IMG/VR virus record: IMGVR_UViG_3300033121_002344
Span: 3,888-67,887 of that record
DNA length: 64,000 nucleotides
Reading direction: 5' to 3' (one strand)
Source of the DNA: a virus
Taxonomy: Duplodnaviria > Caudoviricetes
In this document: piece after piece, positions 1 through 64,000 of the stretch
Position numbering within the stretch: position 1 is the first letter of the stretch
Layout: each line of letters begins with the position of its first letter
Made by a program: the position numbers and the translations under genes
The notes under the pieces: generated by a model
What the model was told of the DNA's origin: nothing
The model's input: the letters and a program-made list of their open reading frames with translations, nothing else
Databases searched by the model: none

Positions 1-136
1 CGTCGCCGGGGAAGACGGTCGCGGTCCCCACCACCTCCGCATCGAACCGCACGAGGAGGAGCTCCCGGGTGCTCGGGAAGTATCGGTGGCTGTTCTCGCT
101 GGTGAGCGCGAACGAGCGCCGGATCCGGTCAGACAC
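1..136 (-). CDS. 5' part of a probable baseplate/tail gene (runs off the window)
   Basis: GTG at 136 overlaps the end of the upstream gene; open frame MSDRIRRSFALTSENSHRYFPSTRELLLVRFDAEVV...; function from position only. Confidence 0.4.
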   Translation of the reverse strand, partial: MSDRIRRSFALTSENSHRYFPSTRELLLVRFDAEVVGTATVFPGD

Positions 137-1268
137 CCGCCACCCCCTGGACCGCCCCCGCCGGGTCGAGCGCGTCCGTCAGGACCAGCGGGATGTAGAG
201 GACCTCCAGGTCGTCGGGCACCACCGAGCTCTCGATCCCGTTCGCCGAGGCGATGCGCCTCCACTCGTCCGCGTTCCCGTAGTAGCGGAGCGCCAGTACC
301 CGCAGGTCCTCCTGCCGCCGAGGGTGGATGACCGCAAAGACGTCCGGCCGCACCAGCGCCTCGACCCGCACCCGCGTCGACCAGAAGATCTCCAGGACCT
401 CGTAGGCCCGCTCGATGATCTCGTATCGGTCGAGGGCCTGGAGGAGCAGCGTCGCGACGTCGTCGGAGACTGCGGTCTCGGCCGGGAACAGATCGCCCAG
501 CACCTCCGCGGTCCCCGCCGCGCTCTCCGCGGCCTGCCCGAGCGCCGACGAGACGTCGTCCGCGGTCCGGGCTGGAACCTGCCCCTCGTCGCCGATCGTC
601 TGCGCCGCCCCCGAGAGGCTGTCGACCGCCGCCGACTCCGCGAGGGCGTGGTCCTGGAGGAGCCCCTTCGTCACCTCGAAGACCGTCTGGGCGAGCCCCA
701 CGTAGTAGCCGACGTCCTCGACGAACCGCCCGATGATCTGCCGCATGTCGTCGGCCGCGATCGCCGCCAACGCCACGTCGTCTCGGAGCGGCCCGCTGCT
801 TCGAAGGTCCGGCCGAAGCGCCGGCCGTGTCGACTCCGCCGACCACTCGAGAGTCATCTCCCAGCCGAGGTAGTCGAGGCCCCCGGAGGGCTGCCCAGGT
901 GTGATCTTCAGCTTCCGGATCACCCCCTGGCGCTCCAGGGTCGACCAACTGACGCGCAGCTGGGCCCCTTGGTCGCAGAGGGTCTCGAAGGTCTCGGCCA
1001 GCGAGATCGCCGTGTCCTCGCCGAGGTACCGGTCCTTCCAGACCCCGTTGATGGTCGTCGGGTTCAGCTTCCGCCCGAACACCAGCTGCGTCGCCCGTGG
1101 GTTGCCTTGGTACCAGACCGTCTTCACCCTCTGCTCGCGTTCGAGCGCGAACTGCCCGTCTGCCCCCGCCCGGTAGGGGAGGGCTCGACCCGACAGGACG
1201 ATCTCGCGACCAGCCAGCGGACCTTCGAGGACGAGGAAGACGAAGTCGGTCGTGTCGGAGCGCGCCAC
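129..1268 (-). CDS. Tail tube initiator/baseplate protein with C-terminal LysM-like domain
   Basis: C-terminal DLRVLALRYYGNADEWRRIASANGI...LYIP is LysM-like; follows the tape measure gene as in myophages. Confidence 0.7.
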   Translation of the reverse strand: MARSDTTDFVFLVLEGPLAGREIVLSGRALPYRAGADGQFALEREQRVKTVWYQGNPRATQLVFGRKLNPTTINGVWKDRYLGEDTAISLAETFETLCDQGAQLRVSWSTLERQGVIRKLKITPGQPSGGLDYLGWEMTLEWSAESTRPALRPDLRSSGPLRDDVALAAIAADDMRQIIGRFVEDVGYYVGLAQTVFEVTKGLLQDHALAESAAVDSLSGAAQTIGDEGQVPARTADDVSSALGQAAESAAGTAEVLGDLFPAETAVSDDVATLLLQALDRYEIIERAYEVLEIFWSTRVRVEALVRPDVFAVIHPRRQEDLRVLALRYYGNADEWRRIASANGIESSVVPDDLEVLYIPLVLTDALDPAGAVQGVAGV

Positions 1269-1297
1269 CCGCGCACTCTACACCGACGCCCGCCCAA

Positions 1298-2965
1298 TCA
1301 CCCGGGCCCGAAGGCCGTCGCCCGCCCCGCCGCCGTCGAGGAGAGGGCCCGCTCCCCGAGTTTCTCCAGCCCCTCCTTGAACTCCACGAAGACGCGGTCG
1401 GGGTCCTGGTCGCGGAGGTCCTGGTGGACCTCGATCTTCCCGATGTTCTGCTCCAGCAGCGGACGCTTGGTGCCGAGCGTGTCCTTCAGGATCTGGTCGC
1501 GCTCCGCCTTCGTCATCCCGACGTTCTTCTTCACAGCGTCGGCCACCCGGTCTTCCTTGGCGACGCCGGCCGCCTTCTCCTTCGCGGCCGTCTGCCGCTC
1601 GAAGCCGCCCAGCCAGGTGTCGAAGAGCTCTGCGTTCTTGGCCGCGATCTTCCCCGCGCCCCCGGGGAGGATCTTCAACAGCTGCACGAACGGCCGGACG
1701 ATCTTCAGCATCTTGAGGTAGAGGCCGTCGAGCATCGCGTCGAGCTTCGCCCAGCTGCTCTCGCCGGTCATGTACCGCACCACCTCGCGGATCACCTTGA
1801 AGCTCTGCACCGCGCTGTCGAGGAAGCCGACCAGCCCCTGCCAGCCCGCCACGATGACCGAGACCCCGTCGCCCACCAGACCCGTGAGCCCCGAGTATTC
1901 CGAGAGCCATACCGCGCCCTCGACCAACAGGCCCACGAAGTCGGAGCCCACCTCCCAGGCGTGCGTGAGGCCGTCGATGACGCCGTCGATGGCGTCCTTG
2001 TGGAGCTCCGTCCAGTCGACGATCTTCTGCACCACGTCGCCGATCGTGTCGTAGGCCGCCTTCGTCGACCGTTGGATGACCCCGTCCAGAAAGATCTTCC
2101 ACCGGACGGTCGCCTCCTCGGTCCCATCGGTCACGGCCTTGATGGGCGCCGCGAGCTTCTTCAGCGCCGCCCCCACCTTCACGATCTTCTGCTCCATCGT
2201 GTCGGTCTTCTTGATCCCCGCCTCCATGGAGAGCGACAGGCCCAACGGATCCTTCGAGCGCGAGCGCCCGCGCCGCAGCAGGTCGATCACCACCGAGGTC
2301 GCCGCCCCCGCGTCCTGGCCGAACACCACCGCAGCCTTGGTGGCATCACCAGAGAGCTCCGCGATATTTGCCCACGACTTCCCGACCCCGCTCAGCATCG
2401 GCAGCAGAGCCCCAAAGGCCGTCCGCACCGTCGCTGTCGGAACCGCCGCCTCCATGGCGGTCTCGCGGAACTTCGACCGCAGCGCGTCCGCCACCACCCC
2501 CGCGCGCTCGAAGGCTGCCGTCGTCCCGTCGAGGAACTTCGGCATCCCGCCCATGCGGTCGAACTCGACCTTGACGCCCCCGATGGTCTGCCCGATCGCG
2601 GTCATGGCGAGCGTCGTCCCGACGAGCTTGTCCTGCGCCTGGTCCCAGGCCTCGTTGAGCTCCCAGCCGCGCGCCACCCACTCACCGATGCTCTGCGGGA
2701 TGGAGAGCTTCTGCATCGCCAGCCGCTGGAGCGCGCCGCTGAGCCCGTTCACCTGCTCGACCACCTGACCGAGCCCGGGGATCTCGCGCATGACAGCGAT
2801 CGGGCCGCCGCCGAGAAAGCGCTTCAGGCCGCCGGCTGCCTTCTCGACTTTCTTGTCGGCCGCCTTCGCGGCCTCCCCGACCCGGTTCACCTGGTCGACG
2901 ACCTGGCTCCCCTTCTGGACCCCGAACTGGAGGATGACCTTGTGGATCGTCGTGACGTCGGCCAT
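1298..2965 (-). CDS. Tape measure protein
   Basis: 555 aa, Ala/Gly-rich and helical (MADVTTIHKVILQFG...), directly after the chaperone; start re-called to ATG 2965. Confidence 0.8.
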   Translation of the reverse strand: MADVTTIHKVILQFGVQKGSQVVDQVNRVGEAAKAADKKVEKAAGGLKRFLGGGPIAVMREIPGLGQVVEQVNGLSGALQRLAMQKLSIPQSIGEWVARGWELNEAWDQAQDKLVGTTLAMTAIGQTIGGVKVEFDRMGGMPKFLDGTTAAFERAGVVADALRSKFRETAMEAAVPTATVRTAFGALLPMLSGVGKSWANIAELSGDATKAAVVFGQDAGAATSVVIDLLRRGRSRSKDPLGLSLSMEAGIKKTDTMEQKIVKVGAALKKLAAPIKAVTDGTEEATVRWKIFLDGVIQRSTKAAYDTIGDVVQKIVDWTELHKDAIDGVIDGLTHAWEVGSDFVGLLVEGAVWLSEYSGLTGLVGDGVSVIVAGWQGLVGFLDSAVQSFKVIREVVRYMTGESSWAKLDAMLDGLYLKMLKIVRPFVQLLKILPGGAGKIAAKNAELFDTWLGGFERQTAAKEKAAGVAKEDRVADAVKKNVGMTKAERDQILKDTLGTKRPLLEQNIGKIEVHQDLRDQDPDRVFVEFKEGLEKLGERALSSTAAGRATAFGPG

Positions 2966-2975
2966 GCCGCCGACC

Positions 2976-3631
2976 CTACCCGAACCGCATCCCCGGTGCC
3001 TCCCGGACGAGCTCCTCAAGCTCCTCACGGATCAGCCGCACCTTCCACCGCGGCATCCGTTCGAGCTCCGCGATCGACTGGTGGCCGAAGTAGGCGATGA
3101 AGACGAGCTCCCGGTAGCGCCCGCGCCGCCGCTCGCGAAGCTCGGCCCGCGCGACCCGAGCCCCCGCGAGCCGACGCCCTACCGCACCGCCACGCTGCCG
3201 AAAAAATCGGCGTCTTCCTCGTCGGTCGTGTTGTGGAGGAAGCCGAAGCCCTGGACAGCCAGCTTCCGGACCTTCGGGCTCCACCGCGCCAGGAGGATCT
3301 CGTCCTCGTTGGCGCTCTTGTTGACCGGCCGCCCGTCCACCTCGGCCAGCGAGCGCCGCAGGAGCCGAATCGCCGTCTGGTGGTTCGAGGAAGCGGTCCC
3401 GCCCGTCTCGAAGACCGCCGACTCCTCCTCGAAGGTGAGCTCATGGAGCCCGATCGTCTTTGGGTCGTTCGCCTGCCTGACCTTCTCGGGGATCGTGAAG
3501 GTGTGGACCCTTCGCCTCATCGCCTGCGGGAGCCCGTCCTCGATGCCGGGCAGCCGGTCCGCCAGCGTCGGGCTCGCGCCCTCGTCGAGGCCCTCCGCCC
3601 CTCCCTTCGGGAGAATCGTCTTCGTCGCCAT
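2976..3631 (-). CDS. Tail assembly chaperone, -1 frameshift-extended form (gpGT-like, about 218 aa)
   Basis: Slippery T-TTT-TTC at 3206-3200; the -1 frame stays open to 2976 and encodes RELVFIAYFGHQSIAELERMPRWKVR. Confidence 0.75.
3179..3631 (-). CDS. Tail assembly chaperone (gpG-like, 150 aa)
   Basis: GAAGGAGG SD before ATG 3631; lies between tube and tape measure. Confidence 0.8.
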   Translation of the reverse strand: MATKTILPKGGAEGLDEGASPTLADRLPGIEDGLPQAMRRRVHTFTIPEKVRQANDPKTIGLHELTFEEESAVFETGGTASSNHQTAIRLLRRSLAEVDGRPVNKSANEDEILLARWSPKVRKLAVQGFGFLHNTTDEEDADFFGSVAVR

Positions 3632-3687
3632 GTCGCCTCCTTCAATGGCCCGCGCGAGCCCGGTCTTCGGTCGGGCTCGGGGCTGCT

Positions 3688-4131
3688 CTACGTGGTGATG
3701 ATCTTCGCGGTGTCGGCCGCGAAGCTGATGTCGACCGCCACGTACTCGTCCCGGCCGCCCGTCCCGAGCTTGATCGGGTCGAACTTGATATCGGGGATGA
3801 GGACGCGGGGCCGAGACCCGTTCGGGAAGTTGTAGGTGGCCGTGATGTTGATGACGCCCTGGCCCGCCGGCACCCTGCGCTGCGTCCGCTGCATCAGGAA
3901 GTCGATCAGCTTCAGGGCCTGGTCGCCCTCGGGGTGGAGGGTGAAGCTCCCGCTGACGCCGTCGAAGACGTCGTCGTGACGCTGCGTGCGCTCCCCAAGG
4001 TACCCCTCCTCCATCTTCTTGAACTGGAAGGTGACCTCGAGGTTCTTGATGGCCGTGATCTCGGCCAGGATGCGCCCGTCCTGGGCGAGTCGGACGGTGA
4101 CTTCTTGGCCGCGAAGGCGGAGCTCGCTCAT
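3688..4131 (-). CDS. Tail tube protein
   Basis: 147 aa, beta-rich (MSELRLRGQEVTVRL...), immediately after the sheath. Confidence 0.75.
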   Translation of the reverse strand: MSELRLRGQEVTVRLAQDGRILAEITAIKNLEVTFQFKKMEEGYLGERTQRHDDVFDGVSGSFTLHPEGDQALKLIDFLMQRTQRRVPAGQGVINITATYNFPNGSRPRVLIPDIKFDPIKLGTGGRDEYVAVDISFAADTAKIITT

Positions 4132-4180
4132 GGGCGGATCTTTGGCAGACCCGGGCCAGGCCGGCAAGACCTGGCCCTAA

Positions 4181-4192
4181 CAACCCGGGTTG
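4181..4192. repeat. Dispersed palindrome copy 1 (TAA-CAACCCGGGTTG-CTT)
   Basis: Exact 12-bp core, 1 nt past the sheath stop. Confidence 0.95.
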
Positions 4193-4193
4193 C

Positions 4194-5897
4194 TTAGACG
4201 GAGGTCTCGATCGTCACCGTCTCCCCGACCTGCGCCTGGAAGACGATCTGGTCCATCGAGGCCAGCGTCTTCACCTTCCCGATCAGCACGAAGATCCCCA
4301 GGGCCTCCTGGGCCTCCGAGTTGCCGCTCTTGCTGTCGAGCAGGAAGTCCGCGATCCGCTGACGGGCCGTGTTCTCCGGGCTGAGCAGGCCGTCCAGGAA
4401 GCTGTAGACCTCCCCGACCAGGCTGTCCTTCCGGTCCGGCACCCCGAGCTTCTTGACGTACGGGGCCATGATGGCCGCCACCGAGTCCTCGACGTAGTCC
4501 CGCATCCGCCGCCGGGCGATCGGAGCGTTCGTCAGGTCGGCCGTCACCCCGCTCTGGAAGACCCACTTCCCGATCGACGGGTCGTAGCGGAGCGCCGCGA
4601 TCCCCGCGGCCTTGAAGAGCTCGTAGTCGCTCTCCTCGAAGGCCGTCGGGAGGCCGGTTGTCGTGAGACCCGGCTCCAGGCGCCGCAGCCCGTAGCCCAG
4701 GAAGTCGGTCTCCTGGCCCGGGTTCTCTTCCGGGTTCAGCTGCGAGAGCAGGACCGCCATCGCGCTGTCCGCACCGAGCATCACGTTGCCGGTGAGGCTC
4801 GAGTTGAAGGCCGCGACGTCCGAGATGTACTGCTCGTAGTGGGGGTAGCAGAAGACGACCCGGTCCGTCCGGTTCGCCCCCACCCCACCGACCCCGCTCC
4901 CCGCCACGTAGCCGTCGCCCGTGTCGGTCGACCCGCGCGCATCCGCACTCACCGTCCCGAGCGGAGCCCTGAGGAGTGCCACCCGCCCGTAGCCAATCGC
5001 CGAGCTATCGATCGCGTTCGCCTTCAGGGCCGCCCGGATCGCCGCCGACTGCCGTGCCGAAGCGATGATTCCGATCATGCTCGTCGGGCTCGTCGCGTCG
5101 CTGTTCGGCTTCGTCGAGTCGATCGCCGTCGAGTAGGCCGCGTCGATCTCGCTGGAGGTGAGGGGCGTCAACGGATCGGTGTTCGCCGTGCTGCTGTCGA
5201 GCACACCCGTCGAGCAGGCCACGACGATGCTCGGCAGCGACGTCCCCGCCCCGATGCCGGCGCGCGCGAGATCGGTCGAGTCCACCTGCGTGACGTCCCC
5301 GACCGCGTTCTCCGCCACCCCTTGGGTGCTGTAGACCGGCACGCCCGTGACCGTCCGCGTGGAGTAGCTGGTCGCCGTCGACGAGTAGGCGCTGTGCGCC
5401 GCCGTCGTCAGGCTCGTTCCCGCCGCGATCACCACGTCCGCCGAGAGCGCGAACTCGCGCGTCGTGTGCGCCGGGTCCCGAACCCGCGTCCCCGCCGGGA
5501 TCAGCAGATCCTTCGCGAGCGGGGTCGGGGTTCCGGTCACCTTCAGGGTGATGCCTTCGGCGAGATCGAGGTCCGCCCGCACCAAGACGATGCGGCTGAA
5601 GCTCTTGCCCTTCAACCAGCAGAAGGCGTTGCCGTTCCCGTAGCGGTTGACGTCGAAGCCGAGCGGGTCGCTCACCGAGCCGCTGAAGCCCCCGAAGGCC
5701 CGGATCGTCTGGTCGCCCTCGACCTCCGTCGGGGTGTTGAAGGGGCCCTTCGACCACTCCCCGACGAGCGCCAGGATGCCGCTCAGGATGCCGCCGAAGA
5801 CCCCAGGCGGGTTGAGATCCACGACCGTCACGCCCTCGATGGCGTTGATCTGGGCGGTCGTCGGAAAGTTGGAGAAGCGCCGGAAGAAGCCTGCCAC
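4194..5897 (-). CDS. Contractile tail sheath protein
   Basis: 567 aa; N-terminal EGVTVVD...LVGEWSKGPFNTPTEV and C-terminal RRMRDYVEDSV...YSFLDGL sheath motifs; GGAGG SD. Confidence 0.9.
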   Translation of the reverse strand: MAGFFRRFSNFPTTAQINAIEGVTVVDLNPPGVFGGILSGILALVGEWSKGPFNTPTEVEGDQTIRAFGGFSGSVSDPLGFDVNRYGNGNAFCWLKGKSFSRIVLVRADLDLAEGITLKVTGTPTPLAKDLLIPAGTRVRDPAHTTREFALSADVVIAAGTSLTTAAHSAYSSTATSYSTRTVTGVPVYSTQGVAENAVGDVTQVDSTDLARAGIGAGTSLPSIVVACSTGVLDSSTANTDPLTPLTSSEIDAAYSTAIDSTKPNSDATSPTSMIGIIASARQSAAIRAALKANAIDSSAIGYGRVALLRAPLGTVSADARGSTDTGDGYVAGSGVGGVGANRTDRVVFCYPHYEQYISDVAAFNSSLTGNVMLGADSAMAVLLSQLNPEENPGQETDFLGYGLRRLEPGLTTTGLPTAFEESDYELFKAAGIAALRYDPSIGKWVFQSGVTADLTNAPIARRRMRDYVEDSVAAIMAPYVKKLGVPDRKDSLVGEVYSFLDGLLSPENTARQRIADFLLDSKSGNSEAQEALGIFVLIGKVKTLASMDQIVFQAQVGETVTIETSV

Positions 5898-5917
5898 GTT
5901 CGATACCTCCTGGGCGC

Positions 5918-6583
5918 TTAGCGTCCGCCCTCGACCTCATCTACCACGCCGCGGAATCTCGGGGACAGCGCCGGAGCCGTCCGCACCACGCAGTGCTGCA
6001 TCCGACCCGTCACCTCCAGCTGCGCCAACCACCGGTTTCGCTTCACCGTCTCCGCCGAGTCGAGCAGCTGGATCCCGCCCAGGCTGAAGCGCGCCTTCCG
6101 CCGGTAGTAGCTCTCGACCTCCACCAGCCGGCCAAGCCGCGTCCCCGACGAGGTCGCGGTCGGGAGCTCGATGAAGAGGTCCTCGGCCGCCCCCAGGATC
6201 GCGTCCCGCTGGGCCCGGCTCTTCCCCCGCACCACCACCAGGAAGGTCCCCACCCACTCCCCCAGCGCCACCAAGACCCGCCCGCCCGTGCCGTCGGTCG
6301 TCCAGGTGTCGTCCAGGTACCGGGGCCCCAGGTCCGACTCCTCCTCGGTCAGCTTGTCGGGCAGCACCGCCGCCGCCGGCACCATCCCGTTCTCCGAGAG
6401 CGCCCGCTTCTCGAAGTCCGCCCAGCTGTCGTGGATGGCCTCGGTTGGCATGCGCTCCGGGGTCGCCGTCGCCGGGTAGCTCCACTCGAGCTCCCCCAGG
6501 AGAGACGCGAGCGCGCCCCCCATCGCGCCGCGCGCATCCCTCGTCTTCTGGAACGGGTACCGCTCAGGGTCCTGTGGAAGCAT
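5918..6583 (-). CDS. Probable tail terminator/completion protein
   Basis: 221 aa just upstream of the sheath; SD present; function from synteny. Confidence 0.55.
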   Translation of the reverse strand: MLPQDPERYPFQKTRDARGAMGGALASLLGELEWSYPATATPERMPTEAIHDSWADFEKRALSENGMVPAAAVLPDKLTEEESDLGPRYLDDTWTTDGTGGRVLVALGEWVGTFLVVVRGKSRAQRDAILGAAEDLFIELPTATSSGTRLGRLVEVESYYRRKARFSLGGIQLLDSAETVKRNRWLAQLEVTGRMQHCVVRTAPALSPRFRGVVDEVEGGR

Positions 6584-6586
6584 CCC

Positions 6587-7279
6587 TCACCTCACCGGCG
6601 TGGCCGGCTTCATCCGGAGCTCCTGCTCCAGGTTCTTCTCGAAGGCCTCGCGGATCTTCGGCGCCGCCCGCCCCAACACATGCAGGCCCGGGCGCGCCGT
6701 CCGAGCCGCCTTCCGGCTGATCGCCATCGCGACCCTGACCGCCTCCGCCGGGTCCTGGACGTTCAGCTTCCGCCGCACCCACTGCGCCAAGGGCGCGATA
6801 GGGATCGGGGCCGGCCGCCGCCCCTCCTCGATCACCCCCGCCTTCACCGGTGGGTTCGGGCTCGAATAGAAGATCCCGCTCCCATCGGGCAGCGCCTCGT
6901 CGCGCCACGAGGCCTTGTAGTCGCCCGTGTCCACCGGGGCCCGGTACCCCGCGGGAGCCGGCCGGGGCGCCGCTGAAGCCCCACCCGCCCCCTTCCGGGC
7001 CCTCTTCGGCCGACCCTCCTTCGGGCGGAGCCGCTTCAAGAGCCGCCGCACCTTCGTCCCCAGCCCCACCGGCTTCGGCGGGTTCTTGACCACCGGCCGC
7101 CGAGGGAGGCTGGGAGGCCCGCCCCCCTCCCAACCTCCCCCGGCGATCGACCACTGGATCCACCGGTGCGCGTCCATGGCGAGCGTCCGCCGGATGGCCC
7201 GGGTCATCGCCCGCCGGTCGTTGGCCGCCAGCCGCACCATCAGCGGGGCCAGGAGCTTCAGGCTGATCGGCTCATCCAA
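6587..7279 (-). CDS. HK97 gp10-like neck/tail-completion protein
   Basis: RAPVDTGDYKASW and GVIEEG motifs; TTG start overlaps the upstream stop. Confidence 0.65.
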   Translation of the reverse strand: MDEPISLKLLAPLMVRLAANDRRAMTRAIRRTLAMDAHRWIQWSIAGGGWEGGGPPSLPRRPVVKNPPKPVGLGTKVRRLLKRLRPKEGRPKRARKGAGGASAAPRPAPAGYRAPVDTGDYKASWRDEALPDGSGIFYSSPNPPVKAGVIEEGRRPAPIPIAPLAQWVRRKLNVQDPAEAVRVAMAISRKAARTARPGLHVLGRAAPKIREAFEKNLEQELRMKPATPVR

Positions 7280-7931
7280 GGTCCTCGACCTCACCGTCTC
7301 GCGCCCGCGCCCCCTCGGCCCGCTCCAAGGTGATCGGCCGCCAGCAGAACCCGAACTGCGCCCGCTCCGGCGAGCCCGCCAGGACGAAGCGCCGACGCGC
7401 AGGCGCCAGGTCGACGCTGTGCCGGCCACCCGCCGTCAGGGGTGCTCCGCGACCCGCCGGCCGTGCCTCCACGATCTCCCAGAAGAACGAGACCCCGTCC
7501 CGCAGCGACTGGGGGTGGTCGGGGTCCCGGTACTCGGGCAGCAGCCCCCGCAGGACCTCCTCCGAGTAGGAGAGGCTGACCTGGTCGACCTGCACCGTCC
7601 CCTCCTCCTCCGAGCCCAGAGCCGAGGAGGTGTCGGAGAGCGCCGAGAGCCCCACCACCGATGGGGTCGGGAGGAGCTCCTCCTCGCGCAGCAACGACGG
7701 CCGCCCCACCCCGCGCTCCCCGTCCTCGAGTCGAAGCTCCCGACCGCGGATCACCCCGTCCCCGTCCGCGTCCGCCGACCACCCCACCCACACCAGGAAG
7801 ACGCGGTACGGTCGGCCCCCGAAGTCGGTGTACAGCTGCCGGAGGTCGTCCGCGACCGGCACCAGGTCCTCCACCAGCGATCGGCGGATCTCCGTGTCGC
7901 CCAACGGCCGGAACCAGCTTGGCTTCGCCAC
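7272..7931 (-). CDS. Probable head-closure (stopper) protein
   Basis: 219 aa in the neck position; coding-like codon use. Confidence 0.5.
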   Translation of the reverse strand: MAKPSWFRPLGDTEIRRSLVEDLVPVADDLRQLYTDFGGRPYRVFLVWVGWSADADGDGVIRGRELRLEDGERGVGRPSLLREEELLPTPSVVGLSALSDTSSALGSEEEGTVQVDQVSLSYSEEVLRGLLPEYRDPDHPQSLRDGVSFFWEIVEARPAGRGAPLTAGGRHSVDLAPARRRFVLAGSPERAQFGFCWRPITLERAEGARARDGEVEDLG

Positions 7932-7932
7932 C

Positions 7933-8361
7933 TCAGACTCCGTTCAGGACCCGCACGTTCATCGAGTGGCCCGCGCCCCCGTGCCTCGGCGAGTACGGGT
8001 TCATCGGAGCCCCGAGTGTCATCGCCAGCTTCCCGCACCACCGCATGTACTCGCCTTCGAGGAGGTCGCCCTCCGTCGCCTCGGTGTTGTTGCTGCGGAG
8101 CTTCATGTCCCCCAGCTGCTGGGCCTTCAGGCGCTTCATCGAGTCCACCTGCTGGCTCTCGATCGCGTCCATGACGGCGATGAGCTCCTGGACCAACGAG
8201 ACCGCCGACGGGATGATCCGGTCCATCGCGAGCTCCACCAGGTAGAGGCTCTGCTGGCTCGACGGGATGCCGGCCACCATCGAGCTCACCGGCTCGGTGT
8301 TGGGGTAGCCAAGGTGGTAGCGCACCCGCGCGCGGTCAGCTTCGGAGAGTCGGACAGCCAC
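7933..8361 (-). CDS. Probable head-tail adaptor
   Basis: 142 aa helical protein (LSEADRARVRYHLGYP) in the first neck position. Confidence 0.55.
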   Translation of the reverse strand: MAVRLSEADRARVRYHLGYPNTEPVSSMVAGIPSSQQSLYLVELAMDRIIPSAVSLVQELIAVMDAIESQQVDSMKRLKAQQLGDMKLRSNNTEATEGDLLEGEYMRWCGKLAMTLGAPMNPYSPRHGGAGHSMNVRVLNGV

Positions 8362-8400
8362 CTGCGAAGGATGGATCGAACGCCACCCGGGTGGCTAGCT

Positions 8401-8805
8401 CTAGGCCGCCGGCTGGGGCTGGGGAGCGTCGAGGGCCTTCAACTTCACACCCCGGCTCTGGAGCTCCGCGATGTCGTACTGGTTCGCGTCGATCTCCTTC
8501 CCCGCCTGAAGGATGAAGCGGCTCGCGCCGCGCGTCACCTCGGCCCGCTCCAGCACCCGGAAGCGCGCCGGGGCCTTCTTGGCCGCCTCGGGAGCCGGGA
8601 GCGGCTTCACCACCACCCGCGTGTCCTTCGGCCGGTTGATCTTCAGGTTCTCCAGCGCCCGCTTCGCCGCCTCGTCGTTGGCCTTCGCGCTCGCCTTCGC
8701 CTTCTGGGCATCCGTCTCGGGCACCGGAGGCTGGGCCTCGTCGGTGAAAGGGATCTGGCTCACCAGGTCCTGCACGTCGCCAGGCGTTGCTCGTCTCGTC
8801 GCCAT
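8401..8805 (-). CDS. Hypothetical protein after the major capsid gene
   Basis: AAGGAGGAG SD before ATG 8805; 134 aa. Confidence 0.7.
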   Translation of the reverse strand: MATRRATPGDVQDLVSQIPFTDEAQPPVPETDAQKAKASAKANDEAAKRALENLKINRPKDTRVVVKPLPAPEAAKKAPARFRVLERAEVTRGASRFILQAGKEIDANQYDIAELQSRGVKLKALDAPQPQPAA

Positions 8806-8849
8806 CTGCTCCTCCTTCTTCGAAAGGGTGCTTCGGGCACCCGCGCTCC

Positions 8850-8919
8850 AAAACGAAAGGCCGGGCAGGCATCCGCGGTCCGAAGACCGGAAGGGGTCGC
8901 CCCCTTTGCCCACCCGGCC
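8850..8919 (-). terminator. Branched (three-way junction) RNA with a U-rich tail; terminator-like or ncRNA domain
   Basis: 13-bp closing stem, AAGGGG-GCGA-CCCCUU and CGGUC-UUCG-GACCG arms, then UUUCGUUUU. Confidence 0.6.
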
Positions 8920-9083
8920 CCTCTGATACGCAGGGTCAAGTCCACCCTGGAGCGCCGCCGGCCGAAGCCGTCGACACCTCTCCATCTCCTACCCGACCTC
9001 CGTGGAGGCCTGCGCAGCCGAGCGCTCAACCGCACCTGGGCAGGAGACGCTACCGGGGCCGCCGATGCAGCCCCGGGGAGATC

Positions 9084-10469
9084 TCACTCGCCGTGCTGGA
9101 CGACGACCGCCCGCTTGTAGTCCGCGTTGCTGGTCGGCGAACCCGCGTCGGTCGGGAAGCCCCAGGCCCCCGAGTACGACCACGAGCTCGACACGTTCTG
9201 CTGGAGCCGGTCCATCGGGCTCCGCAGCGTCAGGCGGATGCGCTCCGTGAGGATCTGCATCCCGCCGTTCGTGATCGAGAACTCGCCGATCTTCCCGAGC
9301 ACGCCGTTCTCGGTGATGTACTTCGACTCGTCGAGGTACTTCTCCTCGATCCAGCCGGCCGCCGTGAAGAGCGGACGGTGGATCGGCACGCTGCTCGCGT
9401 TCGTGAGCTCGCCCGCGAACGTCGCGCCGAAGCGCGGGTCCTGGTCGACCGTCGCCGCCACCGGGGCCTCCAGGTTCCGGTAGAAGGTGCAGCCCCCGAT
9501 GTGGGCGAGCGCGAACTCCCGGTAGTGGAGGTAGTCGGGCAACGCGGTGTTGAGGTTCTGGAACTCGCGGTCCCCGAACACCTGCTGCTCGCTGATCGCG
9601 TCCAGGTGGCAGTGGTAGGTCCCGTCCTCGTGGACCGGGGCCAGGTTCGTGCGGAGCTTCGCCACCACCGCCCGAATGTCCGCCAGCGAGAACTGGTCGG
9701 TCGAGGCGATGTTGTCGATCGAGAGCGAGCCGCCGCTGTTCACGACCTCGGAGCGGTTCGCCGCCACCACGATGTCGCGCGCCGAGAGCCCGCCGTGCGC
9801 CGAGTCCAGGGTCAGGGTCCCGCCGTGGATCTCGTCGCCCGCCGTGTCCAGCGTGTAGCCGACGACGTTGTAGGTCGTCGCCACGCCCCCGCTGGTGATC
9901 ACCACCGGCAGCGGGTTCGTGGGGCTGACCGACGCCGGGCGCCCGTTCTGCAGCTTCTTGGTGAAGCCGTTGATCGAGACCACCGGAACGCTCGTCGACG
10001 CCGAGGCGCCGCCCGCCTTCACGACCGTGTTGCCGGCCAGATAGGCGTTGTAGCCCTTGTCGCGCACGACGCGGTTCAGCGACATGCCGGCGTGCAGGCC
10101 CAGCTGGTGGACGTTCCGCAGGTGCTGCGAGACCGAGCTCACGTAGCTGGTCGGGGTGTGGGTGTCGATCGTCCCGGCCCACTGCTCGGCCGTCACCTCC
10201 CACTGCTCGATCGGGTACGAGAGCGGCTCGGGCTCCGAGTTGGCCGCGAGCGGACGGGTGCTCGGGCGGATCAGCCCGGCCCGCGTGAACGTCTGGTTCG
10301 CACCCAGGTTCACCGGCCAGAGCTCCGCCTCCGCCTCCCCGCGGAAGAGCAGGTTGGGGAAGAGGACGTCGCGCCAGATGCGGACGATCGTCCGGTCCTG
10401 GATCGCCGACACCAGCGACGGGTTGAATGCGACCGTGAAATTCGCGGTCGACAGCTGACCAGCACTCAT
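9084..10469 (-). CDS. Major capsid protein (N4-gp56-like)
   Basis: 461 aa; QWAGTIDT...QLGLHAGMSLNRVVRD motif; follows the scaffold gene. Confidence 0.85.
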   Translation of the reverse strand: MSAGQLSTANFTVAFNPSLVSAIQDRTIVRIWRDVLFPNLLFRGEAEAELWPVNLGANQTFTRAGLIRPSTRPLAANSEPEPLSYPIEQWEVTAEQWAGTIDTHTPTSYVSSVSQHLRNVHQLGLHAGMSLNRVVRDKGYNAYLAGNTVVKAGGASASTSVPVVSINGFTKKLQNGRPASVSPTNPLPVVITSGGVATTYNVVGYTLDTAGDEIHGGTLTLDSAHGGLSARDIVVAANRSEVVNSGGSLSIDNIASTDQFSLADIRAVVAKLRTNLAPVHEDGTYHCHLDAISEQQVFGDREFQNLNTALPDYLHYREFALAHIGGCTFYRNLEAPVAATVDQDPRFGATFAGELTNASSVPIHRPLFTAAGWIEEKYLDESKYITENGVLGKIGEFSITNGGMQILTERIRLTLRSPMDRLQQNVSSSWSYSGAWGFPTDAGSPTSNADYKRAVVVQHGE

Positions 10470-10523
10470 AGCTTCGTTCTACTCCCTCGCCCCACCGCGG
10501 GGCTAGTCCTTGTGGTGAGCCGC

Positions 10524-11225
10524 CTAGCCGCGGACGCTCGGGCGGAATCCGTACTTCGCAGAGGTTCTCTCCGCGAACTCACGGTTGTTGGTCTTGTACT
10601 TCCCCTTGTCGTCGCGCTCCGTGAGGTCCTCCTCCTTCGGAGCCGCCGGGTTGGCCGGCGCAGGAGCGGTCTCGACCTTCTGCTCCGGGGTCGGGGTCGT
10701 CGGGCCCGCCAAGACCGTCTCCTCCGCGAAGAGGTACCGCTTGGTCTTGTCGGCCTTCAGACCCTCGAAGAACTTTTCGGGGTCGACGTCTTCGGCACCG
10801 CTCTGGACGTGCTCGGCGAAGAGATGGAGCGCGTACTTCGAGTCCCGCACCCCCGCCTTCATCGCGTACTCCTTGAGCTCCGCCTCGACCTCGACGTCCT
10901 TCGCGTTGCGCTCGGCCCGCTCGGCGCGCTCTCGCTCCTTCGCGAGCTCGCGCTGCTGCTTCTCCTGCTGGGCCTTCAGGTCCGCGACCTGAGCCATGAG
11001 CGCCTTCGTGGCCTCGTCGGGCTGACCGCCGCCCCGCTGGAGCTCCTGGATCTTGGCCTCCAGCTTCGCGGGGTCGTAGTCGTCCCCGAGCCCGAGCGCG
11101 CGCGAGAAGCGCCCGAGCTCCTTGGAGACCTCGTTGCGAGCGAGCCGCTTGGCCCGCTCGAGTACCCGCTTATTCTGCTGCTTCTTCGGGGTGATGACGG
11201 CACCGCCGTCTGCTCCGCTCGTCAT
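10524..11225 (-). CDS. Capsid scaffolding protein
   Basis: Charged coiled coil with a Pro-rich tail, directly upstream of the major capsid gene. Confidence 0.7.
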   Translation of the reverse strand: MTSGADGGAVITPKKQQNKRVLERAKRLARNEVSKELGRFSRALGLGDDYDPAKLEAKIQELQRGGGQPDEATKALMAQVADLKAQQEKQQRELAKERERAERAERNAKDVEVEAELKEYAMKAGVRDSKYALHLFAEHVQSGAEDVDPEKFFEGLKADKTKRYLFAEETVLAGPTTPTPEQKVETAPAPANPAAPKEEDLTERDDKGKYKTNNREFAERTSAKYGFRPSVRG

Positions 11226-11288
11226 GGGTTCGTTCCCTTCCCGGGGCCAGGCCCCGTCCCTCCTTCGATGCGTTGATGAGAAGCGCTG

Positions 11289-11936
11289 CTAGTCGCGCTG
11301 CCCGAGGGCCCGGCTCAGGAGCGAGATCGTGAGCGGGCTGGCCTTCGGGAGCGAGAGAACGCGCACGGCCGAGACCGCGTCCGCGCTGTTGAAGCGCAGG
11401 CCGGTGTTGCCGTCCCAGACGACCTCGCCGGTCGCCGGGCTGACGGACGAGTCGCCGATCTTGAGCGCGTAGCGGCCCTTGGTCGTGCCGCCCGTCGCGT
11501 AGACGTCGAGGATCGCCGAGGGCTGGACCGCGAGGGTCCCCGCGTTCGAGGAGACCGCGACCGCCTCGGAGCCGTCCCCGTAGTCCTCGACGACCGCGAT
11601 GTTGATCGGCTCGGTGTTGGTGGTGCCGAGGATCGTGAAGCCCGTGGTGGTCTTCGTCGACTCGTCGATGCGCGCGTTCGTGGTCTCGCAGGCCGCGAAC
11701 ACCTGGTAGTTGGCCGTGGCCGGCGGGACCAGGCCGAGACCCGCGAAGGTGACCGCCTGGCTGGAGCCGGTCGCCGTGAAGGTCGCGCTCTGGATCTTCG
11801 AGCCACCGATGGCCTTGCGGACCAGGGCCGCGAGCAGGTCGCCGAACCCGAGCGCCGCGAGGGCGTTGACGAGGCGCTGGATCTGACCGCCAGCCGCGGT
11901 GAACTCCTCGCGGAGCGTGGGGGTGGTGTTGGACAT
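11289..11936 (-). CDS. Probable virion (head decoration/fibre-like) protein
   Basis: 215 aa, Thr/Ala/Gly-rich; GGAGG SD; in the head module. Confidence 0.55.
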   Translation of the reverse strand: MSNTTPTLREEFTAAGGQIQRLVNALAALGFGDLLAALVRKAIGGSKIQSATFTATGSSQAVTFAGLGLVPPATANYQVFAACETTNARIDESTKTTTGFTILGTTNTEPINIAVVEDYGDGSEAVAVSSNAGTLAVQPSAILDVYATGGTTKGRYALKIGDSSVSPATGEVVWDGNTGLRFNSADAVSAVRVLSLPKASPLTISLLSRALGQRD

Positions 11937-11967
11937 GGCTGCGAACTACCTCCGTGGTGCCCGGCGA

Positions 11968-12360
11968 TCAGGTGTCGCCGGAGATGAGAACTTCGATGTT
12001 GACGCTGCCCTTGATGGCCAGCGCCGAGACCTCCGAACCGGAGACCGGGTTGGAGAGGATGAAGAGGTCCGAGATCGAGAGGAGCTGATCCTCTCCCGCA
12101 GGCGTGGTGAGCCGCAAGGTCGCGACTCCGCCCGTCGTCCGGATGATCACGAACCGCACGGCGCTGATCGTCATCCCGGCGATCAGGTCGACGAAGGTGC
12201 TCGGGCTGTTGATGGTGCGGGGCTCGCGCCGGTGCTCGGCGTAGACGGCGGAGAGGTCGATCGGGATCTCGTCACCACCGATCGTGGCCGGGGTGGAGGT
12301 CGGGAGCACCGGACCGCGCGTCACCGACCCCTGCATCGCCAGCTTCTGAAGAACGCCCAC
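11968..12360 (-). CDS. Probable virion structural protein
   Basis: 130 aa, beta-rich; GAGAGG SD. Confidence 0.55.
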   Translation of the reverse strand: MGVLQKLAMQGSVTRGPVLPTSTPATIGGDEIPIDLSAVYAEHRREPRTINSPSTFVDLIAGMTISAVRFVIIRTTGGVATLRLTTPAGEDQLLSISDLFILSNPVSGSEVSALAIKGSVNIEVLISGDT

Positions 12361-12378
12361 GCTTCACCTCTCCCCTAA

Positions 12379-12390
12379 CAACCCGGGTTG
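12379..12390. repeat. Dispersed palindrome copy 2 (TAA-core-CTT)
   Basis: Exact core, intergenic. Confidence 0.95.
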
Positions 12391-12408
12391 CTTCGCCCGC
12401 TCGACCGA

Positions 12409-12585
12409 CTACTTCTGACCGCCCGTGGCCCCGATCTCTCGGAGGTTCGACCACGGGGCCGGCGGGTTCTGGACGGGGTTCTGGGACGAGCCGTACTTCT
12501 GCTCGTCGCCGACGCCCCCGTGACCTTCCTTGCGCTTCCCGTCGTACTGGTCGACGGGGTTGGGGTTCGTCTTCTCGTCGGACAT
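12409..12585 (-). CDS. Small hypothetical protein (58 aa, not in ORF track)
   Basis: GGAGGG SD; MSDEKTNPNPVDQYDGKRKEGHGG... Confidence 0.6.
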   Translation of the reverse strand: MSDEKTNPNPVDQYDGKRKEGHGGVGDEQKYGSSQNPVQNPPAPWSNLREIGATGGQK

Positions 12586-12621
12586 GGTGCTCTTCCCTCC
12601 CGAGCCGGCGCAGCGCGCCCG

Positions 12622-12765
12622 CTACTTCTTCTTGGCCGCCTGGCAGGAGCCGTTGCAGGTCGGCAGGCCGCACTTCCCGCAGTACTTCGGCTCACCCGTG
12701 AGCCCCTTGTTCTTGCTCTCCGCGATGCCGCGCAGGGTGCGGGCGGGCTTCTCGACCGTGGCCAT
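12622..12765 (-). CDS. Small Cys-rich protein (47 aa, not in ORF track)
   Basis: GAGGAG SD; MATVEKPAR...YCGKCGLPTCNGSCQAAKKK. Confidence 0.6.
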   Translation of the reverse strand: MATVEKPARTLRGIAESKNKGLTGEPKYCGKCGLPTCNGSCQAAKKK

Positions 12766-12790
12766 CCTCGTGCTCCTCTCCGGGAAGGCC

Positions 12791-13372
12791 TCAGCCCTCC
12801 GTCTCGATCTCGTCTTCGTCTTCCGAGCGCTCGTCTTCGTCGTCCTCGTCGAGGAGGTCGTCCTCGCCCTCGGAACGAACCTGACCGATCGCCTTCGCGA
12901 CCGCCACCGCCCACTCGGGGTCGGTCGGGTCGGGATAGTTGGCCTCGCCGAGCGCGCTCGAAAGCTCGCCGTCGAGCTCCTCGCGCTGCGACTCCGTGAA
13001 CTCCTCGTAGTCGTCGAGGTTCCGCTGCTTGGCCTGCAGGAGCTCCTCGTGGGCGTGCTCCCGCATCTCCTCGTCGCCGGTCGTGATCGCCTCGGCGAGC
13101 TCCCGGATCGGATCTTCGAGCTCCGGCTCGTTCTCCTTCAGCCAGTCGAGCAGCTGCTGGGCCCGTTCCTCGTCGATCTCCCCGGACTCCTCGCCGGCCC
13201 AGATGGAGTCGTGGCCGTCGTCCCCGAGGTCGCCGGTGTCGTCGAGGTCGCCCGTCCCCTCATCGGAGCCGGGATCGTCGGCGGTCTTCGGCTTCCCGAT
13301 GCCGCCGAACCGGGGCGTTGCGTTGCCACGGGCGCTCGCCCACCCCTGGATCGTCTGCGCGTCGAGAGCCAC
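12791..13372 (-). CDS. Highly acidic head-module protein
   Basis: Very Asp/Glu-rich; start uncertain (GTG 13372; ORF open to 13408). Confidence 0.65.
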   Translation of the reverse strand: MALDAQTIQGWASARGNATPRFGGIGKPKTADDPGSDEGTGDLDDTGDLGDDGHDSIWAGEESGEIDEERAQQLLDWLKENEPELEDPIRELAEAITTGDEEMREHAHEELLQAKQRNLDDYEEFTESQREELDGELSSALGEANYPDPTDPEWAVAVAKAIGQVRSEGEDDLLDEDDEDERSEDEDEIETEG

Positions 13373-13424
13373 AGCGATCCCATAACCGTCCTGTGGGTGC
13401 TCCCACAAGAGGGGAGCGCGGAAA

Positions 13425-13436
13425 CAACCCGGGTTG
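13425..13436. repeat. Dispersed palindrome copy 3 (AAA-core-CTT)
   Basis: Exact core just past the stop at 13443. Confidence 0.95.
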
Positions 13437-13442
13437 CTTGGC

Positions 13443-13607
13443 TCAGAAGATCCACTTCCGACGCGCCCGAGCCTCGGGGCGCTGCGATTCGACGATGCGC
13501 TTCCGCGCCGCCTCGACCGCCTCTGGTGTCGCCGCCAGGACTCCGCGCTCGGCCGCGAAGGCCGCGATCTCCTCGGCGCTGTAGATCCGCACCTGGGTGG
13601 CGATCAT
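13443..13607 (-). CDS. Small hypothetical protein
   Basis: MIATQVRIYSAEEIAAF..., 54 aa. Confidence 0.5.
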   Translation of the reverse strand: MIATQVRIYSAEEIAAFAAERGVLAATPEAVEAARKRIVESQRPEARARRKWIF

Positions 13608-13644
13608 GTGCTGCCGAAGATCGCTCTCGGGTGTCCGGGCCGCA

Positions 13645-13866
13645 TTACCTCGTCGCCCCACCAGCCGCCTCCTTGCGGGCCTGCAGGGCCTCGAGTCGGG
13701 TCGCGGTCATCTTCGTGCGACCCGCAGAGTAGTCCGCGAGCTCGACCTCCACCTCCGCGTCGGTGAGGGCCGAGACCGGGCGCGCAGCCCCTCGACCGAT
13801 CGTGTTCCAGACGCGGTTGAGGACCGCTGCGTCCTCCTTGCTCTCCTCGGGTTCCCAGCTGGCCAT
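13645..13866 (-). CDS. Small hypothetical protein (candidate immunity partner of the MuF extension)
   Basis: 73 aa starting 4 nt after the MuF stop. Confidence 0.55.
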   Translation of the reverse strand: MASWEPEESKEDAAVLNRVWNTIGRGAARPVSALTDAEVEVELADYSAGRTKMTATRLEALQARKEAAGGATR

Positions 13867-13870
13867 GAGG

Positions 13871-15799
13871 CTATCGTCGCCCGTGCGGCTTCTTCGGGTC
13901 GATCCCCTTCTCGCGCAGGTAGGCGCTCAGGACCTTCCGCGACCGGCTGCCAGGGCTGAGGTCGAAGACGCCGTCGAAGCTGTCACCGTGGGTCTTCCAC
14001 CACGCCCGACCCTCCGCGGTCTGCATGAGCTCCGCGATGGACTCGCAGCCGGTCGCGCGCCGCTGCTCCGCGTCGAGGGGCGCGTCGTACCCGAGGCGCG
14101 CCCAGGTGTAGTAGCCGTTGTAGTTTCCCGAACGGAAGCAGAGCGCCTCGATCCGATCGACGCCGAGCGAAACCGCCGCTCGGATCTGAGAAGCGAACAA
14201 CCGAGTCCCACGCGACTGCCCTTGAGCTTCCTTCTCCACCTCCAAGAGGCCGTTCTTGAGAACCAGCTTTCCGTCGACCCGTACGAGATCACGAATCGCG
14301 TGCATGTGAGGAGCTTCGGCCGTGATCTTCACCCTCCCCATCGGCCCAACCTTCACCCGGACCTTCGCCCCCTCGAAGCCCGTCAGGGCCGCCACCTGGG
14401 CCGCCGAGACCGGCCGCCCCACCAGGGCCGTGGCCGCCTCGACCGCCGCCTGTGGGGCCTCCAGGGCCTCCTGCTCGGGCTCCACCGGCTCCTCCGCCCC
14501 GTCCTCGAAGGCGTCCTCGATCTCACCCTCAAGCTCGGCCTTGAGGTCCTCCATCTCGGCCTTGAGGTCCGCCCGGGCATCACCCGCCTCCTCCTCTTCC
14601 GCCTGGTCCTCCTCCTCGACTGCTTCCTGGTCCTCCTCCTCGACCTCGGGCTCCGCCGGCTCTTCGGCTGACTCCTCGGGCTCGATCGCCTCCCCAGGCT
14701 CCGGCAGGAAGGGCGCCGTCGCCGCCAATTCCTCGTCGGCCGCCTCGCCACCCGGCTCCTCGCCGTCCTGCTCGGCTTCGAGCTCCTCCCCCTCCTCGTC
14801 CTCGGGCCCGTGCTCGTAGGGCTGCCCGGGTTTGTGGCCCGGAGGGATCTCGACCCCGACGTCCTTGCGCCACCGGGTCGGCTCCGCCGCTTCGAGCTCC
14901 GTGAGGCTCAACGGCCGCGAGAGATCGTCCTCGGGCCAGCTGGGGTCCCAGGGCACCACGACCTCGCGATCGTTCGGCCGGTTCGGCGGATGCATGTAGC
15001 GCTGCAGGACCCAGCGCCCCCGGACCTTCCGCTTCCACTGGAAGGGTTGGTCGACCGGCACGGCCTGCCCGTGGACCAGGAAGCTGTCGTCGCCGGTCCG
15101 GTCGTCGAAGGTCGCGATCAGCTTCTTCCAGACCTTGCCGCCGAGCTCCTTCGCGGTCCGCTCGATCGCCTGGTGCTTCGCCGCCCCGTGAGCGTGCGCC
15201 ATCTCCGTCCGGACGATCCGCTCGGCCCGGTACCGCTCCTCCGGCCCGAGCCCATCGTCCCGCATCACCTCCTCGACCATGTCCTCTAGTGGCTTGCCGG
15301 TCATGGCCGCCACCGAGAGCCGGCCCTCGATGCGGCGGATCGCGTCGAGCCCCCAGATCTGGACCGAGCGCTTGTGGCGGTTCAGGACCGAGCGGTCGAC
15401 GCCGTTCACCAGCCCGCGGAACATCGCCCCTCGCTCGACGTCGAGGACCGGAGTCGTGCCCTTGAAGTGGGTCTCCAGCCGCCGCCATTCGTCGAGGCCG
15501 TGGCGAGCCCCCATCACGACGGCCTCGCTGCTGGCCTCGTTGAGGTGCTGCTCCAGCTTCCCGGAGAGCTTCGCCACCGCCGCGTCCGCCTGGGCGATCA
15601 TCGCCCGCAGGGTCGTAGGGCCGGCCTTCGTCGAGCCCTCGCCGGCCGCCCGAAGGCGCGCCGCAAGATCGCGCTGTGCATCCGCGTAGAGGGAGGCGAC
15701 GTCCGAGGTCCCTCGGGCATCGACCAGACGCTTCAGCTGGTTGAGGTGCGCCCCAAAGACCTTCTGGGCGACGTCGGGGACTCGCTTGGCTCGGGGCAC
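13871..15799 (-). CDS. MuF/SPP1 gp7-like minor head protein with a C-terminal GNAT-like domain
   Basis: RAERIVRTE...IATFDDRT...HPPNRPNDR (MuF); acidic linker; QGQSRGTRLF...NGYYTWARLGY (GNAT motifs A and B). Confidence 0.8.
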   Translation of the reverse strand: MPRAKRVPDVAQKVFGAHLNQLKRLVDARGTSDVASLYADAQRDLAARLRAAGEGSTKAGPTTLRAMIAQADAAVAKLSGKLEQHLNEASSEAVVMGARHGLDEWRRLETHFKGTTPVLDVERGAMFRGLVNGVDRSVLNRHKRSVQIWGLDAIRRIEGRLSVAAMTGKPLEDMVEEVMRDDGLGPEERYRAERIVRTEMAHAHGAAKHQAIERTAKELGGKVWKKLIATFDDRTGDDSFLVHGQAVPVDQPFQWKRKVRGRWVLQRYMHPPNRPNDREVVVPWDPSWPEDDLSRPLSLTELEAAEPTRWRKDVGVEIPPGHKPGQPYEHGPEDEEGEELEAEQDGEEPGGEAADEELAATAPFLPEPGEAIEPEESAEEPAEPEVEEEDQEAVEEEDQAEEEEAGDARADLKAEMEDLKAELEGEIEDAFEDGAEEPVEPEQEALEAPQAAVEAATALVGRPVSAAQVAALTGFEGAKVRVKVGPMGRVKITAEAPHMHAIRDLVRVDGKLVLKNGLLEVEKEAQGQSRGTRLFASQIRAAVSLGVDRIEALCFRSGNYNGYYTWARLGYDAPLDAEQRRATGCESIAELMQTAEGRAWWKTHGDSFDGVFDLSPGSRSRKVLSAYLREKGIDPKKPHGRR

Positions 15800-15808
15800 C
15801 GGGGGAGG

Positions 15809-16267
15809 CTAGCCGCGCCGACGGATCTGCGCCAGCGAGACGCCGTGGCGAGCGCGGAGGTGCTCGTCGAGGGTGCCGTGGCGGTCGACGTCTCGGCCTC
15901 CGTACTGGCGGTTCGCGGTCGGGGTCCAGTGGCTCATCCGCCCCTCGACCGGCACCCCCGCCAGGTCCATCGCGTCGACGCCGTTCGAGAGGTCGTCGGT
16001 GACGAGCTCCGGGACGCTCGCGAGGAGCGCCGCGTACGGGTCGCGGTCCCCAGGTGGGACGATCTGGCAGGTCTGGTAGTCCGTGGCCTGCGGGACGAAG
16101 AGCCGCGGTGTCCCGACCGTCACCGAGCCGTTCGGGAGCGCGATCGCCATCGGGCGCGGAGCCTGCTGGGGCTGCTGGGCCTGCTGGGCCTGCTGCACCG
16201 AGGCCGCCGGGGCGCTCCGCACGCTCGCTCCACCACGTCGCTCGGCCCAATCGCTGAATCGGCTCAT
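15809..16267 (-). CDS. Hypothetical protein
   Basis: Start re-called to ATG 16267 (GGAG SD); QQA micro-repeat. Confidence 0.55.
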   Translation of the reverse strand: MSRFSDWAERRGGASVRSAPAASVQQAQQAQQPQQAPRPMAIALPNGSVTVGTPRLFVPQATDYQTCQIVPPGDRDPYAALLASVPELVTDDLSNGVDAMDLAGVPVEGRMSHWTPTANRQYGGRDVDRHGTLDEHLRARHGVSLAQIRRRG

Positions 16268-16572
16268 CCCACCGCTCCTTCTTCGTTCGGGTTCGGGTCC
16301 TCGTAGGTCGAGACCTTCGCCTCGCCGTGCGCCCATCGGTTGCAGCAGCCGGTCGGGTAGATGACCGCGCCGTCGTTCCCGACGTCCTTGCAGGCGCTCG
16401 GAGGCCGGAAGGACGAACAGGTCTCGCAGCAGATGGCCACCCCCTCGGGAGGCACCACGTAGCCGACGTCCGCCTTCGAGGCCTTCGGGGTGTCGAGCGG
16501 GTCCCCGTAGCGGTTCGTCTTCCGCCGAGCCCACCCACCGAGGCCGATCGTCACCGTTCCGTTTGGCGCCAT
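16264..16572 (-). CDS. HiPIP-like [4Fe-4S] protein
   Basis: SKADVGY...CETCSSFRPPSACKDV...IYPTGCCNRW matches small-HiPIP Cys and aromatic spacing. Confidence 0.6.
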   Translation of the reverse strand: MAPNGTVTIGLGGWARRKTNRYGDPLDTPKASKADVGYVVPPEGVAICCETCSSFRPPSACKDVGNDGAVIYPTGCCNRWAHGEAKVSTYEDPNPNEEGAVG

Positions 16573-16611
16573 GGGTGAAGGTCTCGCACGCGGGGTGCGT
16601 CGAACGCAACC

Positions 16612-17250
16612 CTAGCCTGGCACCGAGCGCCGACGAACCTTCCGAGGCTCCGTGGCGAGCGGAAGCGAGATCTGCCGCTTCCTCGCCGCCGCCCGCCTGG
16701 CCGCGAGCTCACGGGTGACGGCTTTGTGGCAGGGTGTGCAGAGGGTCCGATAGTTGTCGATCCCGCACTCGCCCCCGCCCTCCACCACCGGGAGGACGTG
16801 GTCCGCGTCCCAGAAGTGCCTCGCCTTCCGATTGGTGTCGCGCGAACCGCCGAGCATGTAGCGGCTGAAGTTTCGGAAGCCCCGCCGAGCGAAGTCACGG
16901 GCCGCCGCCAGAAGACGAGCTTGATCGCGCTTCAGATGGACCTCGCGACGCCTGCCCGAACGGATGCCGCACGGAGCGAACCGCATCGGACGCTGGCGCA
17001 ACCGCTTGAACCACCGAGCGAGCGCCTGGCAGTCGAGCCCGCACCTGGCGCAGATCCCGTGGTCGCGCTGCTCCAACAGATACCGGACGTGGCCCGGGTC
17101 CGAGCGGATCCGGTACTCCTCGACGCACGCCTCCGAGCACCACGAGATCCGCCCCTTCGGGACCGCCGCCCCGCACCACCGGCAGAGCGGACGCCCGTCC
17201 TCGCCCCGCTTCTTCGCCGGCAACGGGGTGTGTCGTCGCGTGCTAGCCAT
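16612..17250 (-). CDS. HNH endonuclease
   Basis: RDHGICARC...DADHVLPVVEGGG...NYRTLCTPCH; N-terminal CRWC/CSEAC. Confidence 0.9.
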   Translation of the reverse strand: MASTRRHTPLPAKKRGEDGRPLCRWCGAAVPKGRISWCSEACVEEYRIRSDPGHVRYLLEQRDHGICARCGLDCQALARWFKRLRQRPMRFAPCGIRSGRRREVHLKRDQARLLAAARDFARRGFRNFSRYMLGGSRDTNRKARHFWDADHVLPVVEGGGECGIDNYRTLCTPCHKAVTRELAARRAAARKRQISLPLATEPRKVRRRSVPG

Positions 17251-17470
17251 CGACCGGGTATCGCTCCGGCGCTTCTTCGATGCGAGCCACCACCTGCCGC
17301 TGCGCCACCCCCGCATGGACCGCGACACCCAGGCAGCGCGCGCAGAGCGTCACCGGCGGGAAGATCCGCTCCGAGCTCTGCAGCGTGACCCCGCCCTCCG
17401 ACTCGAGGGTCTCACGACAGACCCCGCAGCGCTCGTCGGAGATCAGGTGCTCCGCGATCACCCGGCTCAT
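17243..17470 (-). CDS. Small Zn-finger-like protein
   Basis: CGVC and CARC pairs; 4-nt overlap with the upstream gene. Confidence 0.55.
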   Translation of the reverse strand: MSRVIAEHLISDERCGVCRETLESEGGVTLQSSERIFPPVTLCARCLGVAVHAGVAQRQVVARIEEAPERYPVDG

Positions 17471-18096
17471 GGGAGGAGCGCCGCCGCCCGCGCCAAGAAG
17501 CTCGCCTCCGCCCGCTCGATGCTCTGCTCGACGATCCGCTCCGTCATCGGCGGGTACTTGAAGGTCCACTCCCGCTCGTGGGCCAGGAGGTCGCGCCGCT
17601 CGGTCGCCAGCAGGATGTCGTCCGCGTGCTTCACGAGCGGGTCGAAGGGGAAGACGAGCCCGAACCGCTGCGCGATCACCCGTTCGAGGGCGAGCTCCGC
17701 CGACTTGTAGTCGGGCATGGCCACCTTCAAGGGCCGGATCATGTCGCCCAGGTAGGCCTCGGCCGCGTCGTGGAAGAGCCCCTGGAGCGCCACCTGCTTC
17801 CACCGCGGAGGGTCGGTCAGCAGGGAGCGGGTCATCACCGACGACTGCGCGGCGAAGCACTCCTGCTCGACGACCTGGCTCACCAGCACCGAGTGCTGAG
17901 CGACCGAATAGAAGCCGCGCGTGTGGCCGCCGAAGCGGCAGATCCGAGCGAGCGCGTGGGCGATATCGGCGAGCTCGACGTCACGGACCTCGGGCGCCAT
18001 CGGGAAGAAGCGCCGGCCGGTGTGGGTCTGGAACCACTCGGCCTCGATCTGCTGGCCGTTGCGCTCGAAGAAGCGGGGCTTGTCGGGTTGGGTCAT
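17467..18096 (-). CDS. HD-domain phosphohydrolase (YfbR/YfdR-like 5'-deoxynucleotidase)
   Basis: DIAHALARICRFGGH...YSVAQHSVLV...FHDAAEAYLGD. Confidence 0.85.
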   Translation of the reverse strand: MTQPDKPRFFERNGQQIEAEWFQTHTGRRFFPMAPEVRDVELADIAHALARICRFGGHTRGFYSVAQHSVLVSQVVEQECFAAQSSVMTRSLLTDPPRWKQVALQGLFHDAAEAYLGDMIRPLKVAMPDYKSAELALERVIAQRFGLVFPFDPLVKHADDILLATERRDLLAHEREWTFKYPPMTERIVEQSIERAEASFLARAAALLP

Positions 18097-18103
18097 GGAG
18101 CGA

Positions 18104-18487
18104 TCATCGCCCGAAGGCGCGCTCCACCTCTTCCCAGACCGGCCGCATCGAACGGTCGTCGATGTAGCGATCGGCCACCGGCTTCCCTGGGCGGTCCCAG
18201 ACGAGGTCGAAGACGCCCCCGCTCGCCACCGTCCAGAGCCCGCAGCGCCGCAGGAACCGCTCCATCTCCTGCTGCTGAAGGTCCGCGTCGAGGAGGGAGG
18301 GCGTCAGCCGCGCCACCACCGTCTGGTCGGTGAGGTGGGTGGGCTGCGTGAGCCGGGTCGAGTGGAGGACGAGCGTGTGGCCGGCCGCCCGAAGCGCCCG
18401 AAGCGCATCCGCCGCCCCAGGCCTGAGCTCGAGTCCGTTGTCGCCTGCGCGCGCGATGGTGCCGTCGAAGTCGATCGCGAAGATCAC
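18104..18487 (-). CDS. Small HAD-family phosphatase
   Basis: FAIDFDGTI (motif I), HSTR, KPVADRYIDDR. Confidence 0.85.
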   Translation of the reverse strand: MIFAIDFDGTIARAGDNGLELRPGAADALRALRAAGHTLVLHSTRLTQPTHLTDQTVVARLTPSLLDADLQQQEMERFLRRCGLWTVASGGVFDLVWDRPGKPVADRYIDDRSMRPVWEEVERAFGR

Positions 18488-18494
18488 GAGCCGA

Positions 18495-20219
18495 TCATCC
18501 CTCGGCCGGAGGCTCGCCCTCAGGAGGTTCGTCCTGGACCTGCTCCGAGTCCCCGCCCTCGTAGGAGTCGAGGAGCGGCCCCTGGTCGCCGCCGTCGCCA
18601 CCCATCAGGCTCTGCATCCGCGCGTCCGTCTCCTCGCGGATCTTCCGGATCAGGGCCTTGGTGTCCTTGATCCCGAAGTTGACCGCGTTCTTCTCCACCG
18701 CCGTCTCCAGGTCGAGGAGCCCGCCGGCCTTCGCCGCCACCACCGTCTGCACCGAAGTCTGAGTGTCGGACGGGCTCGGCGCGAAGTAGGGGCCCCACTG
18801 GAGGGCCACCATCCCGCCCTTGCCCGGGGTCCGCGGCACGAGCCTCGTACGGGGCGCCACGTCCGGATTCTTGGGATCCGGGTCCTCCTCGACGACCTTG
18901 GGCCGGAGCGCGAACACGGGCCGTGCGTTGCCCTTGTAGCGCGAAGGGTCGAGGTAGACCCGGGCCGCCCGGAGGCACTGCTCCAGCACCACCTGGATGC
19001 CGGTCCCGTAGCTCTTCCTGAACTCACCAGCCTTCTCCAGCGTCGGGGCGTAGACGATCCGCATCGCCACCCCCGACTGCGCCTGGGCCGCCACGGTCTC
19101 GGGGTCCGGGAAGACGCACCGGACCTTGTCGAGGGCCTCCTGCTTGAGCGAGTCCGCCTCCTCGAAGGCAGCCTTGATTCCCGCAGCGCCGATCTCCAAG
19201 TAGGTGGCCGAGCCCTGGAGGCCGACGTCGATCGCGTTGTCGGAGCCCTTCGCGATCGGCACCCCCGCCTTCGCCAGCTTCGGGTCGCGCGAGATCACGA
19301 GGGTCGGATCAGCGTTGGCCAGCAGCGCCGCGTAGCCCTGCGAGCGCAGCCGGTCGATCGAGTCGAAGAGGTCGTAGGCGCCGTCGCAGTCCGACTTGCC
19401 GTCGAAGCCTTCGTCGCTCCCAGGGAGGTTCCGCACCCAGGCCCCGGGGAAGAAGCCGAGGCCGTGCCGCACCGACTGCAGGTCGTCGATCTTCATCTCG
19501 GGGATCCGGCCGTTCTGCAGCTGGACCTCCTCGAAGACCAGGTCCCACTCCTCGTCGATGATCCGGCGGTAGATGAAGGTCTGCGGGACCAGGCGCCCGG
19601 TCCGCCGGCCGGTCTTCTCGTCGACCTCCTCCATGAGGCGCTCGACCGGGTACTGGATCAGCACCCCCGCCGGCACCCCCGCGTCCTTGTCGCGCCACAC
19701 CACCTCGTGGACGACCCGCGCCGTGTTGGCCTTGAAGGTGAACTTGCCCTCGTTGACCACGAAGGTGACCAGCACCGACCCGACCGCGCCACCGAAGTTA
19801 CGCGCCGAGCTCCAGGCCTCCCAAAAGTTGGTCTGTTCGAGGATCGCCGTCACGAAGTCGTCCGCCTCCTCGTCGCCCTCAACCGTCACCTGGGGCCGGC
19901 GCTCGTCGGAGAAGAGGAGGCCCGTGAAGCGCTCGATGACCCGCGGGGTCAGGCGGAGGGGGGCGATCGGCCGCTTGTCCCGCACCGAGATCGCCGAGCC
20001 CACCACCGCGAACCCAGGAGGGGCGTCGGGGCTCGTGCTGATCGAGCGCCCGTTCCAGTCCCATTGATGGTGGTCGTACTCGCGGCACTCCGCCCAGTCC
20101 TCGAGTCGCGACAGCATCCGGTAGCGACCGGAGATCCCGCTCTGACCGGTCTGGTAGAGCCGCGTCCGCACGCGAGCCACACGAGGGTCCGACTGGTTGC
20201 CGAAGCTCAGGTCGATCAT
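18495..20219 (-). CDS. Portal protein
   Basis: 574 aa, SPP1/A118-type layout (IERFTGLLFS, HGLGFFPGAWVRN, SGVAMRIVYAP); upstream of MuF. Confidence 0.8.
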   Translation of the reverse strand: MIDLSFGNQSDPRVARVRTRLYQTGQSGISGRYRMLSRLEDWAECREYDHHQWDWNGRSISTSPDAPPGFAVVGSAISVRDKRPIAPLRLTPRVIERFTGLLFSDERRPQVTVEGDEEADDFVTAILEQTNFWEAWSSARNFGGAVGSVLVTFVVNEGKFTFKANTARVVHEVVWRDKDAGVPAGVLIQYPVERLMEEVDEKTGRRTGRLVPQTFIYRRIIDEEWDLVFEEVQLQNGRIPEMKIDDLQSVRHGLGFFPGAWVRNLPGSDEGFDGKSDCDGAYDLFDSIDRLRSQGYAALLANADPTLVISRDPKLAKAGVPIAKGSDNAIDVGLQGSATYLEIGAAGIKAAFEEADSLKQEALDKVRCVFPDPETVAAQAQSGVAMRIVYAPTLEKAGEFRKSYGTGIQVVLEQCLRAARVYLDPSRYKGNARPVFALRPKVVEEDPDPKNPDVAPRTRLVPRTPGKGGMVALQWGPYFAPSPSDTQTSVQTVVAAKAGGLLDLETAVEKNAVNFGIKDTKALIRKIREETDARMQSLMGGDGGDQGPLLDSYEGGDSEQVQDEPPEGEPPAEG

Positions 20220-20262
20220 GCGCCGCGGAGCCTAGCAGGCTGCCGGCGGGCTGGGGAGCGCG

Positions 20263-20988
20263 TCAGCGGGGAAGGGTGAGCTTGGAGGCCCGAAGGATGC
20301 GCCGGCCCTGGCGCGAACCGAGGACCTGCCGACCCGACCGCTTCCCTCGCTCGCCATGCGTGTGCTCGGTCCACTGCTGGCCGTCCCAGGTCTGCCCGTA
20401 GCCGCCCGGCCGGATCTCGTAGGGGGCCCGCACGAGCCCCATGAAGTCGAACTTCGCCGCGGAGAGGTCGGTCGGGGGCTCGAAGTAGGGCGGAAGGACG
20501 AAGTTGGAGAGCTTCACCCCGAAGAGCGAGTAGCTGTCCTGCTCGACCGCGTCCCCGACCTCGTAGGCCCAGACCTTCCCATCGATCGGGCTCCAGGCGC
20601 AGCGGCAGAGGTTCGGATCGACGAGCGCCTCCAGGATCTCGTGCGAGGCCGTCGTCGACCACTCGACCCCGTCCTGCTGGTCGAGGAGAGGAAAGACCTT
20701 CATCAGCGGCAGGCCCGCCGGGGTCTCGTCGTGGTAGCCGAGCGCGCCGGGTTGGTCGGGGTCGCGGAAGAGACCCAGCTGCCATTCGTCGGCCGCCGGT
20801 GGGTGGTTCGCGTAGGCCGCCCGGATCGAGCAGCGCAGCCCGTAGCCGTGCGGCGGAGGGAGGCCGGCGTGCTCGTTCACCTGGCGTTCGAGCGCATGGG
20901 CGACGAGGGCGAGCCGGGTCCGGTCGGGGACGAGGTTGTCGTGATCGACGATCACGATCTTGGTGGGGGTGGGGATGGGTTGCGTCAT
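20263..20988 (-). CDS. Zincin-like protein (HExxE...DP)
   Basis: TASHEILEALVDP...EVGDAVE...SNFVLP. Confidence 0.55.
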   Translation of the reverse strand: MTQPIPTPTKIVIVDHDNLVPDRTRLALVAHALERQVNEHAGLPPPHGYGLRCSIRAAYANHPPAADEWQLGLFRDPDQPGALGYHDETPAGLPLMKVFPLLDQQDGVEWSTTASHEILEALVDPNLCRCAWSPIDGKVWAYEVGDAVEQDSYSLFGVKLSNFVLPPYFEPPTDLSAAKFDFMGLVRAPYEIRPGGYGQTWDGQQWTEHTHGERGKRSGRQVLGSRQGRRILRASKLTLPR

Positions 20989-21009
20989 GCCCCCTATCCT
21001 CGCAGCTAA

Positions 21010-21021
21010 CAACCCGGGTTG
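21010..21021. repeat. Dispersed palindrome copy 4 (TAA-core-CTT)
   Basis: Exact core 2 nt past the stop at 21024. Confidence 0.95.
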
Positions 21022-21023
21022 CT

Positions 21024-21557
21024 TCAGCGAGCCACCACCACGATGCGGCCCGCCCCACCGTCGCGCTGCTGGCGGATCAGGCGGTTCCGGTCCTTCGAGG
21101 AGAGCGCGATCCCGCGCCGCTCAGCCTCCGCCTTCATCTTCTCGCCCCGCATCCACTCGTCGAAGCTGGCCGGCCCCTGAGGGAACAGGGAGACGAGGTC
21201 CGAGACCCTGAAGCTCATCCGCGGCTTCGCCTCGCGACGCCACATGCCCTCCTCGTGGGGCCGCACCGTGTGAACGACCGCCCCGACGTCCGCCACGATC
21301 TTCGGGATGTAGACCTCGGGCCCGAAGACCTGGTTCATCCGCTGGGGCGCGAACCACCGGAAGCCGTGGTACTCCATGACCTGCTGCCAGACGTAGTTGG
21401 CATCCCGGTCTCGGCCCTCCGCCTTCTCGGCCTCGACGCTCCGCACCTCCTTGGGGTCGATGCGCTTCTTGACGGGCGTTCGTCCCTTGCCCTGGTGGAC
21501 GCGCGAGATCGACTCGTCCATCTCGCGAAGTTGTCGTGGGGTCAGCTGGAGCAGCAC
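21024..21557 (-). CDS. Hypothetical protein
   Basis: 177 aa; coding-like codon use. Confidence 0.65.
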   Translation of the reverse strand: MLLQLTPRQLREMDESISRVHQGKGRTPVKKRIDPKEVRSVEAEKAEGRDRDANYVWQQVMEYHGFRWFAPQRMNQVFGPEVYIPKIVADVGAVVHTVRPHEEGMWRREAKPRMSFRVSDLVSLFPQGPASFDEWMRGEKMKAEAERRGIALSSKDRNRLIRQQRDGGAGRIVVVAR

Positions 21558-21569
21558 CCCTCCGGCTTC

Positions 21570-21929
21570 TCACGAACCGTCGGTGCGATTCAAGCGTCGT
21601 GCGCGCAAAATGAACACCTCGATCAGCCGAAGGACCGCGTCCCGGTCGTCGCCGGCCGGGAGCTCCAGGGCTGCCGGGATCATCAGCCGCGCCGCCCGCA
21701 TGAGCTCCTCGGGCGAGGTCTCGCGCATGTAGCCGGTGAGGCCGCGCCGCGCCTGCTCGGCCTCGGTGAGGGCCTCGGCTTCCCGCGCCTCTTTGGCCCG
21801 CGAGACCGCCAGGCCCTGGTCGAGCATCTTGAGCTCGCAGGCCAGCCCGCAGACCCGGTTGCCGCCGGGGACCGCCGACGTTCGAACACCCGGCTCGAAC
21901 GTCACCCCGCAGATCTCACACGCCATCAT
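21570..21929 (-). CDS. Hypothetical protein with N-terminal CxxC/CxxxC
   Basis: CEICG...VCGLAC; 4-nt overlap. Confidence 0.6.
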   Translation of the reverse strand: MMACEICGVTFEPGVRTSAVPGGNRVCGLACELKMLDQGLAVSRAKEAREAEALTEAEQARRGLTGYMRETSPEELMRAARLMIPAALELPAGDDRDAVLRLIEVFILRARRLNRTDGS

Positions 21930-22408
21930 GCTGCCTCCACCAAGGTCTGGATCTCGTCGTCGAACAGATGGGCGATCTGACCGCCGCCCACCACCCGCGC
22001 GACCGCGATCGTCTTCGAGATGATCTCCCGGCTCTCGGGGTCGCGGGTCCAGAACTCCCGCGCGCTCTGCACCCGGTAGAGCTCCGAGGTCCTGCCCTGG
22101 ACCGCCCCCATCAGGAGCTCGACCGCGAGGTTCGAGCCGACCGTCAGCGTGAAGGAGCGGCCAAGGTCCCCGATGAACATCAGGTGCGCGTCGAGCCGCT
22201 CCACGTTCACGACGGTCTGGTCGGCGAGCGCCCGAGCCAGCCCTTCGGCGAGCGCCTCCGCCGTCTCCACGCCCGCGGGCTGGTAGCTGTAGGGCCGGCC
22301 GTTGAGGGTCACCTGCTGGAGAGCATCACTCGAACCCGCGACGGTGACCCGCGAGGTCTGGGAGCGGGAGAGCGACACCACGTCGCCGCGTCGGTAGAGG
22401 GCCACCAC
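21926..22408 (-). CDS. Hypothetical protein
   Basis: 160 aa; coding-like codon use. Confidence 0.6.
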   Translation of the reverse strand: MVALYRRGDVVSLSRSQTSRVTVAGSSDALQQVTLNGRPYSYQPAGVETAEALAEGLARALADQTVVNVERLDAHLMFIGDLGRSFTLTVGSNLAVELLMGAVQGRTSELYRVQSAREFWTRDPESREIISKTIAVARVVGGGQIAHLFDDEIQTLVEAA

Positions 22409-22420
22409 CCGGGCAGCCTA

Positions 22421-23191
22421 TCACCGGCTCCGGAGATTGCCGATCGGGGAGGCCGCGGAGGCGATCACGTTCGCGTACTCCTCGGCCGCCGACTTCGCGA
22501 ACCAGGTCGCCATCACCGTGTCGGCCTCGCCGGCCTGCGGGTAGGTGGAGAACTCCCGGTTGAGGACGCACCACGGGCAGCTGTGGCCCGGGGGATGGGA
22601 GGCGAACTCGTCCGCCGGCACCACCCAGGCTCCGTTGTGGAACTCCACCTGGAGGGACCGCAGCCCGAGGGTCGCGTCCACCTTGTTGGCGCCCGTCGTG
22701 GTCGCTTCGACCTTCGCCCAGAAGTCGAAGCTCCCGGGCAGCGCCTGGATCCACTCGATGATGGCGTTCTGGTAGCCGTTGTTCTCCACCCGGAAGACGA
22801 GCGGTCGGTAGAGCTCCTCCACCTGCTGCAGCTGAAGGGCCGTCTCGTGGGACCGCCAGGCTCCGCGCCGGACCTCGACGACGTGCCGCCGCCGGGTGGA
22901 GGGGTTGAGCTTCAGGACCACGATGGCGTTGCCCTTGCGCTTCGCCCCGGAGAGGTCGACGCCGACGATCGCCGGCCAGCTGTTCCGCTGGAGCTCCCCG
23001 ATCGAGACGCCGTGGACGAGGGCCTTGGGCCAGCTGGGAAACCAAAGCTCGTCGTCGACCAGGGCTTCGAGCTCCACGATCCGCCGGTAGGTGCGGTCGT
23101 CCTGAGCCTGGAAGGCTTCGAGCTCCTCCTTCCCCCACTTCTCCCCCCAGAGAGGGATCGACCGCAGCCGGACCGGGACGCCTGCACTCAT
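22421..23191 (-). CDS. terL: Terminase large subunit, nuclease (RNase H-like) half
   Basis: PLWGEKWGKEEL, IVGVDLS, FRVENNGYQ, EFSTYP...DTVMA; no Walker motifs; start uncertain (23191-23236). Confidence 0.8.
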   Translation of the reverse strand: MSAGVPVRLRSIPLWGEKWGKEELEAFQAQDDRTYRRIVELEALVDDELWFPSWPKALVHGVSIGELQRNSWPAIVGVDLSGAKRKGNAIVVLKLNPSTRRRHVVEVRRGAWRSHETALQLQQVEELYRPLVFRVENNGYQNAIIEWIQALPGSFDFWAKVEATTTGANKVDATLGLRSLQVEFHNGAWVVPADEFASHPPGHSCPWCVLNREFSTYPQAGEADTVMATWFAKSAAEEYANVIASAASPIGNLRSR

Positions 23192-23241
23192 CGGCCCGGA
23201 GGGTGGCCGAGCGCGCACCCCGCGCGCAAGAGGCAAGCGGG

Positions 23242-23532
23242 CTAGGAGGACGCCCAGCCGAAGAAGAGCCAGGTGGTGGCGTCGATCTTCAGGCAGCCCG
23301 CCGGGCCGTGCTTGTCCTCGATGCGCGGATCGTCGGCCGAGATGAGGACGTCGATCTGCGCCATGGGAGCCAGGTTCGGATCCCGCTCGATCATCACGAA
23401 GCTGTCCTTCTCCGCGATGGTCCCGGTGTAGCCGCTGTGACCGTACTGGTGGCGCGCTTCCCGGACCGCCGCCTCGAAGGCCTCCTTGGCGGTCTCGCCG
23501 GTGACGAGGGTTGAAAACGTGTTGGCTCCCAT
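23242..23532 (-). CDS. Conserved phage hypothetical protein
   Basis: YGHSGYTGTIAEK motif; AAGGAG SD. Confidence 0.7.
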   Translation of the reverse strand: MGANTFSTLVTGETAKEAFEAAVREARHQYGHSGYTGTIAEKDSFVMIERDPNLAPMAQIDVLISADDPRIEDKHGPAGCLKIDATTWLFFGWASS

Positions 23533-23552
23533 GGCTTCGCTCCTTCGGTTCC

Positions 23553-23876
23553 CTAGAACCAGATGATGATCCCGAGGTCGCCTGCCTGCTCGCAGAGCGC
23601 CTCCAGGGCGTCGATGTACTCGGCCTTCCGGCCCGCGGGCTGCGCGAACTCGACGTACCGGTTCGCGATGACCCCGAGCCGACCGCGGTCCGCGACCGCC
23701 CGCGCGCCTTCGAGGCGCTGGCGCAGGGCCCGCACCCGGATCTCGCCGGTGAGGTCCTCGTTGTAGAGCCCGAGCTCCCGGAGGAGCTCCCCCGCGTTCA
23801 CGCTCGCGAGGTTCAGGTAACCCTCACCGGTCTCGTAGTTGATCTCGATGCCCCGGATCGCGAAGGTCGTGCTCAC
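23553..23876 (-). CDS. Hypothetical protein
   Basis: 107 aa; GTG directly after a promoter. Confidence 0.65.
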   Translation of the reverse strand: MSTTFAIRGIEINYETGEGYLNLASVNAGELLRELGLYNEDLTGEIRVRALRQRLEGARAVADRGRLGVIANRYVEFAQPAGRKAEYIDALEALCEQAGDLGIIIWF

Positions 23877-23883
23877 GGGACAG

Positions 23884-23914
23884 ACAATTAGCGCGAACCA
23901 CGCGCCGGAGTCAA
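23884..23914 (-). promoter_or_regulatory. Host-type promoter (TTGACT-17-CTAATTGT)
   Basis: 7 nt to GTG 23876; nearly identical to the 25540 copy. Confidence 0.7.
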
Positions 23915-23936
23915 CGCCCTCGGACGAAAGAATTGA

Positions 23937-24137
23937 TCAGGCCCGGTACCCGGTCGCCCACTGCCAGGCCGGCACCACAGCCCGCCATTCGGCCGCACGT
24001 TCGTCGTAGTGCTGGGCCAGGGTCGTGAGCCGCACCGCCCGCCCCTGACGCCCCCGTTGGGCCGCACGGGCCGCCAGGAGGCGAGCCCGAAGGGCGCGCT
24101 CCCTCGCCTCCTCGAACAGCCCGATCGCGGTCCTCAC
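23937..24137 (-). CDS. Hypothetical protein
   Basis: 66 aa; 4-nt overlap. Confidence 0.55.
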   Translation of the reverse strand: MRTAIGLFEEARERALRARLLAARAAQRGRQGRAVRLTTLAQHYDERAAEWRAVVPAWQWATGYRA

Positions 24138-24583
24138 CCCTTCCCTCCCAGCTGCTTCACACCATCCGTCACGCTGCCGATGATGCGCCGCCGGAGGTCC
24201 GCGACCTCCTTGGCGCTCATGTCCTGGCTCGAATCCGTCATGGACTCGATGGAGCCGAGGGCCTCACGGAGCGAGCGGGCCTCGCGGTCGATCACCAGGC
24301 CCTTGATGGCCCGGTCGACCGCCCGCGCGAGCGCGACCAGCGCCAGGTCGTCGAACCGCCCCTCCGCGAAGAGCCGGGTCGCCTGGGCCGCCGACGCGAG
24401 CGACTGCTCATCCCGGAAGAGGTCGAGGGTGCTGAGCAGCACCCGGGCCGTGGCCTCGCCGCGGAAGGGCGCGGGTTGGGGAGAGGGCCGAGCGTCGTCC
24501 TGCTCGGCCTGGAGCCCCTCGGTCAGCGCCCGGGCGTGTTCGAGGAGCGAGCGGAGCCGCTGGTTCGCCATGACCATGATCAT
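24134..24583 (-). CDS. Hypothetical protein
   Basis: Start re-called at the ATGA overlap; 149 aa. Confidence 0.6.
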   Translation of the reverse strand: MIMVMANQRLRSLLEHARALTEGLQAEQDDARPSPQPAPFRGEATARVLLSTLDLFRDEQSLASAAQATRLFAEGRFDDLALVALARAVDRAIKGLVIDREARSLREALGSIESMTDSSQDMSAKEVADLRRRIIGSVTDGVKQLGGKG

Positions 24584-24990
24584 CGCACCTCGATCGGCGC
24601 GGTGTCGTCGAGGGCCACGGTCTCCCACTCGCCGAACCGGACCTCCGACCAGCCGATGCGGAGGAGGGCCTCGCGGAGCGTCTGCTCGACCTCGGGTCGC
24701 CGGCCGCGATGCCGGCGGATCTCGACCGGCAGACCCGCCTCGAACCGGACCTCGAAGTCGGTCTCGGTCTCGCGCAGGTAGCCCTCCCTCCGGCGGATCC
24801 AACCGGTCGCCGGCACCCGGACCTCGCCGCGCTTCTCGTCCCGGACCTGGTCGGTCACGACACCATCGACGACCGTGAGCGCCTCCCAGGGCCGAGTCCC
24901 CTGGGGCGGGTTGAGCAGGTAGAGGGTCGTCTTGTTGGGGCGCGGGTCGCGCGCCATGGCATCCGTCAGGGTCTCGTTCCAGGTGGTCAT
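24580..24990 (-). CDS. Hypothetical protein
   Basis: 136 aa; GAGGA SD. Confidence 0.6.
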   Translation of the reverse strand: MTTWNETLTDAMARDPRPNKTTLYLLNPPQGTRPWEALTVVDGVVTDQVRDEKRGEVRVPATGWIRRREGYLRETETDFEVRFEAGLPVEIRRHRGRRPEVEQTLREALLRIGWSEVRFGEWETVALDDTAPIEVR

Positions 24991-25014
24991 CGCCGTCCTC
25001 TTCCTTCCTTCGCG

Positions 25015-25308
25015 CTACCGCGCGAGGGCCGCCCGCAGCTTCGCGGAGATCACGGCCATGGTCGTCTTGGCGCGGAGCGCGTCGAGGTAGTCCGCGAGGA
25101 GGTCGTGCTCGTCGGCGCTCGTCGTGAAGGCCCGGAGGGCCTCGACCGCGCGCCGCGCCCTCTTCCGCGCCTGGGCCTGCTCGCGCGGGTAGAAGACCGG
25201 ACGGGTTTCGAGCGTGCTCAGGGCCTCGATGGCTTCGAGCGCCTGCGCGCAAGCCTCGGTCGCCGCCTGGGTCTTCGCATCTGTCTGGGTGGTGGTCGTC
25301 GTGTTCAT
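25015..25308 (-). CDS. Hypothetical protein
   Basis: GAGGAGG SD; MNTTTTTQTDAK..., 97 aa. Confidence 0.65.
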   Translation of the reverse strand: MNTTTTTQTDAKTQAATEACAQALEAIEALSTLETRPVFYPREQAQARKRARRAVEALRAFTTSADEHDLLADYLDALRAKTTMAVISAKLRAALAR

Positions 25309-25333
25309 GGTGGTCCTCCTCGAACTCTGGGCC

Positions 25334-25534
25334 CTAGGCGATGAGCTTGCCGCGCGCGATCTCCCGCAGCATCTCGACGATGAAGGTCTCGCGCATGTAC
25401 TCGAGCCGCTCGCGAGCCGAGGTGAAGTCGCGCCGCTTGATCTGCTCCCGGAGCTCCGTCGCCATCCGCTCCAAGGAGGCAGCATCCTTCGTGAGGTTGA
25501 CGATGGCTTCGCGGTCCGTTTCCGTGTTGTCCAT
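25334..25534 (-). CDS. Hypothetical protein
   Basis: 66 aa; ATG directly after a promoter. Confidence 0.6.
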   Translation of the reverse strand: MDNTETDREAIVNLTKDAASLERMATELREQIKRRDFTSARERLEYMRETFIVEMLREIARGKLIA

Positions 25535-25539
25535 GACCG

Positions 25540-25570
25540 ACAATTAACGCGAACCACGCGCCAGAGTCAA
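25540..25570 (-). promoter_or_regulatory. Host-type promoter (TTGACT-17-TTAATTGT)
   Basis: 5 nt to ATG 25534. Confidence 0.7.
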
Positions 25571-25583
25571 CGCCCGAAGACCA

Positions 25584-26024
25584 CTATTCGACCGGCTCCC
25601 GGCGGATGACCCACTCGGGCTGGGCTCCGCCCCCGCCGCGGTACTCCTGGCCGGGTTGGAGGTTCCGCAGGTGCGCGACCTCCAGGGCGTCGAGGTCGGG
25701 GTTGTCGGCCAGGAAGGCGTGGAGGTCGACCGGCTCCCCGTCGAGGGTCCAGCGCCGCGGAGGGAAGGGCCGCAGCTGGTCGAGCCCGATGCCCCGCCAG
25801 GTGACCAGCTTCCCCTCGGAGAGGTTCCGGCCCCACCCCTGGACGGTCGCGGTCGTCCGGTAGACCCGCAGGACGTCAACCGCCTGGTCGCCCCAGAGGG
25901 CCCGGTCGCCGGGCTTGAGGGCCGAGCCGTCAAGCAGCGCCGGCTCACGCTCCAGCGCCCGACGATCGCCGCCCGCCTCGACCACCCGAAGCGCCGCCCG
26001 CATCGCGTTTGACAGCCGCTTCAT
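25584..26024 (-). CDS. Hypothetical protein
   Basis: ATGA overlap; 146 aa. Confidence 0.55.
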   Translation of the reverse strand: MKRLSNAMRAALRVVEAGGDRRALEREPALLDGSALKPGDRALWGDQAVDVLRVYRTTATVQGWGRNLSEGKLVTWRGIGLDQLRPFPPRRWTLDGEPVDLHAFLADNPDLDALEVAHLRNLQPGQEYRGGGGAQPEWVIRREPVE

Positions 26025-26512
26025 CGCCCCGTCCCCGCGGCTTCGACGATCGCTTCGCGCTGCGCCTGCGCCTCCCGGCACTCGTCGCAGAACTCGAGGG
26101 ACGAGATCCCGGCGAGCGCCGCCCGCGAGGACCCGCTGACGAGCGTCCCGTGGTCCTCGCAGACCGCCGTCCACCCGCAGCCCTCCTCCGACTCCAGCCC
26201 CGCCTCCTTCGAGCGGTAGAGACCGACGATGGTGCCCGTGGTGCGGCACCGGCGGAGGCTCACGCAGCCCGCCCGCGCCTTCGCTTCCTGGGCCCGCGCC
26301 TGCCCCACCCACCGTGTGAAGGCCCGAGAGGCGATCAGCCCGTAGCCCTTCGGCCCGGGCCCGCCAGCAGGCCGGCAGAAGGGCAGGGCCAGGTAGGCGG
26401 TCCGGAGCTCCTGCTCCCGGGCCAGGGTGCAGGTGGCCACTTCCCGCGCGTGGCTCTCCAGGAAGGCGAGGGCCTGGTCGACTCGTTCGTTCGCGTTCAT
26501 CGCCTCCTGCAT
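26021..26512 (-). CDS. Hypothetical Cys-containing protein
   Basis: 163 aa; WTAVCEDHG...FCDEC. Confidence 0.6.
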   Translation of the reverse strand: MQEAMNANERVDQALAFLESHAREVATCTLAREQELRTAYLALPFCRPAGGPGPKGYGLIASRAFTRWVGQARAQEAKARAGCVSLRRCRTTGTIVGLYRSKEAGLESEEGCGWTAVCEDHGTLVSGSSRAALAGISSLEFCDECREAQAQREAIVEAAGTGR

Positions 26513-26513
26513 C

Positions 26514-27014
26514 TCAGGCCTGCGCCTTCGCCGCGAAGCGGATGTGCTCGAAGCGGACCTTCGTGGTGCTGGGGGTGCTGGGCCGCTCGCCCCGCTTCGC
26601 CGCCGCCCGGACCTGGTAGGTGTAGAAGAAGGCCACCTCGGCGCGGGTCTCCATCACCTTCGTGATCGTCCCGCTGCGCCAGCCGCTCGGCGAGGAGGCG
26701 CTCCGGAAGAGGACCTTGGCGCCAACCCGCGGCTTCAGGCACCCGTTCGCCTCGCAGTACCCGGCGAAATGAGCCTCGATCCGCTCGTCGCTGCTGGCTT
26801 CGAGCAGGAGGCTGGCCGACCCGGAGGCCCCGCCTTCGAAGACCACCCGGGTCTCCAACCCCTCACCCTGGAGCTTCGCGCGGATGCCCGAGCCCGGGCG
26901 CTGGAGCCGGTGCAGGAGGGCGTCGATGGTGGCGAGCCGGGCGCGGAGCGCCTCGTGGCGGGCCATGTCCAGGTTCGCGCGGTAGGTCTTCGTGGTGTTC
27001 GCCGTCGTGTTCAT
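26514..27014 (-). CDS. Hypothetical protein
   Basis: Start re-called to ATG 27014 directly after a promoter. Confidence 0.6.
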   Translation of the reverse strand: MNTTANTTKTYRANLDMARHEALRARLATIDALLHRLQRPGSGIRAKLQGEGLETRVVFEGGASGSASLLLEASSDERIEAHFAGYCEANGCLKPRVGAKVLFRSASSPSGWRSGTITKVMETRAEVAFFYTYQVRAAAKRGERPSTPSTTKVRFEHIRFAAKAQA

Positions 27015-27020
27015 GTCCGT

Positions 27021-27050
27021 ACAATTAAAGCGTACGGTGCGCGAACGCAA
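27021..27050 (-). promoter_or_regulatory. Host-type promoter (TTGCGT-16-TTAATTGT)
   Basis: 6 nt to ATG 27014. Confidence 0.65.
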
Positions 27051-27069
27051 GTCCCTTCGCGTCGAATCT

Positions 27070-27456
27070 TTAGGCCGGGAGGACGAGGTCGGGGTAGCGC
27101 CCGTGGGCGCGCCTGCGGGCCCGGATGAGGAGCCCCTCCACCCAGGGGAAGAGGGGCTCGCCCGGAGAGGCCTGGAAGGCCACCACGGCCGCGCTGCAGA
27201 GCACCAGGAGCTCGACCGCCAGCCCCGCGGGGTCACGGCCACCCATCATCCCCGCGCCCCACCGGAGCCGCGCTGTGGTCTCACAGGCCCCGAGGCTGCG
27301 GAGCGCGCAGGAGAAGCGAGCCTCGGGGTCGATCTTGCAGCGCCGGAGCAGCTGGGCCTCGTGCTCCAGCCCGGCCCGCCGGCAGACCGCCGCGGTGTAG
27401 CGGAAGAGGAGCTCGACCGCCGCCAAGGCTTCGGGCCGGTCGTCGGCCTCGCTCAC
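27070..27456 (-). CDS. Hypothetical protein
   Basis: GTGA overlap; 128 aa. Confidence 0.55.
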   Translation of the reverse strand: MSEADDRPEALAAVELLFRYTAAVCRRAGLEHEAQLLRRCKIDPEARFSCALRSLGACETTARLRWGAGMMGGRDPAGLAVELLVLCSAAVVAFQASPGEPLFPWVEGLLIRARRRAHGRYPDLVLPA

Positions 27457-27842
27457 GAGGGCCGCCCGCGCCGGTCGGTCAGGATGATCACCGGGGTGTC
27501 GGACCACTCTGGCTCCGGGGCCGGCGGGACGTCGGACCGGAAGGCCGCGAGGATCATCCCGCAGATCTGCTCGCTGATCTCGGCCATCCAATGCCGCTGC
27601 TCGTCGGTCCCGCGCCCGAGCCGTTCGTCGAGGTAGCGGCTCAGGGCCCGCACGGCACCCGCCTGGGCGGTCATCCGCGCAGGGGTGGCCTCGGGCTCCG
27701 CCTGATGGACCGCGAGGCCTCGGGCCATCATCGCGTGGAGGAGCGAGGTGACGTCCTTCAGGGTGGCGTCGGTCTCTTCGGCGAGGTGGCGACTCACGAA
27801 GGCTTCGAGCTCGGCTGGGGTGAGGGTGCTGAGATCAGGCAT
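27453..27842 (-). CDS. Hypothetical protein
   Basis: 129 aa; GATGAT box 6 nt before ATG. Confidence 0.6.
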   Translation of the reverse strand: MPDLSTLTPAELEAFVSRHLAEETDATLKDVTSLLHAMMARGLAVHQAEPEATPARMTAQAGAVRALSRYLDERLGRGTDEQRHWMAEISEQICGMILAAFRSDVPPAPEPEWSDTPVIILTDRRGRPS

Positions 27843-27849
27843 GAGCCGA

Positions 27850-28086
27850 TCATCGCTCCAGGAGCTTGCGCGCCGCCGGCACCACGACCTCGTGGCGACC
27901 GACGCTCTTGTAGACCATCCAGTGGTCGTCGCGCGCCCGCAGGGAGACCGCGCCCTCGGCGAAGACGAGATCGATTGTCCGCGGGACACCCGCCCGCAGC
28001 ACCACCTCCGCCGTGAGCCCGAGCTCCACGAGCCGCCTCAGCAGGTGATCGAGAAGCTCCTCCGGCGAGAGGATCGGGGCCGTCAC
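27850..28086 (-). CDS. Hypothetical protein
   Basis: 78 aa; 4-nt overlap. Confidence 0.55.
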   Translation of the reverse strand: MTAPILSPEELLDHLLRRLVELGLTAEVVLRAGVPRTIDLVFAEGAVSLRARDDHWMVYKSVGRHEVVVPAARKLLER

Positions 28087-28274
28087 AGGGCCTCCTTCGA
28101 CTTCGCCCGCATCCGCTCCGTGATCACCTGGACCAGCATCAGGTCCGCCTCGGTCAGCTTCCGGAACGCCACCCAGGCCCGCTGGTACTCCTCGGTGCTG
28201 AGGGTCTCGTCGGCGCAGAGCCCCTCCAGGGTGGTGTCGACGAGCTCGTCCTTCTGTCCGCGGTCCATCGGCAT
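28083..28274 (-). CDS. Hypothetical protein
   Basis: 63 aa; GGGAGG SD. Confidence 0.6.
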   Translation of the reverse strand: MPMDRGQKDELVDTTLEGLCADETLSTEEYQRAWVAFRKLTEADLMLVQVITERMRAKSKEAL

Positions 28275-28288
28275 CGGTGCCTCCCTAT

Positions 28289-28300
28289 CAACCCGGGTTG
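28289..28300. repeat. Dispersed palindrome copy 5 (TAT-core-CTT)
   Basis: Exact core, intergenic, next to an SD. Confidence 0.95.
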
Positions 28301-28351
28301 CTTCGTCCAGTCGCGCGAGCCCCGGGGAGCCCGCGCGACCAGGAGCCCCGC

Positions 28352-28675
28352 TCAGCGGCAGACGATCTCGACCGCGCGCCCGAGGTCGAAGACCCCGTGG
28401 GTGAGGGCCGTGTTGTCCCGCCAGATGATCTGGAGCTTGTCGCCCTCCAGGTCGATCACCCCATCGCGGAGGAGCTTCGCCGCGCCCTTCGAGGCCGGCA
28501 CCACCGCGAGGCTGCCGGGGTTGAGGTTCCAGACCCGAGCCTCCGCCCGGGCCTCCTCCTCGGTCTGCCCGTGGCCCCAGGCCACCAGCCGGGAGCCGTT
28601 GGATCCGATCGCCACCTGGAGCCGCTCATCGGCTCGGGCGCGCTTCGCGTGGGTGTGGGTGCGGGTTGCGGTCAT
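28352..28675 (-). CDS. Hypothetical protein
   Basis: AAGGAGG SD; MTATRTHTHAK..., 107 aa. Confidence 0.65.
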   Translation of the reverse strand: MTATRTHTHAKRARADERLQVAIGSNGSRLVAWGHGQTEEEARAEARVWNLNPGSLAVVPASKGAAKLLRDGVIDLEGDKLQIIWRDNTALTHGVFDLGRAVEIVCR

Positions 28676-28701
28676 GGGGTCCTCCTTCGTGAGCGCCCGG
28701 G

Positions 28702-29026
28702 CTACCGGGTCAGGTTGGCGAAGATCTGGTCGATGAAGCCTGCGAGCGTGATCGCCTCGGCCCGGGTGCCTCGGGCCGTCTCGATGGTGACCACGTTGTT
28801 GGTCGACGCTCGGCATACAGAGCTTCCCGTTCGGGAGGCCCGCGGCCTTGTAGGCCCGCAGGTAGAGGCTCACCAGCATGTGGCTGGCCGCCGTCGAGAG
28901 GATCTCGTCCGAGCCGTCGAAGGTGACCCGCACGTAGGCGTTCCCGAACTCCGAGGTCCGAACCTCGACCTTGTGCGAGGGCTCGGGGGAGGGAGCGGGC
29001 TTCCGGGTGGCGATCGCGTTCTTCAT
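28702..29026 (-). pseudogene. Small gene with an apparent 1-nt insertion near 28801
   Basis: 325 nt from ATG to TAG; coding-like codon use switches frame at GTC-GAC-C-AAC-AAC. Confidence 0.5.
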
Positions 29027-29032
29027 GCCCGT

Positions 29033-29062
29033 ACAATTAAAGCGATTTGCGCGCGAACGCAA
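29033..29062 (-). promoter_or_regulatory. Host-type promoter (TTGCGT-16-TTAATTGT)
   Basis: 6 nt to ATG 29026. Confidence 0.65.
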
Positions 29063-29098
29063 GTCCCGCTTGCGCGAATTGTACGAGGCGCGCCCGGG

Positions 29099-29917
29099 CT
29101 ACCCGTCCGACCGCACCGACCTTCGCCGCGCCCGGGGAGCCGGCTGGGAGGGCGCGGGTTGGGCTGGAGCCGGGGGAGGCTGGGGACCTTCGATCTCCGC
29201 CCAGGAGCGCCCACAGGGCCCGCAGGGGACCTTCAGGAGCAGGCCGTGGGGGCAGACGTCGGTCCGGGGCCGCTTGTGGGTCCAGCGGTACCCGCAGGAG
29301 CACTCGAAGGTGGTGACGAGGTGGAACATGTCCAGGCTGCCGTCGGGCAGCCGCTCGCTCATCACCGAGCAGACCATCGGCTGGCCCGGGGCCGGCTGGG
29401 CCTCGCAGACCGGGCAGACGCGCGGGTCGACCGGGCGCGCCGCGGGCTTGGCGAGGCGCGCTTCGAGGCGGTCATGCTCGAAGGCCGAGTCCTGCTCCAG
29501 GATCGTCCGGGCCGCTTCGGCGCGCTCCTCGTCCTCCGTTGGAGGTGCCGCATCGGCGAGGGCCTCGCGCTCCAACGAGACATTCTCCGCGATCCACCGC
29601 TGGGCGATCCGAGCCGCCTCCACGTACTCGCGCGAGGGCGAGAGCGTCTCCTCCTGACCGGGCCGGTAGGTCGACCAGATCTTGTCGCGGATCGACCTCG
29701 GGAGCCGGTACCAGTGGTCCCGACAGCCCCACCGCGCCGGAGGCACCTGCCGAGGGCAGCCCGGCCAGTGGCACCTGTGGTCGCGCTCCTGCTTCGCCGC
29801 CCGGACATGCTCGACCTTCTCGGCGAGCGGGATCTGCGCGGTCGGGGTCGCCTCCGTGGGGAAGTTGGCCCGCGCAGGCTTCGGGGCTCCGAAGAGGTCC
29901 AGCTGATCGTCACCCAT
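29099..29917 (-). CDS. Phage protein with two Cys/His clusters
   Basis: HRCHWPGC...VPP..WGCRDHWYRLP...YRPGQ, then CPVC and CSCG. Confidence 0.65.
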   Translation of the reverse strand: MGDDQLDLFGAPKPARANFPTEATPTAQIPLAEKVEHVRAAKQERDHRCHWPGCPRQVPPARWGCRDHWYRLPRSIRDKIWSTYRPGQEETLSPSREYVEAARIAQRWIAENVSLEREALADAAPPTEDEERAEAARTILEQDSAFEHDRLEARLAKPAARPVDPRVCPVCEAQPAPGQPMVCSVMSERLPDGSLDMFHLVTTFECSCGYRWTHKRPRTDVCPHGLLLKVPCGPCGRSWAEIEGPQPPPAPAQPAPSQPAPRARRRSVRSDG

Positions 29918-30085
29918 CGTCCTGATCATCGCGCCGGTCGGTCGAAGACGCCGGGCCCACGTCGCTCACCACCGCGGCGAAGTGGGCCTCGGGTCGAGCG
30001 GGGCGGAGGGTGCAGGACCAGCGACCAAAGGACGGCGCGGAACCACTGCTGAAGGAATCGGTCGCGCTCGCTCACCAACAGAGCT

Positions 30086-31021
30086 TCACCACTCCGGCTT
30101 CTTCCCCGCGAGGATGTTCGACGTGTTCCGCTGCCGACGGGCCTGTTCGGCCTGCGAGGCCTTCCGAGCCTTGTCGGCCTGGTGGTCCGCGAAGGAGTGG
30201 TACTTCTTTCCGGGCCCGTAGCCCATCCTGCTCTGCAGGGCCTTGTCGGCCTTGTCCTTGGCGGCGAGGTGCGCCCGCACCGCCTCCCGGTTGACCGAGT
30301 CGGCCTTCGGTTTGGCTTCGGCCTTCGACCCCTTGGCCGCCGCTTCCTTCAGCGCCGGCACCTCGTCCTTGGAGTCCGCGTGGACGCGCGACTTGTCATC
30401 GACCCAGACCCGATGACCCTTCTCGGTCTCGAAGGCGCGGACCGGGGTGCCATCGTGGTTCGAAGTACCCGTCTGCGACGACGAGAAGTAGGTCTGCCCA
30501 CCGAACTTCATCGAGAGCGCGTCGCGCCCCTTACCATGGGTCTCGCCCTCGGCCTTCCCGACCACGAGCGGATGTTCCTCCGTACCCTTTCGGTCTCTCG
30601 CGACCGCCCGATCACGCACCTCCTCTTCACGCGCCAAGTGATCCATGACCTTGTTCCCGTGCGCCCGCACCTCGCCTTCGTGATGCGCCGCGAGGAGCTT
30701 GCCCTCGATCGAACCACCGAGAGCGTGCGCCGCGGTTGCCGCCGCGTGATGCGCGTTGACGGCAGCCTCATGCGCCTCACGAGTCCCCAGCTTCTTGGCG
30801 TTGGCGGAGGCTGCGTTGGCCGCCTGATGCAGATCCGCAAACGAAGGGTCCTTCTTCTTGCTCTTCTCGGCGCCCTTCGCCGAGCCCTTCGGGGCGGAGC
30901 TTCCGTCGTCCTTCTTGCCCTCGGCCCACCGGACCCACTTCCCCTCCGCGACCTTCTTGAAGGTCCCGCCGGAGCGCTCCCGGGTCTCGCCGATCTCTGC
31001 TCTGCCCTTGCCGTCCGTCAT
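30086..31021 (-). CDS. Basic, His/Ala-rich protein; possible internal head protein
   Basis: GETRERSGGTFKKVAEGKWV N-terminus; HEAAVNAHHAAATAAHA segment; SD present. Confidence 0.6.
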   Translation of the reverse strand: MTDGKGRAEIGETRERSGGTFKKVAEGKWVRWAEGKKDDGSSAPKGSAKGAEKSKKKDPSFADLHQAANAASANAKKLGTREAHEAAVNAHHAAATAAHALGGSIEGKLLAAHHEGEVRAHGNKVMDHLAREEEVRDRAVARDRKGTEEHPLVVGKAEGETHGKGRDALSMKFGGQTYFSSSQTGTSNHDGTPVRAFETEKGHRVWVDDKSRVHADSKDEVPALKEAAAKGSKAEAKPKADSVNREAVRAHLAAKDKADKALQSRMGYGPGKKYHSFADHQADKARKASQAEQARRQRNTSNILAGKKPEW

Positions 31022-31068
31022 GGATCCCTTCCTCGCACGTCCGAGCCCGGAGGCTCAAGGGACGGCTA

Positions 31069-31674
31069 TCAACCCGGGTTGTTTGCGCTCGCCAGCATCC
31101 CCTCGATCTCCGCCAGCCGCGCGAGGAGCTTCGCCTTCTCGGCGAGGAGCGCTTCGCGCCCAGCCTCCCCGACCTGGCGGAGCCGGCGGATCTCGGCCAG
31201 CCAGTCGGTGACCCGCACCGACCGGAGGACCACCGACCCGACCTCCAGCGACTCCGACCAACGCTCGACCTCGATCGGCTCGTCCTGGTTCTTCGCCAGC
31301 TGCTCGGTGAGCGTTCGATCGAGCGCCGCGATCCGCAGCTGCCGACCGATCTCGCTCGCGTCATCGCCGTCCTCGATCCGCCGCGCAACACCCATCGCTT
31401 CATCGCGGTCGAGCCGCGTGACCCGCAGCCCCTTCGCGTCCCGCCACACCAGCGGGAAGAGGTCCTTCTTGTTCCCCTTCCGGTCGACGTCCCGCTCCGC
31501 GTAGAGCCCCGGCTCGTCCACGAGCTCCTCGGTCATCTCGCCCCGCTTCCCGGAGCGTCGCCCGATGAAGGAGAGCGCGAGCCCCCACTTCGGGTCACGG
31601 CCCGTCACGCGAGCCACGTACTGTCCGGTGTGCCCGTAGGCTGCCTCCGCGTAGAGACGAATCGTGTTGCTCAT
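31069..31674 (-). CDS. Hypothetical protein
   Basis: 201 aa; ends NNPG* inside the palindrome. Confidence 0.65.
   Translation of the reverse strand: MSNTIRLYAEAAYGHTGQYVARVTGRDPKWGLALSFIGRRSGKRGEMTEELVDEPGLYAERDVDRKGNKKDLFPLVWRDAKGLRVTRLDRDEAMGVARRIEDGDDASEIGRQLRIAALDRTLTEQLAKNQDEPIEVERWSESLEVGSVVLRSVRVTDWLAEIRRLRQVGEAGREALLAEKAKLLARLAEIEGMLASANNPG
31070..31081. repeat. Dispersed palindrome copy 6 (TAT-core-TTT)
   Basis: Exact core; supplies the TGA stop of 31069-31674. Confidence 0.95.
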
Positions 31675-31699
31675 CTGATCCTTCTTTCCGGTCGCCGGC

Positions 31700-31981
31700 T
31701 CAGCCGACGAACCCGAGCTTCGTCGCGATCTCAAAGTAGCGATCCGAGTCCGTGAGGTCGGTCGACCAGTCGTCGCCCAGCCGGCGCTTCGTCTCCCGGT
31801 AGGCGTCCGTCCGCTTGCCCCGCGCCGTCGGGAGGTGGTTCAGGCGCTCGACCGTGTGCGGGTAGGGGTAGCGGGCCTCGCGGACCTCGTGCTGGAAGAT
31901 CCCCTCGATCCCGTCGAGGGTGGCGCGCTTCCCGTGCAGGAAGGCGAAGACCTGGTTCGTGGTGCTCTCGGCGCTCTTCAT
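31700..31981 (-). CDS. Hypothetical protein
   Basis: 93 aa; ATG directly after a promoter. Confidence 0.6.
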   Translation of the reverse strand: MKSAESTTNQVFAFLHGKRATLDGIEGIFQHEVREARYPYPHTVERLNHLPTARGKRTDAYRETKRRLGDDWSTDLTDSDRYFEIATKLGFVG

Positions 31982-31987
31982 GCCCGT

Positions 31988-32017
31988 ACGATTAACGCAC
32001 GGAGCGCGCGAACGCAA
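31988..32017 (-). promoter_or_regulatory. Host-type promoter (TTGCGT-16-TTAATCGT)
   Basis: 6 nt to ATG 31981. Confidence 0.65.
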
Positions 32018-32042
32018 GTCGCCTCTTCGACTATTCGGCCCT

Positions 32043-32531
32043 TCAGTAGAGGCCGCCGGGGACCCAACCCCCAGGCCCATCGTCCTCTGGGGTGGTCACG
32101 TTCCCGGCATCGAGCCAGGCCTCCAGGTAGCGATGGAGCTCCTGCACCTGGGCCCGGTCGAGAGCCGTGCGGGAGCGGTCGAGCCCGACCGCGAAGACAA
32201 GGTACTGCTGCGGACCCAACGGCTCGGGTGGTGGGCTGCGCAGGGTGTCGACGAGAGTGGGGCCCGCCGCCGATGGAGCAGGGACCGGGGGAGCGCTGGC
32301 GCGCGCCTTCCGGACCCGCAACACCTGGGCGTCGAACCGGTCGCCGCTGTGGAGCTCAAGCTCCCAAGGGAGCGGCTCCCGGGCGAGGTCGTTCACGGGC
32401 TCGTCGAAGAGCATCAGGTTTTGGAGGGCGAGCAGCCCTTCGCGGAGCGGCTCGGGGACGGTGAAGCCGCGGATGAGCCCGAAGAGCAGCTGACGGATGG
32501 GGCGCTCGATCTCGAGCCACGAGCGGGTCAT
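32043..32531 (-). CDS. Hypothetical protein
   Basis: ATGA overlap; 162 aa. Confidence 0.55.
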   Translation of the reverse strand: MTRSWLEIERPIRQLLFGLIRGFTVPEPLREGLLALQNLMLFDEPVNDLAREPLPWELELHSGDRFDAQVLRVRKARASAPPVPAPSAAGPTLVDTLRSPPPEPLGPQQYLVFAVGLDRSRTALDRAQVQELHRYLEAWLDAGNVTTPEDDGPGGWVPGGLY

Positions 32532-32875
32532 TCGACCACCACCCTTCGGACCCGGCGAGCGCGAGGGGCCTCGACCGCGGGTTGGGCCTCCGTGGGCTCC
32601 ACAACGGCTTCGGCCGCCGGGAGGACCGGGAGCCCCCTCCGGGCCAGGAAGGCCGGCGGAGGGGCCTTGGTGGCGCCCTTGTCGCGCTTCGGCCGGGAAC
32701 CAAGCCGGAAGGGGTGGAGCGGACACTCGGTGGTGTCACAGCTGCGGACCTCGCTGCCCTGGCCGCCCATGCACTCCAGGCAGAAGAGCCGGATCGCCGG
32801 GAGGGGCTTGGTCTGGGCCCGGAGGGCCATCTTGGGCAGCTTGGCGCGGATGGAGGCGATCAGTCGGTGGAACAT
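32528..32875 (-). CDS. Small Zn-binding phage protein
   Basis: AIRLFCLECMGG..EVRSC....CPLHPFRLG. Confidence 0.65.
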   Translation of the reverse strand: MFHRLIASIRAKLPKMALRAQTKPLPAIRLFCLECMGGQGSEVRSCDTTECPLHPFRLGSRPKRDKGATKAPPPAFLARRGLPVLPAAEAVVEPTEAQPAVEAPRARRVRRVVVE

Positions 32876-32905
32876 GGGTCGATCATCACCTGATCGACCC
32901 GCGGC

Positions 32906-34045
32906 CTAGAAGGGGACGCTCGCGTCCGCGACGGGCTCCGGCATCCCGTCGTGTTCGACCTGGCCGATCCCCTCCTCGACGATGCGGGCGAGGTCGCCGA
33001 TCAGCGGCAGGCCGTGCGTCTCCTCCGAGCGCCGCAGGTAGCGGACGATCGCCGCCCGCTCCTGGCCGGCCCGCTGCTTCTCCTCCTCCACGAGGCTGCG
33101 TTGGTGGTCGCGCTCCTGTTCGAGCTCGGAGATCCGAGTCGAGTCCTCCATCCGCTCGGCCGCGAGCGCCTGGACGTTGCCCTGGAGCTCCGCGTAGCGC
33201 TCCTGCAGCCGCATGAAGGCGCGGTCCTTCGCGTTCTCCAGGTCCTGCATGAGATCGCCCGTCGTGCGGCGCCTGATCGACACCCGGTCGGCGTACGCAC
33301 CGGTCTCGATCAGGTGAGCCAGGCGTCGGATCGGCTGGGGGTGCTCGGTCGGCATCGGGCCGGTGGACTCGACCAGGAAGCGCGCGATCCGCAGCCGCTC
33401 CTCCCGGATCTCGAAGTGGCAGGCCGCGGGAGGCTTCGCCCCTTCGCGCTCGACCGGAGGGTGCTGCGCGACCGCATCGACCAGGTTGCCGTTGCGCGTG
33501 AAGCTCATGCTCGCGCCCACGTCGCGTGGCCAGGACGGCTCGGGCACGCTCACCACCACCCTCGGCTTCAGGACCTCGGAGAGCCCCGCATCGGCGAGGA
33601 CCCCGAGGTCGGGATCCGTCGGAGCGTCGTCGATCGACAGCCAGGTGATCGACCGCAGCTGATGCCCGAGCAGTTCGAGCTCGCCCTTCCGCGGGCCTCC
33701 GTCGTGGAGGTACTCCTCGTAGCCTCGGGCCGCCTGGCGCACCACACCGCGCAGAGCTCCGCGCTCCGCCAACGCCTGGCGGAGCATCGCGAGCGGACTG
33801 CCCTCGTCGAGCTCGGCTCCGAAGAGCTCCATGGTCAGCAGCTTCAGGTGTTCGAGGTGCGGCTGGAAGAACCGCAGGAGCGACCGGCCGATCTGCTCGG
33901 CGCTCGTGCTCTCGAAGACGCCGGTCGGGATGGTCGACCAGCACATGGAGGCCTGGCCGATCGCCGTGAAGACCTCGTGCTTGACGCTGTCGGGTTCGGG
34001 GTGGGTGGGGAAGATGGGGTCCGGTGGAAGGGGGCTGGTTGCCAT
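32906..34045 (-). CDS. Hypothetical multi-segment protein with coiled coil
   Basis: 379 aa; N-terminal AIGQASMCW...GVFES. Confidence 0.65.
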   Translation of the reverse strand: MATSPLPPDPIFPTHPEPDSVKHEVFTAIGQASMCWSTIPTGVFESTSAEQIGRSLLRFFQPHLEHLKLLTMELFGAELDEGSPLAMLRQALAERGALRGVVRQAARGYEEYLHDGGPRKGELELLGHQLRSITWLSIDDAPTDPDLGVLADAGLSEVLKPRVVVSVPEPSWPRDVGASMSFTRNGNLVDAVAQHPPVEREGAKPPAACHFEIREERLRIARFLVESTGPMPTEHPQPIRRLAHLIETGAYADRVSIRRRTTGDLMQDLENAKDRAFMRLQERYAELQGNVQALAAERMEDSTRISELEQERDHQRSLVEEEKQRAGQERAAIVRYLRRSEETHGLPLIGDLARIVEEGIGQVEHDGMPEPVADASVPF

Positions 34046-34066
34046 GCCCCGATCATCACGCCTCGC

Positions 34067-34372
34067 TCAGGAGTGCCGAAGGGCGCGCGTGAGCTCGATC
34101 TCGATGTTCTGCCACACCTGCTGGCGCTCGGCGGCGAGGGCCGTCCAGCGCTCCGGGATCTTCTTCTTCCGCCCGTTCGCCTCCTCGACGGTCCGGAAGG
34201 TCACGTAGCCGGGGAGGGCGCGCCGGAGCCGCAGGTCGTGGGGCTCCGGGAGGATCTTCCGGTTCGTCATGCAGTCGATCCCGGGACTCGAGCCGCACCG
34301 TGGGCAGGTGACGGTGAGGGCCCTCGCGAAGAGGTTGAGGGCGACAGGTTCGATCGGTTCGGTGGTCGTCAT
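34067..34372 (-). CDS. Zn-finger-like hypothetical protein
   Basis: VTCPRCGSSPGIDC...PHDLR; start could be 34480. Confidence 0.55.
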   Translation of the reverse strand: MTTTEPIEPVALNLFARALTVTCPRCGSSPGIDCMTNRKILPEPHDLRLRRALPGYVTFRTVEEANGRKKKIPERWTALAAERQQVWQNIEIELTRALRHS

Positions 34373-34476
34373 GGGTCGATCTTCACGCCTTCGAAGGAGG
34401 CCGAGCGGCTCGGGCCCGAGGAAGATGCTCCGCATCGCCAGGTGCTCCCGGAAGGCGTCCTCGTGCTCTTCCCAGG

Positions 34477-34794
34477 TCATCGGCCCACCCGCCCCCGTAG
34501 GCAGCCCAGGCCCGCCTCTGTGAAGCTCAGCCGCCCGTGGTCGTCGACGGTCGCGAAGCCGAGCTCGATCAGACTGTCGAAGTCGGGCCGGTAGAAGGGG
34601 TTGTGGAGCCAGCGGTAGACCTTCGAGAAGGCGATGCAGGCGAGCCGGATCTCCCGCGCGTCGACCGGTACGAAGGCGTCGTGCCAGGCTCGGCACGTCA
34701 CGACGAGGATCGCCGCCGCCACCTCCCGTTCGACTCGGCCGAAGGTGTCGGGGAGCGGGAAGTCGGCGCGGATGAGGACGTCGGAGGGCCGCAT
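34477..34794 (-). CDS. Hypothetical protein
   Basis: 105 aa; overlaps the upstream stop. Confidence 0.55.
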   Translation of the reverse strand: MRPSDVLIRADFPLPDTFGRVEREVAAAILVVTCRAWHDAFVPVDAREIRLACIAFSKVYRWLHNPFYRPDFDSLIELGFATVDDHGRLSFTEAGLGCLRGRVGR

Positions 34795-35249
34795 CACGCC
34801 ACCTCGCCGATCAGCCGAAGCATCTCGCCCACCATCCGCTTCGCAAGCCCGCGTTCGTCGAGCCGGCCTTGGAGCTCGGCCCGCCAGAGGTCTTCGAGCC
34901 GGGGCCACCTCGACCGCAGGCACCACTGGTCCTGGGCCACTTCCTCGTTCGGGAGGTGGAAGGCCGACTCGCGGATCAGCAGGAGCTCCAACGGGGTCAG
35001 GCTTCGCCAGTGGACGTCGGTGGGGTTCGGGCTGTCCTCGGGGTCGGCGGTCGAGGCCTCGAAGTCCACCACCCAGAGCCCGGCTGCGTTCGGGGGCTCG
35101 CCGAAACCGAGGACCTGGAGGTCGAGCGCGTGCCTGGTGGTCGCCAGGTCGAAGAGGACCGTCCGGCCGAACGCGAAGAGGACGATCGCGTAGTCCGGGG
35201 TGTCGCGGTTCCAGGAAGGCGAGAGCGCGACCAACACCCGCTCACGCAT
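34794..35249 (-). CDS. Hypothetical protein
   Basis: 151 aa. Confidence 0.55.
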   Translation of the reverse strand: MRERVLVALSPSWNRDTPDYAIVLFAFGRTVLFDLATTRHALDLQVLGFGEPPNAAGLWVVDFEASTADPEDSPNPTDVHWRSLTPLELLLIRESAFHLPNEEVAQDQWCLRSRWPRLEDLWRAELQGRLDERGLAKRMVGEMLRLIGEVA

Positions 35250-35562
35250 AGTCCCGCCCTTCGGCGCAGTAGGGGCAGCGCTCGCATTCGGCGCAGAGGT
35301 GGCCGGCCTCGTAGCGATCGCCGCACCCCTCGCAGTCGACCGAGCGCCCGACCTCCCGCAGGTAGAGGGCCGCGAGGGCGATCGCGAAGATGAGCACCCA
35401 GGCCGCCCAGACCTCGAAGCCGCCGACAGGCAGCGGTCGGGCGCGCCACATCAGGAGCGCCCGGTGCCCTATGTCGCCCAGGAAGCCGTCGAGCAGCAGG
35501 CCGAACACGAGGCCGCGCCGCCAGGCCTTCGAGACCCGCTCCGGTTCGAGCCCGAGCCTCAC
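35242..35562 (-). CDS. Small membrane protein with a C-terminal Cys cluster
   Basis: Hydrophobic WAAWVLIFAIALAALYL; CEGC...CAECERCPYC. Confidence 0.5.
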   Translation of the reverse strand: MRLGLEPERVSKAWRRGLVFGLLLDGFLGDIGHRALLMWRARPLPVGGFEVWAAWVLIFAIALAALYLREVGRSVDCEGCGDRYEAGHLCAECERCPYCAEGRDYA

Positions 35563-35759
35563 GACCCACCCCCGACCAGCCCCGCCTGTATCGCCTTCTC
35601 CACCACCGGGTCGCCCTTGGAGTCGACGATCCGCACGTCGCTGACGCCCTCGTAGCCGCCGATATCGGCCGCCTCGGTGTTCGCTTGCTCGCGCGTCTTG
35701 AAGGGGCCGGCCGTCCGTCGACCGAAGCCCTGAACCTGGTAGGCCACGTAGAACCACAT
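35559..35759 (-). CDS. Hypothetical protein
   Basis: 66 aa; GATGAT box. Confidence 0.6.
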   Translation of the reverse strand: MWFYVAYQVQGFGRRTAGPFKTREQANTEAADIGGYEGVSDVRIVDSKGDPVVEKAIQAGLVGGGS

Positions 35760-35766
35760 GCACCGA

Positions 35767-36282
35767 TCATCGCCCGTGGGCGACCGTCGTGCGCCCGCTC
35801 CTGCGCGTGCCGTCGAGGACCGTCAGCACCCGCCCCTGCACCCCGAAGCGGTCCTTGATCTCGCCCTTCGCGATGCCGGTGAGGATCGCGAGGCCCGCCG
35901 GCAGAAGCGAGTAGGTCCCTCGACCGCTTCGGGCCGCCCACTTCTTCCGGGTGAGCCGAACCAGCATCGCCCGCGCCGTCGGGATGCTGCAGCGGAGCTC
36001 CACCCGAATGTCGTAGGAGCGAACGTTCGGTCTCTCCAGCAGCACCACCAGCGCCCGCACCGAGGGGACGGTGAGCCGGAGCCGGCGCATCGCGCAGTAG
36101 CGGCAGAGCTTCCCGACCCCTCGCCGCATCGCCCGACCGCGGACCGCGATCCGCCGGCCGCAGCGGCAGACGGTCCACCAGTAGGCGGAGCGTGAGGTCC
36201 CACGGCTCGGGGCCCGCTCCTGGACCTGGCGACCGCCGATCGTCCGCCCCTCCATGGGGACGGCCTTCGAGAAGCGCCCCAT
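35767..36282 (-). CDS. Putative DNA-binding protein (Cys motif plus winged-HTH-like segment)
   Basis: YWWTVCRCG...KLCRYC; SYDIRVELRCSIPTARAMLVRL. Confidence 0.5.
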   Translation of the reverse strand: MGRFSKAVPMEGRTIGGRQVQERAPSRGTSRSAYWWTVCRCGRRIAVRGRAMRRGVGKLCRYCAMRRLRLTVPSVRALVVLLERPNVRSYDIRVELRCSIPTARAMLVRLTRKKWAARSGRGTYSLLPAGLAILTGIAKGEIKDRFGVQGRVLTVLDGTRRSGRTTVAHGR

Positions 36283-37127
36283 CAGAGCTCGACGGGCTCG
36301 ACCGCGATGCTTCGGCGCGCCAGCGCTCGCTCAAGTCGTGGGAGCGGGTAGTCGTCCCGGGCGTTGTAGACGTACTGCTCGATACAGGTCTTGTCCTTCG
36401 AGACGGGCTGCCAGAGGACGCACCAGGCCGGGCGCGCCCGCAGCTTGTGGGTGTGGTCCTCGTTGTGCCACGGGTTGGCGGTCCAGATGACCCGACCCGT
36501 CGGTTCCAGCCGGCTCATCCACACCGAATCAACCCGGGTTGTTACCGCCTCCCGGCGCTCCTCGGTGAGGCTGTTCTCGCGCGAGACCGTGTCGTCGAAG
36601 ATCAGGAGGTCGGCTCGACCGCCGGTGCCGGCGCTCATCACCCCGTAGGCTTTGACGGTGGGGTCGACCGAGAAGCCGGGGCGCTCCAGGAGGATCTCGT
36701 GCTGCGTGAACTCCTCACCTTTGCGGCGCGTCGTCCGCTTGCCGGGCCGCACGTTGGGGAAGGTGGCCCGGTAGGCTGCGTTCTTCGAGATGAGCTCCGC
36801 CACCGCCTCGACCCGCTCGGAGGCGACGTCATCGACCGAGCTCACCACCTTCACCCGCAGCGAGGGGTCACGCCCGATCTCCCAGGCGATGCGGGCGATC
36901 AGGCCGATCGTCTTCCCGTGGTTGACGGGCGCGATGAAGGCCGGGTGGAGGCCGTGGCTCCAGCAGTATTCGAGGTGGACCTGCCAGGTGACGTGGAGGG
37001 GCGCCATGGCGAGCGGTCGATCGTCCTTGTCCCGCATGACGAACGGGAAGAAGCGATCGAAGCGCCCCCGGGCCTCCTCGGCCCGCATCGCGATCGCGTA
37101 CCGGGCCGCCGTGGCGAGACCGCTCAC
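36282..37127 (-). CDS. terL: Terminase large subunit, ATPase half
   Basis: APVNHGKT (Walker A), GTGGRADLLIFDD (Walker B), WTANPWHNED (motif III); ends at 281 aa; GGAGGAG SD. Confidence 0.85.
   Translation of the reverse strand: MSGLATAARYAIAMRAEEARGRFDRFFPFVMRDKDDRPLAMAPLHVTWQVHLEYCWSHGLHPAFIAPVNHGKTIGLIARIAWEIGRDPSLRVKVVSSVDDVASERVEAVAELISKNAAYRATFPNVRPGKRTTRRKGEEFTQHEILLERPGFSVDPTVKAYGVMSAGTGGRADLLIFDDTVSRENSLTEERREAVTTRVDSVWMSRLEPTGRVIWTANPWHNEDHTHKLRARPAWCVLWQPVSKDKTCIEQYVYNARDDYPLPRLERALARRSIAVEPVEL
36530..36541. repeat. Dispersed palindrome copy 7 (AAT-core-TTA)
   Basis: Exact core inside the TerL ATPase gene (encodes TTRVD). Confidence 0.95.
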
Positions 37128-37750
37128 GTCTCCTCCAGGTCCTTGATGCGTTGGACGGCCGCCCCGACCCCGGCCTGGAAGCTCGGGTCCTCGGAGACGA
37201 GCGCCGCCGAGAGGGCCTGCTCGACGCAGCGAGCGCGCTCCTTGCGTCGATCGTCGTCGACGGTACGCACTTGCGCCTCGACGGGTGCGTTGACGCGCTC
37301 GACGAGACGCTCCAACCGGGCCACCTCCGAGGTGCTCCCGACGAACATCGAACGCACGAGGTCGGCCGCGCGCGCTCGCTCCTGTCGCCGGACGTCCGCC
37401 TCCATGTAGCGGATGATGCCTCCGCGCTCCCAGAGGTCCAGGGCCGCCTGGAGATCGCGCTCGCGCAGTCGCAGCCGGCGGATCTCGACGGCGGCGAGCG
37501 TGTGCAGGCTCGGCCCGAACTCGTCCGAGTGGGTGCCCATCGAGACGAACCCGTGGTTGTCGAACAAGGTGTGGCGCTTCGCCTCCTCGCCGCAGTGGCA
37601 GACGTCGGAAGGCTTCGCGTCTTCGCGTTCGCCCTCCGCCTCGACGAGCTTGAGCGTCTCGTCGGGCATCGCGGGTCGGCAGCGCAGGTCGAGCTCTTGC
37701 GAGAGGACAGCGCGCTCGGTGTCGGTCGGCGGGAAGCCGGGAGAGCTCAT
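37124..37750 (-). CDS. Hypothetical protein
   Basis: 208 aa; CHCG...H..H motif; GATGAT box. Confidence 0.6.
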   Translation of the reverse strand: MSSPGFPPTDTERAVLSQELDLRCRPAMPDETLKLVEAEGEREDAKPSDVCHCGEEAKRHTLFDNHGFVSMGTHSDEFGPSLHTLAAVEIRRLRLRERDLQAALDLWERGGIIRYMEADVRRQERARAADLVRSMFVGSTSEVARLERLVERVNAPVEAQVRTVDDDRRKERARCVEQALSAALVSEDPSFQAGVGAAVQRIKDLEET

Positions 37751-38307
37751 GGCCCTATCATCGCGGAGCCGAGGGCCGTGAGGGACCAGGTCGCGGAGCG
37801 CGCGTCGGGTTTGTAGTCGATCACCCAACCGGCCCGTTTGAGGTGGCCGAGGAAGCGCGAGCCCGCCTGGACGGGCCACCGGTAGGCGCGTTCGGGGTCC
37901 TTGGCGCAGACCGCGAGGAAGAAGTCGTCCCCACGGCACCCGGGGTGCGCCGCGATCCACTGGAGGGCTCGGCGCTGCCAGTCGGTGAGGGCCTCGCGCG
38001 CCTGGCGCAGCTTCATCGCCTCGCGCCGCTCGACCTTCGCGACCTCCCGCTGCTCGTTCATCTCCTCCGGGGTCTCGGGCTCTTCGAGCCACGCCCGGTC
38101 GCCATCGGCCTTCACGACGAGCTCGGCGCCGCATTGGCAGGGCCGTGGGTCATCCTCCTCGTACCAGACCGGCTGACCGCTCTCGGCGTACTCGTCGAAG
38201 TCGATCGTCTGGCACTCCTCGCCGCACGATGGGCAGTGGAGCCGGATCGCGTACCCGAGCGAGAGCGCCCGCTTCTCCCTGGCGGTCAGGTGTCCTCGGT
38301 GGCTCAC
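37747..38307 (-). CDS. Zn-ribbon plus winged-helix-like hypothetical protein
   Basis: CPSC and CQCG; GTGA overlap. Confidence 0.55.
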   Translation of the reverse strand: MSHRGHLTAREKRALSLGYAIRLHCPSCGEECQTIDFDEYAESGQPVWYEEDDPRPCQCGAELVVKADGDRAWLEEPETPEEMNEQREVAKVERREAMKLRQAREALTDWQRRALQWIAAHPGCRGDDFFLAVCAKDPERAYRWPVQAGSRFLGHLKRAGWVIDYKPDARSATWSLTALGSAMIGP

Positions 38308-39113
38308 GCGACCACCCTGAGCGCTGCGCGCGTCTTCCAATAGGCCGAGACCGCCGAGCTCCACCCGTGGATCTTGATGACGATCGAGCGCCGCGGGTCG
38401 CGAAGCTCGTGCAGGCCGTCGCAGAGCCCACAGTCGACGCAATGGGTCCGGTGGCCCGCCTCCGCTGATGCCGGGCAGACGATCTCCCCCGGCTCGATGG
38501 GCTCGTCGGGGAGGCGGGTCCGGAAGGTCCGCCAGCCCGCCACCTCAGCCTCCACCCGCTCCTCGGGGCTGTCGACGCTCGCCATGAGGAGCGAGCGGAA
38601 GCGCTGATCGCAGGTCCGCCAGGCGTGCGTGTAGCCGAACCAGCCGGCGGAGCGCCCGACGAGCTCCTCCCAGACCTCGAAGGGGACGGCCGCCGGGTCC
38701 CCGAAGCTTCCGAGCCGGATCTTCCGGTCGCGGAAGGGGCCTCGCCCGAGCCGCCGCGGGGTGGCCTCGTCGAGCTCGACCAGGAAGGGGTAGATGGTGG
38801 CGTGCGGCCCGCGCTCCTCCGGCGGAAGCGAGTAGGCCTCCCAGATGTTGTGGACCATCCCAAGGTGGACGTAGCAGGCCCGCTGGGCGCCGTCCGGCCC
38901 CTGGGGGCGAAGCGCGCACGACCCGCAGTAGGAGGCGTCGGTGCCGTCGTGGTTGGCGTCGTACGGGTCTCGGTCGCGCCGGAGGATCCAGGTCTGGATC
39001 GCGTCGCCGGTCTTCCCGTTCGGGAGGCGAGTCGGTTCGAGGTTGGTGGCGAGGAGGACGAGGGGCTGGCCGTCGAAGCGCGAGGGCCCTTCCCAGACGA
39101 CGCAGCCGCTCAT
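38304..39113 (-). CDS. Cys-rich phage enzyme (gp88-like, putative Fe-S/radical-SAM-like)
   Basis: NGKTG, YCGSC...ACY, RLGSFGDP, GYTHAW, CPA...CVDCGLCDG. Confidence 0.55.
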   Translation of the reverse strand: MSGCVVWEGPSRFDGQPLVLLATNLEPTRLPNGKTGDAIQTWILRRDRDPYDANHDGTDASYCGSCALRPQGPDGAQRACYVHLGMVHNIWEAYSLPPEERGPHATIYPFLVELDEATPRRLGRGPFRDRKIRLGSFGDPAAVPFEVWEELVGRSAGWFGYTHAWRTCDQRFRSLLMASVDSPEERVEAEVAGWRTFRTRLPDEPIEPGEIVCPASAEAGHRTHCVDCGLCDGLHELRDPRRSIVIKIHGWSSAVSAYWKTRAALRVVA

Positions 39114-39358
39114 CGACCCGTCTCCTTCCGCAGCCGCTCGACCTCCGCGATGAGGGCGCGCGCCGCGTCGAAGCTCTGCAGCGGGAAGACCGGCTCGCCG
39201 ACGGGGTGCCCGTTCGGGCAGGGTCGCTCGGCGCAGACCGGGTCATCGCAGAGGCGGTCGTTGCAGGGAGCCTTGACCATCCCGGTCCCGCCGCACGGGC
39301 AGGCCGCGAGCTCGATGGAGCGCTTGAAGGCTTCGAGGTCGAGTGGGGTCCGACTCAT
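39110..39358 (-). CDS. Small Cys-rich protein
   Basis: CPCGGTG...C...C...CP; GAAGAT box. Confidence 0.55.
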   Translation of the reverse strand: MSRTPLDLEAFKRSIELAACPCGGTGMVKAPCNDRLCDDPVCAERPCPNGHPVGEPVFPLQSFDAARALIAEVERLRKETGR

Positions 39359-39368
39359 GCTCCGATCT

Positions 39369-39905
39369 TCACGCCGGCCAAGGTGTGAGGACGTCGAGGT
39401 CCTCGCCGTGCTGGAGCTCGTACCCCACCTCGTTGGCGAGGACCGGCCGCATCACCACGACCGCGGGATCGTCGTCGTGGTTGATCGGGAAGTCGGTCAG
39501 GTCGCCGAGCGCGGTGTGCTCCCCCGGATCTCTGAACCGCCAGCTGCCCTCGATCCCGTGGCGGGCCAGCTGATCTGCCGCCGGGCGCCGCACACCCCGG
39601 GCCTCGACCTGGAGGTGGTGCTCGGGCGCGTTGATCTGCTGGCGGAGCCTCTCGAAGAAGGCCTCGAAGACCCGGAAGCTCTCCAGCCGCTCGAACCGGA
39701 TCCGCACCGAGCGCCCGGGCAGCTGGTCGGTCAGGATGCCGTGGACCGACGGGTCCTCGTCCCCGATGGGGTGCGGCTCTTGGGTCTCCAGGAGGACGAG
39801 CTCGTTCGAGGTCTCGTGCCGCCCGTCCTCGGCCGAGAGCATCGTCGAGACCGTCCCGTGCCCGAAGGTGATGGTCAGTTGTTGGCCGTCCAGCTTGAAG
39901 CTCAT
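39369..39905 (-). CDS. Hypothetical protein
   Basis: 178 aa; GACGAT box. Confidence 0.6.
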   Translation of the reverse strand: MSFKLDGQQLTITFGHGTVSTMLSAEDGRHETSNELVLLETQEPHPIGDEDPSVHGILTDQLPGRSVRIRFERLESFRVFEAFFERLRQQINAPEHHLQVEARGVRRPAADQLARHGIEGSWRFRDPGEHTALGDLTDFPINHDDDPAVVVMRPVLANEVGYELQHGEDLDVLTPWPA

Positions 39906-39909
39906 GGGC

Positions 39910-40266
39910 CTATCGTCGCGCGCCGAACTCGAGCCGCAGCCCGAACATCGGCACCGGGAACACGTAGAGGATCCGCTTCCGCTGGTCCCAGAAGAGCCCC
40001 ACCCAGAAGTCGTACCAGGCGAACATCGGCACGACCCGCAGCACCACCGGCCGCCCGCTCGGCTGCTCGCCCAGCCGCCGACGGTAGTAGAGGGTCTCGA
40101 AGCCCGGCGCTGCGCACCGTTCCTCGGCAACCGTTCGCCCGACTTCGCTCGACCGCAGCCGTCCGTCCCAGTCGGCCTCGCAGTCAGCGAACCGCCACTG
40201 GTCGCCCCGGCAGATGGGCTCGTCCGCCTTCAAGAGCCGCCACCCTTCGCCCGCTTCGATCTCCAT
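39910..40266 (-). CDS. Hypothetical protein
   Basis: 118 aa; C-terminal FAWYDFWVGLFWD...YVFPVPMFGL. Confidence 0.6.
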   Translation of the reverse strand: MEIEAGEGWRLLKADEPICRGDQWRFADCEADWDGRLRSSEVGRTVAEERCAAPGFETLYYRRRLGEQPSGRPVVLRVVPMFAWYDFWVGLFWDQRKRILYVFPVPMFGLRLEFGARR

Positions 40267-40321
40267 AGCCCCTATCGTCACCGCTCGTGTCCCCCTGAAG
40301 ATCGGTGGGTAGGGGACGAAT

Positions 40322-40333
40322 CAACCCGGGTTG
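40322..40333. repeat. Dispersed palindrome copy 8 (AAT-core-CTT)
   Basis: Exact core 2 nt past the stop at 40336. Confidence 0.95.
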
Positions 40334-40335
40334 CT

Positions 40336-41079
40336 TCAGTGGACCGCCTGGCTGGCCGCCGTGAGCTCCAGGAGCTTCTGGGCACGCACCGTGAGGGCGC
40401 CCGACTTCAGGTCCTCGATGGCCTTCCAGACCTCGTCCTCGCTGCCCAGCGCCGCCACCGCCCGCTCGCTGTCGAAGGTCTGACCCTGGACGCCCAGGAT
40501 CGCCTCAGGCTCGCCGAGGCGCTTCCGTTCGAGCTCCATCGAGCGCCCGATGATGGTGGTGGCCGCCTGGCCGATCCACGCCAGCTTCCGGACCGTCGAG
40601 ATCGTCTCCCGGAGGCTCATCTGCTCGCCCTCGCCCTCTTGGAGGCGCGCGCTCAGCTTCTTGATGGTCGGCACCATCGCGCTACTGAGCTCGGAGGCGA
40701 TGCCGAGCAGCCCCATCCCGCTCTGCATGGCAGCGCGGACCGCCCGCGCCTCACGGGCCTTGTGGTCGAGGGCATCGCGCCGCGCCCGCGCCTCCTCTTC
40801 ACGCGCCGCCAGCGCATCGCGGGCCTTCTGGGCTTCCTCTTCCTGGAGGTGCGCGCGGACCTGCGCCTTCTCGTCCTCGAAGAGATCGCGCACCGAACGG
40901 TTCACCTGGGGCGCCCAGATGGGCCGCGTGATCTGTGGCCAGCCCTTCTCCCACACCTGTTTGACGACCCGGTAGTCGATCGAGAGCTTGCGGGAGACGG
41001 CCCTGACGTTTCCGTCCTCCTCGCGCAGCGCCTCTTTGATGGCGTTGAAGAGCTCTAGGGTGGGTTTTCGTCCAGCCAT
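40336..41079 (-). CDS. Probable terminase small subunit
   Basis: N-terminal HTH (GNVRAVSRKLSIDYRVVKQVW), coiled coil, MELERKRLGEP oligomerisation-like segment. Confidence 0.6.
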   Translation of the reverse strand: MAGRKPTLELFNAIKEALREEDGNVRAVSRKLSIDYRVVKQVWEKGWPQITRPIWAPQVNRSVRDLFEDEKAQVRAHLQEEEAQKARDALAAREEEARARRDALDHKAREARAVRAAMQSGMGLLGIASELSSAMVPTIKKLSARLQEGEGEQMSLRETISTVRKLAWIGQAATTIIGRSMELERKRLGEPEAILGVQGQTFDSERAVAALGSEDEVWKAIEDLKSGALTVRAQKLLELTAASQAVH

Positions 41080-41132
41080 GGCGAGCCCTGACGTTTCTCC
41101 GCGGAACGCGCCGAGGTCAAGTGGCCTGGTGG

Positions 41133-41372
41133 TCAGCGGGTCCAGCCAGGGTCATCGGATCGTCGAGAGGGCTGCTGGGCGCGGATGGCGTCGAGCTCCT
41201 GGAGGATGAGGTCGAGGTCTGCGCGAGCGCGGTCGTAGTCGGCCCACCGGGCTTGGATCATCGCCTGCCACATGCGGAGGACCGGGGAGGCCGTGTTCCA
41301 CAGCTGAAGGGGCCGGATGATGCGCGCCGCGGTCTTCCAGGTCTCGTCGGGGATGGCGAGGGTGAGCTTCAT
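41133..41372 (-). CDS. Hypothetical protein
   Basis: 79 aa; ATGA overlap. Confidence 0.5.
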   Translation of the reverse strand: MKLTLAIPDETWKTAARIIRPLQLWNTASPVLRMWQAMIQARWADYDRARADLDLILQELDAIRAQQPSRRSDDPGWTR

Positions 41373-42031
41373 GGGAGCTCCGGGCCGGGGTGCGGGATCC
41401 AGCAGAAGAGCCCCAGGCGGATCGGGTGTGGGCCGTCGTGCTTCTCGCTCCAGGGCCCGACCACGGTCCCGATGAACCCGCAGGAGAGCCGGGAGGCATG
41501 GAGCCGCCAGCTGCGGAGCCCGGGGTGGAAGGACCAGGCGAGGCGCGCGTACCCGCCTGGTGGGAAGGCCTCGTAGTAGTTGGAGGAGGCCTGGGCGAAC
41601 TCGGTCACGAAGGGCCGGTAGCCGTCCGGGGTCTGCTGGTAGACGGCCCGGGCGTTGCGGGCTGAGTAGAGGTCGCGGAGCAGCCGGGAGGCGGTCTCGG
41701 GGAGCGCGGGGTGGGCGAGGGCGCGCGCACAAGCGTTCGCTCGGGTGCGGGCGGGTTGGGCTGAGGCGAGGGGAGCCCGGGCGTGGCCACAGAAGAGCTC
41801 CGCGGACCAGCTGTAGCGAGGAATGGGGTGGCGGATGTGGGCCCGGGTCCGGCGAAGCGGGTCGTGGATGGTGATCGAGAGGGCGAGCGGCATCGCCCCT
41901 CGGACGTTCGGGCTGAGGATCCGGTAGCCGGTGATGCTGTCGGTGGGGTTGTACTCACCGGTCTCGTCCTGCCAGTGGTTGCGCCGCAGGCGCCAGGGCT
42001 CGGGAGAGGAGGGATCGAGGTCGAGCTTCAT
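41369..42031 (-). CDS. Hypothetical protein
   Basis: 220 aa; ATGA overlap. Confidence 0.55.
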   Translation of the reverse strand: MKLDLDPSSPEPWRLRRNHWQDETGEYNPTDSITGYRILSPNVRGAMPLALSITIHDPLRRTRAHIRHPIPRYSWSAELFCGHARAPLASAQPARTRANACARALAHPALPETASRLLRDLYSARNARAVYQQTPDGYRPFVTEFAQASSNYYEAFPPGGYARLAWSFHPGLRSWRLHASRLSCGFIGTVVGPWSEKHDGPHPIRLGLFCWIPHPGPELP

Positions 42032-42270
42032 CCCTCGCCCCCGAGCTCGGCCTCGTCGACGAGGGTCACGGTGGTCTCGACGTGGGCCGCGATGAGCCGG
42101 GCCGCCCGAAGGGCGTCGTCGAGGGGAATGGGCTCGTTGCCGTCGAACCAGATCCTGAAGACGAGGAAGGTGGTGTTGCTCATGGCGTCCTCGGGGGTGT
42201 CCCAGAAGGAGTGGGTGTGGAGGGTCTGGAGGCAGACGCCGGAGAGGGTGATGGCCCGGGGATCGGGCAT
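42028..42270 (-). CDS. Hypothetical protein
   Basis: About 80 aa; start uncertain. Confidence 0.45.
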   Translation of the reverse strand: MPDPRAITLSGVCLQTLHTHSFWDTPEDAMSNTTFLVFRIWFDGNEPIPLDDALRAARLIAAHVETTVTLVDEAELGGEG

Positions 42271-42283
42271 GGAGTCCCACCCG

Positions 42284-43138
42284 CTACCGGTCGCCATCGG
42301 GGTCCTCGTTGTGGCGCCGCACGAGGGCCCCCTGGCGGGCGATCGTGTGGAGGGCCTGGTAGGCCGGGGAGGGGCTGGGAGGCGCACCCGCGGGCTCCTG
42401 GGCGCATCGCCGGGCCTGGCGGTTGAAGATCTCCGCGGTCAGGTCCAGGTCCTCGCGCAGGAGGGCGACCGGCGGCGAGGAGGGACGGTCGCCGAGCGAG
42501 TAGGTCTCGATCGTCTCCTGGACCGCCCGTCGACGCTGGGCGAGCTCGGCGTCGGTCAGGTTGGCCAGCGGGCCCCCGAGATGGGCGCCGTCCGCAACCC
42601 GAGCGGCCGTCGAGGCCTTGAAGTACTCCTTGACCGCCAGGTGGAGGTCGCGCGTGAGCCGGGGAGAGGGGGGAGCCAGCTGGGCGTTGCGGCCCCAGCG
42701 GAGCGCCTGTTCGAGGAGCTCGGCGAGGGCCGTGGTCGGGTTGGGGCCGGGGTCGACCTCGACGACCCGAAGGGCCGCCAGGACCACCACGTAGAGGTGC
42801 TGCTCGTCGAGGACGAGATCGAGGTCGACCGGGAAGACGCCGTCGTCGAGCAACCGCCGCGTCACCCAGCGGGCCCGGACCTCGAGGGTGGGGAGGTCGA
42901 GGGGCGGTCGGACCTGGGGTGGACCGCCGGCCTCGACGAGCTCCCGGAAGGCATCGAGGGTGGCGTTGTTGCCGAGCAGGGCCGACCAGCGCTGGTGGGC
43001 GAGGGCGAGGTCTCGGCCGAACCGGCGGAAGATCAGGTACGCGAGGAGGGCGCTGTCGGAGCCGGGGAAGACTTCGCCGAGCGTGGTCTTGAGGTCGTGG
43101 AGCGCCAGGAAGGCGGAGCGGTTCGAGTGGGCCATCAA
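42284..43138 (-). CDS. Hypothetical protein
   Basis: 284 aa; coding-like codon use. Confidence 0.6.
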   Translation of the reverse strand: MMAHSNRSAFLALHDLKTTLGEVFPGSDSALLAYLIFRRFGRDLALAHQRWSALLGNNATLDAFRELVEAGGPPQVRPPLDLPTLEVRARWVTRRLLDDGVFPVDLDLVLDEQHLYVVVLAALRVVEVDPGPNPTTALAELLEQALRWGRNAQLAPPSPRLTRDLHLAVKEYFKASTAARVADGAHLGGPLANLTDAELAQRRRAVQETIETYSLGDRPSSPPVALLREDLDLTAEIFNRQARRCAQEPAGAPPSPSPAYQALHTIARQGALVRRHNEDPDGDR

Positions 43139-43147
43139 GCCCGATCT

Positions 43148-43504
43148 TCACTCCTGCCGGGCCCGCGCCTCCTCTTCGCGCTCGGCCCGGGCGCTGATCA
43201 GGTCCGCGTGCTCGACGAGGGAGCGGGCGAGCTCCCTGGCCTGGCCGGGCAGCATGCCGATCCAGGAGATCGGCTTCCCGAAGTTGAGGACCACGTAGTC
43301 GTGGTGGACCGCAACCCCCACCCGGATCTCGCCCTCGTCCTGGGGGTTGAGCTTGCCGTCCGGAAAGGCGCCCGTGGGGCCGAGGGCCGTCTCGTCGCCG
43401 GTCTCCCGGGCCGCGGGAAGGGGGCCGTTGCGGCGCAGCTGCTCCATCGTCTCGGCGAAGAGGGCCTGGATCTCGGGGGAAGGGGTCGTGCTGTGGTGTG
43501 CCAT
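43148..43504 (-). CDS. Conserved phage hypothetical protein
   Basis: LGPTGAFPDGKLNPQDEGEI...LNFGKPISWIGM. Confidence 0.65.
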   Translation of the reverse strand: MAHHSTTPSPEIQALFAETMEQLRRNGPLPAARETGDETALGPTGAFPDGKLNPQDEGEIRVGVAVHHDYVVLNFGKPISWIGMLPGQARELARSLVEHADLISARAEREEEARARQE

Positions 43505-43511
43505 GGACCGA

Positions 43512-43733
43512 TCATCGCTTCGGACGACCAGGAGGCGGGTCCTTGACCCCGTAGACGTGGTAGCCGGAGTCCGCCAGCACCCGAAGGAAGTCGCGGATCC
43601 ACGCCTTTCGCTCGGGTCGCTTCATGTGCCGCAGACCCTGCAGAAGATCGTGGGCCCGGGCGCGCTGCGCCTCCGCCTTCCGCCGCGCCTCCTCGGCCGC
43701 CACCACCTTCCCCAGCACATACTCGTCACCCAC
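43512..43733 (-). CDS. Hypothetical protein
   Basis: 73 aa; GTG overlaps the upstream gene. Confidence 0.5.
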   Translation of the reverse strand: MGDEYVLGKVVAAEEARRKAEAQRARAHDLLQGLRHMKRPERKAWIRDFLRVLADSGYHVYGVKDPPPGRPKR

Positions 43734-44049
43734 AGCTGTACCCCTTCTGGTGTCGTGGCTTGCAGACCTTCGCCGGCCCACCGCAGCAGGGACAGCGCCC
43801 GTCCTCGGTGATCGAGGCGCAGGCCGCACCACCCGGGCAGAGGCCCGTACACTTGCAGCGCTGAGCCTTCACGACGACCTGGTAGAGCTCCCGGTACCGG
43901 GCGATCGCCTCCTTCTGCCGCTCCGCCCACTCGTCGATGTGGTCGGAGTGCTCGGCCGCCCGCTCAGCCCGCCAGGCCGCCTGAAGGAGCGCGAAGGCCT
44001 CCGCCTCGTGAGGCTCGACCCGGTCGCGTAGCTGCTGCTTGACGCCCAT
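43726..44049 (-). CDS. Hypothetical protein with a Cys-rich C-terminus
   Basis: 107 aa; seven Cys in CKC...C...C...CPCC. Confidence 0.55.
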   Translation of the reverse strand: MGVKQQLRDRVEPHEAEAFALLQAAWRAERAAEHSDHIDEWAERQKEAIARYRELYQVVVKAQRCKCTGLCPGGAACASITEDGRCPCCGGPAKVCKPRHQKGYSCG

Positions 44050-44735
44050 CAGCGGCTCCGCCCGATCGTCGTCATGGCCTCGATCCGTCGCCGGTAGCGG
44101 AGCCCGGGAACGTCGGAGCGAACGGACACCTCGCGAAGAGTGATCCCCACCGAATCCTCGTCGGTCTCCGGCTTCCACGACGCGCCGCCGTCGAGCGACC
44201 ACTCGTCGCCCTCGCGGATCTCGTCGTCGAGCGCGAGCTCCTTCCACACGGGCTCGATGCGCGCCGCCTGGAGCAGGAGCTTCTCCAAGGTCTCGACGCT
44301 CATCACAACCGGGAGGCCCTTCACCATCGTGCTCGGGTTGTCGGTCCCGTCGCCCTGCCAGAACCAGACGTTGTCGGGCGAGGCCCGAACGAGGTCGAGC
44401 TCCGCCTGGATGGCGCGCTTCTCCTCTTGGAGGGCCAGGTAGCGGGCGGAGAGGTCGTCGAGCTTCTCCTGAGGAGAGAGGCCCTGGGGCTCGGGTTGGT
44501 GGCCGGGCATCCGCGACTCGCCGATCGCCTGCGCCGCGATCTCGGCCGCCCGCAGGAGGTCCTCGGACTCCTCGCCGCCCATCCAAGTCTCGGGGTCGAA
44601 GACGACCTCCACCCGGCCGCCTTCGAGGACCTGGCCGTTCTCATCGGTCTCGTCGGGGCCAAGCACCAAGAAGACCGCCGCCGCCGAGAGGGCGTCGAGA
44701 TCGACCGCCCGTCGGATCACCTTCACTTGCATCAC
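44049..44735 (-). CDS. Hypothetical protein
   Basis: 228 aa; GGAGG SD. Confidence 0.65.
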   Translation of the reverse strand: MMQVKVIRRAVDLDALSAAAVFLVLGPDETDENGQVLEGGRVEVVFDPETWMGGEESEDLLRAAEIAAQAIGESRMPGHQPEPQGLSPQEKLDDLSARYLALQEEKRAIQAELDLVRASPDNVWFWQGDGTDNPSTMVKGLPVVMSVETLEKLLLQAARIEPVWKELALDDEIREGDEWSLDGGASWKPETDEDSVGITLREVSVRSDVPGLRYRRRIEAMTTIGRSR

Positions 44736-45364
44736 CGACCTCCCTCTGAATCAACCCGGGTTGCTTGCTGGGCCCGGATCCGCTCTTCGACCGCCCGCGC
44801 CTTCGCGGCATGGCGCCGCCGAGCCCCACTGGGCCGGCGCTCCGGGGTCCGCGGGAAGCGGGCCGAGAGGCGAGGCCTGAGCAGGATGGGTGCCCGGAAG
44901 AAGGTGGTGAGGGGGACGACCGAATCCGCCACCTGCCGGTGCCAGTAGAGGAGGGTCGAGCGCGAGCCGTCGGTGCGACCCGAGAGGCGCCGCCCGACCT
45001 CGATCTGCCGATCGAGAAGGCCGAGGGTCCGGGTCAGGGCGTCGACCAGACCTTCGAGACCCAACAGCGAACGCTCCGCCTCCTTGACGTACTCGATCAC
45101 CCGCGCGAGCTCGGCCCGGTTGCCGACCCGCTCCTTCACCAGGACCTCGTAGATGAAGTCCTCCAGCAGGCAGGCCAGGTGCTGAACACGACGGTGGTGG
45201 GGCCGCATCAGGCGGTCCCGGTGGCGCTCGCCGGGGCCGGGGAAGTGGACGGCGCGCCGTCGGTACCAGAGCTTCTTCTCCAGCCGGCGCTTCCGCCGCC
45301 GGCCGTCCGCCTCGCCGACGGGTGGTTGGGGTCGAGCTCGGATCGCGTTGAGGTCGATGGGCAT
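44732..45364 (-). CDS. Hypothetical basic protein
   Basis: 210 aa; overlaps both neighbours. Confidence 0.5.
   Translation of the reverse strand: MPIDLNAIRARPQPPVGEADGRRRKRRLEKKLWYRRRAVHFPGPGERHRDRLMRPHHRRVQHLACLLEDFIYEVLVKERVGNRAELARVIEYVKEAERSLLGLEGLVDALTRTLGLLDRQIEVGRRLSGRTDGSRSTLLYWHRQVADSVVPLTTFFRAPILLRPRLSARFPRTPERRPSGARRRHAAKARAVEERIRAQQATRVDSEGGR
44752..44763. repeat. Dispersed palindrome copy 9 (AAT-core-CTT)
   Basis: Exact core in the 3' end of 44732-45364, next to the next gene's SD. Confidence 0.95.
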
Positions 45365-45690
45365 CAGCGGCTCCCGATGAAGAGGCGCGTCAGGGCCAGG
45401 CGGTCCGAGCGCGCGAAGTAGAGGGGTGGACGACGGGTGAGGGTGATGATCTCCTGCTCGATCAGCATCCGGCGGAAGGCGAGCTCGAAGTTGGTCCCGA
45501 GGACGTCGATGGCGTTCCGGTTCGCCGCCTCGACCGCGAGGTGCTGGAAGGTCCGGGGTCGCCCATCCGCAAGCCCCTCGAAGAGGGCATCACGCCAGCT
45601 GTCGATCGGCTGGCCGAGCATCGGGAGCGAACGACGGGCGTGTGGCGAGGGGTCGTCGGGGCCAGCGACCAAGTAGGGACTCGAGCTCAC
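45364..45690 (-). CDS. Hypothetical protein
   Basis: 108 aa; GAAGAT box. Confidence 0.55.
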   Translation of the reverse strand: MSSSPYLVAGPDDPSPHARRSLPMLGQPIDSWRDALFEGLADGRPRTFQHLAVEAANRNAIDVLGTNFELAFRRMLIEQEIITLTRRPPLYFARSDRLALTRLFIGSR

Positions 45691-45723
45691 GTCCCTATCT
45701 TCGCGCGCGGCACGCGCAAACCG

Positions 45724-47046
45724 TCAGGCCCGCTTCGCCTTCTTGCCGGACCGCTCCTCCCAGCGCTGGACGATGGCATCGCAGTAGCCGGGCGCGAACT
45801 CGATCGCCCGACAGCGTCGCCCCATCTCCTCGGCCGCGATCACCTGCGAGCCCGAGCCCGCGAACGGCTCGAAGCAGACCTCGCCTTCGAGGGTGTGGAG
45901 GTCCATGGGCCGGCTGAAGAGCGCCACCGGCTTCTGGGTCGGGTGGATGCGGTCGTTCTCGCGCCCCACCTCCCAGACGGTGTCGAGGTCCCGCTTCCCG
46001 AACCACCGTGAGCGCCGCCCCCGGATCCATCCGTAGAGGGCCGTCTCGTGCCGCCAGTGGAAGTCGCCCCGCCCCATGATGAGGCTCGGCTTCACCCAGA
46101 CGATCTGCCGGTGGATCAGGAGGTCGATCGTCTTCACGGCCTCGATGAAGGGAAGGCTCTCCAACAGCACAGGGTGCCAGATGTAGATCGCCGGCCGCTC
46201 GCCGAAGTGGGGCTTGATGGCCGCCAAGAAGGCCGCCAAGAAGGCCTGAAGGGCCGCCCCCTGGAGACCGTCGTTCGCGATCGGGTCGTAGTCGGGGATC
46301 TTGCCGCCCGTGGCCTTCGCATTCGACTCCCTGATCTCGTCGTAGTTGACCCCGTAGGGCGGATCGGTGGCGAGCAGGTCCGCCTTCGCGCCCTCCATGA
46401 CCCGCGCGACGTCGCCGGGCACCGTCGAGTCCCCGCAGAGCAGCAGGTGGTCACCGAGCCGCCAGAGGTCGCCCTTCTTGGTCACCGGGTGCTTTGGCGG
46501 TACCGGGACCTCGGGCTCGGCCGCCCGCTCGGCCTTGCGCTGCTCCCGCTGGAAGTCCGCCAACAGCTGCTCGACGTCCTTCTGCTCGAACCCCGAGCCC
46601 GCCCGCAGCCCGCCCTCGAGTCCCTGGTAGAGGTCGGAGAGCATCGTCGCGTCCCAGCCCCCGAGCTCCACGAGCCTGTTGTCCGCCACCAGGTACGCCT
46701 CCGCCGAGGCCTCGCTCTCGAACGAGACCCCGCAGGTCACGGGCGCCAGCCACTGCCCCTCGGGCCCGACGAGGATCCGCTTCGGGGGCTCGCGCCCGGA
46801 CGCCTTCCAGGCCAGCAGACGATCGAGCCGGCCGTGGCCCGCCACCAACCGACCCGTCCGCTCGTCCCGCAGCATCGGCTGCACGTAGCCGAACTGCTCC
46901 AAGGAGACGTCGAGCTTCTCGTCCGCGTGGAGCTTTGGGTTTCGTGGCCACCGCTGGATCTCGTCGATGGCGAAGTACTGGATGGAGATCCGCTCCGGGG
47001 CCGGGGCCGGCGCTGGAGCCGCCGCGACCGCGCGACGACGGCTCAC
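45724..47046 (-). CDS. ParB/Srx N-terminal domain fused to an N4/N6 DNA methyltransferase
   Basis: PRNPK...LVAGHGRL...ADNR; DLLATDPPY; HPTQKP; FEPFAGSGS. Confidence 0.9.
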   Translation of the reverse strand: MSRRRAVAAAPAPAPAPERISIQYFAIDEIQRWPRNPKLHADEKLDVSLEQFGYVQPMLRDERTGRLVAGHGRLDRLLAWKASGREPPKRILVGPEGQWLAPVTCGVSFESEASAEAYLVADNRLVELGGWDATMLSDLYQGLEGGLRAGSGFEQKDVEQLLADFQREQRKAERAAEPEVPVPPKHPVTKKGDLWRLGDHLLLCGDSTVPGDVARVMEGAKADLLATDPPYGVNYDEIRESNAKATGGKIPDYDPIANDGLQGAALQAFLAAFLAAIKPHFGERPAIYIWHPVLLESLPFIEAVKTIDLLIHRQIVWVKPSLIMGRGDFHWRHETALYGWIRGRRSRWFGKRDLDTVWEVGRENDRIHPTQKPVALFSRPMDLHTLEGEVCFEPFAGSGSQVIAAEEMGRRCRAIEFAPGYCDAIVQRWEERSGKKAKRA

Positions 47047-47768
47047 TGGCCGCCCCCGAGGTACCGCCGGCAGATCTCCGCGATCGCCTCCGGGTTCGTC
47101 TTCGCCCCACCGGCCTTCGCCTGCTTGATGGCCCGCTGGACGACGGCGTTCTGGTCGGCGGAGAGCGCCAGGTTGAGAGAGCCCGCCTTCGGGTCGTCGG
47201 AGCCCTCGCCGCCCGCGCCTTCGCCCGTCGAGACCTCGAAGGTGACCCGCTTCTTGCCCTCGGCCGCCAGGAGGAGCTCGTCGATCGCCTCCTGGGTGAA
47301 GCCGGTCAGGTCCTCACGGTGGGTGGGCTCCAGGGAGTTGAAGATCTCCGCCAGCCCCTTCGCGTTCCAGCCGCCGAGCTCGGTCGAGCGGTTGTCGAGG
47401 AGCAGGTAGCGCTCGGCCTGCTCCTCGGTGGCGAACGAGACCCCGAAGAGCACCGGCACCAACCACTCCCCGCCCTTCCGCTCGACCCGGATGCGCCGCG
47501 GAGGCTCGGCGCCCGACCGCTTGAGCTCCTCCAAGATCTCCAGCCGGCCGTGGCCCGCCACCAGCCGGCCCGTCCGCTCGTCCCGCAGCAGCGGGACCGT
47601 GAACCCGTACTCGGCCATGGAGCGCCGCAGGAGGCCCTTGTCGTGCTCCTTGGGGTTCCGGGGCCATCGCTGGAGCTCCGAGAGCGGCAGGTACCGGAGC
47701 GTGAGCCCGGGGTCGGGCTTCGGCGCTGGCTTGGAGGAGGTGGTTCGGGAGGAGGTTCGGGTGGTCAC
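47043..47768 (-). CDS. ParB/Srx N-terminal domain protein
   Basis: WPRNPKEHD...RDERTGRLVAGHGRL...LDNR; start re-called to GTG 47768. Confidence 0.85.
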   Translation of the reverse strand: MTTRTSSRTTSSKPAPKPDPGLTLRYLPLSELQRWPRNPKEHDKGLLRRSMAEYGFTVPLLRDERTGRLVAGHGRLEILEELKRSGAEPPRRIRVERKGGEWLVPVLFGVSFATEEQAERYLLLDNRSTELGGWNAKGLAEIFNSLEPTHREDLTGFTQEAIDELLLAAEGKKRVTFEVSTGEGAGGEGSDDPKAGSLNLALSADQNAVVQRAIKQAKAGGAKTNPEAIAEICRRYLGGGQ

Positions 47769-47817
47769 GCGCCCCTTGGCGTGACCGGGAGGCGCGCCGA
47801 AGTCAAGGGCGCCCCTA

Positions 47818-48258
47818 TCAACCCGGGTTGCTTCGAGTCCAGCAGAGGGCCGCGCAGGCGAGCGTCTTCTTCTTGGTCTCGAACTTCGGGGCACCGCAGT
47901 GGCAGCGCTCAACCTTCCGCGACCGGTCCCAGGCCTCCCGCATCCGGACGATCACCCGCTCGACGATCGCCTCCACCTCTCCGACCCGGTTGACCCGCGT
48001 GACCTTCACGATCCCGCGCTCCTTGCCGTCCGCCGCCCTGTAGACCGCCGAGACCCGGATCGCGTCCTCGGCCACCGGCCGCGCCGAACCCCCCACCACC
48101 GAGCTCCAGACCATCACCCGGATCCCCGGGGTCACCTCGCGCCAGAAGACGCGCTCGCCGTGGCGAGGCTCTTCGACGAAGCCTGCCTTCAGGACACGGG
48201 CCACTAGGCTCTCGCCAAGCAGCCGACGGGATTCGGGGGAGGTCGGTTCGTACTTCAC
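47818..48258 (-). CDS. Hypothetical protein with a C-terminal Cys motif
   Basis: 146 aa; ends SNPG* inside the palindrome. Confidence 0.6.
   Translation of the reverse strand: MKYEPTSPESRRLLGESLVARVLKAGFVEEPRHGERVFWREVTPGIRVMVWSSVVGGSARPVAEDAIRVSAVYRAADGKERGIVKVTRVNRVGEVEAIVERVIVRMREAWDRSRKVERCHCGAPKFETKKKTLACAALCWTRSNPG
47819..47830. repeat. Dispersed palindrome copy 10 (TAT-core-CTT)
   Basis: Exact core; supplies the TGA stop. Confidence 0.95.
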
Positions 48259-48264
48259 GGCCCG

Positions 48265-48295
48265 ACTATTCGCGCAGGTTGCGCGCCGAAGTCAA
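48265..48295 (-). promoter_or_regulatory. Host-type promoter variant (TTGACT-17-CGAATAGT)
   Basis: 6 nt to GTG 48258; same geometry as the other copies. Confidence 0.55.
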
Positions 48296-48699
48296 CGGGC
48301 CGTGGCGTCGAGGGCGCTCTGGAGGGAGGCGGTCAGGTTGTCGATGGTGGCGAGGGCCGCTTCGAGGCGCGCCCGGACCTTGGGGTCGAGGGTCGCCCAG
48401 GTCTTCGCCGCATCGGACGGGTGGATGTAGGCGATCACGCGCCGCGGGGTCACGCCTCCACGCAGGACCTTGAAGCCGCACCCGCGGCAGAGGTCCTTGA
48501 CCGGTCGGATGTGGCGGGTCCGGTGCTCGCCCAGCTGGAAGACCAGGTCGCCGGTCTCGAAGGAGCCGCAACCGTTGGCACACTTGTCCGCCACCAGGAC
48601 CGCGCAGGCCGCCTTCCAGTCGAGGTCGCTGACCAGCCGCGAGGGCTTCGGGGTCGAGACCACCTGAAGGGTCCCACGGCCTTCGAATTGGCTCCTCAT
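48292..48699 (-). CDS. Hypothetical Zn-binding protein
   Basis: CANGC...LCRGC. Confidence 0.55.
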   Translation of the reverse strand: MRSQFEGRGTLQVVSTPKPSRLVSDLDWKAACAVLVADKCANGCGSFETGDLVFQLGEHRTRHIRPVKDLCRGCGFKVLRGGVTPRRVIAYIHPSDAAKTWATLDPKVRARLEAALATIDNLTASLQSALDATAR

Positions 48700-48881
48700 C
48701 GTCGGTACTCTCCTCGCTGGATCCGCTGGAAGATCTCCATGAGATCCGGAATCGTGAGCTTCGGCTTCGGCCGCTCCGCCCGCGCCCGGGTCTCCTCGAT
48801 GGTCTCGGTCGGCACCAGGGCCGGGATCGTCGGGGTCTCGTTCTTCTTCTCGTCCTCCACCCGTCCTCCTCGCCGCCGCAT
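48696..48881 (-). CDS. Small hypothetical protein
   Basis: 61 aa; overlaps its neighbour. Confidence 0.45.
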   Translation of the reverse strand: MRRRGGRVEDEKKNETPTIPALVPTETIEETRARAERPKPKLTIPDLMEIFQRIQRGEYRR

Positions 48882-48882
48882 C

Positions 48883-49377
48883 CTAGCGCTCCTCCTGGAG
48901 GGCCCGGAACTCCTCCAGGACGCCTTCCGCCGTCAGCCCTCGGGGGAGGGCCTTCCGGGCGCGGAGCCACCGCTCGAAGGCCTCGCCGACCGGGAGCCGT
49001 TCCTCGAGCCCCGCCACGGCCTCCACGTTGCGCTCAGGCCGGCTCGGGACGATCGGCCGGACGTGGGTCGCCCCCGCGCGCCGAAGGGCCTGTTCGGCCT
49101 CGTGGGGCGCGAAGACCGAGGTCTCGGTCAGCTGGACCAGCACCCGGACGATCGCGCCGCCGACCGAGGCTCCGGACGCCCAGGCATCGTAGTCGGCCTG
49201 GCTGGCCAGCCGCGGGTCCACGAGCCGCAGGGTCAGGAGGTTCGCCGCCGGGAGAGGGTGGAAGTGGGGTAGCTCGATGGAGGGGGCCTCGGGAGCCAAG
49301 GGGGGAACTTGTGTAACGGGGGTATCCGTTCCCGAGGCCCCCTCCGTCGATTGAGATCTGCGTTTGCGCGCCGCCAT
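48883..49377 (-). CDS. Probable SbcD/gp47 C-terminal (capping) domain as a separate gene
   Basis: GAIVRVLV...QALRRAGATHVRPIV...VGEAFERWL; directly after a short SbcD. Confidence 0.5.
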   Translation of the reverse strand: MAARKRRSQSTEGASGTDTPVTQVPPLAPEAPSIELPHFHPLPAANLLTLRLVDPRLASQADYDAWASGASVGGAIVRVLVQLTETSVFAPHEAEQALRRAGATHVRPIVPSRPERNVEAVAGLEERLPVGEAFERWLRARKALPRGLTAEGVLEEFRALQEER

Positions 49378-49387
49378 GACCTGATCA

Positions 49388-50128
49388 TCACAGGTCGAGC
49401 AGCACGTAGCCCTTCGGCTCCATCTCCTCGCCGAAGTCGAGGCGGTCGAGCGACCCTACCACCTGCACCTTCTCCCGCACCACCTGAGGCTTGTGGACGT
49501 GGCCGGCGTAGATGCGCTGCACCCGCGGGTCCTCCTCCATCCAGCGAGGGAGCTCCAGGGCGCCGCCCCGCAGCATCCGCCCCTCCGAGCCCGTCGTCGC
49601 CCCGGGAATGTCGAGGTGGCAGAACACCACCACCTTCGCGTCCGCCGAGAGCTCCGCGAACGTCGATCGCAGGCTCGTCTCCAGCCACTCGACCGCGCTC
49701 AGCCGCCGGCCCTCGACCTCGGGCGCATGGGCGCCGCTCAGGTAGGGCAGGTAGAGGATCGTCTTGCTGCCGATGACCTCGGTCGCCGGGGTCTCGACCA
49801 CCCGCACCAGCAGGCCCGCCAACACCGAGACCGTCGCCCGCGCCCCCACCCCGTGGCTGGAGTCGTCGACCACGTCGTGGTTGCCGGCCAGCAGGACCGA
49901 CCGACACTCGATCCGCTCCAGGAAGCGCCGCGTGCTCGCCAGCGCCCGGATCGTCCGGTTCCCGCTGTCGGGGTCCGTGAGGTCCCCGAGGTGGAGGAAG
50001 AGGTCGACCTTCTCCTGGTCGATGATCCGCTCCAGCCGCGCCAGCTGGGCCTCGAAGGAGACCCAGCGCTCCACCCCCGACCGCGCCGTTTGGTCGAGGT
50101 GCCAGTCAGTGCTCACCAGCGTCTTCAC
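49388..50128 (-). CDS. sbcD: SbcD/Mre11-like metallophosphoesterase nuclease (catalytic domain only)
   Basis: STDWHL, HLGDL, AGNHD, FCH, GHVH, GSLDRLDFGE...KGY. Confidence 0.85.
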   Translation of the reverse strand: MKTLVSTDWHLDQTARSGVERWVSFEAQLARLERIIDQEKVDLFLHLGDLTDPDSGNRTIRALASTRRFLERIECRSVLLAGNHDVVDDSSHGVGARATVSVLAGLLVRVVETPATEVIGSKTILYLPYLSGAHAPEVEGRRLSAVEWLETSLRSTFAELSADAKVVVFCHLDIPGATTGSEGRMLRGGALELPRWMEEDPRVQRIYAGHVHKPQVVREKVQVVGSLDRLDFGEEMEPKGYVLLDL

Positions 50129-50397
50129 GAGACCCCCCGAGGAGGCGCCACGAACCGCGAGACGATGCGCTGCGCCCGCGCTCGGTCGGGGCCGGGCGCC
50201 TGGGCGTTGATCTCCACCGCCTCCAAGACGCCGGCCGCCACCGAGGCCACCACCAGGAGCTCCCGCGCCGGGTCTGGGTTCTCCAGCCCGACGCTCTCGA
50301 TCAGCAGCCCGACCGCTTGCGCGACCCGGGTCCCGCGCTCCTCGCCGAGCTCGCCCTGCATGACCTCGATCAACCGCAGCGCCGTCTCCGTGGTCAC
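50125..50397 (-). CDS. Hypothetical protein
   Basis: 90 aa; overlaps its neighbour. Confidence 0.55.
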   Translation of the reverse strand: MTTETALRLIEVMQGELGEERGTRVAQAVGLLIESVGLENPDPARELLVVASVAAGVLEAVEINAQAPGPDRARAQRIVSRFVAPPRGVS

Positions 50398-51603
50398 CTA
50401 GTCCTCCTCCTCGCGGAACAGGTCCGCGTCCAACGAGCCCGCCAGATCATCGAGCGCCTCCCGGGCCGCCTCCTTCGAGGCGTCGTAGAAGTCCGAGAGC
50501 TTGAAGCTCGCCCCCGAGCGGAACTCGAAGCGGGTACCGGAGGTCATCTTCGGAGCCCCGCGCTCGGCGCTCGGCCCTTCGATGAACTTCCGGACGAGCG
50601 CCTCCGTGAGGATCTCCCGCGGTCGGTCGAAGCCCACCGGAGCCAGCCCCTTGCCGTTCGAGGTGTAGAAGGTCGCCGAGTCGAAGCTGATCCCGTGCTT
50701 GTTTTTGAGCACCTGCGCCCGGTGACGCTTCCCGGTCGGCGGAGCCCCCTCGTCGGAGAGGTCCCGCACCAGCCCGCTGAAGGTCACCCGGACCTGCACC
50801 ATCGCGTCGTAGACGAGCGCGTTCCCGCCTCGAATGTCGTAGGTCTCGCCGCCGCCGTGGACCTGCTTCGGCTGCCCCTCGTGGGCGATCACCAGGAAGA
50901 TGATGTTGTCGTCGCCGATGCGGGGCCCGAGGCCGAGCAGCCACGCCGTGTTCATCATCGCCTGCAGCCGACCGACACCCGACCGCAGCGCCTCGCCGCC
51001 CTCCTTGGTGATCTCCTTCAGGAGCTTCTCCGGGACGAGCTTCGAGATGCTGTCGATCGCGATGAAGAGCGGGGTCTGGGCCGGGATCCGCCCCTTCGCC
51101 TTCCCCTCCTGGAAGCGGTCGAGCACCCCGTCAACCTCCGAGACCGTCTCCTCGTAGGTGAGCGGGGTCGGCTTCTTGGCCTTGTCGCCCGTGCGGCCGA
51201 TGTAGAGGCAGCCCTTCGCGTCGACGCCGAGCCGCCGAAACCACTTCCGGGTGTCGGCCGCGAGCTCCGCATCCACGTAGGTGCCGAGCCCGCGCGCTCG
51301 TCGGGTCGCGTTGAGGAGCTCGCAGATCAGCGCCGTCTTGCCGCCGCCGCTGGGTCCGTGGACCAGCCACACGCACGAGAGGGGCGCACCCCCGACCTTC
51401 GTCGCGCGGTTGAAGGAGGTCATGGAGGTCGGGATGGCCCGGAAGCCCTCGACCTCGCTCATCAGCCGCGCCCGCTCCGACTTCCCCGCGAGCTCCACCA
51501 GGAGGTCCGCCACCTCCGCCTCAGAGACCGGGGCGCGCGCACCTCGCACCCGGCGAGGGGGACGGGTCGCCCCGTCCCCCTGTGCGACCGACCGTCGCGC
51601 CAC
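50398..51603 (-). CDS. recA: RecA/UvsX-like recombinase
   Basis: IPTSMTSFNRATKVGGAP, HGPSGGGKT, YVDAE, IAIDSIS, GGNALVYDA, VLKNK. Confidence 0.9.
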   Translation of the reverse strand: MARRSVAQGDGATRPPRRVRGARAPVSEAEVADLLVELAGKSERARLMSEVEGFRAIPTSMTSFNRATKVGGAPLSCVWLVHGPSGGGKTALICELLNATRRARGLGTYVDAELAADTRKWFRRLGVDAKGCLYIGRTGDKAKKPTPLTYEETVSEVDGVLDRFQEGKAKGRIPAQTPLFIAIDSISKLVPEKLLKEITKEGGEALRSGVGRLQAMMNTAWLLGLGPRIGDDNIIFLVIAHEGQPKQVHGGGETYDIRGGNALVYDAMVQVRVTFSGLVRDLSDEGAPPTGKRHRAQVLKNKHGISFDSATFYTSNGKGLAPVGFDRPREILTEALVRKFIEGPSAERGAPKMTSGTRFEFRSGASFKLSDFYDASKEAAREALDDLAGSLDADLFREEED

Positions 51604-53075
51604 TACTTCTCCCAGGGGACCTTACGGGCCGGAGGGGCGTCCTGATCGCTCGGCGGAGGCGGTTCGTCCTCCGCCGGGGCCGGGGCTCGAGTGGTCGTCG
51701 AAGCCGGAGCCGGCTCGTCCTCGGGCGGGTCGAGCTCCACCCCGCAGAGCGGACACTTCGGCGAGCCGGCCGGGATCCGACCACCGCAGTCCCCGCATTC
51801 TTCGTGGGCCACGGGCGCCCGACGGGGCGCCGCCTTTTCGGGCTCCTTCTCCGGCACCGAGCGCCGGGCCGGGGCCTCGTCCCTCTCCGGCACCGAGCGC
51901 CGGGCCGGCCGCTCCTCCTCACGCGCCGAGCGCCGCGCCGGGGCTTCCTCCTCCCGAGGAGCCGAGCGCCGCGCCGGGGCCTCCTCCTCACGCTCGCGCG
52001 ACGAGCGCCTGGGAGCCTCGTCGTCGCGAGCCGAGCGCCGGGCCGGAGCCTCGTCCCTCTCCGGCACCGAGCGCCGCGCCGGGGCCTCCTCGCGCGACGA
52101 GCGCCGCGCCGGGGCTTCCTCCTCCCGAGGAGCCGAGCGCCGGGCCGGCCGCTCCTCTTCCGGCTCCTCCGAGCGCCGGGACGGCGGTCGAGTCGGAGCC
52201 TCCTCTTCGCCGCGATCGGGCTCCGCCTCCTTGCGCTTCTTCTCGGCCGCATCCCAGACCCGACAGGCCGCCCCGAAGAAGTCTTCGAGCGGGACCTTGA
52301 ACTGCAGCGAGTCCTTGAAGGCCGCCAGCAGCACGTAAGGGTCGCTGGCGTTCACGAACCGCGAGACGTCCGGGGCCGGGCCCGCCCAGAGCTCCCGGAC
52401 CGCCTCCGAGATCTGCACGCGGTCGTTCCGGCTGATCCCGTACTTCCGCGCGTCCTCGTTGTACTTGAAGGTGTAGCAGATGGGCCGCCGGCTCGGGTCG
52501 CCCTCGTCCTCGCCGAGCTCCCGCACGTCGAATTGGATCTGCTGGTCGAGCTCGCTGATGAGCGACCACTTCTCGTTGGTGAGCCGGACGCCCTCGTCCG
52601 GCTTCTTCGGCTGGATGACGCTCAGCAGGAAGTCCGACTTCGGCCGGAAGTCCTCCATGAAGGAGTCGCGGTGCTTACCGCCGCCGAGGAGGTCGAGCCG
52701 GTGGTACTCCCGCACCGTGCGGCCGACCTCGAAGACGAACACCAGGTCGTCGTCGCCGATCTTCGAGGCCTCCAGCCAGTCGAGGAACTTGCAGGCAGGG
52801 CACTGCTTCGGGGTCGCCGCCTCGCCGAAGCGCCGGGCCTTGTGGAAGGCCTCGTCCTCGTGACAAACGAAGGGCAGGTAGCCGAGCGAGAGCGTCTTCT
52901 CCTTCGTCTTGTCGTCGCCCTTCTCCAGGATCTGGTTGAAGTTGTGGAGGTAGCGCTCCCACGGCGGATCGCGGTGCGGCACCACGTCGATGTACCCCGG
53001 GTCCTTCCGCCAGTTATCGAGGAACGAAGCCCCGCCCCGCTTCCCCAAGTTTCGCCAAGACCTCATCTGCGGCAT
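51603..53075 (-). CDS. Probable single-stranded DNA-binding protein with a repeat-rich tail
   Basis: Between UvsY-like and RecA; CPAC motif; charged repeat tail and Zn ribbon (CGDC...CPLC). Confidence 0.6.
   Translation of the reverse strand: MPQMRSWRNLGKRGGASFLDNWRKDPGYIDVVPHRDPPWERYLHNFNQILEKGDDKTKEKTLSLGYLPFVCHEDEAFHKARRFGEAATPKQCPACKFLDWLEASKIGDDDLVFVFEVGRTVREYHRLDLLGGGKHRDSFMEDFRPKSDFLLSVIQPKKPDEGVRLTNEKWSLISELDQQIQFDVRELGEDEGDPSRRPICYTFKYNEDARKYGISRNDRVQISEAVRELWAGPAPDVSRFVNASDPYVLLAAFKDSLQFKVPLEDFFGAACRVWDAAEKKRKEAEPDRGEEEAPTRPPSRRSEEPEEERPARRSAPREEEAPARRSSREEAPARRSVPERDEAPARRSARDDEAPRRSSREREEEAPARRSAPREEEAPARRSAREEERPARRSVPERDEAPARRSVPEKEPEKAAPRRAPVAHEECGDCGGRIPAGSPKCPLCGVELDPPEDEPAPASTTTRAPAPAEDEPPPPSDQDAPPARKVPWEK
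51845..52210 (-). repeat. Coding tandem repeat (about 10 x EEAPARRS-like units)
   Basis: Translation shows EEAPARRSAPR, DEAPARRSVPER and EERPARRS units; DNA unit GAGCGCCGGGCCGG. Confidence 0.85.
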
Positions 53076-53100
53076 GTCCCTGTCCCTTCCCTTCTCCCCG

Positions 53101-53718
53101 CTACTCGCGGTGCTGGATGCGATCGCGGAGCGGTGAGGCTCCGCCAGTGCTGGTGATGAGCGAGCGCAGATCCGAGAGCGAATCGGCGCGCCGCTTCCAG
53201 GCGTCTTCGAGCGACTCGAGGACGTGCGTGGCCGCCTGGAAGTCGCGGTACCGCCGCTCGCGCTCCCGGACCTCGTCCGGCCAGGTCGCGATCACGCGGT
53301 CCCGCACCATGTCGTTCGTGATCTGCTTGCTCTGGATCTCGCCCGACTTCTTGGCCTCGCTGAGGGCGAGGAGCGCGCCGTCCTTCTTCGCCTCCCACCA
53401 CGCCTCGTGGGAGATCTTGAAGAGCTCGTACTCGCGCCGAGCCCGCGCCGAGAGCTTCGCCGCCATGTAGCGCCGGCTCTGGGCGCTGTTGATCGCCTCG
53501 ATGAGCGCCGAGGCCGTCGCCGGATCGCGCTCCCGCAGCCCCTCTTCGAGCTCCCGGTGGACCTGCTCGATGTTGAGCTCGATGATCCCCGTGATGACCG
53601 GGGACCAATTCTCGTCCAGGACGTCCGCCTCCGCGGCGCTGATCGCCCGCCGGGAGGGCACCGATACACGACTTCGGACCGCCCTCACGGGCGGCTTCGC
53701 TTCTTCCTCTGTGGCCAT
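53101..53718 (-). CDS. UvsY-like recombination mediator
   Basis: All-helical; QITNDMVRDRV...LESLEDAWKRRADSL pattern; next to SSB and RecA. Confidence 0.5.
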   Translation of the reverse strand: MATEEEAKPPVRAVRSRVSVPSRRAISAAEADVLDENWSPVITGIIELNIEQVHRELEEGLRERDPATASALIEAINSAQSRRYMAAKLSARARREYELFKISHEAWWEAKKDGALLALSEAKKSGEIQSKQITNDMVRDRVIATWPDEVRERERRYRDFQAATHVLESLEDAWKRRADSLSDLRSLITSTGGASPLRDRIQHRE

Positions 53719-53739
53719 GCTCGTATCATCGCCGCTGCC

Positions 53740-56283
53740 TCACGCATCCCAGGAGACGCCGAGCGAACGCAGCGCCGTCGCGAACCGCACGTCCTCCCGC
53801 GGATGCCGGACCTTCAACCCCGGGACCACGAGCTCGTAGACGCGGCGCTCCTCAGAGGCCCGCACATCGACCCGCAGGTGATGGCTGCCCGGGAAGGCCC
53901 CCAGGAGCTCGCGCAGCGCCGCCGCCTCCGACCAGCTGTCCTCGACCCGCAGCACCAGCCGGTTCGCCGGCTGACGGACCACCCGCCTCGGCTCGCCCCC
54001 GAAGAGGTCGCCCTGTCGCGGGTCCTGCTGGCGCGGCAACACGCACTCGAGCTCCGGCCAGCCCGCCCCCGGGAAGGCCGCCTCCAAGACCCGCTGGGTC
54101 GGCGGGTAGACGTGGTCGTTCCAGTAGAGCGGGAAGCTGACCTGCCCTGCGAGAGGCCCGAGCTCCGTGGGGTGCAGGGCCCCCTTGTCGGTCATCAGGA
54201 ACGGGATCTTCTGCCCCTCGTCGACCTCGACCCCGCGCTCCACCATCCGCGCCGCCACCTCGACGTGGTGGGGCTTGTTGGCGTAGTCGCCCAGCGCCTT
54301 CGTGATCGTCTTGCTGAGCGTCAGGTCTTCGTTCGGCACCCCGCCCGCGAGCAGCGCCTGCCGGCGGTCCTCCACCACCGAGCGGATCTCCTCCGAGGTC
54401 GCGCCCCCGAGCACCAGGTCCACCACCTCGCGCTGCAGGCTGCGCGCCGCTCGACAGACGTCGGACCGCACAATCTCGAGCCCCCGCACGTCCGCCGGGA
54501 TGTTCTCGCCCGCGACCTTGCCCTTGTAGACGGCGAACTTCCCCGCGTACTTCTTCGAGGCCGTCACCAGCACGACCCCAAAGCGCTTCTCGTACCCGAT
54601 CGAGATCTCGCCGGGCTTCGCCCCGTGGGTGGCGACGAGCTCCGGCACCATCTTCTGGTTGACCTCGTCCTGGACGGCCTTCGCGTCCTCGTCGGTTCCC
54701 GTGAAGGCCACCGAGTCCGTGTCGCCGAAGATCAGCCGGTGGCCTCGCCGGCTCACGATGCCGATCGTGTTGGCGAGCAGCATCCGCCCCACCGAGGTCA
54801 CGCTCTCGCCGATCGCCGAGTGGTAGAAGCGTGACCCCTGGGAGAGCACGATCCCGTAGAAGGCGTTGATGACGGCCTTGCAGCCGTCGCTCAGCTGCCC
54901 GAGCTCCGCGTGCTTCGCGGACCCCACCTCCTCCTTGGCCTGCGCGTCCGAGTAGCGCTTGCGCAGCCGGATCAGGTCGAGGAGGGCCGCCGGGATGTGG
55001 CCCTCGGGGTTCGAGCGGAATCGCGCCAGGATCTTGCCGGTCGGCTTGCCCCGCTCGTCGGTGAGCGGGACCGCGATATCGCCCGAGGGGTCCGGGGTCT
55101 CGGGCGAGAGGTTGAAGGCGCGGATGATCGACGGGTACATCCGCGAGTAGTCCAAGACCGCCACCGACCGGTGGAGCCCCACCACCGCCTCGGGGACGAA
55201 GGCACCGCGCGCCTTCGCCCCATCACGCTCGACGTCGCGATAGCGGGTCGGGAAGTGGAAGCCGACCTCGAAGCCCCGCTGCAGCATCTTCCCGTCGATG
55301 AGGGTCGAGGGGTAGAGGGAGTCGCGCCCGGGGAAGATGCGGCAGATCGCGCAGACCGCCAGGTGGAGCCGCACGAAGCCGGTCTTCGCCTCGATCCCCA
55401 CCATCAGGTCGACGTCCTGGTCATTGTACTCGCGCGAGAGCTCTGGGGCGTGCTCCCAGGCCCACTCGATGGCCGCCGCCGCGCCCTCGACCTGCGCCCC
55501 CAGGGCCCGCGCCCGCGCCTCGATCGGCACCTTCCGCTCCCCGAGCAGCGCCTCCCCGATGGCTTCGAGGGCGAAGCTGGAGGTGGTGCCGCCGTCCTTG
55601 CCCCGGAGAAAGTACTTCTTGAAGCACCGGAGGTGGTCGAGCCAGAAGGTCTCCTCGGCGTCGAACGAGACCCCGAGGATCTCGCAGCGCCGTCGGATCA
55701 CCTGCTCATCGAACCGAGCCCCGTTCCAAGCGATCGCGATATCGTGCCTGGCCAGCAGCCGGACCAGCGTCTCCAAGAGGACCCGCTCGGCCGCGTCCGT
55801 CTTCGCCGCGAGGCGCGCGTGGCCCCGCTTCCCCTCCGAGCTCCGCCACGAGAAGGAGAGGATCCGCTCCTGGCCGCCCGGGTCGTCCCACGACCGGATC
55901 CGCTCGGTCTCCAGGTCGTAGTAGAAGAGCCGCCAGTCCTGGGCGATCTGGATCGACGGGCGCTCGATGACGAACCGCCGCACCGGGTCAATGTCGGCCT
56001 CCAGCGGCGAGATCCGACGCGGGACGAAGACCTCGCGTTGGAAGTGGACCAGCCGCCCCTCGCGGTTCCCGTTCGCCCGGATGGGCTCCGGCCACTCGAC
56101 GAACCGGTAGGCCGCGTGCGGGCCCTCGGTGACCATCCGATGCCAGCTGCGGGGTAGGAGATCGACCTCGCGCACGGGCAGGTAGAAGCCATCGCGCGCA
56201 CCCGTCTCGAAGACGCCCCCGGAGCCGCGGAGGAAGATGCGCCCGCGGTCGAAGCGCGCGTGCCTGAGAACGTCCTTCGTCAC
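53740..56283 (-). CDS. Family B DNA polymerase with 3'-5' exonuclease
   Basis: YDLET, AWNGARFD, YNDQD; LDYSRMYPSII, KAVINAFYG, FGDTDS; start re-called to GTG 56283. Confidence 0.95.
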   Translation of the reverse strand: MTKDVLRHARFDRGRIFLRGSGGVFETGARDGFYLPVREVDLLPRSWHRMVTEGPHAAYRFVEWPEPIRANGNREGRLVHFQREVFVPRRISPLEADIDPVRRFVIERPSIQIAQDWRLFYYDLETERIRSWDDPGGQERILSFSWRSSEGKRGHARLAAKTDAAERVLLETLVRLLARHDIAIAWNGARFDEQVIRRRCEILGVSFDAEETFWLDHLRCFKKYFLRGKDGGTTSSFALEAIGEALLGERKVPIEARARALGAQVEGAAAAIEWAWEHAPELSREYNDQDVDLMVGIEAKTGFVRLHLAVCAICRIFPGRDSLYPSTLIDGKMLQRGFEVGFHFPTRYRDVERDGAKARGAFVPEAVVGLHRSVAVLDYSRMYPSIIRAFNLSPETPDPSGDIAVPLTDERGKPTGKILARFRSNPEGHIPAALLDLIRLRKRYSDAQAKEEVGSAKHAELGQLSDGCKAVINAFYGIVLSQGSRFYHSAIGESVTSVGRMLLANTIGIVSRRGHRLIFGDTDSVAFTGTDEDAKAVQDEVNQKMVPELVATHGAKPGEISIGYEKRFGVVLVTASKKYAGKFAVYKGKVAGENIPADVRGLEIVRSDVCRAARSLQREVVDLVLGGATSEEIRSVVEDRRQALLAGGVPNEDLTLSKTITKALGDYANKPHHVEVAARMVERGVEVDEGQKIPFLMTDKGALHPTELGPLAGQVSFPLYWNDHVYPPTQRVLEAAFPGAGWPELECVLPRQQDPRQGDLFGGEPRRVVRQPANRLVLRVEDSWSEAAALRELLGAFPGSHHLRVDVRASEERRVYELVVPGLKVRHPREDVRFATALRSLGVSWDA

Positions 56284-56436
56284 AGGCCGATCTTCACAGG
56301 GCCAGCGTCCATGGGTCCAGACGCGCGAAGGGGTCGGGAGGAGCGTCGCCACTCCTCCCGACCCCAACCCGACAACCAGGGAACCTCAGGCGAGCCCCAT
56401 CTTCGCCCAGCGCAGCGACGCCGGGCAAGGGCCAAT

Positions 56437-56448
56437 CAACCCGGGTTG
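56437..56448. repeat. Dispersed palindrome copy 11 (AAT-core-CTT)
   Basis: Exact core 2 nt past the stop at 56451. Confidence 0.95.
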
Positions 56449-56450
56449 CT

Positions 56451-57479
56451 TCAGTCGACCTTCTGCTTCGGGCAGTGGATCTTGAAGCCCTCGCCGCGGG
56501 GCAGGACCTCGACCACGAACTTCGCGTCGCCGATCCGGAAGCGACCCTGGCCCGCGCCGCGGTCCCAGTTGGTCCACTTGCCCTCGAAGACCACCGTCCC
56601 CATGTCCAGCGTGGCCTTGACCACCACCTTGTTCTCGTGACCGCGCCGCTCGGGGCGCTCGCGCTCGGAGACCTTCTCGCCGTTCGCCTTCTTGGCCGCG
56701 AAGTCGGCCTTGCGCTGCTCGTGGACCTTGTTGGCGAGGGCCGCCTTTGAGGGCTTCTCGACCTTCGCCTCCTCGGTCAGCTTCGCGCGGATCTCCGGGT
56801 CGGGGATCTTCGCCAGCAGCTTGAGGTGGCTGATCGTCAGCCCGGCGATCGACTTCTCGTCCGGGTAGGCGCGCGCCACCCGGATGAAGTCGACCCCGGC
56901 CGTCCGCGAGAAGCCGCACTGCTTCTCCACGTAGTCGGCGAAGCTGTCGAACTTGCCGGCCCAGAGGTTCTTGTCGTGGATCTCCAGGAGCCGCCGGCCG
57001 ATCTCCCAGCCGTTCTTCGCGAGGTTGTCGCGGAGCGACCGGACCTCGGTGGTGAGGGCAGCGAGGCGCGCCGCCACCTCGCCGGGGTTCGTGGTCGGCT
57101 CGACCTTCCCCTTGTCCGCCCCCGCCCCGACGTCGATCACCGGACCGCCGTCCGTCCCGACCACCGCCAGCTTCGCCGCCGCACCCTTGGCCTTCTTCTC
57201 GGCCTTCGCGCTCTTGGCCGCCGCCTGCTCCGCCAATTCCTCGTCGTCGAACTCGAACTTCGCCGCGCAGCCCGGGCAGTGGGTGAGGTCCTTGGTACCC
57301 GGGGACGGGAAGCCGCAGACCGTGCATTCGAGGACCTCGTCGTTCGGGTAGAGGCCGGCCAGCTTCGCCGCCAGGCTCGTGGCGAGCTCGGTCGGGGTCC
57401 ATCCGCCTTCGGCCGGAACCTTGTGCTTCTTGGCGACCTTCTGCAGGTGTTCGGGGTTGAGCTTGGTAGCGGTCAGCAT
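56451..57479 (-). CDS. Zn-ribbon plus DUF3102-like helical DNA-binding protein
   Basis: CTVC...CPGC; WEIGRRLLEIHDKNLW...SFADYVEKQCGFSRTAG. Confidence 0.6.
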   Translation of the reverse strand: MLTATKLNPEHLQKVAKKHKVPAEGGWTPTELATSLAAKLAGLYPNDEVLECTVCGFPSPGTKDLTHCPGCAAKFEFDDEELAEQAAAKSAKAEKKAKGAAAKLAVVGTDGGPVIDVGAGADKGKVEPTTNPGEVAARLAALTTEVRSLRDNLAKNGWEIGRRLLEIHDKNLWAGKFDSFADYVEKQCGFSRTAGVDFIRVARAYPDEKSIAGLTISHLKLLAKIPDPEIRAKLTEEAKVEKPSKAALANKVHEQRKADFAAKKANGEKVSERERPERRGHENKVVVKATLDMGTVVFEGKWTNWDRGAGQGRFRIGDAKFVVEVLPRGEGFKIHCPKQKVD

Positions 57480-58138
57480 GACGTCGTCTCCTCCAGGATC
57501 GGGTTGATGAATGCGAGGTTGATCAGGGTCGAGTCCTTCGAGGGCACCCGCTCACCCCCGATCATCGCGAGAAAGATCGTGTACTGCCGGGGCCCGAGGG
57601 CCGCCCGGGCGCGGTCGATCAGGAGCCGGAGCTCGGCCGCGTGCTCCTGGGTCGGCTCGCAGGCCAGCGCCAGCTGCAGCCCCGCCGGCTCGTGCGGGTC
57701 CTCGTGCTCGGGAAGCTCGTCGAGGAGGACCGGCATGTCGCCGTGGAACCGCTCGCGCCGCACGTACCGGTAGACCTCGTGGTCCATCGCGCGCCCCACC
57801 TTCCGGTGGACGTACTCCAGGAGGTCGAAGCGGGGCCGGGGCGCGCGCCCCTTCTCCAGGAGCTCGGGGTGCTGGCGCGCCACATGGGCCTCGTAGGCCT
57901 CCTCCGTGCGCGCCCCCCGCCGACACCCCGGGCAGCGGAGATGGTAGCTCTGGACCGCCTCCCAGGCCGCCAGGAGGCCCAGCTGTTCGAGGTCCTGGAG
58001 CTCCAGCGGTAGCCGAGCCCATGAAGCGCGCCCGTAGAAGAACCGCGCCATCCGTTGAAAGTAGCGGCTCTGCTCGGCCGCGAACTTGGTGAAGCTGATC
58101 TCGCCCGCCCGTAGGCGGGTCACGTCCTGCAGGTTCAA
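57473..58138 (-). CDS. Sigma70-family factor: region 2 with an inserted C2H2 zinc finger, truncated region 4
   Basis: QDLEQLGLLAAWEAVQSY / FDLLEYVHRKVGRAMDHEVYR; CPGC-x12-H-x4-H insert; TTG start with GGGAGG SD. Confidence 0.7.
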   Translation of the reverse strand: MNLQDVTRLRAGEISFTKFAAEQSRYFQRMARFFYGRASWARLPLELQDLEQLGLLAAWEAVQSYHLRCPGCRRGARTEEAYEAHVARQHPELLEKGRAPRPRFDLLEYVHRKVGRAMDHEVYRYVRRERFHGDMPVLLDELPEHEDPHEPAGLQLALACEPTQEHAAELRLLIDRARAALGPRQYTIFLAMIGGERVPSKDSTLINLAFINPILEETTSC

Positions 58139-58225
58139 TCGTTCCTCCCTCGTTGCCGGCGGTCCGGGTCAGCTTCGGACCAACCCGACCGCCCTCGGAA
58201 TATGCGTGCCTTGCGTCGAAGTCAA

Positions 58226-59710
58226 CTAGGCGCTGACCAGGTAGAGCTCCTGCTTGGCCCGCGTGACCGCGACGTACCAGATGTTCGCCTCTTCGGTCGA
58301 GCGGCTCGGGCGGAAGGTGCTGGTCAGGAGGAAGACCCGGTCGCGCTCCAGCCCCTTGGCCTTGTGGACCGTGCTGAAGACCACCTTCGTGGTGGCGTCG
58401 TCATCGCGGAAGAGGCTCTCCAGCTTCCGCCGCACCGCCTCGACCGTGGGCTCGCCTTCCGCGATGGCCAGGATCGCCTCGACCTGATCGCTCACCAGGT
58501 CGGCCCGCGCCTCCTTGTTGAGCCGGAGGGCGCGCTCCCGCTCCCGCGACTCGTAGGCCCGCAGCCAGGACTCGAGGTCCGCCAGGTCCTGGGCGCCCGA
58601 CTTGTCGATCAGGCCGAGGAGCGTCTTCCCGATATCGCGCCCCTGGATGCAGGCCGGGATCCCGCGCCGCAGGAACCCGAGGCAACCCGAGACCAGCGGG
58701 GCGTTGGCGCGCCCGAGGACGAAGTCGCCGGGCTTCGCGAGGGCCTCGAAGCGCTGGTAGGAGACCTGCTCGACCAGCCCCTCCGGGGCCTCGTCGGCCG
58801 CCCGGTATTGCGGGACGATCTGCTGGGCGATCGCCACCACCTTCTTCGGGCACCGGTAGGTGATGCTGAGGGGGAGGACCGCCGCCCCGAGGGTCTTCGC
58901 CATCTCGTCCATGCCCGAGGCGTGCGAGCCCCGGAACCCGTAGATGGCCTGCCGGCTGTCGCCGACGATGATGATCCGCCCGTTCTCCCGGACCTCGCCG
59001 CGCGCCAGGCTCAGCTGCGCCGCGTTCATGTCCTGGGCCTCGTCGACCACCACCACGTCGTACCGGTGGGAGGCGAGCCCGAACTTCGCCGGGAACCAGA
59101 CCATGTCGTCGAAGTCGATCTCGTCCGTCTTCTCGGCCGCGAGCTCGATGGCCCGGGCCGCCGCCTCGGCGAGGAGGCCGGCCGGGAACTCCTCGTCCTC
59201 GATCGAGTAGTCGATCGCCGCCATCGTCAGCCCCGGCATGTCCTCGACCAGGAGGTTCTTCCCGAGGGCCGCCAGCTTCGCGACCTTGTTGACGTCGGTC
59301 CAGGTCGGCCGGGTCTCCTTGCGCCGCGCGTCGTAGCGCATCCGCTCGGGGAGGACCTCGGTGAGGGCCTGCTCCGCCATCGTGGCCTTCTTCTCGTCGT
59401 TGACCCGCACCGTCCGGAAGCGCCGCCGGATGAGGGCGAAGCCGACGCCGTGCAGGGTCTTGACCTCGACCCCGCGAGGCGCCCGGGCCTTGAGCTCGGT
59501 CTCGATGCTCTTGTTGAAGGCGCAGAGGAGGGTCGAGAGCCCCTCCGGGATCCGCTTCGCCGCCTCGACGATCGTCGTCGTCTTCCCGGTACCCGCGAGG
59601 GCCTCGACCTTGAGGTGGCCGGTCCCGTTCGCGAAGTTGTCGTAGATGGCGGTCTGGAGGGGGGACCAGGTCTTGGCGGTCTTGGTCGTCGTGAACTCGG
59701 TCTGGGTCAT
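58226..59710 (-). CDS. UvrD/Rep-type SF1 helicase
   Basis: ALAGTGKTT, CAFNK, VVVDEAQD, VGDSRQAIYGFRG, TYRCP, STVHKAKGLE, YVAVTRAK. Confidence 0.95.
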   Translation of the reverse strand: MTQTEFTTTKTAKTWSPLQTAIYDNFANGTGHLKVEALAGTGKTTTIVEAAKRIPEGLSTLLCAFNKSIETELKARAPRGVEVKTLHGVGFALIRRRFRTVRVNDEKKATMAEQALTEVLPERMRYDARRKETRPTWTDVNKVAKLAALGKNLLVEDMPGLTMAAIDYSIEDEEFPAGLLAEAAARAIELAAEKTDEIDFDDMVWFPAKFGLASHRYDVVVVDEAQDMNAAQLSLARGEVRENGRIIIVGDSRQAIYGFRGSHASGMDEMAKTLGAAVLPLSITYRCPKKVVAIAQQIVPQYRAADEAPEGLVEQVSYQRFEALAKPGDFVLGRANAPLVSGCLGFLRRGIPACIQGRDIGKTLLGLIDKSGAQDLADLESWLRAYESRERERALRLNKEARADLVSDQVEAILAIAEGEPTVEAVRRKLESLFRDDDATTKVVFSTVHKAKGLERDRVFLLTSTFRPSRSTEEANIWYVAVTRAKQELYLVSA

Positions 59711-59749
59711 CTCAGCCTCGCCGCCGGTCGCCACTTCGACCGGCGGAAT

Positions 59750-59761
59750 CAACCCGGGTTG
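59750..59761. repeat. Dispersed palindrome copy 12 (AAT-core-CTT)
   Basis: Exact core in the helicase 5' leader. Confidence 0.95.
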
Positions 59762-59793
59762 CTTCCGGGATCGTGCTCCGTGCTCGATGACCG

Positions 59794-59823
59794 ACAATTA
59801 AAGCGTGACCCGCGCGCTGTCAA
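59794..59823 (-). promoter_or_regulatory. Host-type promoter (TTGACA-16-TTAATTGT)
   Basis: Consensus -35; same -10 block as the accessory-region copies. Confidence 0.75.
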
Positions 59824-60308
59824 CCCGCTTTCTTCTCCTTCTTCGCTTCTTCGACGACCCACCCCGAAGACTTGAATTGGCCGTGGGTGTACCGCTCGAT
59901 CCGAGCCGCGAGGGCCAGGCTCGGCAGCATCGTCCCGGCCGCCAGTCGGTTGAGGGTCGAGACCGAGGTCTCCAGAGCCTCGGCCACATCCGTCTTCGAC
60001 CGGCCGTCCAGCCACCGCGCGAAGGGGTGCTCGGGGTTCGTCTGCGGCCGACCCGGGGACCGCTCGATCCCCAGCTTCCCCAGCGCCGAGCCCTCGATCT
60101 GCCGCGCCCGCTCCCGGGTGACCGGGGGGACGAGGGCCCTGGCGACTTCGTCGAGGGTCCGCTGCTCCTTCCCCAGGAAGCGCTGCTGGAGCACTTCGAG
60201 CTCCCGGTCGGAGAGCTCCAGGACCTTCTTCGGGCTCTTGAGGGCCCGCTCGACCTGGGTTCGGACGTCAGCCCGCGAGGGGCGCTGGTTCTTCTTCGAA
60301 TTACGCAT
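59820..60308 (-). CDS. Two-domain regulator: RpoD-like sigma region 4 plus Xre/Cro HTH
   Basis: LSDRELEVLQQRF...RTLDEVARALVPPVTRERARQIEGSALGKL; SKTDVAEALETSVSTLNRLAAGTMLPSL. Confidence 0.8.
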   Translation of the reverse strand: MRNSKKNQRPSRADVRTQVERALKSPKKVLELSDRELEVLQQRFLGKEQRTLDEVARALVPPVTRERARQIEGSALGKLGIERSPGRPQTNPEHPFARWLDGRSKTDVAEALETSVSTLNRLAAGTMLPSLALAARIERYTHGQFKSSGWVVEEAKKEKKAG

Positions 60309-60337
60309 GGTGCGCGCTCACAGGTAGCTTCACGCAC

Positions 60338-61366
60338 CTATACCTTTCCGCCCCATTTACGCAACCGAGCCGGCTCCAAGCCGGTCGAATACCGGGCCGG
60401 TGGGGCCTCGTCGATCAGCCCCCTGACCCGCTCCGGGTCGTGGTCGGGTTGGAGGCCGTCGGGCAGCTGGACCGACCGCACCAGGTGTCCGAACCGGAGG
60501 GAGCTCGCCTGGTAGACGAACTTCCGTCCCGCCCCGTCGCCGTCCGGGCAGAGCACGATCTCGCGCCAGGGCTCCAGCAGCTGCGTGCGCTCCTCCGACC
60601 AGGCCGACCCGCAGGCCGCCACCACGTTGCGCTCACCGGCCTTCCGGAGCGCCACCGCGCCCCAGATGCCCTCGACCACCACCACCCGCGGGAACGTGGG
60701 GTCGAGCTCGTCGTAGCCCCACAGGGAGAGCTCCTTCCGAGCCCCCGCGTCCCGCCGGCCCGAGAGCGCCTTCGGGGACCGCGGGTCTCGCGCCTCGTAG
60801 AGGCGCGCCACGAAGTCGACCATTTCGTCCCGCACCACCACCGGGATGATCAGCCGGCTCCCGTAGCTGACCACCTCCGGGCGCCGCTCAGGCGCCGTCG
60901 CGAAGATCCCGAACCGCTCCACGTCGCCCAGGCCGATCCCACGGCCGCTCAAGTAGCGCAGGGCCGGTGACCGGTCGAATCCGTCGATCGCCCGCCACAG
61001 CGGCACGCTGCCCCGCGGGAAGCGAAGCTGGGGGGCCTGGTCGAGCGCCACCTTCGACCGCCACCCGCTGGAGCGCGCCGAGCGAGGCATCCGCAGCCCG
61101 GCGAACCCAGCGAGCCACTCCCGGGCCGCCGCCCGGTCGAGACCCCTGACCACCGCCACGAGGTCGATCGGCCCGCCCCCGAACCCGCACCCGTAGCAGA
61201 CGTGGAGGCCCGCCTTCGGGCCGGTGGGGCAGATCTGCCAGGAGCCCGGGCCTGGCCGGCCCGAGTGCTGATGGGCCGGGTCCGGGCAAGGTCCGCGAAG
61301 CTCCGAGCCCGAGCGCCGGGCCACGACCCCGAGCTCCGCGAGCAGCTTCGCGACGTCGACCCTCAC
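60338..61366 (-). CDS. DnaG-like primase (Zn-binding plus TOPRIM)
   Basis: CPDPAH...CYGC, YLSGRGI, VVVEGIWG, CPDGDGAG. Confidence 0.9.
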   Translation of the reverse strand: MRVDVAKLLAELGVVARRSGSELRGPCPDPAHQHSGRPGPGSWQICPTGPKAGLHVCYGCGFGGGPIDLVAVVRGLDRAAAREWLAGFAGLRMPRSARSSGWRSKVALDQAPQLRFPRGSVPLWRAIDGFDRSPALRYLSGRGIGLGDVERFGIFATAPERRPEVVSYGSRLIIPVVVRDEMVDFVARLYEARDPRSPKALSGRRDAGARKELSLWGYDELDPTFPRVVVVEGIWGAVALRKAGERNVVAACGSAWSEERTQLLEPWREIVLCPDGDGAGRKFVYQASSLRFGHLVRSVQLPDGLQPDHDPERVRGLIDEAPPARYSTGLEPARLRKWGGKV

Positions 61367-62163
61367 TCGCTTCGTTCCTCGCCGAGCGCGAGGACGCCCT
61401 GGCTAAGCCGCCGCGCCGCCGCCTCGCAGAACCGCTCGTCGATCTCGATCCCGACCGCGCGCCGCCTCATCTCCCGCGCCGCCACCAAGGTCGAGCCCGC
61501 GCCCATCGTCGGGTCGAGGATCAGCCCTCCGACCGGGCACGAGTACGAGATCAGCGGACGCAGGATCCCGAGAGGCTTCTGGGTGGGGTGGTCCGCCGAG
61601 CCGTGGCAGTTTCGCGCGTAGACGACGGACCGCATGAGCCGCGGACCTCCATCGCGCGACACGTAGGCGCTGTCCCCGATGTTGCCGGTGTGGGTGGGGC
61701 GCGTCTTCCGGCGCACGGTCCGGGCCGTCGCATCGGCGGTCGTCACCGGGGCCTTGTAGACGTCCTCCCAGCGAGCCGTCGACCGGTAGAGGTGGAGCGC
61801 GTGCTCGTGGACGCGACGGAACCGGTCGGTGTGGAAGCCGCTTCCGTTCTGCTTCTCCCAGACGAGGTCCTGCGAGACCCTCCAGCCGAGCGCCGCGATC
61901 TGATCGGCCTGCGCCATGAACATCCGCAGCGAGCCGAAGCACCAAACGGAGCCCGCGTCCCGCACGGTGGGGCCGGCCGCACGAAGCCACGACAGGTCGC
62001 GCTCGTCCCAGGCGAGGGACGTGTCCCCGTAGGGCGGGTCGGCGAGAAGCAGATCGACGCTTCCGCCCGCGACCGGAGCGGCGAGGGACATCCAGTCGGC
62101 GAGGACGTCCCGGCAATCGCCGAGGTAGATCGTGATGCCGCCGTGCTCGTAGTAGGGCTTCAT
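61363..62163 (-). CDS. Orphan N4/N6 DNA methyltransferase
   Basis: GDCRDVL, LADPPY, HPTQKP, LDPTMGAGST; start re-called to ATG 62163. Confidence 0.9.
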   Translation of the reverse strand: MKPYYEHGGITIYLGDCRDVLADWMSLAAPVAGGSVDLLLADPPYGDTSLAWDERDLSWLRAAGPTVRDAGSVWCFGSLRMFMAQADQIAALGWRVSQDLVWEKQNGSGFHTDRFRRVHEHALHLYRSTARWEDVYKAPVTTADATARTVRRKTRPTHTGNIGDSAYVSRDGGPRLMRSVVYARNCHGSADHPTQKPLGILRPLISYSCPVGGLILDPTMGAGSTLVAAREMRRRAVGIEIDERFCEAAARRLSQGVLALGEERSE

Positions 62164-63551
62164 TCGGTCGGCCCGTCCTCGCGCTCGAAGATGCTCAGGT
62201 CCACCGCCGCCTCGTTGTCGATCAGGTACTTCGCGCCCTCGAAGTCGTAGCGGACGCAGAAGGGGAAGGGCCCACGGCGCTGCTTCAGGCAGTAGAGGTC
62301 GAGGGTGTCGCGCATGTTCCGCCGCCGGCTCTTCGGGGCGCGGATCATCGGCCGGTCGACGCCGAAGATCAGGTCGAGCTCCTCCTCGAAGGCCCCCGCG
62401 TTCTTGATGTGCTCCAGCGACGGAGGCCCCTCGACGCCCTGGCGGTTGAGGTGGTGGACCAGGCAGATATGGACCCCGTAGCGCTTCGCGATCGACTCGC
62501 GGATGCGGATCAGCGCCTGGGTGACGGCCTGCTCGCGTCGATCGCGGAGCGCCTTCCCGACGACGTCGAAGACGAAGAAGCCGAAGCCCTCCTGGGAGAG
62601 GGCCGCCACCACGCTCTCGACGTGGTCGAGGTTCCGTTCGTTCTGGTCGGCCCACTTGTCGGTCGACTGCTCCAGGTGAATAAACGGGTTCTCTTCGATG
62701 ACGAAGCAGTCGTTGCGGAAGAGCTCGGCCGCGTCTGCGATCCGCAGCTTCTCCTGATCGGAGAGGTGCTTGGTGTGCTTTGTGTACCGCTCCGCCGGGA
62801 TCCCCGCCTCGGCCGCGATCATCGAATCGAGGTAGTCGTCACGCCCCATCTCCCAGGCCCCCAGGTAGGTCCGCTTCGAGTTGCGAACCCGCCAGCGGAC
62901 GAGGTGGGAGACGAAGGCGCTCTTGCCCATGCCGGGCCGGCCGACGATCAGGCTCACCGTGGCCGGCGCGAAGCCCGCGCCCAGCATCGAGTCGAGGATC
63001 ACGTTCCCGCTCGGCTCGAAGACGGAGCCGACGATCGACCGCATCCGCATCGTCTCGTAGTAGGCGTCGACGACCGCACCACCCCGCTGGATGTTCCGGA
63101 GGGCGTTGCGGCCGACTCGATCGCCGGCCACCCGCAGCGCACCCGCGAGCGCATCACCGGGCACCTTCGGGTCCTCGCAGAGCTCGACGAGCTTCGGTAC
63201 GTGGTCCCGGAGGAGCTCGAACTTCGCCGCGTCGAGCCGCAGTCGGTCGAGGTGGTAGTCGACGTTCCGGTTCGGCTGGTACTCGGCCTCGATGGCCCGC
63301 AAGTACGCAAACCCGCCGAAGTCCGCGCCGCCGACGAGCGTCTGGAAGGTGTCCTCGCTCCAGGCCATGCCGGCGCGGTCGAGGGCCGTGAGGCCGCGCA
63401 GGATGATCCGGTGGCGCTGGTCGCCGAAGTCGTTGGGCCGGATCGAGACCATGAGCCGCCGCCGCTCCTTGGCGTCGTGGATCATCGTCGCCAGCACGAC
63501 CCGCTCGTTCGCGAGGTCGAACTCCACCACCCTGCCACCGCGGTCCGCCAC
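62160..63551 (-). CDS. DnaB-like replicative helicase
   Basis: ERVVLATMI N-domain, GRPGMGKS, HHLNR, IKNAGAFEEELD; start re-called to GTG 63551. Confidence 0.9.
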   Translation of the reverse strand: MADRGGRVVEFDLANERVVLATMIHDAKERRRLMVSIRPNDFGDQRHRIILRGLTALDRAGMAWSEDTFQTLVGGADFGGFAYLRAIEAEYQPNRNVDYHLDRLRLDAAKFELLRDHVPKLVELCEDPKVPGDALAGALRVAGDRVGRNALRNIQRGGAVVDAYYETMRMRSIVGSVFEPSGNVILDSMLGAGFAPATVSLIVGRPGMGKSAFVSHLVRWRVRNSKRTYLGAWEMGRDDYLDSMIAAEAGIPAERYTKHTKHLSDQEKLRIADAAELFRNDCFVIEENPFIHLEQSTDKWADQNERNLDHVESVVAALSQEGFGFFVFDVVGKALRDRREQAVTQALIRIRESIAKRYGVHICLVHHLNRQGVEGPPSLEHIKNAGAFEEELDLIFGVDRPMIRAPKSRRRNMRDTLDLYCLKQRRGPFPFCVRYDFEGAKYLIDNEAAVDLSIFEREDGPTE

Positions 63552-63615
63552 GGGCTGATCTTCGCGCAACGGGCCTCGTCCCGACAGCAGGAGGCCCGTC
63601 GGGCCAGCTGCCGTA

Positions 63616-64000
63616 TCAACCCGGGTTGCTTCGTCGCCGGTCGCGGAGCTCTTCGAGCTCGGCCTCGGTGAGGAGGTCCCGCATCTCGCCGGCCCGCCAG
63701 GCGTCGAGCACACGCTGCACCCGGCCGCCGATGACGTCCGGGTCGAGGTGCGGGAACGGAGGCCCGGGCCACCGCTCGCCCTTCTCCTTCCGAGCCCGCC
63801 ACCAGCGAGGCACCGTCGAGAGCGCGAGCCGGAACTCCACACGGTCGGCCGCGAAGGTGCGGTTGATCGTCGTGTTGATGAGCCGCCAGAGCCGCTCCCG
63901 GTCCGCCTTCGTTCGGGGCCAGGCCGTCTCGTCCTCGACCCCGAAGAGCCGGTGGATGTTCGACCGCCAGGCCGCACAGAACTCCGCCGCGTTGATCGCC
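63616..64000 (-). CDS. 3' part of a gene upstream of the helicase (possible initiator/loader)
   Basis: Frame open from the window edge to TGA 63616; ends SNPG*. Confidence 0.55.
   Translation of the reverse strand, partial: AINAAEFCAAWRSNIHRLFGVEDETAWPRTKADRERLWRLINTTINRTFAADRVEFRLALSTVPRWWRARKEKGERWPGPPFPHLDPDVIGGRVQRVLDAWRAGEMRDLLTEAELEELRDRRRSNPG
63617..63628. repeat. Dispersed palindrome copy 13 (TAT-core-CTT)
   Basis: Exact core; supplies the TGA stop. Confidence 0.95.

Follow-up and report, generated by a model that had tools for sequence, protein, structure and literature searches.

Sigma factors are described as reading promoters through their helical regions 2, 3 and 4. The ECF sigma factors of group 4, such as ShbA of S. 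coelicolor (9m84), SigH, SigK and SigC of M. tuberculosis, sigmaE of E. coli and AlgU of P. aeruginosa, have a sigma2-linker-sigma4 layout with no sigma3, and the gene that follows an ECF sigma factor usually encodes its anti-sigma. The specificity loop between regions 2.2 and 2.3 holds the flipped "master" base of the -10 element; ECF sigma factors lack sigma1.2, and for that reason their loops are disordered when no DNA is bound (PMC6411747). At extended -10 promoters, contacts of region 3.0 of the primary sigma factor just upstream of the -10 element make the -35 element dispensable and sigma4 is not needed, a strategy used by phage P23-45, through gp39, for its middle and late genes (PMC3950348). 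T4 gp55 is a phage sigma2-type factor whose promoters consist of a -10-like box with no -35 element.

The phage studied here is uncultured and is represented by an IMG/VR record of 67.9 kb, estimated to be 84% complete, from which a stretch of 64,000 nucleotides (the window) was analyzed. An earlier note, made from the sequence alone, had described a gene of this window as encoding a sigma factor with a C2H2 zinc finger inserted in region 2 and no region 4.2. The gene lies between those for a UvrD helicase and PolB, and its coordinates are given in Table 1 with those of the other features. It is a real gene: the frame is open for 221 codons from a TTG start, GC3 is 0.92, and there is no hidden frameshift, the note having described codon use as normal up to the stop codon. 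A frameshift that would restore a C-terminal helix-turn-helix (HTH) was considered and rejected, since the other two frames hold nothing sigma4-like. The TTG start was likewise borne out by the GGGAGG sequence 5 nt ahead of it and by the N termini of homologues, which open with MN..DL at the same alignment column.

Table 1. Features of the sigma locus and exact promoter-like boxes, in window coordinates
Feature	Coordinates	Strand	Basis or remark
Zinc-finger sigma CDS (P0001)	57473..58138	-	stop codon included; ORF, GC3, homologues, AlphaFold model pLDDT 89.4
Residues 1-66, N-terminal helices and region 2.1-2.2	57941..58138	-	alignments A1, A2
PF04542, weak match on own genome	57944..58018	-	12.5 bits
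Residues 67-104, inserted C2H2 finger and Pro-rich return strand	57827..57940	-	model, family profile, alignments
Residues 105-130, long helix equivalent to regions 2.3-2.4	57749..57826	-	alignment
Residues 131-163, acidic low-confidence linker of ECF-like length	57650..57748	-	pLDDT 49-66
Residues 164-221, three-helix sigma4 remnant	57476..57649	-	model, VIA, tail lengths
GGGAGG Shine-Dalgarno	58144..58149	-	5 nt upstream of TTG; from sequence
Leader hairpin	58158..58193	-	between promoter-like site and ribosome-binding site; folding of 71-nt leader
TTGACT, -35-like hexamer	58220..58225	-	directly 3' of UvrD helicase stop codon; from sequence
Partner, Zn-ribbon and DUF3102-like helical protein, 342 aa	56451..57479	-	overlaps 3' end of sigma gene (ATGCTGA)
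13-copy palindrome CAACCCGGGTTG	56437..56448	.	3 nt past stop codon of partner gene
GCGAAGAT-N6-GTG box	63549..63565	-	inside long DnaB ORF
GTGAAGAT-N6-GTG box	56281..56297	-	inside long PolB ORF; candidate target promoter
GCGATGAT-N6-ATG box	53716..53732	-	candidate target promoter
GTGATGAT-N6-ATG box	49375..49391	-	exact box search
GCGAAGAT-N6-GTG box	45688..45704	-	exact box search
GCGATGAT-N6-ATG box	43502..43518	-	exact box search
GCGACGAT-N6-ATG box	39903..39919	-	exact box search
GTGAAGAT-N6-ATG box	39356..39372	-	exact box search
GCGATGAT-N6-ATG box	37748..37764	-	exact box search
GCGATGAT-N6-ATG box	35757..35773	-	exact box search
GTGAAGAT-N6-ATG box	34370..34386	-	exact box search
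GTGATGAT-N6-ATG box	34043..34059	-	exact box search
GTGATGAT-N6-ATG box	32873..32889	-	exact box search
GCGATGAT-N6-ATG box	27840..27856	-	exact box search
GCGATGAT-N6-ATG box	18094..18110	-	exact box search
GCGACGAT-N6-ATG box	13864..13880	-	exact box search

An AlphaFold model built from the family alignment displayed a sigma2 fold (pLDDT 89.4 overall; 93-98 per 10-residue block over residues 1-130). The single-sequence model was poor (pLDDT 44), and the alignment-based model alone was usable. Comparison of this model with solved structures by VIA returned sigma2 domains almost throughout the top matches (ShbA 9m84_F, SigK, SigC, AlgU, SigW, sigmaE and T4 gp55), approximately 27 of the top 35 rows being sigma factors. 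The sigma2 alignment covered model residues 1-132, and the best match was to ShbA 9m84_F (Z 8.7, rmsd 3.0 over 91 residues), with all Z-scores below 9, a range in which helical folds may match by chance. The top Foldseek matches were sigma factors as well. Among 31 aligned relatives, Pfam Sigma70_r2 matched 19 (best 5e-10) and the NCBIfam sigma70-ECF model matched 20 (best 1.5e-8; E 0.05 for the query), and the relatives P0032 and P0038 exceeded the Pfam Sigma70_r2 cut-off of 24 bits with 39.5 and 37.1 bits. The query itself fell below the curated cut-offs: it had no match when searched alone against Pfam and PHROGs, TIGR02937 gave 13.2 bits against a cut-off of 42.9, and PF04542 matched the DNA weakly. 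The Atlas clusters nearest to it were viral Sigma70_r2 proteins (score 0.95). In the region 2.2 helix, D49, L50, Q52 and W59 were invariant or nearly so in alignments A1 and A2, and in the helix that follows the insert H111, G115, H120, R127 and R128 were invariant in A2 and conserved in 22-29 of 29 sequences in A1. The residue after the conserved Gln of region 2.2 is I, L or V in members that bear the finger and Glu in finger-less relatives and ordinary sigma factors. Collectively, the modelled fold and the matches of the relatives support assignment of the predicted protein to the sigma-70 family, as an ECF-like factor of group-4 type.

The family is small and unnamed and comprises approximately 30 clusters at 50% identity, every member being metagenomic; the homologue search gave 38 sequences at E<1e-3. 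With the query, phmmer against the PDB returned nothing meaningful and tblastn against 50,697 GenBank phages found no match, while a word-index protein search recovered the query itself only, or four proteins when the profile was the input. No related locus was found in IMG/VR (queried with sigma, A2, P0006, P0010, PolB and the partner alignment) or in GTDB genomes, and JGI metagenomes yielded a single 1.6-kb contig, L005. Three multi-finger proteins of 700-2200 aa (P0027-P0029) were rejected as relatives, since they gave repeated matches to residues 58-96 alone and share the finger motif, not the family.

The finger motif of the query is C69-x2-C72-x12-H85-x4-H90. The same insert was sought in the homologues and is kept in 29 of the 31 aligned relatives, with C-x2-C spacing in 28 and C-x3-C in P0037; C69, C72, H85 and H90 are retained in all 29, and the two exceptions lack the whole insert. 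In the model the finger adopts a beta-beta-alpha arrangement (strands 67-68 and 75-76, helix 79-89 by DSSP; block pLDDT 93-98). The family profile matched classical fingers in the PDB (Aart, 4e-8; consensus finger, 6e-6), and zf-C2H2_4 matched 14 of the 31 relatives (best E 0.003; best E for zf-C2H2, 0.013), with no member above the Pfam gathering threshold and no match for the query. The finger takes the place of the 2.2/2.3 specificity loop: finger-less P0032, aligned to CnrH and FliA, has DPERGV at this point, and its Sigma70_r2 match extends to profile position 63, whereas the match elsewhere in the family ends at position 42 of 71, just ahead of the finger. The earlier description of a C2H2 finger within a region 2 loop was confirmed, the flanks on both sides being sigma region 2, and the Cys and His residues proved to be conserved. 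The insert carries a mean net charge of +3.4, compared with -2.5 for the 2.1-2.2 helix, and at each of R66, R68, R74, R88 and R89 arginine predominates among the members with a finger (12-24 of 29). The residues of the query at the canonical base-contact sites are T, E, A and A, an atypical set for reading DNA, and the family shows wide variation at these sites. The literature on sigma factors that carry a C2H2 finger or have an insertion in the loop yielded nothing comparable, and no paper, structure or named family was found to combine a finger in the loop with a worn-down -35-reading end.

This worn-down end follows a linker of 33 residues, with no sigma3 domain in the model, and consists of helices 164-180, 183-193 and 200-220. 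The region 4.1 helices are retained, the first helix of the HTH is missing, and the last helix is acidic and hydrophobic. By VIA the remnant matched region 4 of sigma-H (3mzy_A, Z 5.9, rmsd 2.5 over 59 residues) and of SigA (6ono_B, Z 5.2). The 26 residues past the 4.1 helix are too few for a full HTH, and tails of 0-42 aa in finger-bearing members compare with 52-57 aa in the two finger-less relatives. Pfam Sigma70_r4 was not found in ten members scanned permissively (query at E<=1, nine relatives at E<=5), nor does it appear in the list of 25 families from the scan of all 31 members. The absence of region 4.2 noted earlier is therefore correct insofar as the canonical -35-reading HTH is incomplete, but sigma4 is reduced to three helices rather than gone, and the remnant probably still docks on the beta-flap.

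A search for exact GYGANGAT-N6-start boxes recovered 16, where 0.42 would be expected, and every one of them lies on the gene strand. The box logo, drawn from 18 sites of the looser GA-N-GAT-N6-start pattern, carries no information from -50 to -15; the conserved upstream bases are G-14, Y-13 and G-12, and positions -6 to -4 are conserved as well. The absence of -35 conservation fits a sigma factor that works without sigma4 recognition. Two boxes lie inside long ORFs and point to probable true starts at 63551 for DnaB, whose N-terminal domain does not start until residue 154 of the long frame, and at 56283 for PolB. The sequence named for a fork-junction DNA with sigma, beta and beta-prime is GCGATGATCGG. 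Sites of the TTGAC type make up a promoter class of their own, whose -10 boxes are of the TAATTG type; seven intergenic TTGACT, TTGACA or TTGACC sites with similar flanks occur on the gene strand. The TTGACT ahead of the sigma gene, which the earlier note had pointed out, is indeed present and is one of the seven; on its sequence it is a candidate early promoter, of host sigma70 type, for the sigma operon, and a strict sigma70 promoter scan called no -10 element behind it. The structured leader reported with it does contain a hairpin, but the 71-nt leader, folding at -28 kcal/mol, does not exceed shuffled GC-rich sequence in stability (z = -0.86), and the hairpin was dropped as a special element.

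On balance, we lean toward a reading in which the protein is a phage ECF-like sigma factor, made early, that steers host RNA polymerase to the -35-less, leaderless box promoters, with the finger aiding at the edge of the bubble. Expression would begin early from the host-type TTGACT promoter. On the host core RNA polymerase, the sigma2 domain would bind the beta-prime coiled-coil and the sigma4 remnant would anchor on the beta-flap, reading no -35 box, with the linker threading toward the RNA exit channel. The resulting holoenzyme would initiate at the approximately 20 G-Y-G-A-W-G-A-T boxes of the phage, which appear to retain A(-11) and T(-7) of the -10 element without a -35 element; since the boxes lie exactly 6 nt ahead of start codons, leaderless mRNAs are implied. 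At the upstream edge of the transcription bubble, the positively charged finger may supply binding energy or specificity given elsewhere by sigma region 3.0 or sigma4, whether through contacts with the duplex at -14/-13, through contacts with positions -6 to -4 of the non-template strand or by shaping the flipped-base pocket in advance. The translationally coupled Zn-ribbon/DUF3102 protein would act together with sigma. We infer the link between sigma and the boxes from the sigma gene being the sole sigma2-like gene, with the sole Sigma70_r2 signal, on an 84%-complete record; Pfam scans of 16 larger ORFs found no RNA polymerase domain, and the largest ORF is the 875-aa PolB. The boxes could also be read by host sigma, or be translation signals.

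How the finger acts is a separate question, on which our expectations are lower. The finger may, tentatively, read promoter bases, either the G-14/Y-13 duplex or C-6/G-5/G-4 of the non-template strand, in place of region 3.0 and sigma4 and perhaps with the DUF3102 partner, fused or coupled to it, serving as a co-activator loaded on DNA. Contact at -6 to -4, positions that are conserved in the boxes too, is no less likely than contact at -14/-13, and the finger might simply stiffen the pocket. To a comparable and likewise minor degree we credit a structural or regulatory zinc module that reads no nucleic acid and serves as a loop rigidifier or a zinc/redox switch. The disorder of ECF specificity loops in the absence of DNA (PMC6411747) is consistent with a rigidifier, as are the unusual and variable residues at the base-contact positions. 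However, the insert is consistently basic, its five arginines are majority residues, and the fact that members with a finger have lost the sigma4 HTH points to the finger as compensation for missing DNA contacts. That the protein is no initiation factor at all, being a sigma2-fold decoy on host core RNA polymerase (host shut-off) or a DNA-binding protein of the replication module, strikes us as improbable. The position of the gene between UvrD helicase and PolB, the failure of the query to pass any curated sigma cut-off and the altered residue after the Gln of the core-binding helix would suit such a role. Yet the linker length, the sigma4 remnant and the 2.3-2.4-like helix are kept, all needless for a mere decoy, and the record carries an abundant -35-less promoter class with no other candidate factor.

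The partner gene raises a further alternative, possible though in our judgment doubtful, of a two-part factor in which sigma works only with the Zn-ribbon/DUF3102 protein, as its anti-sigma or as a DNA-binding co-activator that replaces sigma4. In the co-activator version, for example, a ParB-HTH-like partner would be loaded at the 13 CAACCCGGGTTG palindromes, as T4 gp45 activates gp55. The genes overlap in both phages (by 22 nt in L005), the order UvrD helicase-sigma-partner recurs on L005 although the sigma factors are only 39% identical, and in a third lineage, on seven contigs, sigma is naturally fused to the partner (P0021). The palindrome, with 13 exact copies in the window against 0 expected, closes the operon and marks the end of its two genes. 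The partner also has a weak HTH_ParB match and matches to Zn_ribbon_4 and DUF3102, but all of these lie under the cut-offs, no ParB N-terminal domain is among its Pfam hits, no anti-sigma domain was detected, and it has no PDB relative by sequence. Moreover, permanent fusion to an inhibitor would be odd, and the boxes show no conservation upstream of -15. We give still less credence to a bipartite sigma whose sigma4 comes in trans from a 162-aa protein (59820-60308; RpoD-like region 4.2 plus an Xre HTH). This protein is encoded 1.7 kb upstream on the same strand, carries the sole Sigma70_r4 match above cut-off on the record (1.4e-8) and keeps the TRERARQIE recognition helix of primary sigma factors. 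But the box promoters have no TTGAC-like or other -35 signal, so a TTGACA-type sigma4 has nothing there to read; the zinc-finger sigma retains its own 4.1 helices; and the TTGAC sites form their own class, which suggests early, host-type promoters as the place where the 162-aa protein acts.

If the finger does read promoter bases, this would be a sigma factor that employs a eukaryote-type zinc finger to select -35-less, leaderless promoters. Contact of the finger with promoter DNA would represent a third way, beside region 3.0 and sigma4, of stabilizing sigma on a promoter, and would provide orthogonal transcription with a compact module that might be re-targeted. The factor is directly testable, being a small protein with a confident model from the family alignment, and the same genome offers approximately 20 candidate target promoters of fixed geometry, with host-type promoters as controls.

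Compared with described systems, the protein is closest to the ECF sigma factors, which gave the best structural and profile matches and with which it shares the overall layout, the sigma2 fold, the linker length and the D, L, Q and W positions of the D-L-x-Q...W helix, though not the acidic residue after the Gln. It differs from them in having an insert of approximately 38 residues with a C2H2 finger where they have a specificity loop of 6-8 residues, in lacking the first helix of the sigma4 HTH and in its subthreshold score (13.2 against 42.9 bits). Neither papers nor solved structures were found that place a zinc finger within the -10 specificity loop. The finger shares its C-x2-C-x12-H-x4-H spacing, its beta-beta-alpha fold and an aromatic or Leu core residue three positions ahead of the first His with classical C2H2 fingers (zf-C2H2, zf-C2H2_4; Aart, ZNF524), but is single, is embedded in the loop of another domain and has Ala for the usual Phe after the second Cys. 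At extended -10 promoters the upstream contact is to TG at -15/-14, whereas the boxes of this phage conserve G-14, Y-13 and G-12; and where gp39 of P23-45, a small phage protein, re-poses a host sigma that is kept, this phage encodes a new sigma. T4 gp55 is likewise a phage sigma2-type factor for -35-less promoters, matches the model (7d7d_F, Z 6.6) and is encoded in or beside a replication module, but it lacks sigma4 altogether and relies on gp33 and the gp45 sliding clamp, whereas the protein described here has a sigma4 remnant and a finger.

Searched alone, the product of the zinc-finger sigma gene had no match in Pfam or PHROG and matched the NCBIfam sigma70-ECF profile at E 0.05. When 1.84 billion cluster representatives were searched exhaustively with HMMER, 38 homologues scored E<1e-3; for 26 the E-value was below 1e-10, and most of the 38 are 170-245 aa long. 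Pfam Sigma70_r2 matched 19 of 31 aligned family members (best 5e-10), with its curated cut-off exceeded by two of the 31, and sigma70-ECF matched 20 (best 1.5e-8); other named profile matches of the aligned members were to sigma factors in almost every case. AlphaFold mean pLDDT was 89.4 with the family alignment, compared with 44 without it. In a comparison of the model with 48,161 PDB representatives, independent of Foldseek, almost all of the top ranks were taken by sigma2 domains. ShbA (Z 8.7, rmsd 3.0 Å over 91 residues), pro-sigmaK, SigK, SigC, AlgU, SigW, sigmaE region 2, CnrH and RpoS were among the top matches, T4 gp55 gave Z 6.6, and for the full-length sigmas SigB, sigma32, SigI6 and sigma28 the alignment spanned both domains. 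Z values of this size are modest, and helical folds may attain them by chance, as the tool cautions; sigma identity is nevertheless supported because the uniform structural list, the profile matches and the Atlas neighbours (viral Sigma70_r2 clusters, score 0.95) agree. The sigma2 fold proposed in the earlier note was thus supported by the model and by the structural and profile matches of relatives, and the protein is very probably a functional sigma factor. The family is named in no source; no members were detected among GenBank phages, or in IMG/VR or GTDB genomes by the searches run.

The finger motif (C69-x2-C72-x12-H85-x4-H90) was present as first described. In finger-bearing members, the Sigma70_r2 match always ended at profile position 42 of 71, directly before the finger, while in the finger-less relative P0032 it reached position 63. 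In alignments of P0032 with CnrH, an ECF sigma, and with FliA, DPERGV of P0032 fell at the column of the other members' finger. The insertion point is therefore the "specificity loop", which connects helices 2.2 and 2.3; in ECF and primary sigmas alike this loop provides the pocket that takes the flipped "master" -10 base, and it is disordered in the free ECF holoenzyme (PMC6411747). The insert of about 38 residues (67-104) was modelled as a helix and two short strands, with block pLDDT of 93-98. Over exactly the insert columns, the family profile matched classical fingers in the PDB (Aart, 4e-8; a consensus finger, 6e-6; ZNF524, 1.4e-5); Pfam zf-C2H2_4 matched 14/31 members and zf-C2H2 9/31, all below threshold. 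The proposal of a C2H2 finger within region 2 was borne out by this modelled fold and by the homologues, of which 29 of 31 aligned members bear the finger and two do not, all four ligands being kept in 29/29. Also conserved in the insert region were Y65, R68, R74, an aromatic residue or Leu at 82, R88/R89, G97 and P102. The insert is basic (mean charge +3.4) and the preceding helix acidic (-2.5), while the canonical base-contact positions vary across the family (T, E, A and A in the query). Our search turned up no paper describing a C2H2 finger in a sigma factor or an insertion into its specificity loop; the ECF reclassification paper says of phage sigmas only that they are divergent and at times carry other domains (PMC7826278).

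Three long multi-finger proteins (P0027, P0028 and P0029; 693-2179 aa) contain 5-9 repeats that match the finger segment, with fingers of the type ...H....HP[DE]F.... They were rejected as sigma relatives, as the match is confined to residues 58-96. Judged from sequence, the H-x4-H finger type is common to the zinc-finger sigma and these large arrays.

Residues 131-163 form an acidic linker that is modelled with low confidence and resembles ECF linkers in length. After it, the C-terminal domain was modelled as three helices (164-180, 183-193 and 200-220) that matched region 4 of sigma-H (3mzy_A; Z 5.9, rmsd 2.5 Å over 59 residues) and of SigA (Z 5.2). Both 4.1 helices can be recognised (L-G-P-R-Q-Y-T-I-F-L-A-M-I-G-G), but the 26 residues after them cannot accommodate both HTH helices; the last helix is acidic/hydrophobic. 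The HTH is thus incomplete, as had been suggested, but region 4 is reduced rather than missing. Pfam Sigma70_r4 matched 0 of 10 members at permissive E-values. Tails after helix 4.1 measured 0-42 residues (typically 20-30) in finger-bearing members and 52-57 in the finger-less members, of which there are only two representatives; the -35-reading HTH is therefore eroded where the finger has been gained. A frameshift restoring the HTH was considered and rejected, since neither alternative reading frame at the 3' end encodes anything that could supply it. The analysis shows computationally that the sigma2 fold, the specificity-loop finger and the reduced sigma4 are present and conserved.

The source record is a linear IMG/VR virus of 67,887 bp, estimated to be 84% complete, of which bases 3888-67887 form the window. 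G+C of the window is ~70%, and a GC3-based gene call placed essentially all genes on the minus strand. The zinc-finger sigma gene lies within a replication module; the 875-aa PolB is the largest ORF. Pfam scans of 16 larger ORFs detected no RNA polymerase domain, and therefore the phage must use the host enzyme. Two N6/N4 DNA methylase genes are present. The sigma ORF is open over 221 codons (GC3 0.92), with GGGAGG 5 nt upstream of its TTG start, which is confirmed by the homologues since their N-termini (MN..DL) begin at the same alignment column. The leader hairpin noted earlier is real, but its stability was not above that of shuffled sequence of the same composition (z = -0.86). The TTGACT upstream was also found, immediately after the UvrD helicase stop codon.

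Features of the replication module, in transcription order, and other elements (window coordinates)
Feature	Position	Strand
DnaB helicase	62160-63977	-
Probable true DnaB start (GTG, ~142 codons shorter), marked by a box in the over-long ORF call	63551	-
DNA methylase (N6/N4)	61363-62655	-
Toprim primase	60338-61366	-
162-aa protein, Sigma70_r4 + Xre HTH	59820-60308	-
UvrD-type helicase	58226-59797	-
TTGACT	58220-58225	-
Leader hairpin	58158-58193	
Zinc-finger sigma gene	57473-58138	-
Zn-ribbon/DUF3102-like partner gene (overlaps sigma gene)	56451-57479	-
Family-B DNA polymerase (PolB)	53740-56367	-
Probable true PolB start (GTG, 28 codons shorter), marked by a box in the over-long ORF call	56283	-
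Second DNA methylase (N6/N4)	45724-47046	-
TTGAC[T/A/C] sites	59823, 58225, 48295, 47806, 41120, 25570, 23914	-
Exact boxes (16)	13864-63565	-
CAACCCGGGTTG copies	4181, 12379, 13425, 21010, 28289, 31070, 36530, 40322, 44752, 47819, 56437, 59750, 63617	

The partner gene overlaps the sigma stop codon (ATGCTGA). The same order was found on L005, a JGI metagenome contig of 1,588 bp and 65% G+C, which encodes a UvrD helicase C-terminus (61% identity), the sigma relative P0005 (39% identical to the query) and a Zn-ribbon/DUF3102-like protein (29% identity, E 4e-26), with both gene junctions overlapping; from its gene content, L005 is taken to be a second phage fragment with the helicase-sigma-partner order. 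In addition, P0021, a 554-aa metagenome protein on 7 contigs, joins a zinc-finger sigma to the partner in frame, as a natural fusion. By sequence the partner has no solved relative, and its weak matches were to DUF3102 and DUF1016_N, with HTH_ParB in P0021. The partner probably works with the zinc-finger sigma, perhaps as a regulator or as a DNA-binding helper. Myxococcota were the commonest source of its Atlas structural neighbours, which is only a hint of the host lineage. The palindrome CAACCCGGGTTG, which contains CCCGGG and has conserved flanks, occurs in 13 exact copies where none is expected, mostly just past stop codons or in leaders; one copy, 3 nt past the partner stop codon, closes the two-gene operon. 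As RNA, CAACCCGGGTTG would be too short to form a stable hairpin, so a site for a dimeric DNA-binding protein is the likelier reading.

The pattern GYGANGAT-N6-[A/G/T]TG occurs 16 times in the window, always on the gene strand, compared with 0.42 ± 0.70 in shuffles; looser criteria gave 18 boxes at exact spacing and several at ±1. The 18-site logo reads G-14, Y-13, G-12, A-11, W-10, G-9, A-8 and T-7, then C/A at -6, G-5, G-4, C-1 and the start-codon A or G at +1. A-11 and T-7 are invariant, as in a -10 element, and no position from -50 to -15 exceeded ~0.4 bit, leaving promoter-like boxes with no -35 conservation. The fixed 6-nt distance would put the transcription start site on the start codon, implying leaderless mRNAs, and genes behind boxes lack Shine-Dalgarno sequences, while other phage genes have GGAGG-type sites. 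The boxes look like phage-specific promoters for leaderless mRNAs. The revised DnaB start fits because the DnaB N-terminal domain begins at residue 154 of the long ORF. GATC lies within most boxes (GATGATC).

On the gene strand, TTGAC[T/A/C] occurs at seven intergenic sites that have GC-rich flanks in common (tcGGCGCG...), and at several of them a TAATTG-type -10 follows 17-18 nt later; a strict sigma70 scan called no promoter in the region of the TTGACT upstream of the sigma gene. From these motifs, the sites form a second, host-sigma70-like class of promoters, probably early. The 162-aa protein combines a primary-sigma-like region 4.2 (Sigma70_r4 1.4e-8; recognition helix TRERARQIE) with an Xre-type HTH, and is the only Sigma70_r4 match on the record above the curated cut-off. 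A bipartite sigma, in which this protein completes the zinc-finger sigma, is improbable, because the boxes carry no -35 signal and the phage has the separate TTGAC class; action at the early promoters of host type is the likelier role of the protein. The zinc-finger sigma gene carries the sole Sigma70_r2 signal on the record, so that its use of the boxes is the most economical reading, and one we consider somewhat better than even.

From established sigma biology, sigma2 would sit on the beta-prime coiled-coil, the linker would follow the ECF path, the sigma4 remnant would hold the beta-flap, and regions 2.3-2.4 would read GAWGAT. Insertion in the specificity loop would put the finger beside the -11 pocket, where the bubble has its upstream edge. 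There it might reach the duplex at -13/-14, as first proposed, take the place of the missing sigma1.2 by touching non-template strand -6 to -4, or simply stiffen the pocket. Contact with nucleic acid is a nearly even prospect; specific contact with -14/-13 is rather doubtful. In known systems, promoters with extra contacts beside the -10 box can dispense with sigma4 and the -35 element, and phage P23-45's middle and late genes use an extended-contact -10 promoter class (PMC3950348).

Follow-up and report, generated by a model that had tools for sequence, protein, structure and literature searches.

We found that a small phage protein, P0001, combines a near-canonical sigma-70 region 4 domain with a Cro-type helix-turn-helix (HTH), and we propose that it is a transcription regulator that couples a phage DNA site to RNA polymerase through these two modules, a reading to which we assign a probability of about 45%. 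The window, that is, the whole stretch of DNA analysed, comprises 64,000 nucleotides of a virus record, and the gene of this 162-aa protein lies at 59820..60308 on the minus strand, from an ATG start to a TGA stop (stop included). The coding frame is well supported, and the protein has two distinct HTH domains. Its codon-position GC content (GC3 0.90, GC2 0.48) fits a real gene in a 70% GC genome, and the AlphaFold2 model built on a 46-row alignment (mean pLDDT 90.2) showed two helical domains joined by a linker of about 15 residues. The sequence-only reading had described the protein as a fusion of an RpoD-like sigma-4 domain with a complete Xre/Cro HTH and had quoted the peptide that corresponds to residues 50-79; Pfam, phmmer against the PDB and superpositions of the AlphaFold2 model bore this out. 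In the 67.9-kb virus record, no sigma-4 and no Xre HTH other than those of P0001 could be detected; neither the 76 ORFs nor the record as a whole gave a second Xre HTH, and apart from the genes of P0001 and of a putative partner, P0002, no sigma-like gene was found there. Sigma70_r2 gave no match in P0001, whose 162 residues are taken up by sigma-4, linker and Xre domain, and because region 2 is absent, P0001 by itself cannot be a sigma factor. The gene sits in a replication operon and is flanked by the primase and helicase genes; this location in a primase-helicase operon, rather than in a classical regulatory switch, was counted against coupling to RNA polymerase.

The sigma-70 region 4 domain was delimited by Pfam, phmmer against the PDB and the model to residues ~12-80 (60069..60275, minus strand), and consists of a pre-4.1 helix, region 4.1 (LSDRELEVLQQRF) and the region 4.2 HTH (TLDEVARALVPPVTRERARQIE). 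Pfam Sigma70_r4 (PF04545) matched residues 31-79 (E = 1.4e-8; 34.5 bits against a cut-off of 24.1), the best NCBIfam matches were the C-terminal ends of the RpoD, RpoH and RpoS models, and phmmer against the PDB returned sigma-4 domains of RpoD, SigA and RpoS and nothing else. In the model, helices at residues 12-23, 34-45, 52-58 and 65-78 form the four-helix sigma-4 fold, which superposed on region 4 of Thermus aquaticus SigA (1ku3; Z 8.1, rmsd 1.7 Å over 56 residues, 45% identity) and on 3n97_D (rmsd 1.1 Å over 48 residues, 52% identity), with 1rio_H also among the best structural matches. Relative to region 4 of RpoD, SigA and RpoS (1ku3, 1ku7, 1rio_H, 4g6d), the fold is the same and the identity is 45-52% over ~50-56 residues. 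P0001 shares the 4.1 motif, the HTH and the TRERxRQIE reading helix with region 4 of primary sigmas, but regions 1-3 are absent and a second DNA-binding domain replaces the sigma C-terminus. Judged by these sequence matches, the domain is of primary or group 2-3 type, not of ECF or LuxR type. The top structural match was YlxM (1xsv_A, Z 9.6), and LuxR/RcsB types were also among the matches; in YlxM and LuxR/RcsB the sigma-4 fold serves as a plain DNA-binding domain, and this use of the fold elsewhere was counted against coupling to RNA polymerase. The HTH turn of P0001 carries a two-residue PP insertion that is common to a few sigma factors of 300-353 aa.

In E. coli sigma-70, residues R554, R562, R584, E585, R588 and Q589 read the -35 element (TTGACA) or contact the DNA backbone. 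R35, R43, R65, E66, R69 and Q70 of P0001, which we take to be the corresponding positions in the same order, are present and are identical in P0003, a full-length relative described below; the 4.1 motif DRE..VL..RF and the reading helix T-R-E-R-x-R-Q-I-E are likewise kept in both proteins. Similarity to sigma-4 begins at residue 9-13 and hence takes in the helix ahead of 4.1, the retention of which is more than a bare DNA-binding HTH requires. Phages retarget the contact that sigma region 4 makes with the beta flap-tip helix (PMC6755090). Since the 4.1 residues also serve the fold and the DNA backbone contacts, their conservation is no proof of flap binding.

The linker with its basic arm IERSPGRPQTNPEH (residues 81-94; 60027..60068, minus strand), defined from the P0001/P0003 alignment, ranks among the best conserved stretches between these two known full-length members, which suggests that both domains act as one unit. 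A conserved SPGRP arm precedes the Xre domain, and the GRPR...PFxRWLD arm is also conserved in stand-alone Cro-like relatives. According to HTH_3 and structure matches, the C-terminal domain (residues 95-162; 59823..60026, minus strand) is an Xre HTH of the Cro/HigA/YdaS type. Pfam HTH_3 (PF01381) matched residues 102-140 marginally (E = 4.5e-5; 23.8 bits against a cut-off of 23), and it matched 43 of 46 relatives with a best E of 4.9e-12. The domain superposed on HigA, YdaS and CylR2 with Z 7.3-8.6 over 61-70 residues; the HigA matches reached Z 8.1-8.6 (3trb_B, 8.6; 6lb3_G, 8.4 over 69 residues, the five-helix Xre fold), and YdaS (8co2_A) superposed with an rmsd of 1.3 Å over 58 residues. 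The stand-alone relatives are annotated as Cro-like and hold the classical cro position, one of them facing a CI-like repressor in Paracoccus phage Pthi1. P0001 has the fold, the GRP-arm and the PFxRWLD helix in common with the Pthi1 Cro-like protein, YdaS and HigA (8co2, 6lb3, 3trb), whereas the stand-alone Cro-like relatives are single-domain proteins of 70-110 aa and P0001 has two domains. Two alignments made for the Cro-like domain varied too much to serve in pattern scans, and a MAFFT alignment mixing sigma-4-only and Cro-only proteins misplaced the sigma-4 sequences and was left out of the folding.

Among 1.84 billion representative proteins, one full-length relative was found: P0003 (149 aa, 53% identity), encoded on an 8.2-kb Logan contig and scoring 61.1 bits to PF04545. 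A true sigma-4 ahead of a Cro-like domain was seen in P0001 and P0003 only. Word-index searches with P0001 or P0002 gave no match beyond the query itself, and neither tblastn nor megablast against 50,697 phage records gave a match to P0001, to P0002 or to the 11-kb region. IMG/VR scans with P0001, P0002 and the DNA polymerase found no relative, nor did the P0001+P0003 alignment retrieve one from metagenomes, and the family-B DNA polymerase of this phage had matches of only 22-25% identity. A genome scan returned host primary sigma factors and a single protein of 401 aa that begins with a sigma-4 domain; the latter was rejected as a relative of P0001, being unrelated outside that domain.

A separate marine-phage family of small, ~200-aa proteins unites these two domain types in the opposite order, with an N-terminal HTH_35 (Ner/Cro-like) and a C-terminal Sigma70_r4 (e.g., L006:9659-10261), but no homology to P0001 is detectable outside sigma-4. 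This family, which is uncharacterised and annotated as sigma-70 family or XRE regulator, comprises more than 100 clusters at 90% identity. The pairing of sigma-4 with a Cro-like domain thus recurs, and its recurrence in reverse order in a large marine family suggests a putative general principle and not a one-off fusion. The L006 member lies just upstream of a small-terminase-like gene, in contrast to the replication operon of P0001. Four viral fragments that encode members of the reverse-order family, and that are only 18-57% complete, showed no Sigma70_r2.

We then consider the DNA elements that P0001 might read. A direct pattern search found seven promoter-like sites of a TTGAC class (59823, 58225, 48295, 47806, 41120, 25570 and 23914), which may belong to either a host or a phage sigma. 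One of them, TTGACA-17 nt-TAATTG (59795..59823, minus strand), was delimited by sequence and class alignment, and its -35 hexamer includes the TGA stop of P0001; another, TTGACT-17 nt-TATTCC (58196..58225, minus strand), lies directly after the helicase stop and upstream of P0002. The TTGAC sites, one overlapping the P0001 stop and one ahead of P0002, were counted for coupling to RNA polymerase. The class has a common spacer sequence, with TTGACyyyGGCGCG spanning the -35 and the spacer, and in 5-7 of the promoters a conserved box stands directly after TTGAC, about one helical turn away. A strict sigma-70 consensus scan of 48000-64000 found no promoter.

The palindrome CAACCCGGGTTG, a candidate operator, occurs in 13 exact copies against 0.07 expected, and copy 12 (59750..59761, no strand assigned) lies 58 nt past the P0001 stop. 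Its arms plus flanks read TTGCTT/TTGATW, resembling a -35 hexamer, and binding of the palindrome by the putative dimeric Cro domain of P0001 is plausible. Several genes with a candidate phage-specific GAWGAT box have a palindrome upstream, at variable distances. No conserved -35 partner or upstream element was found for the GAWGAT boxes, so this promoter class would need no -35 reader. The palindrome as a substitute for the -35 element was rejected: at 28289 and 44752 a Shine-Dalgarno sequence and start codon follow within 14-20 nt, and distances to the GAWGAT boxes range from 8 to ~140 nt. When the extended palindrome was used as a probe, IMG/VR gave 0 matches and the metagenomes gave 80 single-copy matches, and no homologue of the 76 window proteins was encoded at any of these.

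In the mechanism that we propose, P0001 would be expressed early and would carry two independent DNA-reading modules. The Cro/HigA-type module with its basic arm, probably as a dimer, would anchor the protein at a phage DNA site, and the RpoD-type sigma-4 module would dock on the beta-flap and/or occupy the TTGAC -35 hexamer. By tying a phage-specific site to RNA polymerase, P0001 would alter the use of host-type TTGAC promoters, with region 2 supplied either by the host primary sigma or by P0002. We infer the DNA targets, the flap binding, the dimerisation and the direction of regulation. P0001 may accordingly be viewed as a hard-wired lambda cI-sigma-4 contact or as a one-chain analogue of sigma appropriation. 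In the lambda cI-sigma-4 complex at PRM (PDB 1rio) and in class II activation, a cI/Cro-type HTH also stands beside sigma-4 on promoter DNA; P0001 differs in being one polypeptide and in having a phage-encoded sigma-4, not the holoenzyme's own. T4 AsiA and MotA act as proposed for P0001 in that the sigma-4/beta-flap position is taken and a phage DNA reader serves the -35 (PMC6755090). T4 remodels the host sigma-4 with unrelated proteins, whereas P0001 would bring its own sigma-4, and P0001 is unrelated to AsiA and MotA in both sequence and fold.

Phages redirect RNA polymerase with complete sigmas, split sigmas, AsiA/MotA remodelling, the flap binders gp33/gp39 and the sigma-4 binder gp67, and to our knowledge the known ways of redirecting the host enzyme are limited in number. 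A near-canonical phage sigma-4 covalently tied to a Cro-type reader would add a route, namely, a second sigma-4 pre-addressed to a DNA site.

A tentative and less probable alternative to coupling is that P0001 is a two-HTH repressor without RNA polymerase contact, in which sigma-4 merely reads TTGAC-like DNA and the -35 is occluded in a Cro-like manner; its site would be either the composite operator TTGACyyyGGCGCG at early promoters or the palindrome. Isolated sigma-4 is known to bind -35 DNA (PDB 1ku7), P0001 keeps all the DNA-contact residues, and the box about one helical turn after TTGAC could be reached with the ~15-residue linker. However, a pure DNA binder would not need 45-52% identity to SigA region 4 including the pre-4.1 helix, and the conservation of the spacer could stem from duplicated promoter cassettes. 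Thirteen identical palindromes are typical of the regulon of a global repressor, P0001 is the sole detectable HTH protein, and both annotation and position mark the Cro-like relatives as repressors; yet the palindromes may be bound by another protein, since only a minority of the 76 ORFs have been assigned a function. If P0001 turned out to repress by reading -35 hexamers directly, it would offer a compact means of shutting down housekeeping-type promoters.

The sequence-only reading proposed that P0001 may be one half of a split sigma; we consider this special case of the coupling mechanism unlikely. Region 2 would come from P0002 at the beta-prime clamp helices and region 4 from P0001 at the beta-flap, the Cro domain would be an extra promoter or enhancer reader, and both proteins would jointly serve as the sigma of the phage. 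P0002 (221 aa; 57473..58138, minus strand) is a putative divergent sigma-2-type protein that carries a C-x2-C...H-x4-H insert and has no recognisable region 4.2. The sequence-only reading placed P0001 1.7 kb from a sigma gene lacking this region; the distance stands (59820 to 58138, 1,682 nt), while the evidence for the sigma identity is weak. P0002 had no match above threshold in Pfam, PHROG or the PDB, and only a weak one to TIGR02937 (E = 0.05); Sigma70_r2 scored 12.5 bits, below the cut-off of 24, and comparison with viral Sigma70_r2 clusters gave 0.95 in the ESM Atlas and TM 0.46-0.50. An hhalign comparison of P0002 with four group 1/3 sigma factors found nothing, its single-sequence AlphaFold2 model (pLDDT 44) was too poor for a structure search, and a complex prediction of P0001 (46-row alignment) with P0002, run without controls, scored 0.00 and gives no verdict either way. 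Taken together, the profile scores weakly suggest that P0002 is sigma-2-like. These signals, weak but in agreement with one another, were counted for a split sigma, as were the missing 4.2 HTH and the presence of P0001 as the sole sigma-4, with no other sigma-like gene, in the record; the failure to match any curated profile above its cut-off and the negative hhalign result argue against it. P0002 also retains 4.1-like helices of its own, which means that P0001 and P0002 do not complement each other as pieces of a single domain.

Two-subunit sigmas are already established in other systems. SigO-RsoA is a split sigma (PMC2795558, cited in PMC7826278), and Tn916 Sig7-Sig8, SPO1 gp33/gp34 and T4 gp55/gp33 are split sigmas as well (bioRxiv 10.64898/2026.10.01.756105). 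P0001 resembles them as a sigma-4-only polypeptide, separate from a possible sigma-2-type one, in a mobile element, but differs in the non-adjacent genes, the weak sigma identity of the partner and the extra Cro domain. P0001 and P0002 are separated by the helicase gene and by two promoter-like sites (59823 and 58225); P0001 is upstream in the order of transcription and P0002 belongs to a separate unit, and the two genes are neither adjacent nor co-transcribed. This separation by 1.7 kb into different transcription units argues against a split sigma, the genes of sigO-rsoA, sig7-sig8 and SPO1 33-34 being adjacent, although T4 genes 55 and 33 are also unlinked and adjacency is therefore not universal among split sigmas. 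The palindromes preceding several GAWGAT-box genes at variable distances were counted for a split sigma; counted against it was the lack of a conserved upstream element in the GAWGAT class, for which a -35 reader is not required.

Still more doubtful is a portable -35 reader, in which the sigma-4 of P0001 would sit at the beta-flap of RNA polymerase with P0002 (or with a host sigma whose region 4 is displaced) and the Cro domain on the 13 palindromes would be an enhancer anchor for the -35-less GAWGAT promoters; if true, this would amount to a DNA-tethered version of T4 gp33/gp45 and to an undescribed three-part promoter-recognition system. A sigma-4 decoy that titrates host or phage binders of the host primary sigma's region 4 (anti-sigma, WhiB-, Rsd- or AsiA-like), with the Cro domain localising or dimerising it, is very improbable: many regulators target sigma-4 and the best Foldseek matches were the WhiB-SigA region 4 and phage G1 ORF67-SigA region 4 complexes, but no candidate ligand was identified in the virus record, and a decoy leaves the conserved DNA-reading residues and linker unexplained. 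Downstream of P0001, a perfect 10-bp stem hairpin (59721..59746, minus strand) lies between the palindrome and the Shine-Dalgarno sequence and ATG of the helicase gene, and the RNA fold of 59700-59830 had a z of -2.4.

The open reading frame of P0001 ran exactly from 60308 to 59820 on the minus strand (162 residues; GC3 0.90 and GC2 0.48, like neighbouring genes), and its earlier description as an RpoD-like sigma-4 domain joined to an Xre/Cro helix-turn-helix (HTH) was borne out by Pfam, by phmmer searches of PDB and by AlphaFold2. Pfam placed Sigma70_r4 on residues 31-79 (E 1.4e-8, 34.5 bits, cut-off 24.1) and HTH_3 on residues 102-140 (E 4.5e-5, 23.8 bits, cut-off 23). The best NCBIfam matches were the C-terminal ends of the RpoD, RpoH and RpoS models and began at residue 8-13, so that the helix ahead of region 4.1 is included. 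When all PDB sequences were searched with phmmer, each of the 50 chains recovered was sigma-4 of RpoD, SigA or RpoS. The AlphaFold2 model, built from a 46-row alignment (mean pLDDT 90.2), placed the sigma-4 helices at residues 12-23, 34-45, 52-58 and 65-78; residues 79-94 form a linker and residues 95-161 a domain of five helices. The N-terminal domain superposed on region 4 of Thermus aquaticus SigA (1ku3; Z 8.1, rmsd 1.7 Å over 56 residues, 45% identity) and on 3n97_D (rmsd 1.1 Å over 48 residues, 52% identity), and the C-terminal domain matched HigA, YdaS, CylR2, DdrO and P22 c2 (Z 7.3-8.6 over 58-70 residues). P0001 was the sole detectable Xre HTH and the sole sigma-4 protein among the 76 ORFs of the window and in the whole record.

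An exhaustive HMMER search of 1.84 billion representative proteins returned 57 matches to P0001, among which P0003, a metagenomic protein of 149 aa, was the one full-length relative (53% identity, E 1e-29). About 45 matches were stand-alone proteins of 70-120 aa aligned to residues 80-155 only, and a few were sigma factors or sigma-4-only proteins aligned to residues 10-90 only. The alignment of P0001 with P0003 showed a common 4.1 motif, L-x-D-R-E-x-x-V-L-x-x-R-F, and a common reading helix, V-T-R-E-R-x-R-Q-I-E. The conserved positions correspond to R554, R562, R584, E585, R588 and Q589 of E. coli sigma-70, and in that protein and in T. aquaticus SigA they make contact with the TTGACA hexamer and its backbone. 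With these positions kept, the sigma-4 domain seems able to recognise a -35 element. Its HTH turn carries a two-residue PP insertion, also present in a few sigma factors of 300-353 aa with regions 2, 3 and 4 and in some small sigma-4-only metagenomic proteins, and absent from P0003. P0001 lacks region 2 and therefore cannot serve as a sigma factor on its own.

In the C-domain set, HTH_3 was detected in 43 of 46 proteins, YdaS in 10 and P22_Cro in 6, and the common feature was a basic arm followed by the first helix, G-R-P-R...P-F-x-R-W-L-D. C-domain relatives in isolated phages carry a Cro-like annotation; in Paracoccus phage Pthi1 the relative's gene occupies the classical cro position, adjoining and diverging from the gene of a CI-like repressor. 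The G-R-P-R arm of the Cro-like set forms the linker in P0001, and this linker is among the stretches best conserved between P0001 and P0003 in the alignment, which suggests that the sigma-4 and Cro domains function together as a single unit. Residues 79-101 (window 60006-60074), spanning the linker and the first Cro helix, read L-G-I-E-R-S-P-G-R...F-A-R-W-L-D and are similar to the C-terminal tail found in primary sigma factors, L-R-H-P-S-R-S...L-R-x-F/Y-L-D; HMMER alignments to SigA run as far as residue 89-90. The native sigma C-terminus may be the point of fusion, or the likeness may be chance.

The IMG/VR virus record is linear (67,887 bp; CheckV completeness estimate 84%), and the window covers its bases 3888-67887. 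The G+C content is ~70% throughout, and every ORF whose codon-position GC pattern is of the coding type is on the minus strand. The P0001 gene is located inside a replication module which, read in the direction of transcription (descending coordinates), comprises a DnaB-like helicase (62160-63977), a DNA methylase, a Toprim primase (60338-61366), P0001 (59820-60308), a UvrD-like helicase (58226-59797; likely true start an ATG near 59711), the 221-aa protein P0002 (57473-58138), a 342-aa zinc-ribbon/DUF3102 protein (56451-57479) and a family-B DNA polymerase (53740-56367). Neither a Shine-Dalgarno sequence nor a GAWGAT box precedes the P0001 start. The 30 nt that separate the primase stop from the P0001 ATG (60309-60338) are taken up by an inverted repeat, GGTGCG...CGCACC.

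Three kinds of repeated element were found in the surrounding DNA. A TTGACA hexamer at 59818-59823, followed after 17 nt by TAATTG, contains the TGA stop codon of P0001. It belongs to seven minus-strand TTGAC-type promoter-like sites (59823, 58225, 48295, 47806, 41120, 25570 and 23914) that share their design and much of their spacer, TTGACyyyGGCGCG; none lies in the structural-gene region below 23 kb. Three of the seven have the box TAATTGTCGGTC in common, and at 25570 this box is immediately followed by ATG. The 12-bp palindrome CAACCCGGGTTG occurs in 13 exact copies (0.07 expected) that adjoin or overlap stop codons, occasionally lie within ORFs, and have flanks of one polarity; copy 12 is found 58 nt beyond the P0001 stop, with a perfect 10-bp hairpin after it. 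On one strand, arms and flanks together give TTGCTT; on the other they give TTGATA, TTGATT or TTGTTA (for example at 59745-59766). They form two inverted -35-like hexamers around CCCGGG, the SmaI/XmaI site; an N6_N4 DNA methylase is also encoded in the record. The third element, GyGAWGATcgg, lies exactly 6 nt ahead of the start codon in at least 17 minus-strand genes without a Shine-Dalgarno sequence (63563, 56295, 53730, 49389, 45702, 43516, 39917, 39370, 37762, 35771, 34384, 34057, 32887, 27854, 18499, 18108 and 13878); 25 of 119 minus-strand GANGAT occurrences stand 5-8 nt ahead of a good ORF start. No further conserved sequence was seen upstream of the box. Since the A in position 2 and the T in position 6 of the box coincide with the two key -10 positions, a -35-less class of leaderless promoters is a reasonable reading, and the box could also be a translation signal.

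P0001 is a sigma-70-derived phage factor that probably redirects or blocks RNA polymerase. In the reading we favour, to which we assign a probability of about 0.45, it is a regulator coupled to the polymerase: the Cro module would anchor the protein to a phage site, the sigma-4 module would occupy the beta-flap and/or the TTGAC hexamer, and the use of host-type promoters would thereby be altered. The data establish the domain identity, conservation and position of P0001; every target and contact is inferred. PDB entry 1rio has a cI-type HTH beside sigma-4 on DNA. The flap-tip helix is the binding site of sigma region 4, and T4 retargets that position (PMC6755090). A plain repressor with two HTHs, reading TTGAC with the adjacent GGCGCG box or reading the palindrome, would account for the conserved DNA-contact residues, but it fits the near-canonical sigma-4 sequence, including the helix ahead of 4.1, less well, and we consider it somewhat unlikely.

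The sequence-only reading had proposed P0001 as the other half of a bipartite sigma factor with P0002, and appears plausible in part. Searches of Pfam, PHROGs and PDB sequences gave no match to P0002. Weak signals suggest that it may be a divergent sigma-2-type protein: TIGR02937 (E 0.05, residues 31-190 against profile positions 11-127 of 165), Sigma70_r2 (12.5 bits, residues ~41-65), an ESM Atlas feature score of 0.95 to viral clusters with Sigma70_r2, and TM 0.46-0.50 to ECF-type sigma models. By eye, an LGLLAAWEAV stretch, a C-x2-C...H-x4-H insert and the stretch EYVHRKVGRAMDHEVYRY are consistent with regions 2.2 and 2.3-2.4. At the C-terminus there are two 4.1-like helices and no HTH. On balance P0002 is probably sigma-like, and no other sigma-like gene was found in the virus record. 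Its gene has its own promoter-like site (TTGACT-17-TATTCC), a structured leader and a GGGAGG ribosome-binding site, and its stop overlaps the start of the zinc-ribbon/DUF3102 gene by 7 nt (ATGCTGA, 57473-57479), which suggests translational coupling of the putative sigma to this uncharacterised, possibly DNA-binding protein. A split sigma, a special case of the polymerase-coupled regulator, finds support in the complementary domain content of the two proteins and in known precedents; however, the P0001 gene lies upstream of and separated from that of P0002, P0002 has 4.1-like helices of its own and the GAWGAT class is -35-less, and we regard this version as improbable. A decoy role for P0001 is very unlikely indeed.

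Our literature search found no paper on sigma-4/Cro-type fusions. The sigma-4-to-Cro order has two known members, P0001 and P0003, both metagenomic; a single Logan contig of 8.2 kb is the source of P0003. The two domain types are also paired in the reverse order. A ~200-aa protein encoded by viral contigs that were recovered with P0003 carries HTH_35 (Ner/Cro-like) at its N-terminus and Sigma70_r4 (E 3e-16) at its C-terminus, as on IMG/VR contigs L006 (9659-10261; a small-terminase-like gene lies directly downstream) and L009 (4535-5146). At 90% identity this marine-phage family falls into more than 100 clusters; its contigs reach 153 kb, and it is annotated inconsistently as a lambda-repressor-like protein, an XRE regulator or a member of the sigma-70 family. 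In the ESM Atlas, the neighbours of P0001 were viral Sigma70_r4 clusters, some with HTH_3, and are leads only because their scores were 0.86-0.88. Other metagenomic proteins carried tandem sigma-4 domains (P0014, 176 aa), sigma-4 only (P0051 and P0057, 74-79 aa), tandem Cro-like domains (P0008), GIY-YIG joined to a Cro-like domain (P0016), or a degenerate HTH with SRERVGQI ahead of a Cro-like domain (P0042). A 401-aa protein of a Gammaproteobacteria MAG (L042, 4229-5434) joins an N-terminal sigma-4 to ~300 residues of another kind, and is a further case of a primary-type sigma-4 domain employed outside a sigma factor.
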